This document shows, piece by piece, positions 1 through 64,000 of a DNA stretch of 64,000 nt. The stretch is from Cirrosporium novae-zelandiae. Taxonomy: Eukaryota. Within the stretch, counting starts at the first letter, position 1. Each line of letters begins with the position of its first letter. The DNA is taken from NCBI GenBank assembly GCA_026023565.1, contig JAPETS010000006.1, positions 372,001 through 436,000 of the forward strand, written 5' to 3'. Below the pieces are notes generated by a model. The model searched no databases. It saw only the letters and a program-made list of their open reading frames with translations, and was not told the origin of the DNA. The position numbers and the translations under genes are program-made.

Positions 1-2018
1 ATCAAGTGTAGAATAAGTCGGCATTCAGCTTCGAAGCAAATACAAAGCTGTCCGCATTGCAGAATTCTTATTTAGATTCATCATGTAAGTATGCACAAGA
101 CATACTCCACATCAACAAAGGAAGAGAAGGAGCTTACATTTATACTCGATCTACTTGAGATCTCAAGGTAAGTAGACATCAGCAATATGAAAATATAGGT
201 TGGAAGGTCCCCTAGAGATGATATTTGAACGGTCCCTAAGGTTTGCGAGATCCACACGATGGACAAAACTAGTACAAACGTAAGCAATATATTGGCAGAT
301 TGGAGAAGCCATTGTCTCTTGGCAAAATATCCATTACAATCGATAGAAATTGCTAGAGGTATAGTTGTTTCATAATACAAGAGTTGAATTCTTTTTGGTT
401 CTGGTGTTGGTTACGCGTTAACTAGAGTCAAGTAAGAGTTTTTTTTTTTTGCTTTTCGTTCAGTTGGCGAAACTTTCCGGAGGGCGACTCTACCCTTAAG
501 AGCCCGAGGCGTCCACGGCGGTTGCTGGTCTAAAGCCGGGGGCTCCCGCATTAAAACATCGAGGAAGTATATCTTATCAAGTCCAATCCACTTATGCTTG
601 CTCTAAACATTTCCCTAAGATTAACTTGAGAGTTTTTTTTTTTTTAAAAAAAGAACAGAGGTCAGTTGATGTTATTTGAAGTTGTTAGCCGGTAATGTTT
701 CCTATTTCTGAAAAGAAAAATTGGCTATTTATTTTATTTTATTTTATTTTAGGCTACCTGTCGCAGAAATCCAAGGGTGGAACAATAGTGACCCAACGTT
801 CCTGCAGCGGAACCACTTTCTTGAAATCTTCTAAAAGTTATAAGGTTCTGGGGCGCTGGTTGAAGTGGTAGGCGCCTTGAAAGCCAGAATATCTAGGTTT
901 CATCTCCAGGATCCCATGATCTTCAGGTCAAAAGAAAGAGACGGCCTCACAGTGGTCCGTCGGACATTAATGCCAGATTAGACAAGATCTGAGAGCTATA
1001 CAAAGCAGGCGAATCAAGCACATCACAAGCATGTCGATATTTTCCCCCACCGACTTTCCACAAATTACCAGACTTAAAAAGTAGCAGGACTGGCAAGACC
1101 AGCAGAGCCAATCTACAAGTTGTGGATGGATAGTTCATGAAGCTTCAAAGTTGAAGGGAGCTGGGACCAAGTGCCAAGGACTTAAGGTGACCAAGCAGCA
1201 AGTAAGAAAGACCAGAAGGTGAAGCACGAAATCTGCCGCAAAGACCGATGTGGGGATCCACTAATTAATTGTTACAGTAGTGGTTGGGGTGGTGTGTGGT
1301 GGTGTGGTTGTGGCTACCTGCACTAACCTGCACAAATCTACAGTACCTGCACAAATGCTTCTTTTACTTGGTACTAAATGCCTAAGGTATTACCTAGGTA
1401 CTTGACTTAGTAACTAACACTCTTCCAAAGAAGGAGGCTTGCCCTGACTTTTGAGTCTTATTTCTTTATAAGCCAATTATAACCTCTCGTCTCAACTAAA
1501 ATTGGAACCCCCTCCCCCAAAGACCCATGGACCCCTCCCTCCCAAAATCCCCTTTGTTAACTACCTAGGTAACTTAGAGGTACCTAGGTCTTAACTAATA
1601 GGTACCTAGGTAATTACTGAACTTCAATGAAACTGCAATCAACAAGAATGGAATTACTAGAAGGAAAACTAACCTACTAACCTGGTGGTTATCAGGCAAA
1701 GCCAGACATGCACCCAAAACAAGGGCCAACAAGGGCCAACCTAGCATACTAGCATTCCTAAACTATCCCCTTTAGATTCTTGTGTCCATGCTGCCATATT
1801 TGCAATTTTGACCGCTCTCCCACCTAGCTGACTCTCTATTGGTTGATTTTCCTTCTTCTGAGCTCCAGACCTCGCCGCGCTAATCTCATATTCCCCTTTC
1901 TCTATCAAACCTCCATCTACTCGATATTGTGCCACTCGTCAAGTGCAATGATCTTGTCCGAACCGAGCCAAGATCCCCAAACTACCTGAGGGGTCACTAT
2001 CCAGTTCTGTTTCGAGCC

Positions 2019-5000
2019 ATGGATATTCATCCTCCTCCATCACCTCCTTCCGACTTCCTGCTCAACCAGACAGGCATCTCCTCCGTGGCAGCTTCCCCAA
2101 GTCGTGAGAGACGGACACTTCCAGCGGACATAGCGACTCACGTCTTCCCTTCTTTCCCAGCACAGACACTCAACGACGCCGTACCTTCTCCCATCCGTCG
2201 GAAACCTCTGCCTCCAAACGCCTCTCCCATTACAACCAAACCACGGTCAGCCACTGGAGGTGCTGTATTAGGAGGAACTGTTGGAAGGCATTGGGACGGA
2301 TTGACGACCAGTGCTGCTTCATCTCGTCCGCCTTGGCTGTCTCCTCCGGAGGAATCCCCACCATTTGCCGTTTCTGATTTAGACAAGTAAGTGAACCGTG
2401 TGCTTTAATTGTCTCACTATGAACATACATATGCCTCCCGTCATAAGGTTCTCAGATCTGAGGCTAATCTTTATGACTACATAGATTCCCTCGTGGAGAA
2501 TCCTCCTTTCCTCAAGACCAAAGCCTATCTCCGGATGCAGATGTATTGACGCCAACATCTGCTTCGAAGACCAGCTATCCATCGGGCTTGCGTGGAGAAC
2601 TTAACGCAAGCCCTGAGCATACTGAGGACGCAAGCAGCATGCAACGGTCCGGGGCAACGACTTTACAACCCCCCGATCGCCCTACCGCTTTAAAGATTGA
2701 TATCAACACTCATTCCCATAAGGATTCTCATGACTCTGTCACTAAGACCCCCAAAACACCAGGCAGATTCCAATCATTTTTCGGGTGGAAAAGTGCAAGC
2801 TCGCCAGGGGCCGAGTCTTCCTCAACCGAAATATCCGATACAGGGCACTCAAATATACCCTCACCGTTAGCTCCCTCCCCACAAACGACATCGTCATCGA
2901 GTCGATCCATACCTCCTGCCATAGATGTCTCCAAAGCCAACGCTTCGCTTAATGTTTACTCAGACACCGATCTCCCTTTAGTATTGTCTCCAATTTCCGA
3001 GCAAGGTTCGAAGATGGTGGAAGATCTGGAGGGCGAGCTGCGCGAGATCAGCGCCGAACTAGCGTCTTCTATCAAAAGGGAGCTTGATTTAGAAGACCTG
3101 GTGGAACGACTACAGGCGGAAGCAGAACGAATTCCAGATGGAAACCGTCGCACAAGTGACTATTTTTCGGATTCTGGTACAAGTTCTGTTACTGGATATA
3201 GATATCCTATGAGCGACTATGGTGTCAAATTGGATGATATAGAGAAAATGCGAAGGAGCTCTGAGCAACAGATTGCCCAAGTTAAAATTGATTTGTCCAA
3301 GAAAGTGCAAGATGAGCGTGTGGCGCGTGTGGCGCTAGAAAGCCTAGTGGCCACACTTGAGAAGCAACTAGATGAGGTTTGTTATAAAATATTAATGTTG
3401 TTCTTTCGCTGACGATTTATAGTTGGGAAATGGTCGGAGTAGATCCTCCGATTCTGCGGACCGTGTGCAGGAACTTGAATCTTCTCTGGAAGGCCTTCGC
3501 CGTCGATTAGCCGAGGAGAAGCAGATGAAAGAGAATTTTGAAGACCTTCTAGCAGCCCTCAAAGAGCAGATCGAACAGGAACGTAATGAGCGAGATAATC
3601 TCAAGGATGAGGTCGTACCGCAGTTGCGTGCCAGAGTAGAAGGACTTGAGGCTGAAGCTGCTCAGTCTGAGAAATTATCATATGAACTGGCTAAGGTTCA
3701 GCAAGAGGTACAGTCTCTAAGGAATGAAAATCAGACCCTTGTGAACGCGCGACATATGCAATTGCAGATGGAGAAGCAGCAAGCGAGGTTTAATTCGATT
3801 GCTGAAGAAGGAGAACTACCAATGAAGCCTGGCGTTGGTCTCTCACGGTCCAACTCTCTCGCTCGTACTAGATCTCCAACCCTAACACGAGCAACCTCTC
3901 TAAGGAGGTCCAGTACAATAACTATCAAGGAGAAGAATGCCCCCCCGCACGAATCTCTTGTGGACAAGATTAAGGATGTTGAGGTGCAGCGGGATGCCTT
4001 ACACCGTTCATTAAAGAGCCTCATTGAACGACACCAATGTCGAGAACGAGAAAATGCCAAGACCGTCAAGCAGCTAGAGATTGAAAGAGACAGGGCTCTG
4101 AATAATGGTACTCCTGGGAAGCTTGGATATGAAAGGGAAGTGAAGACTCTACGAGACGAAGTCAACCACCTTCGAAAAAGAGCGGACGATGCTCTTGAAC
4201 AAAAATGGCAATGTGAGAAGGGTCTCGGTGGATTGAAGATTGATTTAGATCGTGCTGAACAGGAAACGAGCTCTTTGAGAGCTTTACTGGAGGAGCATGA
4301 TATTCTCGTGCCTGGTAGGTCCTCGCAAGACCTAGATGGCGCTCAGACCACCTCGGAGGCTTTGCAAAAAGCATATAATGACTTGCAGACTACTCAAGCC
4401 CAATCTCTTGCTCGAATGAGGGAATTGAACATAAATCTTCCCAACCATACCGACGATGAGCAAACATCAAAGGCCTTGGACGCTCTTGAAGAGAGCATTG
4501 CTCAAGCATCAGCTGAACATGACTCTGCGGAACAAGCGGAAGCTCGCTTCCGCGATGGCTTGGCAGGCACATCGCTTGAAGAAGAACAAAAACTCGCAGA
4601 TCAACTCCGGGCTTCCTCTGAACGAATTACGGGGTTGTCCATCCAAGTCCGCCAACAACTCGATGCCAACAGTAGCCTTCGTCGACGGCTTGCGGAAGCC
4701 ATTGGACGAGGCGAGAAAGAGCAGAAGAACTCCGCTGCCCGTATCAATGAACTTCAACGTAGACTGAAGGGTCTTGAAGAGCATGTCATAACCGCACAAC
4801 AACACTCGGAAGATGCGGTTATGAACCATGAAGAGGAGGTTCGTCAATTAAAGAAGAGCCACAACGACCAACTTCAGCGCATGAGGAACGGTTTAAGAAG
4901 CCCAAGCGTGTACTCTCCTCGCACCCCTTTGACGCCAATCTTTACCAATAGGAGTCCAAAACTAGATCTGACTACTAGCGGCCGGGGAAAGAATATGAAC

Positions 5001-5291
5001 CAGGCCTCGCGTGTTGAGTTCTTAGAAAACAAGGTTACAGAATTAGAGAAAGCCCTTTCTGAGGCCGACCGCGACATGCAGGAGGTGGTGGGACGGATGA
5101 ACATGGCCCAAATTGAAGTGGCCGAGTTGCAGAGCGACCGGTAAGTGACATTTTATTGCTTTGTTCCTCATTTCGTCCCAAATAGCGACTAACTGTGATA
5201 TAGTGATGAGGCAATGCGACAATCCAGGAGATTACAGGCCGAAGTCTCACAAGAGCGTGAGAAGGTCAAGGCTCTACTGGCTTCTAAATGA
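2019..5291 (+). CDS. Large coiled-coil protein with Pro/Ser-rich N-terminus (conserved fungal protein, function uncertain)
   Basis: Joins ORFs 1929-2390, 2546-3412 and 3423-5144 through introns 2387-2484, 3377-3422 and 5141-5203 (GT..AG, branch-like CTRAY). Last exon ends TGA at 5289-5291. Long E/K/Q/R/L-rich heptad stretches (ELREISAELASSIKRELDLEDLVERLQ...). Confidence 0.8.
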
Positions 5292-6058
5292 TAATTTTTT
5301 TTGTAATGTGTGATCACTATTGTGCCTCGGTCTTCTAATAAAAGCTGAGTGGGCACACGAGCAGCAGGACCCAAGATGCGGTTATGCTGGTGATACGCAA
5401 AGCGTTCCATCGCATTTTATTTATCGGCTATTTACAACCCCCAGTATGGGTATGAACATTTTTGGTTATTATTATACCAGGTGTGTGGCATTCTTTTTTG
5501 TTGAACAAGCTGTCGACGGTTTACTTGCGCGTTTGATATGCATTTCTGGGGGTTCTTTTAGAACTATTGGTTGGATTACCCTTGTGGTTAATATACCTTC
5601 TATCGTTATTTTCCTCCTTGGATTGGTTGGTGTGTGATACAGTCCGAAGAGTTGTTGTCTATGCGGAGTTTGGATACTATGAGTATTCAAAACCTTGTAT
5701 ATAGAATAGTCCAAGTTATGCCCCTCTATTGAGGAGGCTAATGAAGGGAGGAGAGCATATCCTCCCTATGTATGTACTATAGAAAAAGAACTACACTAAT
5801 CAAAAGATTGATTAATATTTAGATGGTTTTTTGATGACTCAAACCATTTGTTTGGGACGAAGGATGCTGAGGAGCCTACTAGGTAATGTAAAAGCAACTT
5901 TATAATTTGGAATTGCTTTAGTGGAGAATTCGTATCTCAAAATCCATCCATTACGTCTGTCATGGACAATTTGACAGGCATCGGGGTCGTAGAGAGTGAT
6001 GGAGGCACGGGAGGTGATGGAGAGAGATGAACGAAAGTAATAGACGGTAGTCGGGATC

Positions 6059-6078
6059 TCGGAGCATGAAAGCTCCGA
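6059..6078. promoter_or_regulatory. Inverted repeat TCGGAGC-N6-GCTCCGA (CGG-N12-CCG), candidate Zn2Cys6 binding site upstream of the DHA1 transporter
   Basis: Perfect 7-bp arms about 600 bp upstream of the ATG at 6684. Inverted CGG triplets are typical zinc-cluster factor sites. Confidence 0.3.
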
Positions 6079-6683
6079 TACAGGAACAGCATCATATTCG
6101 AGTAATTAGACTTGGATGAGGTTCCAACAAGCTCAATGCCAACCTGCTTTTCTCAAGTTTAGGAATCAGTGCCTGCAATAATCCAACAATACCAACGGAT
6201 CTACCATTTCAAGCCAATCGCAACGATTCATATCCTATGGAATTGAATAGTCGGTCAAGCCATTCAACTCTATGTCCACATTTTCTTTCACACTTTAACT
6301 GCTAATGAAGCATTGGTGAGTTCTAATAACAAGAACAATGAATGGTTAACTGCGAATAATCAACGTCATGAGCTATGACGATATTGTTCCACCCATCGGT
6401 ACGGAAGCTGCTGTGTATGTTTTTTCTCTCCGGCGTCCCTTGTCCTGGAATCCCCAGCTCCAGCTCTAGTCATCCACGGCTGGAGAAGCTGTGGGATTAG
6501 TCCTCAGGAAGCCTACTTTATATGAAATGTATAAATCTCCCCTCTTTTCAGTATTTTTTATTAGACAGACGACTTGTATCTTTACAAGCGTTTTCTCCGA
6601 AGCTCTTTCTAAATTTGTGTCATTATTTCTTCAAGGGGCTTAATTAAGAGACTGCATCTCATTCCCAATCTAGGACATTCGCC

Positions 6684-8492
6684 ATGGCAGATCTCATTCG
6701 AGATTCGGTCTTCAGGCACATTATGCGTTTAGCGTCTAAAAGGAAAATATTTCCCTTTCCCGAAGAGCGAAATCCATCGTTATGGGAACGCGATATTAAC
6801 ATAGAGAAGACAGCCAACATATCTCACTATGGGACAACTGAAAGAGAAATTGAAAAAGAAGACCATCAGCGGAATGTTTCAAACTCTCGGACTTTGTCGG
6901 AAACCCAAGTTGATGACGATGGGTCCCCTAAAAACCTTTGTGATATACCGCTTGATAAGGAAATGGGACGGGATGTCCATGTTGTTTCCTGGTATGGGAA
7001 TAATGATCCCGAGGTCTGTTTTCCAACTCCTTATTATACCGCTGTGGAATGATATTGACCCAAAGAGAACAGAATCCCGTAAATTGGTCAATAGCGAAGA
7101 AATCTTTTGTCACTTTTGAGATTTGTCTATTGACCACATCTGTATATATCGGATCTGCCATATACTCTGGAGGAATTGAATCCGTCATGAGAACCTTTGG
7201 CGTCAACCAGGTTGCTGCAACTCTCGGGTTGACGTTATTCGTCGCAGGATATGGTACGGGTCCCATGCTTTGGTCGCCAATATCCGAGATTCCACAAATA
7301 GGACGCAACCCTGTCTACATTGGAACTCTTGTTATATTTGTCGTTCTTCAAATACCTACCGCCCTTACGACAAATTTTGGCATGCTCCTTGCATTTCGGT
7401 TCCTTACAGGATTCTTTGGATCTCCTGTCCTAGCCACAGGCGGGGCAAGCATTTCTGATATCTATACCCCTGCAAAACGTTCTTATGCCATGTCTGTCTG
7501 GGGTATTTCTGCAGTATGCGGACCAATTCTTGGGCCACTAGTTGGTGGGTTTGCTGCCCAAGCAGAAGGGTGGACTTGGACCAGTGAGTTGGTAATCACC
7601 ACAGCTTGGACTCTTGGACTAATGTGAGGTAGTTTGGGAGTTAATGTGGCTCTCTGGATCCTCTCTGGTCTTACTGATATTCTTTTTGCCTGAAACTTCT
7701 TCGAATAATATCTTATTCCGCCGTACATGCCGTCTTCGCAAGCTGACTAGAAACGAGAAGTTGACATGTGAACCTGAACTCATGAGTGAGAACATGACAG
7801 GCAAAGAGATCGTTCAAATGATTCTGGTTCGACCCTTCACACTCAATTTTACTGAGCCGATGGTTTTTCTTTTGAACCTCTATATTGCACTCATCTACGG
7901 CCTCCTTTATATCTGGTTCGAATCATTTCCCATCGTTTTCATCGAGATATACCATTTCAATATTGGTGAAGTAGGCCTAGCCTTTATTGGTATTCTTGTC
8001 GGAGTCTTCGTGACGGTACCGCTATTCTTCTGGTACCTACATAAATACCTGGAGCCTAACGTTAACGCCAACGGAGAAGTCAAACCGGAGTTGCGCTTAC
8101 CTCCTGCCTGCGTGGGCGCCTTTTTTATACCCATCTGTCTCTTCTGGTTTGGTTGGAGTGCTCGACCTAGCATACACTGGATCATGCCAATTATTGGATC
8201 TAGTTTCTTTTCCGTAGGCGCGTTTCTCTTGTTCAATTCTGTCCTCAACTATTTGGCAGATGCCTATCCTGAGTATGCGGCCTCTGTTCTTGCCGGTAAT
8301 GATCTCTTTCGGTCATCATTTGGTGCGGGCTTTCCGCTGTTTGCGTCGGCCATGTACAGAAACCTTGGGGTTGGTTGGGCTAGTTCGACCCTAGCTTTTC
8401 TGTCTATTGCTTTTATCCCAATTCCGTTCGTGCTGGTCAGGTACGGGGGGAGACTTCGGAAGAGCAGCAAGCATGCGAGAAAGAACTTTTGA
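6684..8492 (+). CDS. MFS drug:H+ antiporter, DHA1 family (Flr1/Mdr1/Caf5-like)
   Basis: Introns 7014-7072 and 7584-7632 restore W-x-G-x-x-DPENPxNW and TIWELMW. DHA1 motifs: GPMLWSPISEIPQIGRNPVY, RFLTGFFGSP, PET, PELRL, YLADAYPEYAASVLAGN. Confidence 0.92.
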
Positions 8493-9525
8493 ATTGGTTT
8501 ATATTTTGTATTATACTATGTGATGTGGTTCATGGGTCATGACGACCCTTAATATTGAATTTTATGGGATTTTTCCTCTGTGATTATTAAGGGTGATTGC
8601 CTAAGAATTCACTTGTATGATTATATAAACTAGAGGAGAGCAGGAAAGCGAAAATATCAAAATGCATAAATTATAATTAAACCCAGGGCTTTGGATCTAG
8701 CCAAGCGCTAAAGATGAAAAGAAGGTCTAGAAATCTATAAATATCACTTGAAACCAAGAGTACCAAGAACTGAGGATGAATGGTGATGGTGGAAGAAATC
8801 ATGTTTCAACTTGCGAACTACTTAGAAGCTTGCACTCATTGATGATACATTCTTGGCAGGCCTCAGGAGTGCTGACAATTTGAGGGTTGGAAGGCCCAAA
8901 GGCCCCAAGGCCCCGATGGATTTTTCGGGCCATGTTCCTTGTGAGCCCAAGTCCAAGGCCCAAGGTGCCCATGACAATTCGGGCAAGGGCCACTCCGGTA
9001 CGTTTGGCTGCATTAAGTCCGCAGCGTTGGGGAAATAAAATGGAGAAACAATCCCCATGGCTTACTACTGCTTATTACTCTGCAGTGGCCTTCTAACCAC
9101 TCACTTGTATCAAGTTACCCAGCATTACATTGAACAACTTTCTCCGCTTTTATAACTAATCATTGCATATATCTATCGTACCATTCAGCCCCAATCTTTT
9201 GAACCTGCAACTTTTGTTGCTACTGACCGACTCTACGTCTAATATCCATCTTTTAACCTTTCCTGAATCCTTATTCGTTAGAGCTCGCTCCCCTCTCTAG
9301 TGTCCAGTCCATATTTTTCCATCCGATACCTTGCCGCCCTCAAAATCCATGTCGCATGACTTTTGACTACTTTATTGTTGTGAAATTTACGACCCCTCCT
9401 ATTATCCTTCCAACGGCAGGGTTCAATTCAATTACCCACATGCTTAGGGCTTGAGAGACTGGTGATTCTTGTGACAACCTTGGGAGATAATATCTATTTG
9501 CCATCAAAGGTGGAAGTTGAACAAG

Positions 9526-10384
9526 ATGCGTCAAAATCGAAAAGTGAGGGTCATGTTCCTCACGGTGGTGCTAGTTGTTCTTACGATTCTTTATTATGAG
9601 GTAATTCACCCAGTTGACAGCCGTGCGTCCTCGCCTTGATCTAATAATTTCTATTCAGTCCGGTGCTCGCCGAACCCGTAACGAGGTTTTCTATAAATCC
9701 ACCGTAACTGCAATTAATACCAAAACGGCCGCTGCAAAAGAAGCGGCAGATCTTGAAGTGAAAGATCGATTGAAGGCCGCTGAGTTAGCTGCGAAGAAGG
9801 CAGCTGACGAGAAGAGTCCAAAACCATCACCAGCGTCAGTCCAAGTGCCTATGGAACCTAAGGGTGGTGTTGGTGCACCGAAAATCCCTGGGACAGGAGA
9901 GAAATGGGAAGTCGTTGGTGTTGACGGGAAGACTAAGGAGAAGGAGGAGGTACCGGAAAAAACACTCAAGGAAAAGGAAATTGAATTGGAATTGAATGGC
10001 ATTTTAAAGCGTTCTCCCAGTAAGTTGACCCAAATGTCGATTCTCCGGTGGGACTTCCAACACTAATCACTCTTAATAGTCATCATCTTTTCCAAGTCTT
10101 ACTGTCCCTTCTCTAAAAAAGCTAAACGCATCCTGCTCGACGACTTCCAAATAGACCCACCACCTTTTGTTGTTGAGCTAGATCAGCATCCGATGGGTGC
10201 GGATCTGCAATCTACATTACATGATATTACTGGGAGAAGGACCGTCCCCAACATATTAATTAATGGAAAGAGCATTGGCGGAGGAGACGATGTTGAGAAA
10301 TTGAAACTTGAAGGCACTCTTGTCGAAACAGTGAAAAAGATGGGTGGGACAAGAATATACGGAGTAAAGGAAAAAGAATTATGA
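9526..10384 (+). CDS. Monothiol glutaredoxin with N-terminal signal-anchor (Grx6/Grx7-like, secretory pathway)
   Basis: Exons 9526-9600, 9659-10019 and 10080-10384. Basic plus hydrophobic N-terminus MRQNRKVRVMFLTVVLVVLTILYY; active site IFSKSYCPFSKKAK; TGRRTVPN and IGGGD glutathione-binding motifs. Confidence 0.88.
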
Positions 10385-10907
10385 GATGAAAAGTTTCTTA
10401 TTCGTCATGGCAAGGGGGAAGCAATACCGGAGTTAAGGTTGTTTTTTCTGGGCAACAGTATGGTGTTTGGACCTTGGATGAAGAATGAGCATTGAGGCAT
10501 ATGATTCCGCGTGGACATCGTTAGGAGCTGTATCATAATAATGGCTATGGGGTCCAACTTCATGTTAATGTGATACCCTTGAAATTGAGGAAATGCCTTA
10601 GGTCTGGAATTGGGGTGTATGAAAATCTCCAGGGGGGGAATCCTAAGCCACATCTGAAGTATCATATTCTTCAATACTGCAAAAGTAATTAAAGGGCAAT
10701 TTAGAAATCAAAAATCATAAGGATGTCGGTGGAGAGATATACTCGGACTGGTTGGATATGATAGTGCAGGGATAGTTTGTAGACATGGAAATTTCCAATT
10801 TCTTTTCATTCAACGCACTCTGTTGTTAGCATTGGAATAATTTCCTTCTGATACTTGGGGTGGTAGATTGGTATCATAATGTAGCATTGTGAATTAGGGA
10901 AATATTT

Positions 10908-10943
10908 GCCTGAGGCTTCCAACCTTAAACAGACCGAGCCCTA
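10908..10943 (+). promoter_or_regulatory. Candidate ribosomal-protein promoter elements (GCCTGAGGC interrupted palindrome; AGCCCTA)
   Basis: GCCTGAGGC at 10908-10916 and AGCCCTA near 10937-10943, 120-155 bp upstream of the RPL9 ATG. A longer copy, ATGCCTGAGGCAT, lies at 56758-56770. Function is inferred only. Confidence 0.3.
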
Positions 10944-11062
10944 TCGAACTTCGCCAAGCCTCCTGCTTACTCAACCTCCCACACAACATTTGGTGAATTT
11001 CAACTCCAGGCCGACAACTCTCAGGAAATCCAACAAACGACGACCCTAATAATCCTGTCAAG

Positions 11063-12160
11063 ATGAGGTACATTCATTCACAAGAGCAGTTGACAATCCC
11101 AGAGGGAGGTAAGAGCTCTATTTATTTCGAAACAGGGCTTTTATGCGCAATGACAGAAGTTCTATCCGCCCTGCGATATTTCCTAAATGCGCATATCTAT
11201 TTCCAATAAGTCCAAAGTTGAAGAGAAATTTTAGTATATATATCAAAGCCATGCTAACGAATCCTGGAATAAAAAATAGTCAAAATCCACATCAAAGCCC
11301 GCGTTGTCACGGTCGAAGGTCCCCGAGGTAAATAAAATCCGGTTTGCAATTGACCAAAGAAAAAAAAAGCCCCAAAGAGCCCTCTCTCGAGCGAGCACAC
11401 TTTTTTTCTCTAACAAAATCTTATCTTATTCCAGGCAAGCTCATCAAGGACTTGAGCCATCTCGCCGTCTCCTTCGCCCACCCCAAAGAGAACCTCGTCA
11501 CAATCGAACTCCACCATGGATCCCGCAAAACGGTCGCCGCTCTCCGAACGGTCAAGTCTCTCATCAACAACATGATCATTGGCGTCACCAAGGGATTCAA
11601 GTACAAGATGAGATATGTCTACGCCCATTTCCCCATCAACGTCAATATCGAGAAGGATGGCGAGACTGATCTGTTCAATGTTGAAATAAGGTATATATAT
11701 ATCACCTTTACACTTAGGGACGGAAGCCCATGATGAGGGAGTTCGGGGGGGGGACTTTGAAAGAGAGCATATAATCCACTAGGGAGCAGGGGACACAAAT
11801 GGCTGATCTCCAATGTGCGTCTTAGGAACTTCATCGGCGAGAAGATTGTCCGAAGAGTCACCTGTCAACCAGGTGTCGAGGTCGAGGCATCAAAGAACGT
11901 AAAGGATGAGATCCAACTTACCGGCAACTCGCTGGAAGGTGTCTCCCAGAGCGCCGCCGATATCCAGCAGATCTGCAGAGTCCGAAACAAAGATATTCGA
12001 AAAGTGAGTAGTTTCCATCCATCTATCCATCTGATTTCGGATATGTTTTTTTTTTTTGAAAAAACGGAATTTGAGAGTATTAATTTAACTTCTTTCTCCC
12101 CTACAGTTCTTGGACGGTCTATACGTTTCGGAAAGAGGAAACATTGTTGAGGAGTCTTAA
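11063..12160 (+). CDS. RPL9: 60S ribosomal protein L9 (uL6)
   Basis: Five exons (introns 11109-11279, 11328-11434, 11691-11825, 12004-12106) give [34 protein letters not shown]...[21 protein letters not shown]...RNFIGEK...[22 protein letters not shown]. Confidence 0.97.
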
Positions 12161-13068
12161 ACGTGATCGATCAAACGTACGAACGAAAAAAGCGGTGTTT
12201 TCGGGAAAGATGGATGGGTGTAGAAGGATTAGGAAGGGAAGGGGTGTGTGTGTGAAAGGGGAAACATGATTGATGCACGGCACGACACGCATGCATGCAA
12301 GCAGTATTATCATCTCCTCCGACCTAGTTTTTGTGATAATGATGATCAGGAGAAGTATATTATAGCTAGAATTGCTGCCAATGGAACTTTTTTCATGATT
12401 CAATTGTTGAAACTAGGATCAATGCGCGAGTGGTGTGAAGTGAGTATTTGATGTAGGACCTGGGGGGGTAGGGGTGGGGGGAGGAGAGGTTGTAAGGGGA
12501 ATTGAACTTATTTAATTCGTGATGGAAGGTGTAGTAGTAGTAGTAGTAGTATTGCGGACTTATTACTTTGCAGGTTTCTGCCCCCTACTTTCTACTACTA
12601 ATTCTCCTCCAGACTGACTTATTGATTATATCTCAAAAAAAAAATGCATGTGCGTAGCAAGAAAATGCAAACGGATAAAAATGGTGGGAATTGAATTCGT
12701 TATATTATATATACTTCATCATAGATAGATAGTAACAACAATAACAACAACAACATAACGCACATACCCTATCCATCAAATCTCATTACTTTAAAATAAG
12801 AAGATGGGTCATATGTATTTTTCTTTATCCTCCCGAAGTAGCCAGAACTGGAACGCTTAAAGGATTTTTTTTTTCTTGTACATGATATCCCTTTTTGGTA
12901 ATAATTTATGTTCAATTCCCAGCGAGAAGAAGCCATGAGATCGTTTGATAAAAGAATTTTCCCTTTTTTTCTTTTACTATTGTCATGTGCATCGTGATGC
13001 ATCGCTCATTTTTCACGGCCGAATCCCCTTTTTCCCTTTATTTAGCCATCTGTGTACAACTCACCACT

Positions 13069-15083
13069 TCAACTCATACCCAAACTTACAGCCCTCCGTC
13101 TCTTATGTAGATCGCTGTTACTAGGTCTTTGTCTATTCGGGCTAGAACCAGCAGTCAAGGCATTCGGCTTTCTCCTTCTCACAATCTGGTATCCCCTATC
13201 GAGCTCGACCTCGACCGCACAGCGGACCTTCAATGCGCTAATGGCAGGCCAGACGCTTCTCTCGCCACGGAGGATCCAATGATCCAGACTCTCCTTGGTT
13301 GGGTTTTCTAGCAATTTCAGGAAATCTCTAGCGCGCAGGTCCGGGATGAGGGTTAAACTAGCACCGGGGATTTCTTCGTCGATGAGTAGTCGGCGTAGGG
13401 ATACGGGCAGGAGACCGAGGTAGTCGAGCTGGCGGAGGCGGTGGTGGACTTCTAGGGTTAGGGTGCGTAGGAGAGGGAGTGGGATGTTCCATCGGCTGGA
13501 ATGGCGGGGGTCGGGGTGCTGGAAGTCGGAGCGGAGGAAGGGGGCCACGTATGGGCGAGCCTGGGAGACGATGAAGTGGTTCACGTTGAAGAGTTCGGCG
13601 ATGCGGCTCAGGGGCGACTCCCGCTCGTGGTAGTTTGCGTGTCGCCAAGAGTGGAAAGTTATTTCGTGGGAGGCAGCCCAGGGCACCACGGCACCAGTCT
13701 CGTCTTTGCATTGCAGGGTGACAGGAGAATATAATGTGCCCGAAGAGGCGTTCGATGCTAATGCTGCGGACCAGATAAGCTGCTCGAAATTAGTCCTTTT
13801 TTAATCATGGTCCATGTGATGATACTAATTGTATTAGGACCCCGCGAAGAATCTTTTTTCTGTAGTATATTTTTGGGGAGAGCGGGAATAAAACACTTGT
13901 CTCTTGGGTACCATTCTCTAAAAACTTACAATATTTGGTGCTGTCAAATAATTTAAAAGGTTTGGAACACCTCCTCTTCCTGATGTCGCCACCGTGATAT
14001 TGAGAATCCGTTTCGTTCTAGCATATGCTTCTTCAAAGGTGAGGTCACCAACGTTTGCTCGAACGCATTCTTCCAAAACGTTGACGTCTAAGAAATATCC
14101 TTCTTTGACAAACCTGCGGATCCTTCGAAGGCTTGTTTGATACCATCCCCCGTTTTTAACCTCTGGAACAATTGAGTTTTGCTTCTTCGCTCGACGTGTC
14201 TTACTGCGCCGGTCAAATGCAGTCAAGTCAATTCCCCCTCCGTTGAGAAAGCGAAGTAGTTCATCCTCCGTGTGTATGCAGACGAGGGCGGCAATCAATG
14301 CCCCAGTGGCGGTGCCAGTGATAATTCTCGGGAGCAATCCCCGTAGATGTAATGCTTTGACTACTCCAAGATGGCACAAACCGAATATCGCACCTCCTTG
14401 CAGAACAAGAGTAGACCTTCCAAACGCTTGTCGTGTATCATGGAGCAAATCAAGCTTAGCCTGAGACGAGAACCCACCTTCAAGTGGCGGAGTGGCGGAT
14501 AGCCCCGCCACATACTCAATAGCTAGGGCAACCTGAGTGATATAATCCTCGATAAGCAGTTTAGTGCCAGCATAAGCACGATTGAAAAGTCGAGGAGAAG
14601 TTATGTTGCCTAAGTTTCGAACCAAACCAGACCGTAGAAGACTAACTAGACTCAAAATGTCTTCATCGTCTCGTGCTCCGATGATAGCCTCGAGCCGTTC
14701 TCGGATCAATCTGTAGTCATAGTATTTGCTCGTAGCATTTTGACGCCTGCAAAGAGTAAGAATGTGACCATTTGAAGTTCTTATTCTCGAAATAAGAAGG
14801 TATTTATCTTACTGACCAAAGATCTCCATTGGTAAGCTCATCCAGACGATATGCTATCTCCTCCCATTCCTCATACGTATGAGCACTACCCAATTCGTCC
14901 AATAGCTGATCGCGAGGCTTCTTCCCAAACCACCAAGCAAATAATCTCTGGCCTCATGTTAATCCAGCACTCTTCTTTTCAGGAGGAAAAAGAACTTACG
15001 GATTGCCAGAAGAGAGCTACTTCGAGTAGCATTCCCCAAATGGCTGAAATAACCCCGTAGACGTTGTACGTCGTCTCAGCCAT
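13069..15083 (-). CDS. Patatin-like phospholipase / TAG lipase family protein (Tgl3/4/5-like), catalytic residues apparently substituted
   Basis: Exons 15083-15000, 14947-14817, 14746-13930 and 13779-13069. Motifs YEEW...LD, FGRSTLVLQGGAIFGLCHLGVVKAL, GDLTFEEAY, LLNYLTAPN, ELFNVNHFIVSQ. The nucleophile elbow reads GTATG rather than GxSxG. Confidence 0.9.
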
Positions 15084-15552
15084 GTTAACTGGGTTGACCG
15101 TTGCTGCTTCATGACGGGTGAAAGTGGAAATTGCCTGAGTGATAAAAAAGAAATACTAAAATACATGTAATCTAAACTTGAGGGGGGACGTAATAGTTGG
15201 TTTCTAAAACTCCCCGCCTTGTCAAGCAAAGGGCAAGGAATGGAAGGGCTCGTGCCGCAATCACATGCAAAATTTCCTACTTTCTGGGGTAATGAGATCT
15301 GGGGAAACTCGGCGCAAAATAAGCAAAGTATCCCATTTCCCCATTCCCCTCCATAAAGTAACGCAACGGTTCAGATAATCCAACCAACTATTGGTCAACC
15401 CTTTCATTTTACTTTTTATATTCATGACCCCATGAAACCCTTCAAAGGCTTTTCAAAGTGGAAGAAAACTTTGTCTTTTGCATTGAAAAAAAAAGTCCTC
15501 TGTGATTCTCATATTAATTACATTTTTAAAAATTCTTCCCTACAATATATCC

Positions 15553-16737
15553 CTAAACCTTCCTTAGTGGCGGAATTCCTTCTTCTTTGCCTGCTTTGAA
15601 AACGTCACCCTTCATCTGTGGGTTTACAAATAGGAAAATCAAATTCCCAACCCAACTGAGAGCCGTATCAATTAGCCAATGCCTATCAGCCCCTCCCAGT
15701 GAACATGACTTCATTGCCCTGCCAAGTAATGAGACAGTAACCATGTAGTCCCCTTTTTCTAACCCTTTTAAGCTCGCAGTTGCTACTTCGTCTGGAGTTT
15801 GAGGCTTATCATCCCCTTCCAACTTCTTCGTAATATCCGGCTTACTTAGGTTTTCTTGTTCAAATCCCGGGCTCAATATTCCTCCAGGGAAAACCGTATG
15901 GATCTTAACATCAGTTACTGGAGCTGGATGCTTTCCACGTCGCGCACCATTATATAATTCTAGCTCTTGACAAAGTGCATCCGATAAACCCCTCAGAGCA
16001 GCTTTAGCGGGCGTATAGGGAGAGTATCCCGCAAGTGATACGAATGAGAGAACACTAGAGGTGAGAACGATATGTCGAGGGTGTTCGGAAGTCGTAGTGC
16101 CTGATGGATGTAACGATAACCATGACCTGAGAAAAGCATGACACAAGTATACCGCAGACCAATAATTGGTGTCCATCTGTCGGCGTAACGTTTCAACGGG
16201 GGTTTGAATGAAGAAATCAGGCCTGGAGGCCCCTGCACAGCACCAAAGAATATCTGGAGCTTGGTCACTATTCCAATCTGTAACCTCCTTGAGTATTTTC
16301 TCAGCGGCCGTTGGGTCGGTAAGGTCAGCACTAATATAATGGAATCTCTGAGATTCTGGGAGAGCTGCAGAAGCCTATACAGGTACGCAGTACAGATTAG
16401 TTAAGGTCTCACCAGGTCTGACAACGGCAGATTACCTACCTTGATATACTCTAGTGCCTCCTGCAGCTTCTTTACATTTCTTGCCACGATTACTACATTA
16501 GCTCCCTTTGAAGCTAGCAATTTTGCTACACCTCTTCCCATGCCTTGAGAACCCCCGGTAATAACTACGGTCTGCCAAAACAGAGGTTAGAAGGATTTAC
16601 CTATGGATAAGGCAGAGACTCACTTTTCCAGCCACCACAAAGTGGTTTTTGGAGGAGAACAAGCCCATTTTGTCGGCGCAAAGGGCACAAAGAAAACCTG
16701 CTAACAGAATTGACGCCCAGAAAAAGCCGATCGCCAT
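15553..16737 (-). CDS. TSC10: 3-ketodihydrosphingosine reductase (SDR family, KDSR/Tsc10)
   Basis: Exons 16737-16624, 16571-16440 and 16374-15553. Hydrophobic N-terminus, [12 protein letters not shown]ossmann motif, WCCAG, catalytic [23 protein letters not shown] typical of KDSR. Confidence 0.85.
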
Positions 16738-16947
16738 TTAACAGGACCTCACCCAAGAGCTGTTGGTAGGGAAGTTAACGAGTTGAGATCTCAAGAGTTT
16801 AACTGATTTGGGATAGTTTAGTAAGATGGAGCTATGAACAAACGTGGATGGCCGGTTATATTATTGACTAGTGCCGTGGAGACATTATAATTTGGAATTT
16901 TCGTAATTTATTCTATTCTAATTTGTTATAGTTTAATCTACTATATG

Positions 16948-16957
16948 TGAAAAATTT
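16948..16957 (+). promoter_or_regulatory. RRPE-like element TGAAAAATTT upstream of SAS10
   Basis: Exact match to the rRNA-processing element core, about 230 bp upstream of a ribosome-biogenesis gene. Confidence 0.35.
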
Positions 16958-17183
16958 AAATCACTTCATGCAAAACCTATTATGATGGACATAATGCTCG
17001 AGCGCTGTGGTCATTTTTATTTCCTGAGGAAGATGTAAGCCATTAGAGATTGGGCCGATGCTCCGATATCTTCAGTGCAAACACACCATATCAAGTTAGC
17101 TTCAACCAAACTCCAAAATCTCCAGTAGATTTTCAAAAATAATATTGGAAAAAGCTAAGAATTACGACAATCGACATTTGACA

Positions 17184-19276
17184 ATGGGCCGCAAAAGAAA
17201 GGCCGGAGCGCCGTTTGGTCAGCCAAAATCCAATGAAGATGGGAACGAATCGTCAAAGCTTGTCATCAATAGCTATGAAGATGTGGCTGATTCTGAGGAT
17301 GAATTCCACTTGAATAGAGATAAAATTCTTTTGGATGAAGGGCGAGAGACGAAGAGAAGAAGGAAAATTGAGGAGGAGGGTATGATCTCTGGGCTCTAAA
17401 TCCTAATCGGCTCTTAGGCTAATTCCCTAATCTAGAGGCATTTTTGCAACCATCCGACGAAGAAGTCCTAGGATACGATTCTGACGATGCCTCCGAGCAA
17501 AGCGATGAAGATGAGATAGATGACGAGGAGGACTCTGATATTGAATCTGATATTCCTGAAGAATATGCACCGCTACAACATCTACTGAAAAAAGGTCGCC
17601 GTGGGTCGTTCGCTGAAGAATCCGCATCTGCACAGAGGAAAGACGAATATGATGAAGAAGCCGGCTGGGGGGATTCCAAGCAGGATTACTATAATGCCGA
17701 CAATATTGAAACAGAAGCAGATGCGCTGGAAGAAGAGATAGAAGCGAAAAGATTACAGAAGAAGCGCTTGCAGAAAATGACAGAAGCTGATTTTGGATTC
17801 GATGAGGATGCATGGCTAGACGATGAAAAAGCCGAAGAAGATACTGGCAACGCAAAGAGTAGAGTGGTAACTGAAAAACTGCCACAGGTTCAGATTACAC
17901 CAGAAATGGGCGAAGATGAGAAATTCAAGTTACTACGGTTAAGATATCCCGAGTTCGAACCATTGGCGAAGGAATTCGTTGCTTTACAACCCCTCTGTCA
18001 GGATCTATCTCTTGCTGCCACAGCTGCAGAAGCAGTCATTAAGCATCAGTCTCTTAAACCTAGCAAAACCATACCAAAGGGAATAGGTTCAAAAACCCCT
18101 GTTGCTGTAGTTAAATATCGAGCGTTATCGGCCTATCTTGGTGTTCTATCGATGTACCTCGCCATCTTTACCTCAAGGGCTAAGGAAGAGATCACAAATG
18201 AAATAACCGCAATCCCTGCCTCGGAGCTTAGAGAGCACTCAGTCATGGCAAGCTTACTAAAATGGAGGGGAATCTGGGATAAGGTCAAAGATTTGCAGAT
18301 TCCGGATCTGTCAGAACTGGTCGTTACAGAAGAAGCTACGTCTATAGGTGTTCAGGATGCCCCAAAAAATAAGAAAAAGGCCAAGGCTACAGCAGGGAAG
18401 GCCCCTAGCAAGAAAGAAGAACAGAAGAGAAATGCAGCGCTACAAGCCGAGGTCGCTCAAGTGGAAGCGGAAGCTCGCCGTGCCAAAAGGATGCGAAAGA
18501 CTGAAGAAAATCTCGCTGATCTATCAACTCTTCTTGAGAAGAAGAAGACTTCTAAGAAACTGAAGGCGAAAGTGCCTATCATTTCTCAACTACATGATGA
18601 TGAGTCCGACTTTGGTGAAGAAACCACCCTGGATCCCCATGAGGCGGAACAAAAGGCCAAAAAGAAGAAGAGTCTTCGATTCTATACTTCCCAGATTACC
18701 CAGAAGGCTAATAAGCGTGACGCGGCTGGTAGAGATGCTGGAGGTGATGCCGATATTCCTTACCGAGAACGACTTAGGGATCGTCAATCCAGATTAAATG
18801 ATGAAGCAGAAAGAAGAGGTCAAAAAGGTAGAGACCTTTGCGATGAACTTGGTGGGGAGAGTGATGAGGAGGATAGAAGGGTTGCTAAAGCCATCCGTGA
18901 CGAAATAAATGGCAGTGAGGATAACTATTACGACATGATCACTGCCAGATCTCAAAAGAAGAAATTAGAGAAGCAATCCCGCGCTCAAGCCTACGAAGAG
19001 GCACAGAATCAAGGTGGGCAGCCCTTTGTCCAAGACACAGTTGGGCCGGACGGAAAACGAAAGATCACTTATGCCATCGAGAAGAATAAAGGGCTGGCAC
19101 CGAAACGCAAGAAGGAAGTACGGAATCCTCGTGTTAAAAAGAGGAAGAAGTATGAGGAGAAAAAGAAGAAGCTCAGTAGCGTTCGAGCTGTGTATAAGGG
19201 TGGAGAAGGCAAAGGATATGGAGGAGAGTTGACAGGTATTAAAACGGGATTGGTTAAGAGTATCAAGTTTAATTAA
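17184..19276 (+). CDS. SAS10: SSU processome component Sas10/Utp3
   Basis: Intron 17380-17435. Acidic N-terminus, GWG-x-SKQDYYNAD motif, Sas10 C-terminal domain KRKITYAIEKNKGLAPKRKKEVRNPRVKKRKKY...YGGELTGIKTGLVKSIKF. Confidence 0.93.
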
Positions 19277-19726
19277 GCTCAAGTTCGAGCATGATTACCC
19301 CTGGATGAAATAAAATAGCCGTTCAAAACCTTTTTACTCTTGAAATCCTCGTCTTCTCGACAGAATGCTCAATTTGTTCTCAGGACCATCTGGAATTTAA
19401 GCAGGAGTTCCGGACACCTTTAAACTGATAGACATGGAGCACTAATTGCTAATTCCATTTGATATTCAAGCTCAAGGTTGACTACCGACTACGCAATATA
19501 GATGGACAGCTAAGGAAGCTACTAACTTCTTTGACCGAGGCTATAGTTCCGTGTCTATATTGGATATTGCAGTCTATAACTCCCGAATATTTTAACCGTT
19601 CTTTACCATGTTCTCTATGACGTATCAAAGATTCAGCAGGCTATGGATTGTTAAACCTTGTTATGCATGTTCTTATAAAACTCTTTCCCCCTTGGTTTAT
19701 TTATTTATTTATTTGTATGAAGAAAT

Positions 19727-21043
19727 ATGATATCTAACCATATCCCCGCTTCCCCTCAATTTACTATTGCCGTTATTGGTGGTGGAATTGCCGGCCTCTC
19801 ACTTACCATTGGTCTATTGCGCCAAGGGGTCTCGGTTCATGTCTACGAAGCAGCCGACAGTTTCTCCGAGATTGGTGCCGGGGTTTCCTTCGGCCCTAAT
19901 TCCACCCGAGCAATGTCTCTTATTGACCCTGCGATTAAAGTCGGGTATGACAAGTGTGCTACTATAAATGGCTTTGAAGATAAAGCCCCGACTTGGTTTG
20001 ATTTTCGGTTGGGGATGCCATGGAGAGGAGGGAAAGAAAAAGGTGGATTGAATCCCGGACATATGATCCAAGGAGTGGTGGCGGGTAATGTTGGTCAGAG
20101 TAGTGTTCATCGAGCACATTTCTTAGATGAGATGGTCAAATTGATCCCGAGTGACAGGGCAAGCTTTGGGAAAAGACTCCAGGAAATAGAAGAAATAAAA
20201 GGCGGTGTTAGGATGAAATTTCAAGATGGGACAACCGCGGAAGCTAGTGCTGTCATCGGATGTGACGGGATTAAGAGTCGGACAAGAGAGATTTTGCTGG
20301 GAGAAGAGACACCTGCGGTGCATGCGACTTTCAGTGGGAAGTATGCGTATCGCGGGTTGCTGCCTATGGGCAAGGCCGTTGAACTGCTAGGGGAGGAATT
20401 AGCAAAAAACAGTCAAATGTACCTGGGCTACCATGGTCATGTTCTGACGTTCCCCATTGAAAAGGGGGAAACCATGAACGTTGTAGCGTTCCGAACAAAA
20501 GAGGATGACTGGGAAGATGACCGCTGGGTTAAGCCAATGCAGAGAGAGGACATGTTCCATGATTTCAGGGGTTGGGGAGAGAGCGTTAGGAGCATTCTAA
20601 GTCTGATGGAAAAACCAGATGTATGGGCACTCTTTAATGACCCACCTACGGAAAAGTATTGCCAGAGACGAATATGCCTCCTGGGAGACGCAGCGCATGC
20701 CTCAACACCGCATCAGGGCGCTGGTGCTGGGATGGCACTGGAAGATGTTTATATCATGTCATCTCTTCTCGGTGCCATACAAGACCCATCTGATATCGAT
20801 GCCGCTTTCAAGGCTTACGACAAGATTAGACGGCCCAGAGCAGAGAAACTTGTATCCACCAGTCGTGCTTGCGGTGAGCTTTATGAGTTTGAGCACTATG
20901 GGATCGGTGACGACTTAGAAAAATTGGCCGAAAACCTCAGGACTCGATATGATTGGATTTGGAAAGAAGACCTCGAGAAGCAGCAGGAGACCGCGATAGT
21001 GATACTGAAGGTAGATGCTAAGGGGCCTATTCAGCCCAAATAG
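19727..21043 (+). CDS. FAD-dependent aromatic monooxygenase, salicylate-hydroxylase-like
   Basis: Intronless 438-aa ORF with IAVIGGGIAG, EIGAG, VHRAHFLD, GCDGIKS (DG motif) and LLGDAAHASTPHQGAGAGMALED (GD motif). Confidence 0.9.
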   Translation: MISNHIPASPQFTIAVIGGGIAGLSLTIGLLRQGVSVHVYEAADSFSEIGAGVSFGPNSTRAMSLIDPAIKVGYDKCATINGFEDKAPTWFDFRLGMPWRGGKEKGGLNPGHMIQGVVAGNVGQSSVHRAHFLDEMVKLIPSDRASFGKRLQEIEEIKGGVRMKFQDGTTAEASAVIGCDGIKSRTREILLGEETPAVHATFSGKYAYRGLLPMGKAVELLGEELAKNSQMYLGYHGHVLTFPIEKGETMNVVAFRTKEDDWEDDRWVKPMQREDMFHDFRGWGESVRSILSLMEKPDVWALFNDPPTEKYCQRRICLLGDAAHASTPHQGAGAGMALEDVYIMSSLLGAIQDPSDIDAAFKAYDKIRRPRAEKLVSTSRACGELYEFEHYGIGDDLEKLAENLRTRYDWIWKEDLEKQQETAIVILKVDAKGPIQPK

Positions 21044-21541
21044 AAGTATGTCATATTGGGCACGTTAGGATACACGGAAGATCATTGGACTCCTGTAAGA
21101 GAGATAAGAAGATATTACTTTTGAAAGTATGCTTACACGTGTTTTATGGATTAGCGCAGCTACCCATTTAGATATATGTCCCAGTTATGCATCCCCGTTT
21201 TGGATAATTATGAATATGAATGAGACTTTCTACGGATTCATCCTAGATCTCAACACCAAATTGTTTATTCCTACAGGGTGGGGCAAAAGACTGCAGACGC
21301 AATGGTATGACCATTGGTTGCCAAAAGTTCGGGCCCGACTCTACAAGTATGCCCATATTTTGAGAGATAGAGGCCCTTTCTTGAGCTAATCCTTTAATTA
21401 CAGAAGGGGGTATAATAATGCCAACTTCAGATTAGAGCTCCACAGAGAAAAGTCTAAGAAGGGGATGGTTTCAGATGCAGGCGGGAACGAGTGCGCCAAA
21501 ATGAATTTTGTGCCTTTCCCCAGTAGTATTCACTAATATTC

Positions 21542-23344
21542 ATGAGACAGAACTCAGTGCTATCAACATCATCCCTTGCCGACCACAAGATCCATAAGGC
21601 TTATCCATGTTCTTCCTGAGTCGCAGGGGCCGACCATTAAATGCACAGTCACAGTCTACTCTCTAGAGGATTGCCCTTGTTACAGAGCATTATCCTATAC
21701 TTGGGGTGATCCTACGAATACCCACACCATATCGTGCAATGGCGAACCTTTCCTTGTCACTGAAAATCTCTGGCAATTTCTTCAAAAAAGCAGAAGCTTG
21801 GGCTGGATCTTTGGAAGGGCCAGCAACAACTGCATACTGGATTGATGCAATCTGCATCAATCAAGGGGATACCGAGGAACGTAACGCTCAGGTGCGGTTG
21901 ATGAAAGATATCTATATAAGATCAGAGCTTGTGCTTATTTGGCTCGGCGAAGAGAGTTCTAATAGCACTGATGGTATTGAATTGATAAGTGCTCTCTGTC
22001 GTGCTCATCGAAACGGAAAAATATCACTCAACGGCCAACAGATTTTGAAAGAGGAGTTTGTGCCTGCAGGCTTACCAGACCCAAAGGTTCCCAAATGGAA
22101 AGCACTCGACGCTTTATATTGGCGACCTTGGTTTACAAGAATTTGGGTCATACAGGAAATTGCAGTTGCAAGATCCGCTATCTTTCTTTGCGGCGATTAT
22201 GCCATACCTTCCGGGGATTTGATTCTATCTGCACAAATTTTGGATAATCGAGGCGTAGGAATTTTGACAGGTACAGAGCCTCGGGAAGTCACAAATATGG
22301 CCTTGGCCATAAATGCGTTTCATTTTTACAAATGGGATTTATCTAGCTATTTGGTCTCAGCTCGCTCAAGCGAGTCCACCGACCCTCGAGATAAGATCTA
22401 TGGGATCCTTGGACTGGCAATAGATAAAGATAATACTGCCTTTGATCCAGACTATTCCAAACTGGTTGCAACGATCTACCGCGACGTCGCTGTGGCATGC
22501 ATTCAGAAAGCTAAGTCACTGGACATACTCAATAGCGTCCAAGATCCGCTAGTAACGCTGCTCCCTGGGCTTCCTTCCTGGACGCCAGATTAGTCTGCTT
22601 GCAAGCAACTCGGCCCCACCCGAGAGAGGAGCTGCCGGAAATTCAGAAGCAACCGTCAGCTTCTCCAAAGATCACAAAATCTTATATGCTCGTGGAGTCG
22701 CGATGGATGAAACCCGGGCCGTCGGGTGCGGCAACTGGCCAAAAAACTTTGACAATATTTACAGTCTCACGAGTTCATCGTTCCACGAGAGTAAATTAAC
22801 AACACTCAAGGAACGTCGATGGCGACAATGGGAAAATATGGCCTCGAAACTCGGGACCTACTACTACCCTACTGGCCAAGACGTCCAAGAAGTGTTCCAG
22901 CGAACCGTGATTTTCGATGCCCCCGTAAATACCAACGAGAATGACAACCCTCTTCCCCTCAAGGAGCTGTACCGCGCGTTCCATTGCCAATGGAGGCGAG
23001 ATCGACACTTTGACGGCGGCGACGATAAGTCGCTTTTAGATAAAAATCCAGTGGCAGGAGCTTACGCAAAAGCCGTTAATCTAGCGACCTCTTCCAGAGC
23101 GTTTTTTATAACCCGGAAGGGGTATATGGGATTAGGCTCGCTGTCGACTTGCTTAGGCGACTTTGTCACTGTGCTATATGGCGGCAAGACCCCATTCGTA
23201 CTCCGACGACGAGGAGGGAAACACTATTATACTTTTGCGGGAGAGCGCTATGTCCATGGCCTGATGAATGGAGAGGGCTTAAAAAAGATGGGGGAGGATC
23301 CTGAGGTCGATGATTCCAATGTTCAGGAATTCGCTATTCTTTGA
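21542..23344 (+). pseudogene. Disrupted HET-domain (HET-6-like) gene
   Basis: HET motifs are spread across three frames: YQHHPL..IRL and YRALSYTWGD (frame of 21576); WIDAICINQ, QVRLMKDIY, WFTRIWVIQEI, DPRDKIYGILG, LPSWTPD (frame of 21706); FFITRKGYMGLG, YVHGLMNGE (frame of 22703). Frameshift in the A6 run at 21784-21789, TAG at 22591-22593, a further shift at about 22594-22630, and an out-of-frame ATG at 21542. Confidence 0.85.
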
Positions 23345-23659
23345 CTCTAAATTTTCTGTTTTATCTGATATAAACCCCTCCAACCCTCCAGTAATAGTCT
23401 GCTTTGTTGATGTGAGCATTGAAGCAGGCAAGGAAACCTAACGTATCTTTAGTTGTCACAGTAATTAATTTCCTAACTTTTATTTTACTCTCTCGTAGAT
23501 TGGATCATGTCCAGCCAGTATCACAATACCACTAACAACCAAAGGGTGGAAGGAGTAACGGGAATACCAGCATCTCAGAAAATAATAATAATAATAATAA
23601 AAGAATCAAATAAAATTAAACCCCCCTCCCAACAAAACTAACTTTTTTTCGTTCACTCT

Positions 23660-25951
23660 CTATGTCCATAATCTACAAGTCCCGTCCGCGCCTGCACTAA
23701 CAAGCCACGGCTCCCGGGGATGAAAGTCTAAATCCATAACGCCTAGCTGCCCGGTCACCTGATGACCCCTCAACACCTTCAACGGAACTATGGTTGCATT
23801 TTCCATCAAATCTCCCACTACCATGCCGTGCAGGACCTGGACGGTGCCGTCGTCGCTGGCATCGGCAAACAAGGGCAAGCCACCCTGGTGGAACCGCACG
23901 GCACGTACGGCGCGTTTGTGAAAGCGGAGGGTTTTGTAGGGTCGGACGGAGAGGTCCAGATCGTGCCATAGGAGGCGTTTGTCGTAGGATCCGACGATCA
24001 GGTTGTCGCCGCCGGGGTGCACGTCCAGGGAGGAGATGAAGCGGGCGCCTGGTTGTAGGATTTTTAGGAGTTCCTGTCTGGACAGGTCGTAGCATCGGAT
24101 GCTGTGCTGGGTGGCAACGAAGAATATCGGTTTGGATGGGTGGAAGGATGCCGCCTGTGGGAGGCCCTTGAGGCGGCGGAGGGGAAGCTGGGTTAGGTGC
24201 TTTGAGAGGGTGTGGATGGCGATGGCGCTAGATTGGCCTTGGGGGGAAATAGTGGAGAAGAATTCTCCCCGTCGGTGCCAGGTTATTACTTTGGCGGGTT
24301 TGCGTAGTGTGATTTTGATCACGACACCTGATGATGTGAGCCGGGGGGTTGGTCGTGTCCATTGGGCTGCCGTTTCTTTCTTTACGGCGTTGTTAGATTT
24401 CGCGTAACCCCATCCTGCATCGAGGACTTCATAACTTGAGTTTTCTATTTCGGGGTCACAGATAGGTGGCACTATGAGGAGTATATCGTCCCCTGAGGCG
24501 GCCGAGAGTATCAACGTATCCCGCCCTGGGCGCCATCGGACAACATCTATCGGTTCATCTGACAACTTGACGCTCCATACTTGTCTACCTGTCACTAGTT
24601 GCCAAATCCTGACGGTTCCATCATCACCACCTGTAGCTGCCCATTGGCCCATCGGATTAATTGCAATCGACCTAACGCGGCCATTATGCCCTCGGAAGAT
24701 AGCCGCACAAGATGTGGGGAATGGACGGAGGGTTTCGGGGCTTGGTAGTTTGGGAAGAAGTGATTCAGGATCAATGTTGAGCTTGGTTCGACGAACCCTA
24801 GGTGCTAAATACAGATCCAAACTCCTTTCGAATCGCTCTTTGATAAATTGGTCGTGGCCAGGAACTTTGCGGAGAGCATCATAGTTCTTTGGAAGATAGT
24901 CCTTTTCGCGATCCTCTTTATCTGCCTCTTCCCATGCTTTCTTCTCGCTTTCGTCTGGGATATATTCTGGTGGAGGGTGGTAGCTCAGATCGTATCCAGG
25001 CGGAGGTAGCTTGGGCGCGGGCATATTCATTGGATGATCTGGTCTGGGAGCTTCATTCGCCCAAATATCGTAATTAAATCGTTTCTCATCTGCTTCCTCA
25101 TCTTCCTCTTCGGGAGATCTATACGGTAATATCCTTCCCTCTCTTATAGCCTTTACGATCTTCATCACTCGTTTCGCTTCGTGTTTTGAAGGAACAAACC
25201 TCCTCTTTGGTTCCGGTGCAGCGCTCAGTGGTATAATTTCCTGCTTGCTCGTGAACCACTCCACCGTTGCGGGATAGGGATCATAGCCTTCTTCCGGAAC
25301 TTCATTCATTTGAATTTTGCGCAAGATTTCCAATTCTTCTTTGCTGAGCTGCAGAGGCTTCCCAGTAGCTGGGTCGGTGAGGCCTGTCCATCCTTCTGGT
25401 ATCTCAATCTTGTCAAGAAGCTCATCTAGCGCCTTAGGATTAGCTGGGCGGAGAATCCTCTTGCCATCAATGTCATAACCGATATGAGGGTACTGATCGT
25501 AGAAAGAAAGAGGAATGTTGCCAATCGTATTCGTCGTTTGGGGGGCATCAGAGTCATCAGAGTCATAGACAGGATCGATCTCATCGTATAAGTATCTGGG
25601 GTTTCCATTGGCATCTGTTGTAACGGTATAATTTGGCTGATCTTCTTCAGCATCAAGCTGCATATCATTTTCCTCTTTTTCGATGTTGTTTTTCTTTGAC
25701 TTGATTAGGTCGCCATTCACTTGTTCCTCATCAGACGGTATCTCATCACTTCCTATTTCTTCCTCCTCTCCATCTGAACCTAACTCGCCTCCTTCGTCTT
25801 CGTTGGATTCATTCTCGAAATCTTCGTCGTCGTCCCCACTCAAATCTAATGTGCCATTGAGAAGACCACCCTCGAATTCATCCCCAGAAGCAATACCCGG
25901 CTCCTCCTGGGCATCTCGTGTGATGGCCTTGCGCTTGCGTGATAGAGGCAT
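23660..25951 (-). CDS. ERB1: Ribosome biogenesis protein Erb1/BOP1 (PeBoW complex, WD40)
   Basis: Probable start MPLSRKRK at 25951. BOP1NT motifs [39 protein letters not shown] and [15 protein letters not shown]-terminal WD40 repeats ending [20 protein letters not shown]. Confidence 0.95.
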
Positions 25952-26231
25952 GTTGTGAAGCGCAATATGGTTAGCTTCCCCAAGTCCAGGTGAGCTCGAT
26001 TTAGGTGAACAGCAATGGTGAAATTTCAAGAGTTTTTTTCTGGAGCTGTCGGATCGGAGAAAAGCAAAGTTCCGATAATAGAGGGGCCGAAGCGGCCCTC
26101 AGATGTCAACTTTCAACACCTTAGTAGCTAGTGTAAAGCAGTAGGTAGGTCTTTCGCTCTCTCGCTCTAATAATAATTAATCCTTTCTCCTTCAAGTACG
26201 GAAATAAGCTATCCGATCGTCTCTTTACAAT

Positions 26232-27576
26232 ATGGCCTCGGCTGATTCAAATATTGATGCTTCTGTTTGGCTTGATCCGACCTCAATTGGTGAGGGCTTG
26301 AGTACCGAGTCTCACAACTCTCCTCCAACAAGTAATGATAGCAGTGATAATCCCAAGAGGCACGCTGCATGTGATGAATGTCGTAAGTGAAAATGCTATA
26401 ATCTTGAGTCGCATACAATTAAACATACTTGTATTAGGTACTCGTAAATTAAAGTGCAGTGGTGAATCCTCAGGATGTTCGAGGTGTATTCGACAAGGAA
26501 TAAAATGCGATTACTCTATACAAAAGCAATTAGGGAGGCCAAAGAAACGAAAGCTTCGACATTCTTCCGAAGACATCTCTACAGACCCTACAGCTGGTGA
26601 TTCGGGAGTGTCTGTAACTGGGCAGGCTGACTTTTTCGAATTGCTAAATGGGGATGCCTTAACTGGGAATGAACAATCCTACAACACAACACAAGATGCA
26701 TCGACCGAAATTGATTTCAACTGGGGGATGTTAGACCTTCCTTCCAATATATCATCCTCGAATAATACACAAACAGTGTGAGTAAAGGTGTTGCTGTACT
26801 ATTTACATACTCTTATAAAAAGCAGACAACCATTGATGCCGAATTTCTCTGATGATACTGAGCTTTCGGTTGCGAATAACCATCTTGATAACGGTTGCTC
26901 CTGTCTGACAGACCTCTACCTTTCCCTCTCTACCCTACAATCAATTAAGCACCCCACCTTCCCTAGTTCTCTCTATGGCTATCGGTCCGCTTCCAGTACC
27001 GCAGCAAACGTCCTCCGATGTCCACAATGCCCGCAGAATCCGATGACGCGACTGCAAAACGTCATGCTACTGGGTACCCTGCTCCCCTTAATAGTATATG
27101 GATATCAGCAGCTTCTAGCTAGCATCGACCGAGAAGCCAGCAGCGAAAACCCAAGATCATTCCGGATCGGAGATTCCACACCAGCGCATCAGCATCTACA
27201 CACTGGCACACCCGACTGCCCGCTAGGGCTAAACATCGATCTAGATCCAGACGACTGGCGTCTATTAGCTCGAAAAACAATCAAGAAGGACATTCTCGGA
27301 AACGGGAACGAAGACACTCAAAACGGCTTGTTAAACCTAATCAACGAAATGGAACAACGACAGCGCAGATGGCATTCGGAGAAACCAGCCTGCATGAAAA
27401 AATTCTGGGAAGCCAACCCCCAGTGCGACCCGGCGTTGAATCCGGCGTTGGACCCAGCCCTAAGCTCGGGACAGGCGAAGGAGGGGTCGTTGTGTCTCCA
27501 GATTGTGGCTAATGCGAAGGCAATGCTCCAGCAGCTGGACGTCGTTCATGGCCAGGTTGGCTTGCGGGCAAGTTAG
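26232..27576 (+). CDS. Zn(II)2Cys6 transcription factor (short, AflR-like architecture)
   Basis: Introns 26383-26437 and 26778-26825 give ACDECRTRKLKCSGESSGCSRCIRQGIKCDYS...GRPKKR, followed by C-terminal CSCL and CPQC motifs. Confidence 0.88.
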
Positions 27577-28306
27577 TTGATGGCCTGGCCTGGTCTAGTC
27601 TGGTAGAGGTGCCGTGCCATAGACCAATTTTTACAGAATAATAAGAAATCGCGATATGCACTGCATGTATGCTAGCATCCAACAGATGGTGTCTTGATTA
27701 TTTGTTTGCAACTAAAGCGACCCTTCAAGGTGGTCCAAGCAAAATAAATAGACAACTATTATTAGCCTCTATCCGTCGTTGATTGCAGGTACCTTAGATA
27801 TACTCCCCCATAAAACAAGCAAAATCTATAGGAGGAAAGCGTAGAACAGAACTGTAACTCGTAAGATACTTCGACACCTAATAATAGATAATCGTAATAT
27901 ACATACATACATCTATACATACGTACCCCCCAAATTGTAGGACAGACGACTTTAAGAAGTACTCTTTCGTAATATATAACTGAAGATATTATAATGTACA
28001 AGCACATGATATAATCTACATAAGTCTCTCTCAGGACCCTAACTAGAGACTATAAAGAAAAAAAGAAAAAAAAAAAAACCATCGAGGTCCATATTTCCGC
28101 AGAACCATTCCCCCACCCGAGGCGACCCTATTAACCCCATTTCTATAACGTAGCTCATATATAAAAACGCCCCGAATTTAATAATCAGTGAGACATGAGT
28201 TTTTCTTTCTTCTTTGGTTTCGTTTCTGTTTGTTCCCATCATTCGTTCTTCCTTCTATAGAGTATTTATTCTCTTTTTTTGAACCATCACCGACACCACC
28301 CACCTC

Positions 28307-29326
28307 TCAAAGATCCAAATTCAATGCCTTTGCCATTTCGCTACAGGCATTTCGGTATTGAATATCTACTGCCTTGTGGACCTGGAAGGGATTGGGGGAC
28401 CTATCCCATGCATGACGGACCTTCTCGACGACCTCGCACGTAACGGTCTTCCCGAGTCGTTCTAGCCGCTTCGCGAATACTTTCCCCTCCGACATTAGCA
28501 TGTCGTATTCGCACAGGATCATGGAGACATTGTTAGGTAACATGCGGAGCTCCTCGTCCGTAGCGGTTGCGGGGGAGAGATGCACCGAGAATTTATCATC
28601 TGGGGTCGACATGTAGGAATTGTCGAAGAGGTTTGCGAGGGAGGGGGAGAGGGTCAGCTCTGGGCGGCAGCAGGTGGCGCGGCGCTCGTCGCGTGTCATG
28701 GTGAAGTCGAGGGCTGGGTAGAATGCTACGATGGATTTGATCTTGGGCATTTTCATGTGGTTGAGGGCTTCAAAGGCGTCGTGCGATTTCGTCGTGTAGC
28801 TGCTGGACTGCACGTATGCATGCAGGCGGAGGGGGACGGTGAAGGTCAGATTCGCCCCAGCAGAGAAGCCTGTCAAGGCGACGGCGGACATGTCTAGGTT
28901 GTATTCTTCCGCGTGCGCGGATAGCCAGAGCAGGGCTTCGACGCCGTCATCGACGGCGGCTGGGAATGGATATTCAGGCGCCAGTCGGTAGGCTACGCTG
29001 ATGAACACGACGTCTTCTACCTCCTCCAGCACGGCTCTAGCCCATCGACCGTCGTCTGTGGGCGATCCCAGCGTGAAGCCTCCGCCGTGGAAATTGACAA
29101 CCGGCCGCCATTTCTTTCCAGACTTTTCTAGGGCGGTGTAGTCTTTGGGTACGTAAAAGTACAGGTCGACGTTGGCAGCTGGGGCTGAGAGGGTGGCGGA
29201 GAAGTGCCGCACGAAGGACGGCTTGGTCGGACGTGGAATGGGCAATCGGTGGAAAAACATGCCAATGCGCATCAGGACTCTCCACCAGATAGCTTGCAGG
29301 CGTAGAACCCATCTTGGTGGTGACAT
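28307..29326 (-). CDS. erdH: HSL-family alpha/beta hydrolase; probable ergosteryl-aspartate hydrolase
   Basis: Intronless 339 aa. Oxyanion motif FHGGGF, YRLAPEYPFPAA, nucleophile GFSAG, Asp in CEYD, His in RHAW. Divergently adjacent to the AspRS-DUF2156 gene. The symbol rests on this context and the fold, not on an alignment. Confidence 0.8.
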   Translation of the reverse strand: MSPPRWVLRLQAIWWRVLMRIGMFFHRLPIPRPTKPSFVRHFSATLSAPAANVDLYFYVPKDYTALEKSGKKWRPVVNFHGGGFTLGSPTDDGRWARAVLEEVEDVVFISVAYRLAPEYPFPAAVDDGVEALLWLSAHAEEYNLDMSAVALTGFSAGANLTFTVPLRLHAYVQSSSYTTKSHDAFEALNHMKMPKIKSIVAFYPALDFTMTRDERRATCCRPELTLSPSLANLFDNSYMSTPDDKFSVHLSPATATDEELRMLPNNVSMILCEYDMLMSEGKVFAKRLERLGKTVTCEVVEKVRHAWDRSPNPFQVHKAVDIQYRNACSEMAKALNLDL

Positions 29327-30111
29327 TGTGTTTGTTTTTATCAGAGATGATGAATAGAAGGGTGTGCACGTGTGCCCACGAAGCCGCCAGTTATTCCGAG
29401 AATATGTGATGGAAGAAAAACAAGTGTAGAGAGGATCAATTATTGTACTAGAAATGATCTCGGTAATTAGCTCTTGAAGACTTTTCGAGAGATGGTTATA
29501 ATTTGATCAAGATTGTATGGGTAATGGTCGTACCCAAGTGTTAATTATAAGAGTCGAGGAGATAGATAACAAGGCGGGAGAGGGGGGAGGGGAACGATGT
29601 AAGGAAAAAAGGCCTGGAATAGGCCTTGGTCGATCAATTTATGTATCAATCAACGATAAAGTAACATGGCAGATGGGAGAAATAAATATCCTCTGCATTG
29701 GTTTATTAGTAAAAGTGTATTCTCTTTTTTTACGAGAAGAACCAGTTCCATGCAGAGAGAAGAGAAGAGAGGGAAAATGATGTAGCTCAAATGGAAGCCG
29801 GGGTTGGTTGCTTTGGATTCTCGCAACAGAAGCCATTTTTGTATAAGGCCACCGGTCATACAATGACGTTGCCATAAGGTGGCTTAGAGGCTCGAAAGAC
29901 TCAATAGGCTTGATTAGATAATTATATAAAGACGTTACGAATCCCACTACTTGGGGAAGAATACTTCTAATAATAATTTATTAAAAGATGGGAGGAAATG
30001 CTTTCTACTTTTATAATCTTTTTGAACAATCATCAAAAGTCATGTTCTGAGGCTAATAAATCCCACGACGGAATGGTTGGGCGCCGAATGGTTGGGTCCT
30101 TTCTTTCCTTT

Positions 30112-30150
30112 TTTCCTTTCCTTTCCTTTCCTTTCCTTTCCTTTCCTTTC
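30112..30150. repeat. (TTTCC)n pentanucleotide microsatellite
   Basis: About 7-8 tandem TTTCC units in the erdH-erdS intergenic region. Confidence 0.9.
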
Positions 30151-30420
30151 GTCTTTCTCGTCCTCTTCCTCTGCTCTAAGAAAATAAGAAAATAAGAAAA
30201 TAGGTGAAGACGGGATTCGGAGGTGGATATATGATATATCCGAAGCATAAATTATGGAAATTGTGGTTCTTTTCGCTTGATTTAATAACTCCGAGACCAG
30301 GATGATATCATGACTGCCTGGGGCATCAGACAGTGTGATAGTCCAAAACAAGTGTAAGTCAAGGGACCAACCACGGACAACCAACGATCCGATCCCGAGC
30401 CTTTCTTGTAGTTAGACGCC

Positions 30421-30445
30421 GAGCCACCGAGCCACCAGAGCCACC
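30421..30445. promoter_or_regulatory. Triple GAGCCACC direct repeat (GGTGGCTC on minus), Crz1/CrzA-site-like
   Basis: Copies at 30421-30428, 30429-30436 and 30438-30445, near the midpoint of the divergent promoter. Confidence 0.3.
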
Positions 30446-31539
30446 GAACCTTGGCTGCCTTGGAAGAGAGAATCTTTTCAGTTCCATTTCTTTCAAATTC
30501 CAAGGATTTCAAATGTTTAACCCAACTTCCCTACGTCATGTGCACAATGCTTGATTTAACATCAGGTACAAAGTACCAAGGCACATGAGAGATTCCCGTG
30601 ACAACGACTGACAACTCAACGAATGCGGTCATGGTCTGTTCATTAATTACTGATTAAACTTTCAAAGCTGTTTTTGTCTTTAATCTTGCCCCAGTTACCA
30701 CATCCGTCCATCTTCTATGCTGTTCGTTGATCTTTATTGACTTTGGGTAACAGATAATAAACGTACCTAGGTAGAGTGTAATATGTTGCGTAGTTGGTAC
30801 GAGATGAGAAGTTGAGAAAAGTTTGAATAAGCATTGGGCCAGTATGAAGCATTAAGAATCGGCAAAAGGGATTGGTCAAGACATCCGACTAAGAAACCCA
30901 CCCCCCCAAAGGAAGCCAGGGACCCTATCAGATGCCAGAGCAAAGCTCTTTTTGAAATGATTAAACTGATTATCAATCGACGTCATTCCTGAGCAAGCAT
31001 CTTGCAGCCCCCCAGTATCCTTGGCCAGCAAGTCGGGAACTTTGGAACTGGATGAGAAGTGGGATACATCCACCATCACAGTGCTTACTACTCAATCGGG
31101 GAACACTGGACTGACTGAAAAAATGTCTTTCTAATTATTCCTCTCTGCTATCAACGCAGTACATATTTGAATCCGCAGTATCCGGATATCCTTTTTCTTT
31201 TCCATCCGTGAATCCTCTTCTATTATTCATTTTTACCCAATTTCCTCACTTCCCTCTAGTTCCTCGCCATTCTGTCCTGCCTTGCCACCACTATCATCTC
31301 CTTGCATACTTATTTCCCACAACATTCCTCGTTGTACTTTCTACATTACATACTTCACAATTACTCAGAGATCTATTACTTAACCTCTTGCTGAAGTACG
31401 CGGCACCCCTCCCTTACAATCTCTTCTCAACCTTATTATCCTCCTTGATTATCCTTGTTCGACTCTACGTCATACTAGGCACCTTTCCTGGTGTCCCGTC
31501 CCTGAAGACGCCTCTCCTGTTGCCCCATCCACTGTAACG

Positions 31540-34410
31540 ATGGCAGCCATTGGCAACTCATTGCGAGAGGCTCTCTCAAAGGCCAAAGGCCGTATCTCGT
31601 CGCCTAGAGGTTCCCCACGAAGTTCGCCACGAACATCTACCGATACCGTTGGCAGTCGAGAGCAATTTTCTTCCTCTCGCTTCAATTCGCTCGATAGCGA
31701 TAGATCTGAATTATATTCCTCGAGCGATGATCTCGGTAATGACGAAGGCTCTCCCATGAGCAAAAGTCAGAAGAGGAAACATAATCACAGAAAAAGCCGC
31801 GAAATGAGGCGACTGGCTGCTGAGGAACGTGAGCGTGACCTTTCCAAGGAACGGCGGCGGAAGGATGAAGAAGCTAGGAAACTAGAACCCCCAGAGATGC
31901 AGGCGCGGTATGGGTTTTTACCATTGGTTTCAGAAGAGCAGGAATACCATCGCGACAAGGTCGATCAGATCACCATCGATCAAGTAGGGCAGGAGGTGAC
32001 CCTTCGAGCTAGAATTCATAGCATACGCCGGATGAGCGCAAAGCTGGTATTCTTTGTTTTACGACAACAAATCCTCTCTATTCAAGGTGTTCTTGAAGAA
32101 CATCAAAGCCAAGTATCAGAGCACATGGTTCAATGGGCAGAAAAGCTACCTACAGGAACGGTGGTGATAATCAAAGGGCTGATACAGAAGCCTCATGAAC
32201 CTGTCAAAGCATGCACAGTCCACGATGCTGAGGTGGTAATTAGAGAATTGCATGTTGTAGCAGCGAGGACAGACGCAGTACCTTTTGATGTTCAGGAGGC
32301 TGAAATGCGCATGCTCAAAGGCGAAGATGAAAGTGGTCATACAGTACACATCAATCTCCGGACCCGTCTTGCTAATCGTGTTCTTGATCTACGTACATCA
32401 TCATCACAGGCAATCTTCCGTATCAACGCTGCAGTGGGTAGCCTGTTTCGCCAGTACCTTGATTCTCAAGGCTTCATGGAGATCCACTCGCCTAAGCTGC
32501 AAGGAGGAGCGACCGAAGGTGGTGCCAGTGTTTTTGAGGTCAAGTACTTTGGAAGACCAGCGTTCCTCGCCCAGAGCCCTCAGCTTGCTAAGCAAATGTG
32601 TATCTCTGCCGACTTCGAGAGGGTATATGAGATTGGCCCCGTCTTTCGAGCAGAGAATAGCAACACCCATCGTCATCTTACCGAATACACCGGACTTGAT
32701 CTGGAAATGGCTATTGAAGAAGATTACCATGAAGCTCTTCGAATGATCGATGCCACATTGAAATATGTTTACAAGGGAGTCTACGATCGATTTCAACGAG
32801 AATTGGAAACAGTTGGTGCATTCTATCCCGACTATAAGCCTCTGACCTGGCTTGATGAGACTTTGGTCCTATCGTTTCATGAAGGCATCCAATTATTACG
32901 GGACTCTGGCTGGAAGGATGATAACGGAAATGAACCTTCTTATCTTGAAGATCTGAGCACACGCAGTGAGATTCGCTTAGGACAGTTGGTGAAAGAGAAG
33001 TACAATACCGATTACTACATCCTCGACAAATTCCCGACCTCAGCTAGACCTTTTTACACCATGCCTGATCCTCACGATCCCAACATTACCAACTCTTTTG
33101 ACATATTCTTACGTGGTCAAGAAATATTATCAGGAGGACAACGTATTCACGATGCCGATGTTCTCGAAGCAAATATCATCAAGGCTGGAATGAATCCCAA
33201 GAATTTGGAAGAATATCTGGAGGCTTTTAGATGGGGTATGCCTCGCCATGCGGGCGGCGGGATAGGCCTTGAACGAGTGGTCATGTTGTTGCTCTGTCTA
33301 GGAGACGTTCGCCTGGGGTCGCTTTTCCCCAGAGATCCCAAGTCCTTTCCACCCGGGCCTCCACCACCAAAACTGCGACACCTCGAGGCCTCGACGCTGA
33401 ATCCACCTTGGGAGAATAAGAACATTCCAGAATCCGAGCGAGAGCTTCAGCCCCTAGAGAAGCTCATTGCCAACTATGGATCCTCAACAAATACTTCCTG
33501 GTATGATGAACGTTGTCAAATCTGGAGAGATCCCAGTACTGGTGCAGCCATAGCCTATGTGCCGATGCATCGCTATGCTTTGATGCCAGGTGACCCACTC
33601 TGTGATGAGTCCCAATATGCAAAGGTTATTCAGACATTCCTTAAATGGCTTAAAAAGGAACTGCGCCTAAAACCAGTCTGGCTTTTGGTTAGCAAGGAGG
33701 TCGAAGAGGTGCTTGGTGCGAAGATGGGTTGGAAGTCATTCAGTTGTGTTGCAGAGCAGACTGTCGATCCTTCGAAAAACGCGGCAGAGGAGGACAGTGA
33801 TCTTGGCAGGAAGATTCGCCACGCACAACGAGGAGGAGTGAAAATTGTTGAGATACCTTTTGGTGAACCTGTTCCCGAGGATATCCGCCAGAAGTGTGAC
33901 GAACGCATTCAAGATTGGCTTAACAATCGCCACGGCACACAAGTGCGCCTCTCTTCAATCATTCCATGGCGGGATATGGAACACAGGAGATACTGGTATG
34001 CGCTGGATAAAGACGGCAAGATTTGCTCGCTGGTCATCCTGGCTCAGCTGTCTGTCAAGCATGGATGGCAAGTCAAATATTCATTGGACTTCCCTGGAGC
34101 TCCGAATGGAACTATCGAGTACATTACTATTCATGCAATGAATGCAGTTGCCCATACAGGTGCTACAACCGTCACCTTCGGAGGAGGGGCATCATCGAAG
34201 CTTACATCAGGCCACAATATGACTGGTGTAAAAGTTCGGGTTCTTGAGAAGTCCTACAAGGCCATTGCGGCAAATCTGCATCTCATCCGAAAAACCGAAT
34301 TCCGACAAAAGTTGGGTGCAACAGAAGATCTGATATATATCTGCTATCCTCCTGGTGGACTTGGGCCTCATGGTATCAAGGCTATTCTCGAGTTCTTTGA
34401 AGATGAATAA
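31540..34410 (+). CDS. erdS: Aspartyl-tRNA synthetase fused to a C-terminal DUF2156 aminoacyl-tRNA transferase domain; probable ergosteryl-3-O-aspartate synthase
   Basis: Intronless 956 aa. OB-fold (VTLRARIHSIRRMSAKLVFFVLRQ), TRLANRVLDLR, motif 1 PKLQGGATEGGA, LAQSPQLAKQ, motif 2 FRAENSNTHRHLTEYTGLDLE, motif 3 GGGIGLERVV, and the usual AspRS end FPRDP at about 33325. This is followed by about 350 extra residues (GDPLC, LDFPGAPNGTIEY, VTFGGG, FRQKLG) resembling the MprF/DUF2156 transferase domain, with no transmembrane helices. Confidence 0.9.
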   Translation: MAAIGNSLREALSKAKGRISSPRGSPRSSPRTSTDTVGSREQFSSSRFNSLDSDRSELYSSSDDLGNDEGSPMSKSQKRKHNHRKSREMRRLAAEERERDLSKERRRKDEEARKLEPPEMQARYGFLPLVSEEQEYHRDKVDQITIDQVGQEVTLRARIHSIRRMSAKLVFFVLRQQILSIQGVLEEHQSQVSEHMVQWAEKLPTGTVVIIKGLIQKPHEPVKACTVHDAEVVIRELHVVAARTDAVPFDVQEAEMRMLKGEDESGHTVHINLRTRLANRVLDLRTSSSQAIFRINAAVGSLFRQYLDSQGFMEIHSPKLQGGATEGGASVFEVKYFGRPAFLAQSPQLAKQMCISADFERVYEIGPVFRAENSNTHRHLTEYTGLDLEMAIEEDYHEALRMIDATLKYVYKGVYDRFQRELETVGAFYPDYKPLTWLDETLVLSFHEGIQLLRDSGWKDDNGNEPSYLEDLSTRSEIRLGQLVKEKYNTDYYILDKFPTSARPFYTMPDPHDPNITNSFDIFLRGQEILSGGQRIHDADVLEANIIKAGMNPKNLEEYLEAFRWGMPRHAGGGIGLERVVMLLLCLGDVRLGSLFPRDPKSFPPGPPPPKLRHLEASTLNPPWENKNIPESERELQPLEKLIANYGSSTNTSWYDERCQIWRDPSTGAAIAYVPMHRYALMPGDPLCDESQYAKVIQTFLKWLKKELRLKPVWLLVSKEVEEVLGAKMGWKSFSCVAEQTVDPSKNAAEEDSDLGRKIRHAQRGGVKIVEIPFGEPVPEDIRQKCDERIQDWLNNRHGTQVRLSSIIPWRDMEHRRYWYALDKDGKICSLVILAQLSVKHGWQVKYSLDFPGAPNGTIEYITIHAMNAVAHTGATTVTFGGGASSKLTSGHNMTGVKVRVLEKSYKAIAANLHLIRKTEFRQKLGATEDLIYICYPPGGLGPHGIKAILEFFEDE

Positions 34411-35281
34411 ATCCAACAGAGGTAAGGGTTAATTTTGGGGTGCTTCTGGTGTTGGACTTTATTTTTGGGAGGTGGGGTTACGATGTAACACGATCCTAGT
34501 TAATAAGGTGCATGAAGGGCAAAGAAAGATGCAGGATTTCCTAAACATTCATGGCTTTGCAATACCCTGGAGTTTTCTTTTGTTTTATGAATAATTATGG
34601 TATCAGTGTATACACAAGGACTCCTCATGTAGTAATAGAGGAAGCGTGCTGATAATAATAGACCTCGGCGTCCTAGTTACCTAGATAATAAAATTTTCTA
34701 ATTGGTCGCAAACGTGTCTATTCGTGAGAGCATTGAATATCCAATAAACATCTAATACAAAGATGGTAATTCTTCACTAGCTAACTATAGAGATACCGCA
34801 ACCACCGTTGCTGTATGCTTATTCTCAAATATAAATCCGCCTAAGCTGTTCTTGATCCCTATCTAGAGACCGAAATTAATATAGTTATTTGAACAATGAT
34901 AAGCTAGGAGCGTACTTACATAGATTTGCGATGCAGTTGTGTTTATCGCCGAGACCGGTAATCGTCCTCCGGCCTTTGACATTTCTCCGGAGACAGCAGT
35001 TTGAATTCAGATTCGAGACTGCCAAACAAGCTAAGTGACAGAATGCTTCAGTCTGTAAATAATGGATGTCATGCACTTTACTTGATCTCCACTCGAATAT
35101 GCTTATTGTAAGACGTTGATTTTGACAACAAGTCGGACTTCGGTCCAACGTCCATTTTGCGCCAAAATATCTTGCTCGGATATACTCAAATGGGCATTCT
35201 ACCCATTAGCATATAGTTTCGTCACCTTCTCCCTTAGCATGTGATAGCCATATAATCAAAGCAAAAGTGATTTCGGTTGCT

Positions 35282-35761
35282 CTATAGATGGACACCATCT
35301 TCTTCTTCATCATCTTCGATATCATCTTGCATCCGCTCTTGTAGCCTCCGCTCCAACTCTTCATCTGTCAAGTGACCTCCTCCAGAAGCTTGGACAGCAG
35401 CATGGCTTTCAATTTGTCCACTGCTTGCGGCTGAATCTTCGTCGCCATCAACTCCGTCTACAACAATTTTCTCTTCCTTGGATTGTCCTTCTCCCCATCG
35501 GAAGCCTCGCCTCTCAACTTCTTCTTTCAATAATCTTATACGGTCTTCCATACGAGATATAACGTCCATATTTTCCTCGATAGCCTCCTGGCAGTCTTGG
35601 TCGCCGTCATCAGCATGGGGTTTGAGTTGAACATTGGACGATTCGAGATGGGCAATCGAGTTACGGAGCTCGGCTGCTTTGAGGTGTAAATTTCCGAGTG
35701 GAAGAGTGGTGATTGCTTCGGCGAACCGGGCGGCAGTGATCGGTAGAGAATTTGATGACAT
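35282..35761 (-). CDS. Small acidic coiled-coil protein, TMA17/Adc17-like
   Basis: Intronless 159 aa: PITAARFAEAITTLPLGNLHLKAAELRNSIAHLESSNVQL...EAIEEN...RIRLLKEEVERRG, ending GVHL. Family assignment is from recall only. Confidence 0.65.
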   Translation of the reverse strand: MSSNSLPITAARFAEAITTLPLGNLHLKAAELRNSIAHLESSNVQLKPHADDGDQDCQEAIEENMDVISRMEDRIRLLKEEVERRGFRWGEGQSKEEKIVVDGVDGDEDSAASSGQIESHAAVQASGGGHLTDEELERRLQERMQDDIEDDEEEDGVHL

Positions 35762-37099
35762 TTTCTTGGGATATTAAAGGGTCACAAGGTATGAAGATTC
35801 TTGATGGAGAATGCTCTAATGATGATTCTTTTCCTTCATGGTTTTTTTTTCTTTTTTGCTTTTCCGGGGGTAGTCAACTCGCTTCGAGCCCCGCTGTGCC
35901 ACCAGCTCTCAGGTTTTCTTCTCCTCTTACATCATACTCGTTTGCCTGACATCGTGAGCATTGGAATGGTCAAACTCATTATTGTAAACTGACCTTACTC
36001 TATATCTACATACATTTATTTTACAGCCCCCCCCCTCCCCAAAAAAACAATCCGTTATTCAACTGTTCAATTTTAATAACTTGAGAATTCAGTGACAGTA
36101 TCCGTCATTTAGGACCATCTTCAAGAGGATCTGGCTCCATTCTTGTTTTTTAGACCAAAGTCCATTGGAGCTAACCGCCATATGCACAGCAACTCAACTC
36201 CATCACACTTACATCCGACTCCTTCCAAAATCCGTCCCTGCATTGATACCGCCCATTGTCTTTCAGTTCCCTCAATTGGCGAGTGCTCCCGCAATTGCTG
36301 GGCCGTGTGAGCAAGATGTTCGAATAATAGTCAATGAAGCCGTGGCTCACAAATTCCTTGTTCGAAGGATTCTGGATGTCAGGTGCCTTTCCTACATATT
36401 GGGACACACTGTTGTTGTGCTTTTTCGATGTCGGGGAATTCCTTGGGAAGGAAGTTCCGTTGGGAAGAGATGGAACATATTCTTTGATCTCAGCTGTTAC
36501 CTGGTGGAGATATTTCGGTTATGCAGAAACTCCTTGGTCGTTGAGAAACATGAAAAAATGGCTGAACTTGTCAATTGCTAGATCTGGTTACAAAAGAAGT
36601 TGGAACTCTCGTCTACTATGTCCAATCTGGTGACCTTCAAATAAAGACGGTAAATTACGAATGCTACTAACACTTGAGGCTGCTGGAGATAACAGAAAAT
36701 TATTATCGGAGCAGATCAAATCGGACAGAGAGAAGCTGAAGAAATAGCGCGGCCTTAACAAGATTTTTGTTGGGATGAATTACTCGGCTGGCCCTGCCAG
36801 ATAAATTAACAACTGAGAGAGGGAATGACAGGAGAGCCGGTGTCTCCTGGTTCTACTCTCAAGGACCCAACAGATCCGCATTAGATTAACAAGGCGATGT
36901 AAGAAGAATAGGCACAAAACTATAACTTATGGGGAACAGATTTACCAAAATCTGAAGAATGGATAATTAACGACTTTCTAGGAAACAAGCAAGATTCAGC
37001 GGTGGTATGAGGAAGAATATAGTCGACCGCTAACTGAAAAATAACTGGGTTGTTGGGGGTATGGTGATGAAGAAAAACAATGACAGTGAAGCCATGAGT

Positions 37100-37129
37100 C
37101 AAGATAACCCAAGATAACCCAAGATAACC
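37100..37129. repeat. Tandem 10-mer (CAAGATAACC)x3
   Basis: Directly visible tandem repeat; each unit contains a GATAA. Confidence 0.8.
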
Positions 37130-38004
37130 GGAGATGAAGCTTTAAAGGGGGAGATGGGAGCTTTCAAAGGGGAGGTGTTGCAATTTTGTTGGGGGGGGGG
37201 AGTGTCAAACGCGACAACCTTTGGGAACCCCCCCCCCCCCCACTCCTCCCCACCTGTCAAAGCAGTCCTAGCCCATTTATAACCAACATTCGTCAACACA
37301 TCGGCTCTAACCACTACACGTGCCGAGATGGTCGAATGCAATGCTTACGGGCATTCAACCTGGTCAATATCTGTCTATTTCAATCATAATTAGAAAAAAG
37401 ATCCATGCTAAAGTCGCCGAGATGCTTCATTTGGAATATCATTGGGCTTTTCAAACCGTTCCTCGGTTGTTCCTGGATCCTGTCATCGTAAAATCACACC
37501 TCTCCCGTCGTTTCCCCTCTTTCACCCCTTGCTGAATGCCCCAACCAGCATTCGAAATCCCCCTCCAACACAACCTTCACACTCATTATTGCTGTTGCTG
37601 CAATACGACCCTCCTCTTTTTTTCCGTTCACGAGTCTACAATTTGTCTCTAACCGCCGGCCATCTCTCTCTGTTTTTTTTCTATCAACCGGTCCCTTCTC
37701 TCTCAAGGGATCAAAGTCCGTATGCTTTTAACCATGTTTGGCTCGCTTTATTGTAATGCGCCTTCCTTTTCCTCTTGTGCTCGTTTCCTAAATTCATTTC
37801 CCCCTCATTTATACCGTTGCCGGTTTAAACATGTGAGCAGAGACATGTCCTCAATGGCATCTCGATATTGCATTTGGCGACCATTTTTGGGACCATAAAA
37901 GGACCATCTTTGGCCTTTCGAGTGAGCTTGTTCTCCATCACAGTTTGGATCTTTCTCCCACCATCATAATTGCCAGGTCGATCGGTTATCCTACATAAGA
38001 CAAT

Positions 38005-39048
38005 ATGGCTAGGACTCTATTCTCTTGTGCTTTGACAGCACTGCTCTTTTCAGGTCGATCTTTTGCTGCACCTACTTTGAAACCACGATGTACGCGATTA
38101 GCCTCCTGTCCACTTTGGATTATGCTAACACGGAATTTCAAGCTGTATCGGATAGTTTATTCACTGCGTTTGAGCTGTTTGAACAATATTCCGCTGCGGC
38201 CTATTGCTCAAGCAACTACGACTCGTCTACGACGGGCGATGAGCTAACCTGCGATGAAGATGACTGCGACACCGTCGAGGCTGCAACAACGAAAACCTTA
38301 CTCGAATTTGAGCATCAAGATTCCACCGATGTTGCTGGATACGTGGCTCTTGATGAGACCAATAACTATCTGGTCGTTGCGTTTAGGGGATCCTCATCTA
38401 TTCGCAATTGGATCACCGATCTCACATTCGGGCTTACAGACACAGATCTATGCGATGATTGCCAGGCCCACTCGGGTTTTTGGGATAGCTGGGAATCTGC
38501 TAGAGGAGATATCTTAAGCTCTATCGAATCTGCCATAGATGACTATTCTGGCTACACGCTCGTTGTTACCGGACACAGCCTGGGTGGTGCAATTGCAACC
38601 CTGGCTGCTGCTGAATTAAGGAATGCTGGATATACTGCTGCGCTGGTAAGTTGACCGTATAAAATTAGTCTATAACCGATGCTGTCTATTGCGCGTAGCT
38701 GACTCGTGGGCAATATAGTATACATATGGCTCTCCACGTGTGGGAAACGAGGAGTTGTGCACGTATATCACCGACCAGTCTGGTGGGAACTACCGTGTCA
38801 CTCACTATGATGACCCGGTTCCCAGACTTCCTCCCCACGCATGGGGATTTGATCACGTTAGTCCTGAGTACTGGATCACAACCGGCAACGACGAAACTGT
38901 AACTGCTAGCGACATTGAGGTTATTGATGGTCTTTATAGCACATCTGGAAACAGTGGTACCAGTGGTCTAGATATTGATGCCCATCTGTGGTATTTCCAG
39001 TCCATTGCTGATTGTGCTTCATTCACCTTGAAGTCAAGGAAACTGTAA
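38005..39048 (+). CDS. Secreted class 3 lipase (triacylglycerol lipase / feruloyl-esterase-like fold)
   Basis: Signal peptide MARTLFSCALTALLFSGRSFA; introns 38090-38142 and 38646-38718; YSAAAYC, VVAFRGS, HSGF, GHSLGG, YTYGSPRVGN, THYDDPVPRLPP, AHLWYF. Confidence 0.92.
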
Positions 39049-39470
39049 ATCTGGGCTTATGGTCAGGCCTGGGGGGTAATACAACAAGGAGGTTAATTAA
39101 AAGTATTTGAATGATATTGATATATTGAATGCATCTAGTGAATCAATGGTTATTGAGCAAATCCAATGATGATAATTGAAGGGTAGGACAAATGAAAATT
39201 TAGAGAAAGGCCGGTAACAAGTTCAATATTAAGACAGGCCATTCGTCTTGTCTCATGTAGAATGAGTAGTAAGTGGTATGATGTTGATTGGACGGATACC
39301 GTGGATGCTTTGGAATGGAAATAAAGTATTATTTAGAGTTGAAGGTCAAGCCCTACCTACCGGAAGAAGACGATACTTTTTCTTCAAGTCAAGCTCCCCC
39401 CGATGAAGACAGAACATATGATAAAATGAACGAACCACAAAACCACAGCTACGTCAAGGGGAAATGAACA

Positions 39471-41521
39471 ATGAACAATGCTTGGAAACGAAGCCTATGG
39501 CAGCTTTCTGCGTTTGTTCAAGAAAGTGCTAAGCGACCATGCGCTGCTGCCATCCTGCCCCAGGCCATAGCCAGATGCCCATACAACAACAATTCATCCT
39601 GCTGTAATATACTGACTTCCCAGATCCGCCGAGCACAAATCTCCCCCCCATCTCTTCTCATTCACCCTAGCTGTTCCTCTCTGAGCTTATCCAAATACTA
39701 CTCCACGAAACGAAAATCCCAGAAATCACCATCGCTGAAACCTAAGCCCCCCCCACGTTCTTTTACCGGTCATCTAAACAGCGACCAAATCAAAGCCATC
39801 TTTGGTAATCATGTTCATGACTCTACCGGGAAGGATGCTCTGTCCACGCTACAGAACCAGCGAGAAACCGGTTACATAGATAAGAGCATTCCCACGGACC
39901 CGAAGAAAGGCCTGACGGAACAATCGATCCAAAATGCGCTGACTTGGCTTCGCGCCAAGTTTCCGGTGGACGAGGACGAGGCAATAATGCAGCGACTCGA
40001 GAAAGAAGAACACGAGGAGGAAGAACGGCTCCGGCGCACCCTTCAGAAAAACCCTTCACGACCACGCATGTACAGCCAGCCCCAGGAGAACGTTTCCGAT
40101 GATAATGTTTACGGGCGAGTGGGCTTGGATGATATCCGGGAAGAATATAAAAGGTTGGAAAAGGCAAGACTGGAAGCGGAGAAAAAAAAGGAAAAGGAAC
40201 ACGAGAAGGGCATCGTGGGGGGTTTACAAAAACCACGACAGAGAGTCGATCTTGGTAAATTCGTCATACGCATTCTCGGCAGATGATATATATATATATA
40301 TATGTATATTCTAACTTCTCGAAAGCCCCCCGGGAAAAGTGGTGGGTTAAATATGCAGAGAAAGGACAAATCACAGATGCTAAAACCCCACCAAACATTC
40401 CCAAGGTCAGTAATCACCCCTCTCCCCTTCCCCCTCCCCCCTCAAAAAAAAAACATCCGCCAACTGTTGCTTCCAAAGTGGGAAAAACTCTGGCCCTCCG
40501 GCCTCGTCACCCTCCTCGTCTGCGCAGCCTCCTACATCCTCGCAGTAACCTACGTCGCACCGCCAACCTCCGCGAGGCTATGGCCCGACACCCCACCAGC
40601 GGCGGCCACAATCGGCACGCTAATACTGCTGAACGTCACCATATTCTGCCTATGGCGCATCCCCTTCAACTACCGGTTCCTGAATAAATACTTCACGTCC
40701 GTGCCGGCCTACCCGTTCGCGCTAAGCATAATCGGGAATACCTTTTCGCACATATCGCCCAAGCATCTGTTGCTAAATATGGTGGTACTGTTTTATTGTG
40801 GGACTAAATGTAGGTTTTGAGCGTTATTGTCCTTTCTCCAGACTCTACTTGAAATCCAATCCCCCCTTCCCCCCCCCCAAAATCATATCCAAACCATACC
40901 CAACCAGCCATTTCAGGGGTGAGAGATATATCCTCCCAAGATCACCTAACTAACACACCAAAATCAAAACCATAGTACACGATGAAATCGGCCGCGGAAA
41001 ATTCCTCGCTGTCTACTTCTCTACCGCGGTTCTGAGCTCCTACGCTAGTCTCGCCCACGCCGTTATATTCATGAAGCTGACTCAGCTGTCCTTCGGCGCC
41101 AGCGGAGCCGTACTCGGAGTCTTGGCTTGCTATATGGCTTATATCGCCGGGTTTGTTCATTCATTCATTCACTCATTCACTCACTTTCTTCGTTGCCCCC
41201 CCAATCTCCCAACCCCTCTCTTCATCTTCATAACTAACCCATGACAGCAACGGTCCCATGAACCCCGAAGTCTTCTCGCTTGAATTCCCGAATGTCGAAC
41301 TCCCGTCCTGGGCGCCGTATGCGTTCATATCCGTGCTTATGGGGTTGGACTTGATGGCGTTTCTCCGTATGAACGTGTTTCGGGACCATTTGGCTCATCT
41401 TTCGGGCATGGCGGTGGGGCTTGTGATTGGGGAAATTTTGAAGCGGGAGCGGAGGAAAGGGGAGAAGGAGGAGGAGGAAGCGGAGAAGGAGAGGGAAGGG
41501 AGGTTAATTGGTTCCGAGTAG
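39471..41521 (+). CDS. Mitochondrial rhomboid protease (Pcp1/PARL-like)
   Basis: Exons 39471-40254, 40326-40405, 40479-40809, 40976-41150 and 41248-41521. Basic, Ser-rich presequence; FSHISPKHLLLNM; catalytic GASG; DHLAHLSG. Confidence 0.85.
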
Positions 41522-42123
41522 TATGGTCTGGTCTCCCTTTTGCTTGCTATATTTCTAAACGAGAAAGGTATAAATGGAATGAGAAGACACGAGAATAGCA
41601 GAACTTTATATTTCACATTTCACATTTCCATTCACAATCCCTCCTACACGACATTCACGTCTACGAAATATCACTACTGGACTAAACTAAATATTCGGAT
41701 TAGTACTCCAGCCAGTTATATCATATTCCCCTCCATTAATTATATCTAAGAGGTCTAGGATAAAAAAATTACCCATCTAATTAATTAATTGATTAATCAG
41801 GCCCATGCCCCATCAGCTCTGAATTGATCCTTCAACATCGCCAATTAAACCTTGGGGTTTTTTTAACACCCCCTTCCTTGCCTTCTCTTTTGCTTCCCAG
41901 CAGCTATTTAGGATATCTTCTTTCGTCACAAACAAACAAACAAAAACCAGCCAGCCAGTGGAATTCTGTAATTCCATTACTAAACACTATTGTCTTGACC
42001 CGACCGTCAATTCAATTCACCCGAAAAAGACTTTCCTACTTCCCACAACTGTCTTACACACTCACAATCCGTGCTGGTTAGTTAGTACAATACAAACAAA
42101 TTTTCTATAAAAGAGGAGATGAA

Positions 42124-44467
42124 TTATTTGCCATAGCTAGGTCCAGCCGTAGCCTGGAGGGCAGGTACTGCAAACAAGGTTAATAATGAACAAGACCTGA
42201 GGGATAGGGAATAATACGTACTACTAAATCCGTAGCCTTCTGTTATTCCTTCACTGTCACGCGGATCAATTTCCACCTTCAAACATATATCTAATCCTCC
42301 TATCATGGAGCTAAGTGTCAGTGCGTTTGAAGTCGGATGTGTGGTGCCTGCTCCCACTTCGCCTATGTGCAAAGGCTGATGACCATTTTCCGCTGGGGTA
42401 AAATCATCATTCTTAGGTTTACTGTTTGCTGCACCATCAAGAGCTTCATTTGCGAGACCAGTTGCGTAACCGTTGGCATTATTACTGCCATAGATGGTGG
42501 GGGCCTCAACTTCAGAGATAACAGCATAATTTCGACTGGGCAACGTACAGTGGTTTTTGGCTGCCGTCTTGGTGCTATTACCGGGGTCTTTGTCGAACAA
42601 GTTCATTAGCGTCTCGTCGGTTTCATCATCTAAATGGTGAATCTTGTTACGCCGCGCTAGAAGATTTGCGATAGCGCTTGGTGGAGGTTTGTTTGTAATG
42701 GCGCTGCTAATGATATTCACCATATATCGATGATCCCGCTCAGTAGGTATGCCGAGTGATAGTTTGCTGTAGAAACGACCCATGGCTCCAAGATGGACAT
42801 CACCACCAAGAATAGTCACTCGCACCCCATGATCCTGTGCCAACTTTTGTAAACGCTGCATCAAGACCCTTCGTTCCTCTTTGTGGTTTCTTGCAGTGTA
42901 ATGATCATCGAGGTCATCGAGAAGGTCAACTTGCCCATCGAAATGGTTGAAGAAACTTCCACCAAGGCCAAATCGCCGATTTAAGAATCGCATTGGCCCA
43001 ATAATAGGGGACGAGAAGATGTTTTCTAGCCAAACAAGTCGTGGGTACGCAATTGGTACGCCAAGAAGGAGAATAAGGTGTTTAATAGTACCTTTTGCTG
43101 CAGTAAGTTCTGTCTCAAGACGCTGGAAGATCAACTCATAGGTCTCGGGGTAATTGACTTGATGTCGAGTTCGTTCAGTTCGAGCATCAATACCAATAAA
43201 TGCTACACGAGCCCCCAGCTGCATGTAAAGACTACGGCTACGTTCTTCAACATAAGGCCCTGGACTTTGACCCAGGATAAAGCTGGGATCGTTTCCCTGT
43301 TCTGTATAAACATATGTATCTTGGAGTTGGTTGGGATCGATCCCCGGACCATTGATGCCTTGGCTGGTCATCGTTTGTGGTGCATCAGTAGTGAAGGTAG
43401 CTACAGGAGGGGCAATGTGATGTTGAAAAAGACAATAATACTTGTGCGACACGCCTCCGATCCCGCGGAAGACAGGACATCTCATGAAATGGTCGGTATA
43501 CGAACCAAAGCCATCAATAATGTCTGCTGAAGATGAGCATCTAATTCGATGAAAACCGTGTAAAGGGGGTCAACTTACCATGGTCGTCCCAAATATTTAT
43601 CTGAGGAATCTGGCTGTTTGCCGTTGCAAAAGGCTCCAGGCTGTACCATTGTGTATAATTTTTAAAGTAAAATTCATCGCATTCATCTCGCAGTGTGGCG
43701 GGGAAAGGAAAGTGTCTTCTCCTCGCAGGATTCCCAATGTCAGTCCAAGCCTTCAAAGGCCCTGTCACCCGAACCCCATCATTGTATATCTGATCGCCTC
43801 CACCGATCATGACATGAAAAGGCCTTTGTTCGTGGACCCGCATAACATCCTTCCAAAGAACGCCTCCTGGACCGGAAAACGCAGGCAAATCAGTCCCGAC
43901 CGAAAAGCCATTACAAGAGGAAAACATTATGCGCATGGATTGAGTCCGGGCGGGTACATAAAATCTTCGAGTCTGAGGATTTGGAGAGTTGGAGGGGTAC
44001 TGAAAGCTCACGCCATCGAGAGTGTACTCCCATTGGGCCTCGAAGTGTTGTATAGGAATATCAATTTCAAACCTGAAGAAGGCCTTAGCCGGATCCTCGT
44101 ACAATTTGCGACCGGTAATTAGGTGAGGTTCCGCATCGGGACTCGCACTCTGAATTTCTTCCTGGCTCTTCTGGAGAGGACCGAGGCAACGTAGGTTTAA
44201 AGTTGGCTGGCTCCAGGTTGGCTTAACAACAATCAAGATACTACCATGCCACACAATTCGATTGCTTGGTTCCAGCCTCATCCCTTTGTAATTCAACAAC
44301 GGTCCACACATAACCTCTATTCCCTTAATGGTATGTTTCCGAGCAGCTCCATGGCCGTATCCCGTGCTATTACGAAATGATGCTTCTATCTCTTCCGTAG
44401 ATGGCCCTGGTTCTTCATGTATGGAGGCACGTGGAGACTCGAAGGTAGTGTTAATTGAAGAAAGCAT
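42124..44467 (-). CDS. PhoD-like metallophosphatase domain protein
   Basis: Introns 43578-43524 and 42221-42168. Motifs FSSCNGFS, GGGDQIYNDG, WDDHDIIDGFGSY, IDARTER, LGGDVHLG, ISSAITN. Confidence 0.85.
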
Positions 44468-45770
44468 TTTGTAAATCTGACGTTGGAGGGTGCTCGATGA
44501 AACTCGTAGGAAAGCTATTCTAGAGAGCTAGAGTAGTTTTTAAGATAAATCAGTAGCGATGTTGCAAGCGCATCGATGAGAGGAGAATTTAGAAAGAGTG
44601 AAGTTTCGGAGCTATCGATTTTAGATCGATTGGGATGAAGGATTGTAATTGGAAGTACTTTGTATTGGATACAGAGTAAATATATGAAGGAGTGGCGATT
44701 TGGACAGATTTTGATTGATTGATGACAGAAAACACGTCGACTCGCTGGGGAAGGAATGATGATGCCAAGAGAATGAGTATAGAGAGAAGACAAGACTGAA
44801 GTTGAAAAACTGGAAAGAGGGAGGGAGTGAAGGGTTGCGCGCAATGAGAGAAAAGTAGAACGAGGATGTTTTGGGGTCCTCTAACTAAAGACGACTAAAC
44901 GGGGTTCAAAGCTCCAAGGTGCAGGGTTCAAAGCAAGCAAGCAAACAAAGGCAAGTGAAGGGAAGCAAAAGCAAGCTCTGTTTCCCAGCCAGTCAAGCAA
45001 TCACGACCCTGGTTACCTTGACGCCACACTTTGTATCATTTGTGTTGTCTGTATCGTCTGTATCGTCCGTATCATCCGTATTACCTGTAATCAGCCACAT
45101 ACTCTGACGAAGGCCAAGAAGTCTATTCCCAATAATTACCTGTGTGACCCTTGATAAATCATCTTTCCTTTCATTTGTCCAACAACAAATTATCTGTCGA
45201 TCCCGACCTCATTTATCCAACCACATTTCCATTTTTTTCTTTCTTTCCTTGTTTAACCCATGTACCTAGTTAGGTAGTTCCTGTAACGAGTCATCATCGG
45301 CTTCCTCTAATTAAGGCCTACCAGTGTCTCCACTTTTGATCTGATTAGACCAACCCACCCTCAACTTACCTACACAGTTTCTACCATTTATCAATTATCC
45401 TGAGATGAAGAATCCTTAGTCCCAGTGTCTACTGTGTATTTAATTCAAACCATAAATTATTCATTTTTGAAGCCCTGGAACTTGCTGTAGGCAATGAGCC
45501 TCTGGCCATTTCACGTTGGATTTGTGTGTTGCATGTGGTTATATGGACCCATCCTCTGTGACCAGCTTCTCTAGATTTCAAATCTATACGACAGAGTAGC
45601 TTCATGCCATTTCCTTTCGCATGCCGTGCTGTTTCATAAACGCCAGATCACCCCTTCGCCTAAAACATGCCCGACGGTGATGTTGATGAAGATGAAGAAG
45701 AAAATAATTCCCTTCCTTTTGTCATGCTAGAACGCTGAAAACACCATGATATTCCTGAACTTTCGACCCT

Positions 45771-47035
45771 TCACGACGTGCTTGTTGGAGATGGAGGGGC
45801 ACCAGCGAGCTCTGCTGGAATCGATCCATTGGCCACCCAAATGTCGATCAATGGCTGCATTGGCTCCATCTCCCTCGAAGACAATAGCTTAAATAGCTTG
45901 GCCACAGTGACAAAATGGACAAACGAAGTATTTAGCTGCATATACTTGTTGATATGCCAAAATGGGTCAATCCAATGCCCATGATAAAGGTGAGCATAAC
46001 AGCGAAACATCTGGCGGAAAATGTTCTGGCAATCCTTAAAGAAGGATTCAGGGAACCCACCAGTCTTTCCAACCCAGTCATGACCAGCGAGGCTCGAGAG
46101 AGGTGCGTTACTTGTAGTAGGCCCCATAGCAATCGGAGTATTGGCGCCAGGAGTATTCACATCACCCGACGCATAGGAGGTCGCGCCGGTAGGAGCTTCG
46201 GTGGGAAATGTCCTAGCGTCCTTGACCTTGCCTACGATCCAACGTTGAACGTGGGCAATATATTGACATGCGGGAATGGCAACGGGTTGTTTCTTGTTGT
46301 CTAACCAAGTGTATACATGGCCACTAGTCACATTAGAACCGATTACGCCAAATCTCAGTTGATAACCTACCGTCCAGCAGACATTTGAGGGCAAATTCGA
46401 GGATTGCAGAGGGCAAGGCCCGTATTCGTATCAACCTCTTGAACGCAATGGAGCATAGCCGTCAAAAGTCGGTATTGTTCAACGACTAATTCTAGTATTA
46501 GCAACTTGAAGCGGTCAGGAAGATGATTAGAATACCCTGGTGTGCAAGCCATTCCCCTAAATCCACGTTTTTAGGCAAAGCAGCAAGTGTCATGAAATTC
46601 CCCTTGACGACAAAGCCAGCATATTTGTCCTTGAAGAAGAATTTGGATAAGTCGGTCTCAGAATAGCCTGAGTGGTTGGCATTGTTGCTTTCGCTTCCCA
46701 TGTTTGAGGTGATAGACGCGGATGGTGTTAAGGGAGGGATCGTAGGAGAAGGAGCATTATGTGACGGAGCAACGTTTTGAGTAGACCGTTGTTGCTGCTG
46801 CTGTTGTTGGGATTGGGCGTTTCTGCTTGAACCTCGACCGAATCCTTGACGACTGGATGTAAGACAGGTTAGTGAGGTGTATTGAAGAGCAGGTGAAGGA
46901 AGGGGGTCCATCTCTGATATATCAGAGTTTGTATGGTACAGAGGTTCAAGCCTCATCTTGGCCTCGGCCCTGTGCCCGTGTATGAGATGGTGAGAAGGTT
47001 CAAATTACTTACACAGACTGAAAAAATGTAGCCAT
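45771..47035 (-). CDS. MOB kinase activator (Mob1/phocein family, Mob2-like)
   Basis: Exons 47035-47013, 46852-46536, 46485-46371 and 46323-45771. Motifs VKGNFMTLAALPKNVDLGEWLA, CPQMSAG, YTWLD, IFRQMFRCYAHLYHGH, LNTSFVHF. Confidence 0.88.
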
Positions 47036-47803
47036 GGCAAATGATTGCCAAAGGAGATGGTCTCGGCGCCGAGAATTCCCGTGGCGGCAGAGTCTTGAGC
47101 AAGGTGGTAATTTTATGGGTGGAGTATTGGGGAAGAGAAATGAATTGAGATGATTGCCGTTTTGAAGTGGGCACAGTACTGAAACATGAAGTTCGGGGTA
47201 AAACTGAGGTGTGAATAAGACGGGGGGCGTGGACGGTAGACTGGCAGTAGGCAGTAGACGGGACGAGTAGAACGAATAGTGCAGACGGACCCCTGCCTTT
47301 TCCTCTATCGCTTTGGGGATAGCTCCGGCTATTTCCTTGGTTAGAAGAACTATTAGTTGATGCCTAGTGAATGCTAGTGGATGCCTGAAGATCGGCCCAT
47401 AGGTTCAACGCCCCTGCTTTTATTACCTAATCACTATATAATCACGCTAACTACATATGGTTCAAGACTTCTATCTAACTACTCCAGTTAGCCTTGGTGA
47501 CTTTGTCTGCCAGTCGCGAACTCGCGATCCTATCACCATTTTCTACCCATGATTGATTTCACACTAAAATCAATCATCCATCATCCCTTCACTATATCAC
47601 CGCCATTGTGATTTGTGAATATTCTTCCTGGTTAATCATGCCCATTCGTCTAAGCAGATAGCTTTCTACAATTTGGTTTCCATAATCTCCCCCTTTCAAT
47701 CTCTTACCTGCCAGTCAAGACAAAGCTTCAAACCATTTCCTGACATTGAAATTTACAACATCCTGACCTCAGCCGCATCGGTGCCTTTGCATCATCCACC
47801 ATA

Positions 47804-49380
47804 ATGGAATCCGACTCCAACCCTGGTTCCCCGGAACAACCCCTTTCAGAGTTAAATGAAAATGATGTATCTCTCCAGCATGACCACGAAGCCAATGGAG
47901 ACGACAATAATGGAGATGATCTATTTGATGATGGAAACGACGAGAAAGACCTTTTTGGAGACGATGGAGATGCTGGAGACGCTGATGCGCCTGCTTCTGA
48001 GTGAGTATTGGACCTTTGACCTATTTCCCGAGCTCGTAAATTGCTAATTTCCTATAGAGGGCTTCGACAACTAGATGACGAAGACCTCGATTCCGGAGAC
48101 GATGAAGGTAGGAATGATCGACAACCAGCCACTCAAGATGAAATGGATGATGATGGAGAAGGGCGTTCTGTCAATGTCATGGATGCTCAAATTAATCGAC
48201 ATGCGGTTCCACAACCTAGCGACGGGGAGGTACGAAATTTTTTCTCCTTATTAATCATGTGTATATGATGCTGAAAAAGCTACAGCTATACCTCCTAAAG
48301 CTTCCAGAGTTCCTTGGACTTGACTCAAATCCCTTTCACTTTACTACCTTTCAACTTCCCACTGGAGGTCACGACCAGTTAGAAAACCCCACAGCACCAT
48401 TCTCAGCTTCAAATGTTGCAACATCAACCGTCAGATGGCGTCGCTCACCAAAAAATACTTCCAAGTTGGAGTCAAATGCTCGTATCATTCGCTGGTCGGA
48501 TGGTTCTCTCACTTTTCAGGTTGCCACTAACCCAAAACATCAATACCAACTTCCTGCGAAAGGACTTGCCATTGCTCAACAAGACCCTCGCAAACCTACT
48601 CCTACTAGTGTCAAGAAAGCTCGCTCTGGACATGGGTCGTCTAATGTTGCAGGCTCCGACACTCATACCTTTCTTTCTGCTTCAGATGATACCGTTGGCT
48701 TGATTCGGACTGTTGGTCAAATAACTACGTCTCTTAATGTTCTTCCTTCGACAAATGCTGATGATGATGCTTTGGCACGATTGCAAAAGTCACTTGCTGC
48801 AGCATCTAATCGTGGAAGAAATGGAAAAGAAGGCCCCAATGTCATCAGCATTACCGAGGACCCCGAACTTGCTAAGAGGAAGGCTGAAATTGCTGAACGT
48901 GATAAACTTCGGGCTCAAAAGCGACGCCAAGCTCAGGAAGAGAGGGAACGTGACCGCACAAATCGTGCTCTCGGAAGGCGCGGCCTCAGGGAAAGTGGCG
49001 GTTTGACCGTCGGAGAACTCGAGGATGATATGATGGGTGGCACAAGCCGTCGCACGGCCACGAAATCAAAGAAGAAGCACAGGAGGTTGGATTTGGATAG
49101 CGATGAAGATGACGGTTTCGGACGACGAAAGCATACTCGGGAGGATGAATACGATGAAGACGATGGGTTTTTGGTCGGAAGTGACGAGGAGCCTGAGTTG
49201 GCGGAAGAAGAGGAATCAGAAGAGGAGGAAGAAATCGACATGATGGAGGACAAGACCCCGCCGAGGCAAGGGGGAAGTCCCAAACGTGATGCCTATCCGG
49301 AGAATAATCATCATACGGATGTCGTTGATAGGACGAAGAGAAGAAAGGTTATCATTGATGATGATGATGATGAAGAGTAG
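47804..49380 (+). CDS. LEO1: PAF1 complex subunit Leo1
   Basis: Introns 48001-48057 and 48230-48285. Acidic termini; Leo1 core LKLPEFL...TVRWR...LESNARIIRWSDGSLTFQV. Confidence 0.88.
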
Positions 49381-49912
49381 GTGGGGGTACTTTGATTGGT
49401 GTTGCAAGTGCCAAAGTTATCAAAAGCTTCTGGAGATGCCGTTAAGAGCGGGCCGAGATCCTCAGCGAAGGATAAGATATTGAAAACCCCACCTACCCTC
49501 CCCTTCGATTTGAGAGGTCACTATTTGGCTACGCCTTCCCTACGAAGTAGGTAATCAAGGCTAGGTAGTAGAACAACCTACCCAAGTTTTAAAAACATTT
49601 GTATTAAAAGAACTAAGAACCCCCTATTTCTTCTTCTTGCCCTGTCCTTGTTTTAGTTGATAGCCCGCTCACCTACCTATCCTGTATCATATCATATCCG
49701 CGATCTTGCAACACAACCCAAATTAAACCAAACTAAACTACAAATACAACAAACTTTATGATGTTTTTGAAGATGTCGTTCCTGGACAAAACTGAGATGT
49801 TCAATGTCGTTGGTTTTCTTGTTAGGATTTTTTAAGGGATATGATGTGGTTAGTCAGTTAATAGTCTTGGGTGGTCTTGCTTCTCAACACCCACCCCGCC
49901 ATCAATAGTTAC

Positions 49913-52277
49913 TTAATCCGCATGATCCATCGACGCCTCGGCACAAGCACAAGCACAAACTGGCAGATCATTCTCCCGCTCCCATTCCCACTGCCTCAAA
50001 AGCGACGCAATGCGACAATCAGCACGCCACCCCAGCTCCGCTTGCAAGGCCCTCAAAAGCCTCAAAACGAGCCGCCGCTCCCACGGCTCCGTGAGGCAGC
50101 ACCCGGCGACCCACAGTGGTTGCAGGGAGTGAACGCGTACGGAGCCCGTGGGGTTTCCGAGGGCGATCCTGCAGATCTCGTGCCCGTGGTGGCGGACTTG
50201 GGCGGAGATGGACCGGTAGGATTGCAGTCGGCGGAGGATCGATGAGCGTCGTGATGTTGATTCGTGCGGCTTGTTGAGCAGGAGTAGGATTTGCGACATG
50301 TGGTGGTGTTGCATCGTGTGCGCGCTGAGGGGTGTGGAGTACCAAATGCTGCTAAGGGTGGGTGGTTGGTCGTTGTTATTGCTATTGTTATTGTGGCTTG
50401 GTGGAAGGAGGGGTGTCGGTTCGGTGATGGTGTATGGAGCTCGTGCGTACGACTTGAAGGTGACAGGGAGCCGGTCGTACCAAATCTGGAATTCCTTTTG
50501 GATCTCGAGCCAGCGCTCTAGCAGCGTTCTCTGGTTGACGCCGATGAAATCTTGGGGTGTTTCCTCGCTATGGGGGTTGAGGGGGTAGAAGACGTCTGCG
50601 GCCGCGATGAAGTTGGCTAGCTTTGAGATTAACCAGATTAACCCGTTTGACATCATGACGTCCTCGGAATATTCGTTTTCAATTTCGTGTTCGGTCTCAG
50701 TTTCACCTGCTTCATAGCTATTTTGTAGGTTGGAGTGAGGGAGGAGAAATCCTTCACTGTCCAGCTGCAACCCGGCATCCACCCACAGGTTGATATCGGT
50801 GACGTCGAAATGGACGGTGGACTCGCTGATTAGAGCTGAGAGGCAATCCTGCCGGGCGAAGTTCCAGAAAATGGCACGGCGTGTTTTGGGATGCTGGATT
50901 CTTGTCGCAGGAAAGAATCCGTTGATCGGGTATGAGCTCGAAGGCGATGCTACAAATTCTAGACTCTGGAAGAGAATACGAGCGGCGCCGTGGAGATGGG
51001 GTTCCCAGGCTGTTTCAGGCGTGTCGAGGAATTCGTATACGCTGAGGATTGCCGTTGCAGCGAGGACCTCTTCTGAGATAACGCGGTCGCGTTCCAGTGA
51101 TGGCGAATCGGGTGAAAATAGGCTGTTATAATCATGAAGATGGTTCATGGAACTTAGCTCGTTGTATTCTGACCGAGCGGAATTTCCCAGTGGCTGGGGT
51201 GAATTGTTATACAATTTCTCTTTCAATAAGGAGATAGCTTTATTGTAATACTTCATTCCGATCAAACACCAGTCTTGGCTTTGGGCATCAGGCAGGAGTC
51301 CTGGCTGTGGGGAATAGGAATATACATCACAGATACCTGCTTTGACCTTATGAACCCGGCCTAGTTGCTTAGCAGCATACGCACATGCAGCAAACTTAAG
51401 TAGAGAATTGGTGTAGGCTTTAAGTGGCACGACAGAAGCAAAGTACTGCCCACAATCGAAAAGATCCATCCTGCACAAGATATATTTAGCAAACTGTATT
51501 CTAAGACCATGCTGGTGGGATAATGGGGCATACCATCGCCCTGGTATTTCTGAAAAGTGACGGAGTAAGAAAGCAATCTCAAAGTCAATCTCCCTGTGGG
51601 TAGGTGAGGTAGCCCTTGTGTGATATCCGTTTTCGGGAAGATCTCTAGAACTTTCGGGGAGTATAGGTTCTTGCACATCGGGTCTCAATATGGGTAAGTG
51701 AGCAGTGGCAATAGCAATAGATTCATCTAATACAGCGGGCTTTCTTATTAGAAGTGAAAGGGTTTCAGGCCCAGTAGGTTGATCCCAAGTTGAAGAAGGC
51801 GGTAAGGGATGTATTATATTTCCTTCAGGGGCATTTGACTCTTCAGACGGTGGTATTATAACCTCGGCATATGGATCGACAATTGATACAAATGTCACTA
51901 CATAAAGTTAGTTTAGTTGAAGAAATATCAATCCTTAAGAGGCGAGAAACCTTTCTTGGGTACCTTGACCCAGACACAGTCTTTATTAAAAGTATTCCTA
52001 TATGAATAGAAGCCCCCCAAATCTCCTTCTGCGGGCTCATCGCTTAGGTCAAGGTCGTTATTCAATGAGGCGTTCTGTTGATGTCTGAAAAATATTCCGG
52101 GGCCTGGTTTGCAATGCCTTGAGGACTTTCTGCAGGGCCCACAGACAGGACTCTCTTCATCGCATTTGATTTTTCGAGACCTACAAGTTGAGCTATACGT
52201 TGGAACAGAGAAATTAGTGAATCCTCTGCCATCGGGGAAATCACAAGGGTTCATCACCATCCAAATTTTGATCTCAT
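49913..52277 (-). CDS. Zn(II)2Cys6 transcription factor with fungal-specific TF domain
   Basis: A 20-nt first exon (52277-52258) and introns 52257-52193, 51950-51898 and 51533-51471 give MRSKFGCSTCRSRKIKCDEESPVCGPCRKSSRHC. Later motifs WMDLFD, AILSVYEFLD, AIFWNFARQD, QPLWVAG. Confidence 0.88.
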
Positions 52278-53121
52278 CTCACTGTCTGAATGGTAAGATA
52301 TCCTTGGGGGTGAGAGGATATGGAACAATCCGCTTCTTAACAACTTTGCACATCAGTCTCCAACTGCACGTATCAACATTGCTATACAATCTAGGAAATT
52401 CAATCCAGAGAGTGGCTACCGTAAGTTTTTATGGAGTTTTCATGGCGATAAATATGGGGTTATCTCCCTATGACTTTTAAATAAGGTTGGCTTGACTCGT
52501 TGCCGGCAATTGATATTTATAGGAGAATCGTAAGCTAATCAGTCAGGTGAGAGGCTTTTCAGGATCTATACCGCCATAATGACTAGTGAAGATCAAAATA
52601 CACCAGTTAGGCTGGGATTTGTGGAGTACCTAGGTAGTTCTAGAAGGGTTGCGCATATACTTCTCACAAATAACTGTGGGAACAAGCAAAATATTTTGGA
52701 CTACGGATATTAATTTGCTAGAAGACCTCCTGGAAGGACCATGAAAAAACCAAAATTCTTTATGGGAGACCTCAAGGATGTAGATGGCCCCACCACGGTG
52801 TATTTCAATAACAAATATGGTCCAAGGTATTCTATAAGATCTATCGACTTCCCTGCCCATTAGGAAAAAAACTAACCTCCGGGATTCTTTTGTCCCCATC
52901 TATCATTTATATCAAGTATTTGCCTCTAGAGATGGTTTCTTTCTTGTTACCGTGTGTAAGAATTTAGGATGCCGTAATCGGTTTAACAATGCTTTGGATT
53001 TTGTAGACCCCGATGGCTGTAATACGATCATCAACGCTTCTTGCTGATGCGTTCAGGCAGCAGAATTCTATCCTATTTCGCTATCATATTGAGTCATTTC
53101 CCTAACGGCTCTCCGCACGAT

Positions 53122-54734
53122 TTAATTAGCCTCCTCCCGAGGCGTACTCTCCTTCCTTATCGCCCTACGGATAAACTGACTGAACATTGTCTCCATCGAA
53201 TGCTTCCGAAAAGATTCGTCGATGCTTTCGAGAGTTCTCCCCTTGGTCTCAGGCATATAAACCAGGCAAACCAAAACAGTTAGCAGTACGGAAAACCCGA
53301 ATAAGAAATATAGTCCAAAAGATGACCGATCAAGAAAAATAGGAGTTGTGAATGCTACTGCCCAGTTAACTATCTGCGATTTGTTAGTCTATATTCCCTA
53401 GCCGATCATATCAACTCTTACCCAGTTTGTACTTTGGGCAAGGCTTGTAGCCGCCGCCCTTGTTTCTGGCGGCTGGATTTCACTTGCATAGACTCTAATG
53501 CTTAGTGCCCAAGTAACAGAGTATACGATGGCAAAAATATATATTGCCACAATAACAACCCATCGACCAGGACCTGTAGTGGCGTATACTGAGTCTGATG
53601 CATATAAAGATCCAATAATGATCATGCAGGTACATAGGACGAAACCTCCAAATATCGTAGAAGTTCGCCTGCCCCAGCGATCTGCTAATAGGAAGGCTGG
53701 AATAGTGAAAAGGAACATTAAGAGGGCACTGATTCCAGATGCGAGAAACGAGGCTTGATCAGATGACAGGCCAGCCTGTTGGAAGATTATGGGAGCATAG
53801 TACAAAACTCCATCAATACCGCTCAGCTGCTGCATTCCCATCAAGAACATACCGAGGATGGTTCTCGATCGGACGTTCTTCTTGAAAACCCTAAAATACA
53901 AACTGATCCTTGCCGAAAGGTTGGAATGATCGTTTGTTGGTACTTCAATTGTTTCAATTGATACATTGACAGGATCCTTCCCCCTTTCCGCTACTGGGAC
54001 CCCGAGGCGGTCCCAGTTCTCGCTTGCTTTTGCTAATTGACCGGCTTGTGCTAGCCATCTCGGTGACTGAGGGAGAAATATGCAAGAAATGGAGCACAAA
54101 AAGGAAATAGAGGATTGTAGCGCGAGAGGTAATCGCCACGACGCGGAGGATGTTATGTTGACAGTTCCATAAGCAATGAAGTAACCGGCACAGATACCTA
54201 GACTAGTGCCGAATTGAGGTATAGACGCAAGGGGGCCTCTCCCGCGTGGCGGAGAGATTTCACATATGTATACGACGAGGGTGCTTAGGAACAATCCTTC
54301 CCCAATTCCAGTTATAAACCTTCCCATCAAGAACATGGCAATATGGACTGCAGCTGCTTCAAGGGCGGTTCCGCACCCAAAGATCAGCGCACCTACAACC
54401 ACAGCACGAGGTCGTCCAAGTGAATCGGCAAGACTGCCCGCAAAGAATGAGGCGACCGCAGCGGGTATTAAGATGGACGACACAACAAAACCGCGAAAAG
54501 TAGAGGATAAATGGCCGAAAGATACTTCAAAGGAAGACATTGTTGTTACAGGACCAATCATACCGGTATCCAAGCTAGGCATTTGGATTAGTATTATGGT
54601 ATTGGCAATAATCTGACATGGAGTTCTAACCCGAATAAAAGTCCTCCAATAGACATAACAATCGATACTGTGACATAATATGGTGGTTGCAACCACCGAA
54701 GCTGCGACGGTTCTCCATGTTTTTCGGTAGTCAT
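53122..54734 (-). CDS. MFS sugar porter family transporter
   Basis: Introns 54630-54575 and 53421-53374. Motifs GGLLFGLDTG, ADSLGR, YICEISPPRGRG, PQSPRWL, QQLSGIDGVLYYAP, ADRWGRR, PETKGRTLE; stop TAA at 53124-53122. Confidence 0.92.
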
Positions 54735-55510
54735 TATGGATGAGATGTGGAAGGGTGAATTGAAGACCACATCTCACCGCTGGGAGGAGTACTGTAATAT
54801 ATAGCGGTGTCGCTGGGCTGGAAGACGGCTGAAGAAGGCCGAGCGAGCTCCTCTTGGATCCACTTCACCATCTGCGTCACACACATCATGAACAAGTTGA
54901 GAATTTTGCAATTTGTCGTTAGCCTTTACTATTATTTCAGATACGCCGGTAACAATGTTTTATCTTTTCAACTAGTACAGGCCGGTAAATCGCCAGACTT
55001 GCCCGAATGTGGAATATACCATAGCCCTGCTCTGAGTGAGAAAACTCAAAAGATACGAGGGATCTGTGGGGCTAGAAGACATCTTGCACCTTATCTAGTT
55101 CATTTTTAAGTCTATCATCTTCGACATTTTGCATCTGGGAGGCTTTTAAGTAGGATAATGAAAGTTGTAAGGGATTGGGGAGCCTTTTGGTGATTGATAA
55201 GGAGATATTGAAGATAGTAGTCTAAAGAAGGGAATTTAACCGAAGAGGCTAATTCAAAAGAAGTATAGTGGCTCGGCAGACCTGCCTTGCTGATTGAAAC
55301 TCTTACCCGCTTAACTTTCCTTAACCATCTGTTTCCACATCCTGGAATAAAACATGGAGAGTTTATGAGCTGTCATTTGAAATGAGGGCTAGCATTGAGG
55401 TTAGCATCGACCAAGCTCACCTGCTGGGATTTGAATTATAAAGGCTCATCTTATTCTATGGGAAGGTTAATACTACTTCGCTATCCTTTGCCTAATAATG
55501 TATATCGCAT

Positions 55511-56492
55511 CTACGATAAGTTCTCAACAGCTCTAGTACCTGTCAACACATCTGAATGTGCATCTGATGGCCTACCTTGCTTCACACCTGGCCCCCCAAT
55601 CTCAAACAAATGTGCTTCTTGCTCGTTTGAATCTTCGGTGAATTGGAATTGGCGAAACTCACAATTATACCAGGCAGTGCCTGTCGAATTAAGTTAATAG
55701 AGGACTTATAAGGTGGAGATTTGCAGAGAGCCCTACTTCTCAGAGGATCATATCGTGTCCAGTCTTCCGTTAGGTAGTGAAGGAAGGCGCCATGCGTAAC
55801 CAAAACGATATTTGTCTCGGGACGTTTCAAAAGCCATGTTCGCAGGGCTGCTGCGCGCTTCTCTATAGCCGCAAGTCGTGGTTCATAGATTCCTCTCTAG
55901 ATCATGTCGTGAGTCAATGCTGCTCGACCAATATTGTGAAAATAACCAAGCAACATATATAAGGGAACCATTGAATTGGTGAACGGCCATGTGTTAGTGG
56001 GAAAAGAGACATATAGTTACCCACCTTGGAATTCCACCCAGCTTTTAGCAGGCTTGCGTCGGTTTTGGACGGATTAAAGCCAACATCTTCCTCGAGGATA
56101 ATCCTTGGGATATCTGTTTCCAAGATTTCTCGATCGTATCCAATATCGCAAGGCTGATTACTGATCTCTTGGGCTTGAGGTACCAAGAGGAATGAAACAT
56201 TGGATCTTCGTAAGGCCGGCCCAAAAGCATATCCTGCCGTTTGAATAGCACGCCTCAAGGGGGAGGCCAACACAATTGAAATATCGTCGTGGTAGGGAAA
56301 AGAAACTCTAAGTTGATGGCATTGCTTCTTTCCAAAATCGGTGAGGACGGAATCTCGGATGTGGTTGGAGTCCTGCCTTAATTATATCAACATAAGCAGA
56401 CATGTAGAGAGTTGGTATTGGATGTTTGTCCTTCATACCTTCACATTGTGTTCTCCTTCAGCGTGGCGAACGAGATAGAGAGTTGGAGGCAT
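55511..56492 (-). CDS. Histidine phosphatase / phosphoglycerate-mutase-like protein
   Basis: Exons 56492-56439, 56372-56025, 55896-55737 and 55680-55511. Motifs LYLVRHAEGEHN, LTDFGKKQC, ASPLRRAIQT, QEISNQPCDIG, IVLVTHGAFL, WYNCEFR. Confidence 0.88.
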
Positions 56493-59089
56493 ATTGTCAG
56501 CGGCGTGTTTGTCTAAACGAGGTGGTATGCAAGTAATAGATTCTCTGAGGCAAAACCTGGGAGTTTGTCTCATAAATGAAACAATGACAACTAAATTCTT
56601 TTCTCTTCCATTTTAGCTAAACTAGTTGGAGCCCGTTAAATCTTAGCCTCATTCTGTGTCATGCTTCTATTATGTCGATGTTAGCATTGTCTACATTTCG
56701 GCAAACCTGCCCTCTTCATATGTGCACAGGTAGATGTCAGAGTCAATAACTGTTTTAATGCCTGAGGCATAGAACCAATTAGGTGACCGCTCAGGAGGCG
56801 GCCCGTGTGTACTTTCTAGTAGGCATTGATCGGTCATGAGATTGATTTTTTTCCCGCGAATCTGATATGATAAGGAGCTGGCGGAAGATCAGATAAGATG
56901 CATTTTTGTGGAGGATTAACCCTATTTCAGTTAAACCCTAGCAAGCTTCTCCACTTCAATAATCCTTCAGCTAAATTGGTTTAAGCAACTATCTAGGTAA
57001 TTAAGCTATAGGAAGAGAGTAGTATTTTGTAGATGAAAACTCTTAATCGACATGCAATTGAATCTGTGCTTGGCTGTTCAATTGGCGAATATGAGCCCAA
57101 CTTGTCCTCCTGTAGGGACTGTGACTGGTATACATAATAGAAAATCAACCAGAAAACTAGTAGTTAGATCGATCTGGAGCTAGTTGGATCATGGAAATCG
57201 AGTTAGAGTATGTGTTCTATGGATGTTACATAGTCGACGATAAGCTCAAGCGTGATGGTTCAAGGTGGAGGGTATTGGAAGGCCCGCCGTTCGCGGAGGT
57301 CAGGCTCGAGTCAACTTCGCAATGCACAACACCAGTTAGTTTAACATACTTGCAAGCAAAAATTGTATCCTTGGATGCTATCTATCCCAACCCTTCAGTG
57401 AACTTCTCAGCTTGTACTGTACATGTACTGTACATGTACAGCGAGAGCCGACGTCAAAATAAAGTTGGGCCATTTGCTCCTCTGTTTGGTTTTACAGTAC
57501 TGTATTTTTCCTCCGCACTTCATTTCGCTTAGTCCTTCAGTTCCTTCAACCTGCAGTCTTTCCCAAATCTCAGGATCAGCTATAAAGCTGAGGTTAGGGA
57601 ACTAAGAAATTCGTCCTGAAGCTAACTTTCGGGTAGTTCGGTTGCCATTCCGCATATAAAGTAGTTATTCGTACTCGGCTTAATAGCGAGGACCTCGCAT
57701 CTGCTATCTTCCGCCGGAGCTTCTCCAAAATTACGGTTTGACAAGCCTCGGAATATAAACAACTTACTTCCTGGGCTATGACCCTACATTATTTGTATAA
57801 TATGTACTGTCTCCGAGTCAGCGAATCAACGTACCGAGGCCCTTAGTCATATCTCTAGGCAATAACCAAGCCCCCCTAGGCAACTCCGTTTCTGTTTCCC
57901 ACTCTTCAGAATATCCATCCGCCTTTTAAATTTCTATCATAGTGTCGGTCAAACATTGTGATATAGATGGCACTGTTTTAGCAAGAGGTATGAAGCTTCA
58001 GCTATAGCAAATTTTTATTGACGCAGGTTGAATCATTTCGGGTACTATTATTCTGGTGCCTAGTAAAGTTCTTGACACAGACGACCTGTGCCAAGTTTCT
58101 TCCAGCAGACCTCACGCCCAACGTAATACGCAAAATAATAAAACACTTAGACCATCTTCCTGGTCAATACTGTGATATTTAATAGCAATAGCCTATTGTG
58201 GTATATGCATTTCCTCCGTCAACCTAACCTCCCAACTGTCAAACGCCAATTCAACATCTCTGCAGCCTCCTTCTGTTTACGCCAAGGAAATTCGGTGTCT
58301 GCGCTGAGAGGACAGAGGGGAAATAGCCATGTGTGACTGGATTTACTAGTTACAGCATACTGGCTCTTATTCATCCTAGGATAAAAACGCAAACTACAGC
58401 ACCAAGAAAATCGTATATCACTAACTAAAGAGAAGATGCGGGGTCTCTTAACCACGGAGAAAGTGAAAATTCTAAGACATTTAAGGAAATTGCTAACCAG
58501 GCGCCTTGATAGATGCTGGAAAATATCAGATCGAACATCAAACCTTGGTCAAATCGACTTTTCCCATACCCACTATTGCCAGCGCATAAACCCATGACAT
58601 AGATTTGAATTTGTCTCATTCTTGAAACGAAGCCCAGAGAACTTGCAGGAGTCCACCTACTGTATGGTTTACAAGGCCGGGGAAGCGGTCAGATTACATG
58701 GATCAACGCGTCGAGAGAGATTACAAGGGCAATCAGGAGCTAGAAATACTGTTAGCATCTTCTTGATGTGATGCCAGCCTGCAAAGATTGCACAAGAGGT
58801 TAGGAAAAAATGGAACTTTCATGCATCTCTTGAATATACTGCAACAATAAGCTCGATGTGCACTTACCCATCAATCACTGTTTTCCTGGCTACCTTTCTA
58901 ATCATACGATTATGAATGTAGAGTTTCTTGATACGTGTCGTTGCTATCTTTGTATATGCTTTGAGTTATCCTCCCGTTCGATGATATCTCTATATTAACC
59001 TCCCCCCCCCGAGTTCATCGCCCAAAAATCATCAGAAATCCGAATCCATCACACAAAAATCATTACTATTTTCGCATCAACTCTTCAAC

Positions 59090-59569
59090 ATGTCTTCAGT
59101 CGCACTGATCGTCACTATCCGTCCAGCGGCAGGCAAAACAGACCGCGTAAGCTTCCCATTCCTCCAGTAAGACTATTAATAACTCGAGGTTTCTGACCAA
59201 CCTGCGTGCAGCTTCGCGAACTCCTCCTCACCATGGTCAGCCATGTCACCAAAGAAGAGCCCGATTGCATCCAGTATCAGTTAATCGAGTCCAAATTGGC
59301 TAATGGAAACGCGGAGTTCCAAATTCTCGAACAGTAAGTTCTGCTAAGAAGCAACCAGGTGCCAAGTGCAAGTTCACGGGATGAATGTCATGCTCACATA
59401 TCCTCCCTCTTTACCCTCTCGCAGATGGAAAAGCCAAGCAGCCCTCGAGAACCACGGAAAACTTGACTTGAATAAAAAGATGACCGCTACATTCGAGGAA
59501 GAAAAAATTATTGCGCAGAGCGAGCATGTCCAGTCCGTGAGCGTGATTGCGGGATTTGCGGCTCGTTAA
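59090..59569 (+). CDS. Small ABM-domain (dimeric alpha-beta barrel, putative quinol monooxygenase-like) protein
   Basis: Exons 59090-59146, 59212-59333 and 59425-59569 splice to MSSVALIVTIRPAAGKTDRLRELLLTMVSHVTKEEPDCIQYQL...FQILEQWKSQAALENH...GFAAR. The EP-C-x-Y and E-x-W-x-S-x-x-A-x-x-x-H pattern fits the ABM family. Confidence 0.82.
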
Positions 59570-60307
59570 TTGATGTAACGACAAGCTTACAAGTTGGGAG
59601 GGAATTAAGGATATCTCCACGTTGGATCATGGTTAACGCAGTGAATTTGTGCCTGGTCCAATATGGCTATAAGACCTATTTCTTGGACAAGTAAAGGGGA
59701 TTGAATTGTTTAGTCTATGAATTGAATTTGATGCTATATTATTTCTTTCTATGCTTTCCGTCTCTTCTCTTCCCCCCCCATAGCATAGCCGTTCCTCTAC
59801 AAAGGTATAGAAAAGCCAAGGCCGTTATGCCATGCCCTAAGATATTACTATCGTGTCAAGTGAAATAATCCCATCATAACACGATGAATAACTAGCTCCA
59901 CACAGAATTTAACCATCCCAGGTAATTAACCGCTAGGTGATATTTAGATATTTAGTCTAGCATGGTTAGCTTTGCCTTATATTGATCGCTAAAGGAAGAT
60001 TTTTAAGTTGAAGTTTTACGCCTAATTATGAATTATTTCACTTGGTACCCATACCATAGACCGTACATATATATGTATGTATATTATTCAGAAGTCAATA
60101 ATGCAATGCTTGCAGGAGGAGGGGGCAGGATACAGCGTCTACTTACCTAGGTACCAATCATGATTCACCTACCTTACCTACCTACCTCACTCACTCATAA
60201 ACTCCAACAATTTAGATATTAAAGAAGAAGCTTGCTAATAAATATATATATTCATGAATCTTGTACTGTACTCCCCCCCCGGCTGTTGAAACAGGTATCT
60301 ATATCAC

Positions 60308-60333
60308 ATCATCATCATCATCATCATCATCAT
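60308..60333. repeat. (CAT)n microsatellite
   Basis: About 8 tandem CAT units. Confidence 0.9.
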
Positions 60334-60648
60334 CGTACATTAGAAAAACAAATATGATAATAATAAATAAATAATTTCAAGGATACTGCGCACAAAAAAA
60401 AAGGGAGAAGTCAATAGTTAATAATTTAATAAGATGTTTTATATTTTATAAGATTAGGGATATTTCTTGAGTTGGAAGTGGTCGGTACGAGTGGTCACCA
60501 AGAACCCTGTAAGTTAGAAGAATCTCGCTCTGGAACCCCCCCCCCCCCCCAGGCAATTACTGTATTTCTCAGTTCAAGCAGCAAGAACCCAACGGGGGAC
60601 AAATCCTGAGAAGGTTACGTATCCTATTAGTTCAATTTTTCAAAAAAA

Positions 60649-63210
60649 TCACGTTAGTATCACAAACTTCTGCTCTGCAATTCTATCAAAAGCATCCACA
60701 TTCACCCTCCCAATCCCCAGCCTTTGCGCCGTCATCACTCCATCATCATCACCATCCTCCCCCTTCCGTTCCACCAGTAGGACGTTGTAGAGACACCAAT
60801 ACTTCTTCCTGTCATACTTGGAAGAATCGAAATAGCGATCCCGTACACGTTTCTCCCTTCCCTCTTCTACAATTTTTAAGGGAGGTTCATCCCAGTCGGT
60901 ACTCTCATCACTATCATCATTATTATCATCATTTGCCGGCTGGGCTGGCGTGGTGCGGCAGTCTTGAAGTGAGTGCAGAAATTCTCGAGTGCTTTCCTGC
61001 CATGAGGTGTCAGCATCTGTCGTATAGAGTGTCGACTGTGACAGTGCGATGAACTCGTAGTTGCCGGGCAGTAGCGGTAGGAGACGGTTTACGGTGTTGC
61101 CGTCGACGAAGACCGTACCCGCTGTTATCCCATCTTCATCGAGCATGGCGAGATCGCACCGCACGTGCTTGCCCAGAGTTTCGCAGTCTGGACGATGTCC
61201 TTTCCATGCACTGTGGAGCCGGGAATGCTCTCCGTTGAGTGTGAAATAAGCTGAGCGTGCGTGGAATCTCAGCTGGCTTGTTTTTTGTGCATGCTGTAAG
61301 AATTCTTTGGCTTGATGGGGTTCGTCAATAATATCTAGTATCGGTCGACCGTATCGGATGTCTGGGCTGTGGGCTGCATCGATGTAATAAATGGCAGTGG
61401 TATCTTCGTCGTAGCATCGCCTCCAGGACTTCCACCCTGACCATGGTGCATCGAGTTTCCCCGGAAATGGTTGAAATTGGGTATCTTCATCGTTATTGAG
61501 CTCGTCATCGAAGTCAGTGGGTTTTAAATTGATCATCGAAGCTGTTGTCTCGCAGATATTAAGCAACTCTGGATATTCCACGGTGCCTTCCCAGCCGGCC
61601 CAACACCAACTAGGAAACAGAGCTTTACCAGATTTTGGATCGCGTCGTCTATTCAACAAACCTCGGGGTTTCCACAGCAATGCAATATCCAGAAACGTGG
61701 CTGGTAAGCCAAAGACAAAACAAGGAACTCTAAAAAGGGGTAGCAGTATCTGCGCAATACCCGAAAAGGCGCTCAAACCATCTCGAGGATCTGTCATACT
61801 CCGGGTTGTATATCGAGTCACAATGTTGGCATAAATATCGAAATTGGTCTCTTCGTCCAAGATCATAAATGAAACAGACGATGTACCTACAGCGGTAGCA
61901 ATTTCATTAAGCTTTGTAGACTCTTCAATTTCTTCCTGGGGCTGGTTTTCGGCAAAGGAGTCCTCTCGAAACTCGCAGCCCCTGGGACAGATAAACTGGG
62001 CTTGATTTGCGGTGAAGAAGAGCATGCGATTCGAAAGGGTTCTCTCCTGGTAAGTCCAAGCCCGTGAATTCCATTTCGATGACTCAATTACCTCCTTCCT
62101 TGGTAGGACACTAGCGAGCTTCAAACCATTGATCTCTTCGATATATTGGCCAGTCTCTCTGGACTTAGGGCGAACACCCGGCATTCCAGCTTCAGTATTC
62201 TCGCCCCATGCAGCCGCGATTGTCAAGATAGCTGAAGTATATATACGATCCATCATTCCTATCTGTATAGCTTTATCAGTATCGTCGTCCTGTATTATAC
62301 ACAGAGCGTCAACCCAAAGGTACTGTTCTCCAAGCATGTGGGTAAGAATTATTGCATCCTTGATAGTCTGCGAAGGGCCCTTGTCATCGTTTGAAAGGCT
62401 TCCATCAGTTTGCATACTGTTGATAGTGTTCTTTTTCAAAATTATGGGCTGTGCTTTTCCCCAAACGTAGCTTAGGGCCACATATCTAGTATTTAATCTA
62501 ATCCTCACGATACATCGACGTACCACATCAATAACCCTTATCTCAGGAACATCAGTAGATAATGCTTCGGCTACTTTTACCGAAACATTGGGGTGGTATT
62601 TCTCGCACATGTGTACCCATCTCTTAAGCAGAGTTGGATCTACTTGGCTAGAGATGGTGCGACCCCAATGGTAGTCAACAGCTCGAGATTCCGGACTCGA
62701 AGAAGTCGGAATAAGTAGTTGTATCCTGGGAGGAATATCTTCAGCGCTAGACACGTCAAACCCGGTGGCAAGATCTGGGCGCCTAAACCTTGTTTGAACC
62801 TCGAGAATATAAGTGGGAGGTCCATTTCTCGGCCCTCCTTCAGTTGACAATTCTTTTTTATCATTCGAAAGTATGCACTCAATCCTTTCACCATTAATTG
62901 TACCTTCCTGCCAGATCGAGGGGGGCAGATGGGTGTTCTTGTAATGCAGAATAAAAGCCTGCTTCACAAGCCGACAGAATGCACATCCAACCTCTCCGTT
63001 TCGCCAGATTTGGTCCAAGTACCCAAGGAAAATATGGGCAAACCAGTCCCCATCTCGTTTACCCTTCTGATGTTCAGAAAAACTGATTTTTTGGGGCCAG
63101 TTTTGTTGAACCAATATCAATGTCCGAAATATAAGTTGAAAATCAATTTGTCGACATAAGCGACACAGTTGATAACTTTTGACTCCGTCTACCAGCTTGA
63201 ACTCGGACAT
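60649..63210 (-). CDS. HET-domain protein (TOL-like), intact
   Basis: Intronless 853 aa. N-terminal CxxC pairs, IRVIDV, YVALSYVWG, TIKDAI, YLWVDALCIIQDD, QIGMMDRIY, WNSRAWTYQE, FPSWCWAGW, QRLGIG. Confidence 0.92.
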   Translation of the reverse strand: MSEFKLVDGVKSYQLCRLCRQIDFQLIFRTLILVQQNWPQKISFSEHQKGKRDGDWFAHIFLGYLDQIWRNGEVGCAFCRLVKQAFILHYKNTHLPPSIWQEGTINGERIECILSNDKKELSTEGGPRNGPPTYILEVQTRFRRPDLATGFDVSSAEDIPPRIQLLIPTSSSPESRAVDYHWGRTISSQVDPTLLKRWVHMCEKYHPNVSVKVAEALSTDVPEIRVIDVVRRCIVRIRLNTRYVALSYVWGKAQPIILKKNTINSMQTDGSLSNDDKGPSQTIKDAIILTHMLGEQYLWVDALCIIQDDDTDKAIQIGMMDRIYTSAILTIAAAWGENTEAGMPGVRPKSRETGQYIEEINGLKLASVLPRKEVIESSKWNSRAWTYQERTLSNRMLFFTANQAQFICPRGCEFREDSFAENQPQEEIEESTKLNEIATAVGTSSVSFMILDEETNFDIYANIVTRYTTRSMTDPRDGLSAFSGIAQILLPLFRVPCFVFGLPATFLDIALLWKPRGLLNRRRDPKSGKALFPSWCWAGWEGTVEYPELLNICETTASMINLKPTDFDDELNNDEDTQFQPFPGKLDAPWSGWKSWRRCYDEDTTAIYYIDAAHSPDIRYGRPILDIIDEPHQAKEFLQHAQKTSQLRFHARSAYFTLNGEHSRLHSAWKGHRPDCETLGKHVRCDLAMLDEDGITAGTVFVDGNTVNRLLPLLPGNYEFIALSQSTLYTTDADTSWQESTREFLHSLQDCRTTPAQPANDDNNDDSDESTDWDEPPLKIVEEGREKRVRDRYFDSSKYDRKKYWCLYNVLLVERKGEDGDDDGVMTAQRLGIGRVNVDAFDRIAEQKFVILT

Positions 63211-63820
63211 GGTTTAGCCTCCTATGCACTCTTAATATCATTAGAACAATCTGAGTGACATAAAAAAAAGCAAGGCCGAAAGTGATCTTGTTGTCTAGTG
63301 GAACCAAGGTGCACATTCACGCCCTATTGATCGAATTATCGTCTCTGATCGGGTATAGACACACCCACCACACCCACGCACCACATCACAACGCCTAATC
63401 ATCCCTGGGTGTATCTTGGCCATCCATCAATTTTCCTGACCAACCAATAATTACAAAGATCGAACTGTTGAAGGAAGCCACTTTGAAAGAACGATTAAGA
63501 CTAGCTGATCGGGATTCCATGTAGCTTCTTACTGGCGCTAGCCTACACCTGAATCCGACACAACTCGCCTTGCTGAATTGGAAGTAAAAGTCTAAACGTA
63601 TTAAAGAGGCGAATTGGCGCATTCGGAAACCTCATATGCTAATATTATACTGAAAACTAAATATTATTCGACTCTTATAATGGCTGTTCTGTGTTTCATA
63701 TCATGTACCGGACGTTGGTCCCTTTCACCAAATGTCGGCGGCTACTTCCAGCCCCGACCTCTCTTTTGCCAAGGACGACCAAATTTTGGTGAAATGACCA
63801 AACTCCCGGTCGTTGTCCAA

Positions 63821-63885
63821 CTCTAGGTCTCTAGATCTCTAGGTCTCTAGGTCTCTAGGTATCTAGGTATCTAGGTCTCTAGGTC
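63821..63885. repeat. Tandem 8-mer minisatellite (CTCTAGGT-like) x about 8
   Basis: ctctaggt ctctagat ctctaggt ctctaggt ctctaggt atctaggt atctaggt ctctaggt. Confidence 0.9.
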
Positions 63886-64000
63886 AGCCAGTTATGTTCA
63901 TCAAATTTCCAGACGCCCCTTCCGCAATACATTATGCATTGATTTCATGCTTCGGTGTGGAAATCCTTTTACTAACCCTTTTCAAGTCGGCCCTCGGGAA

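Follow-up and report, generated by a model that had tools for sequence, protein, structure and literature searches.

The closest described systems are the ErdS and ErdH enzymes of fungi, which were discovered in 2020 and whose structures and phenotypes are covered by a paper of 2026. ErdS of Aspergillus fumigatus (AFUA_1g02570; PMC7334510, PMC13219428) is built, in this order, of a basic N-terminal helix, an OB fold, a class II AspRS core and a double-GNAT DUF2156 domain. An xSKxxLKKxx motif in the N-terminal helix is described as clamping the tRNA elbow (PMC13219428). Its gene is divergent from erdH, an arrangement already reported in PMC7334510. ErdH, known from A. fumigatus (AFUA_1g02580) and N. 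crassa (NCU007081; PMC7334510), has a PF07859 fold with an HGGG oxyanion motif, a GFSAG nucleophile elbow and a Ser-Asp-His triad, and the S153A mutation of the A. fumigatus enzyme abolished hydrolysis in the assay of that paper. A paralogous sterol-specific DUF2156 transferase of Ascomycota, ErgS (ergosteryl-3beta-O-glycine synthase; PMC8913301), is freestanding and takes Gly-tRNA from a separate GlyRS. More distant are the bacterial MprF / aminoacyl-phosphatidylglycerol synthases and LysX, in which the DUF2156 fold family and the logic of transferring an amino acid from aminoacyl-tRNA to a lipid are the same as in the protein described here. MprF-type systems frequently have a neighboring hydrolase, and mycobacterial LysX is a LysRS-MprF synthetase-transferase fusion, but unlike ErdS these enzymes modify glycerolipids. 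Hundreds of fungal ErdS/ErdH orthologues exist and, the system being known and widespread, the novelty of the locus that we describe is low; it is ordinary save for one residue, Arg803.

The locus was found in a stretch of 64,000 nucleotides from Cirrosporium novae-zelandiae, hereafter the window (Table 1). An initial annotation of this DNA had proposed a 956-aa ORF with an OB fold and a complete AspRS running about 350 aa past its usual end into a DUF2156 domain, head-to-head across about 2.2 kb with an intronless HGGG/GFSAG hydrolase, and had read the pair as ErdS and ErdH. The architecture turned out as described. Both AspRS domains gave Pfam matches above cutoff. Aligned with yeast AspRS, the protein shows unbroken QSPQ, FRAENSNTHRH and GGGIGLER motifs, and FPRDP, readable in the translation, ends at residue 600, leaving 356 aa beyond. 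The test set beforehand for this C-terminal region, a match to DUF2156, was positive, and homology to ErdS continues past the Pfam match as far as residue 955. ErdS proteins are delimited by an AspRS N-terminal to DUF2156 and a size of at least about 800 aa, and the window protein has this order and size. The best solved match was 9W9F (1183.5 bits, query 31–955 against chain 17–947), one of the cryo-EM chains 9W9E/9W9F/9W9G identified from their PDB entries as A. fumigatus ErdS. The AspRS part by itself scored 656.8 bits against ErdS vs. 465.3 bits against yeast AspRS. The N-terminal helix matches xSKxxLKKxx approximately, with Lys and Arg replacing Leu and Lys; across the homologue alignment S74 never varies and K75 hardly does. 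Both ORFs align to the A. fumigatus proteins nearly full length and unbroken, and are therefore intronless. Two other assignments were considered and rejected: the LysX model NF002821, whose cutoff is 742 bits, gave only 75.1, and a freestanding DUF2156 protein of the ErgS type was ruled out by the fusion to AspRS.

Table 1. Features of the erdH-erdS locus, in positions of the window.
Feature	Position	Strand	Remarks
erdH orthologue, 339-aa alpha/beta hydrolase (putative ergosteryl-aspartate hydrolase)	28307..29326	-	single exon, stop codon included
Abhydrolase_3 (PF07859), residues 76-307 of the erdH orthologue		-	144.5 bits (cutoff 25), 5e-42
Triad His305 codon	28412..28414	-	= A. fumigatus H307; H in 120/120 homologues
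Triad Asp275 codon	28502..28504	-	= A. fumigatus D277; D in 120/120 homologues
Nucleophile Ser155 codon (GFSAG)	28862..28864	-	= A. fumigatus ErdH S153; S in 120/120 homologues
Spacer between divergent start codons, 2213 bp	29327..31539	.	presumed shared/bidirectional promoter region
TCCTT x11 microsatellite in the spacer	30097-30150
erdS orthologue, 956-aa AspRS-DUF2156 fusion (putative ergosteryl-3beta-O-L-aspartate synthase)	31540..34410	+	single exon, stop codon included
N-terminal basic helix motif MSKSQKRKHN, residues 73-82	31756..31785	+	aligned to A. fumigatus N-terminal domain
Anticodon-binding OB fold, residues 153-238	31996..32253	+	PF01336 tRNA_anti-codon, 32.6 bits (cutoff 27)
Class II AspRS catalytic core, residues 274-599	32359..33336	+	PF00152 tRNA-synt_2, 243.2 bits (cutoff 25), 4.3e-72
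DUF2156/LPG_synthase_C aminoacyl-tRNA transferase domain, residues 644-903	33469..34248	+	PF09924, 58.6 bits (cutoff 27.5)
Positively charged alpha(+) helix, R757 K758 R760 H761 ... R764	33808..33831	+	A. fumigatus R749 K750 R752 R753
Arg803 codon CGC	33946..33948	+	at proposed general base His795 of A. fumigatus ErdS

The hydrolase has its HGGG and GFSAG motifs starting at residues 80 and 153 and is of the same length as A. fumigatus ErdH. Its identity to P0133, a hydrolase of A. fumigatus Af293, is only 48% across 97% of the query. P0133 was equated with AFUA_1g02580 not by accession but by its organism name and by the exact agreement of its S153, D277 and H307 with the published numbering. 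The triad and the divergent position support its assignment to ErdH, with hydrolysis of Erg-Asp as its putative activity. In nine ErdS-type metagenome loci the upstream flank was 3 kb or longer; a divergent ErdH neighbor was present in five of them (L001, L004, L017, L018 and L037) and a linked ErdH was absent from the other four. The divergent arrangement occurred in none of 55 canonical AspRS loci. The gap between the ErdH and ErdS matches in these related loci was 975–2155 bp, which places the spacer of the window at their upper end. ErdS- and ErdH-type genes also carry consecutive locus tags in three named genomes. The longest stop-to-stop frame in the spacer (140 aa, 31115–31537, + strand) immediately precedes the start of ErdS, and the second longest (123 aa) is of low complexity; we found no ORF with a visible family match among the spacer frames, and no tRNA or Rfam family match in the spacer. 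Over the whole window there was neither a separate canonical AspRS nor an ErgS-like gene.

By analogy with the characterized Aspergillus enzymes, the AspRS half would charge tRNA-Asp, which would be held by the N-terminal basic helix while the CCA end swings into the double-GNAT domain, and there the 3beta-OH of ergosterol would receive the aspartate. ErdH, a Ser-Asp-His esterase transcribed divergently, would take it off again. The activity, product and expression of the pair are inferred, as is a promoter common to both genes. Nearly all the residues examined experimentally in A. fumigatus are conserved. Mutations there at W785, R789, K790, G791, Q793, F913, K916, S644, W645, D647, Q836 and K838 impair Erg-Asp synthesis. 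The CCA-pocket residues W785, R789, G791, Q793, F913 and K916 and the proposed oxyanion residue R914 are all kept in the window protein (seven of eight identical when K790 is counted), as are those of the sterol pocket (S653, W654, D656, Q844 and K846). Of the four A. fumigatus charges in the alpha(+) helix that separates the GNAT halves, three are maintained, and at position 761 most homologues (97 of 120) likewise have His. The residues of the helix and of both pockets are common to the two proteins with two exceptions. One is K790, which is His798 here and in a total of 4 of the 120 homologues; the K790E mutation lowers the activity of A. fumigatus ErdS.

The other exception is the His795 position, where the window protein has Arg803, a change absent from the initial annotation. 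His795 is the proposed catalytic base and is not among the family-defining criteria of the authors who proposed it; membership of the ErdS family, judged by descent and architecture, stands. His occupies this position in the other 119 of the best 120 homologues and in 22 of 24 ErdS-type metagenome loci (Tyr in the remaining two, Arg in none), while distant relatives have Tyr, Phe or Ala. Arg is also fixed in 17 of 17 ErdS-type proteins of Omphalotaceae type; 16 are named and belong to four genera (Lentinula, Collybiopsis, Rhodocollybia and Gymnopus). In fourteen of the 17, each of the 15 other scored residues is conserved, and in the three incomplete ones every covered residue is. They differ from the window protein in their long low-complexity inserts and in having kept Lys790, and PF09924 is not registered for any of the 17 in precomputed Pfam lists. 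Since Omphalotaceae are Basidiomycota, the change from His to Arg arose independently in the two groups. One further ErdS-type protein has Lys at this position.

We consider it very probable, from the sequence comparisons, that the two genes are orthologues of erdS and erdH and that Arg803 is tolerated in a functional enzyme, possibly with an altered rate. In view of a normal evolutionary rate, the agreement of a re-assembly and the Arg of the Omphalotaceae, we read it as a tolerated natural variant and not an inactivation. Still, as Arg803 sits at the proposed base, we infer the catalytic competence of the window ErdS and do not take it as assured. The main alternative is a pair orthologous to ErdS/ErdH but with a crippled transferase half, Arg803 being no general base and little or no Erg-Asp being made, in which case the protein would survive as a tRNA-Asp-binding AspRS paralogue or be on its way to decay. 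This would fit the near universality of His among close homologues, the additional replacement of K790 and the H795A mutant of A. fumigatus, in which Erg-Asp synthesis was strongly reduced (R < 0.5 vs. 1.42 in the wild type). It would also fit the 8 of 215 near-invariant columns from which the window ErdS departs, the most in the homologue set; among these departures are D395 and R569 in the AspRS core (His and Pro in yeast AspRS and other ErdS proteins), lineage-specific changes that A. fumigatus ErdS does not have. Against it, the 956-aa ORF is intact with the other tested residues kept (K790 aside), ErdH has been retained with a perfect triad, and the root-to-tip distance (0.915 vs. a median of 1.096, rank 10 of 120) shows no relaxed evolution. 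Moreover, an Arg that is stable across four Omphalotaceae genera in an otherwise intact pocket is not expected of a dead domain, and we regard a crippled transferase as improbable.

Far less probable is that the true codon is CAC and that Arg803 reflects faulty base calling or assembly, or a rare allele. CGC is indeed one transition from CAC, and a match to the window sequence was found only in run X1, which may be the source of the window itself, and in no independent sample. The Logan re-assembly of that run (mean word depth about 357) nevertheless showed 0 differing letters and 0 gaps over 30177–34410, an agreement that, given the possible common source, is not independent of the sample. 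There are also seven other lineage-specific substitutions at conserved columns, which point to a long, unsampled branch rather than to a single slip. The least credible alternative, to which we give hardly any weight, is a plain cytosolic AspRS with a decorative C-terminal extension beside an unrelated lipase: the protein does pass the cutoffs of AspRS equivalog models (TIGR00458, 450.7 bits against 368.4; NF003483, 399.6 against 353), most database names of its homologues are aspartate-tRNA ligase, and full-length A. fumigatus ErdS can replace the deleted AspRS of yeast, though a transferase-less variant does so more efficiently (PMC13219428). The extension, however, is a genuine DUF2156 domain whose homology to the transferase domain of ErdS covers all of it, the hydrolase matches the ErdH triad and has the divergent position seen in related loci and never beside canonical AspRS genes, and every surveyed ErdS-bearing fungus is reported to have a separate AspRS (PMC7334510 and PMC13219428).

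With Arg803 as a tolerated variant, the Arg alleles bear on the general-base mechanism proposed for tRNA-dependent sterol aminoacylation. Natural experiments on the histidine proposed as catalytic are few, and these alleles are one of them, with Arg and an otherwise conserved pocket in an isolated ascomycete lineage and in a whole mushroom family. There is a real, if somewhat less than even, chance that the Arg enzymes of the window and of the Omphalotaceae are fully active, that His795 is no obligatory general base and that the published catalytic proposal needs revision. The role of this position would then be electrostatic or hydrogen-bonding, e.g., in placing the A76 ester or the 3-OH of the sterol. 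More speculatively, the replacement of K790 by His798 might have relocated the general base in the window lineage, although no such pairing with Arg was seen in the Omphalotaceae.

The remaining statements of the initial annotation concerned the standing of the system. That it is known from other fungi and not brand new agrees with its characterization in papers of 2020, 2022 and 2026, the last of which has partly overtaken the remark that the physiological role is poorly understood. The expectation that automatic annotation would call the gene a plain AspRS is borne out by its relatives, and the window erdS would be another lipid-modifying enzyme mislabeled as a housekeeping AspRS: just 4 of the 120 homologues listed bear the name ergosteryl-aspartate synthase, and the ErdS structures themselves are deposited in the PDB as “Aspartate--tRNA ligase, cytoplasmic”.

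The AspRS-DUF2156 ORF of the window and its neighboring hydrolase ORF are orthologues of ErdS and ErdH, the Aspergillus enzymes that add aspartate to ergosterol and remove it, and we consider it highly probable that both are functional. The initial annotation had described, from the sequence alone, a 956-aa ORF and a hydrolase diverging across about 2.2 kb, and this observation was confirmed in every detail. Both ORFs lie where it had placed them, the QSPQ sequence, motifs 2 and 3 and the FPRDP end (at residue 600) are all present in the large protein, and the HGGG and GFSAG motifs of the hydrolase are located at residues 80 and 153. The AspRS is complete, as had been claimed, with the Pfam core, and it passes two NCBIfam equivalog models for AspRS of the archaeal/eukaryote type (TIGR00458, 450.7 vs. 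cutoff 368.4; NF003483, 399.6 vs. cutoff 353), and the DUF2156 domain was detected at the C-terminus by the profile check named beforehand.

Coordinates of the features identified in the window or in the ErdS orthologue
Feature	Position	Strand	Details
erdS orthologue ORF	31540..34410	+	956 aa, ATG start (ORF listing)
OB-fold anticodon-binding domain	residues 153-238 of the 956-aa protein		Pfam, 32.6 bits
Class II D/K/N synthetase core	residues 274-599 of the 956-aa protein		Pfam, 243.2 bits, E 4.3e-72
LPG_synthase_C (DUF2156) domain	residues 644-903 of the 956-aa protein		Pfam, 58.6 bits vs. cutoff 27.5
erdH orthologue ORF	28307..29326	-	339 aa; Abhydrolase_3, 144.5 bits (Pfam)
FAD_binding_3 ORF	19721-21040	+	63 bits; weak squalene-epoxidase (SE) match, 27.1 bits, cutoff 20.1; ~7 kb from erdH
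Two adjacent ORFs	26335-27576	+	tail to tail with erdH; first with Zn(2)-Cys(6) cluster, 24.6 bits
PhoD_2 phosphatase match	42127-43569 and 43544-44527	-	two overlapping frames, 43569 end vs. 43544 start
HET (heterokaryon incompatibility) domain ORF	21667-22590	+
HET (heterokaryon incompatibility) domain ORF	60652-63213	-

When the 956-aa protein was searched against all PDB chain sequences, the top matches were 9w9f, 9w9g and 9w9e (for 9w9f, 1183.5 bits, query 31-955 vs. chain 17-947), which the data-availability section of PMC13219428 gives as the cryo-EM structures of A. fumigatus ErdS. With the transferase domain as query, 805 proteins (among 3306 candidates) of a 5.8-billion-protein collection matched at E <= 1e-10, and all 120 of those listed contained both PF00152 and PF09924. 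Only four of these 120 carried the JGI name ergosteryl-3beta-O-L-aspartate synthase, the others being mostly called aspartate-tRNA ligase or hypothetical. Identity to the window in the transferase domain was at most 62% among the relatives listed, indicating that the lineage is not closely sampled. Inside the 64-kb window there was no second copy of ErdS, DUF2156 or ErdH.

At E <= 1e-10 the hydrolase search retrieved 868 proteins; identity was 52% for the best match other than itself, and three entries among the matches listed bore the JGI name putative ergosteryl-aspartate hydrolase. The homologue of A. fumigatus Af293 (P0133, 339 aa) was 48% identical over 97% of the window hydrolase, and its Ser, Asp and His fall exactly at positions 153, 277 and 307, i.e., the published ErdH triad, the mutation of which abolishes hydrolysis according to the text of PMC7334510. 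S155, D275 and H305 of the window protein occupy the same columns, and the triad, the HGGG motif and the G-F-S-x-G elbow were invariant in all 120 aligned sequences.

The start codons of the two genes face away from each other with 2213 bp between them. Divergent neighbors are also described in the text of PMC7334510 for A. fumigatus, A. oryzae, N. crassa and most of the fungi surveyed, with the genes interspaced in some species. We retrieved 80 metagenome loci with an ErdS alignment, 25 of which matched into DUF2156 and 55 the AspRS core only. Synteny was judged in the nine of the 25 whose first matched base is preceded by 3 kb or more of sequence, the other 16 having too little upstream DNA. 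In five of the nine (L001, L004, L017, L018, L037) an ErdH homologue was found upstream on the opposite strand, with a gap between matches of 975-2155 bp; the remaining four (L007, L008, L010, L013) had none anywhere, even at E <= 1, and neither did any of the 55 AspRS-only loci have an ErdH-like gene. Among named genomes, consecutive locus tags for both genes were found in Rasamsonia emersonii (1072/1073), Penicillium sp. IBT 31633x (004001/004000) and Piccolia ochrophora (002433/002432), and seven pairs of ErdS and ErdH matches, matched by eye in the protein tables, were on contigs of equal size. The spacer of the window is at the long end of the range of the metagenome loci, and we found no gene in it, i.e., no ORF of note, no tRNA and no Rfam family; Rfam families were absent across 27500-35500, and tRNA genes, such as a linked tRNA-Asp, from the whole window. 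A TCCTT microsatellite of ~11 copies is found in the spacer at 30097-30150, where the contigs re-assembled from X1, a sequencing run that is the possible source of the window, break.

Domain architecture, orthology, conservation of residues and synteny are established here for the pair. By analogy with the Aspergillus enzymes, we infer that it would be expressed, possibly from a shared promoter, and active, with Erg-Asp (ergosteryl-3beta-O-L-aspartate) as its product. The AspRS half would make Asp-tRNA-Asp, judging by homology with characterised enzymes, while the N-terminal helix would hold the tRNA elbow; the CCA end would then move to the GNAT II pocket, and aspartate would pass to the 3beta-OH of ergosterol held at the GNAT I/II interface. 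ErdH would hydrolyse the ester, setting the steady-state level of Erg-Asp.

According to the main text of the 2026 paper PMC13219428 (its numbering is that of the 9w9 chains), mutations at a set of residues lowered Erg-Asp synthesis in yeast, and these residues were scored in the window ErdS and its 119 closest homologues (n = 120). S. cerevisiae itself lacks homologues of ErdS and ErgS. The CCA pocket (W793, R797, G799, Q801, F921, K924) and the oxyanion residue R922 are retained and invariant in all 120, and the sterol pocket (S653, W654, D656, Q844, K846) is also retained. The alpha(+) helix reads R757, K758, R760, H761, and the N-terminal basic helix is MSKSQKRKHN vs. the published xSKxxLKKxx. 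The column of Lys790 is occupied by His798 (Lys in 105 of the 120, His in four), and that of the proposed general base, His795, by Arg803, the only Arg in a column with His in the other 119. Its codon, CGC, is one transition from CAC. We know of no Arg-bearing enzyme that has been assayed.

Arg803 could mean that the transferase of this ErdS orthologue is crippled, since in A. fumigatus the H795A mutant gave R < 0.5 vs. 1.42 for the wild type and ~0.15 for the null (main text of PMC13219428). We regard this as unlikely. In 150 representatives at 50% identity (179 aligned stretches) the column varies, the 116 non-gap positions being His 69, Ala 18, Tyr 12, Arg 6, Phe 6, Ser 3, Asp 1 and Gly 1, with Lentinula and Collybiopsis as the named Arg-bearers. 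A dedicated search found 57 proteins, with Arg in all 17 of Omphalotaceae type (P0258, P0260, P0279, P0392-P0405), Lys in one further protein and His in 39. Sixteen of the 17 are named and belong to Lentinula (aciculospora, edodes, raphanica, detonsa, aff. detonsa, boryana, novae-zelandiae, lateritia), Collybiopsis luxurians, C. confluens, Rhodocollybia butyracea and Gymnopus androsaceus (family checked). All 15 other scored residues are kept in 14 of them (allowing Arg/Lys exchanges in the helix), and the three incomplete ones keep every scored residue that they cover. PF09924 is not registered in the precomputed Pfam lists of the 17 fusions. Fixation of Arg in four genera in which the pocket is otherwise conserved would be expected if the residue is tolerated, not if the domain is dead. 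A single clade of the Arg-bearing proteins and the window was rejected, the named Arg-bearers being Basidiomycota.

Of the 215 columns conserved at 97% or more in the other 119, the window ErdS departs from eight, the most in the set (median 1). We rejected relaxed selection as the cause. In a FastTree phylogeny (LG+gamma, gap-trimmed columns, rooted on two Orbilia sequences), its root-to-tip distance was 0.915, below the median of 1.096 (rank 10 of 120), and its terminal branch, 0.403, was the longest, indicating that the departures reflect a long unsampled branch rather than acceleration. In the single-domain trees its placement had weak support (0.19 and 0.588). G327 is the canonical state compared with yeast AspRS; D395 and R569 are genuine oddities, yeast AspRS and the other ErdS having His and Pro.

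That Arg803 is a sequence error, or the protein a plain AspRS, is very improbable even taken jointly. The Logan re-assembly of X1 (mean word depth ~357) has no differing letter and no gap over 30177-34410; X1 being possibly the window's own source, this excludes an assembly slip but not a strain peculiarity. The synthetase part alone scores 656.8 bits vs. ErdS and 465.3 vs. yeast AspRS, marking it as the AspRS domain of the ErdS lineage and not a housekeeping one. X1 was the only sequencing run listed as containing the window sequence; two runs of the same study had next to none of its words, and no RNA run was listed. A separate AspRS is stated for all ErdS-bearing fungi surveyed in the texts of PMC7334510 and PMC13219428.

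The pair reads, with high probability, as a functional ErdS/ErdH system, and it adds a member to an already known one. From A. fumigatus ErdS it differs in Arg803, His798, a few substitutions in the AspRS core and the longer spacer. The protein is neither a bacterial MprF nor a LysX (mycobacterial LysX fusion model, 75.1 vs. cutoff 742), and the synthetase part is also far under the AsnRS and LysRS cutoffs of NCBIfam. ErgS is freestanding and uses Gly-tRNA, whereas the DUF2156 of the window is fused to AspRS. The natural His-to-Arg change at the proposed general base is the sole point that might interest a specialist, and the published yeast assay would allow a direct test of it. In the main text of PMC13219428, H795 appears in two places, neither on natural variation, and Lentinula and Basidiomycota in none; its supplements, with a 98-orthologue alignment, may show natural His/Arg variation.

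Other variants were seen along the way. Tyr occupies the His795 column in two ErdS-type metagenome loci (L021, L022), which share 46% identity with the window protein. In ten ErdS-type proteins (P0412, P0414, P0415, P0418-P0420, P0423-P0425, P0434), the named ones belonging to smuts and their allies (Ustilago, Sporisorium, Pseudozyma, Kalmanozyma, Testicularia), the Q836 column holds His and the S644 column Ala; of the A. fumigatus mutants, Q836R had lost all activity and S644A was strongly reduced (main text of PMC13219428). Freestanding DUF2156 proteins of ~350 aa were found in Basidiomycota (P0262, P0269, P0275, P0278; Phellopilus, Rhodotorula, Pseudohyphozyma, Tulasnella), and Ala occupies the His795 column in three of these. 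ErdS/ErdH homologues also came from lichen-forming fungi (P0036, P0120, P0126, P0132, P0154, P0156), i.e., Bacidia gigantensis, Lepraria neglecta, Lecanora helva, Letharia lupina and Xanthoria species, all of which we take to be Lecanoromycetes. The text of the 2020 survey gives ErdS as absent from Lecanoromycetes (PMC7334510), and the 2022 paper (PMC8913301) describes ErgS as essentially limited to Ascomycota.

The surroundings of the pair are unremarkable for a filamentous ascomycete, with genes for BOP1/Erb1, Sas10, Leo1, Zn2Cys6 factors, two HET-domain proteins, a patatin-like lipase, a short-chain dehydrogenase, a PhoD-like phosphatase and an MFS sugar transporter. None has an evident functional tie to sterol aminoacylation within the window. 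The FAD_binding_3 ORF is probably a generic FAD monooxygenase. The two ORFs next to erdH probably belong to a single transcription-factor gene with an intron between them; the split of the PhoD_2 match is probably also an intron, a frameshift being less likely. The two HET-domain ORFs are consistent with a filamentous ascomycete.
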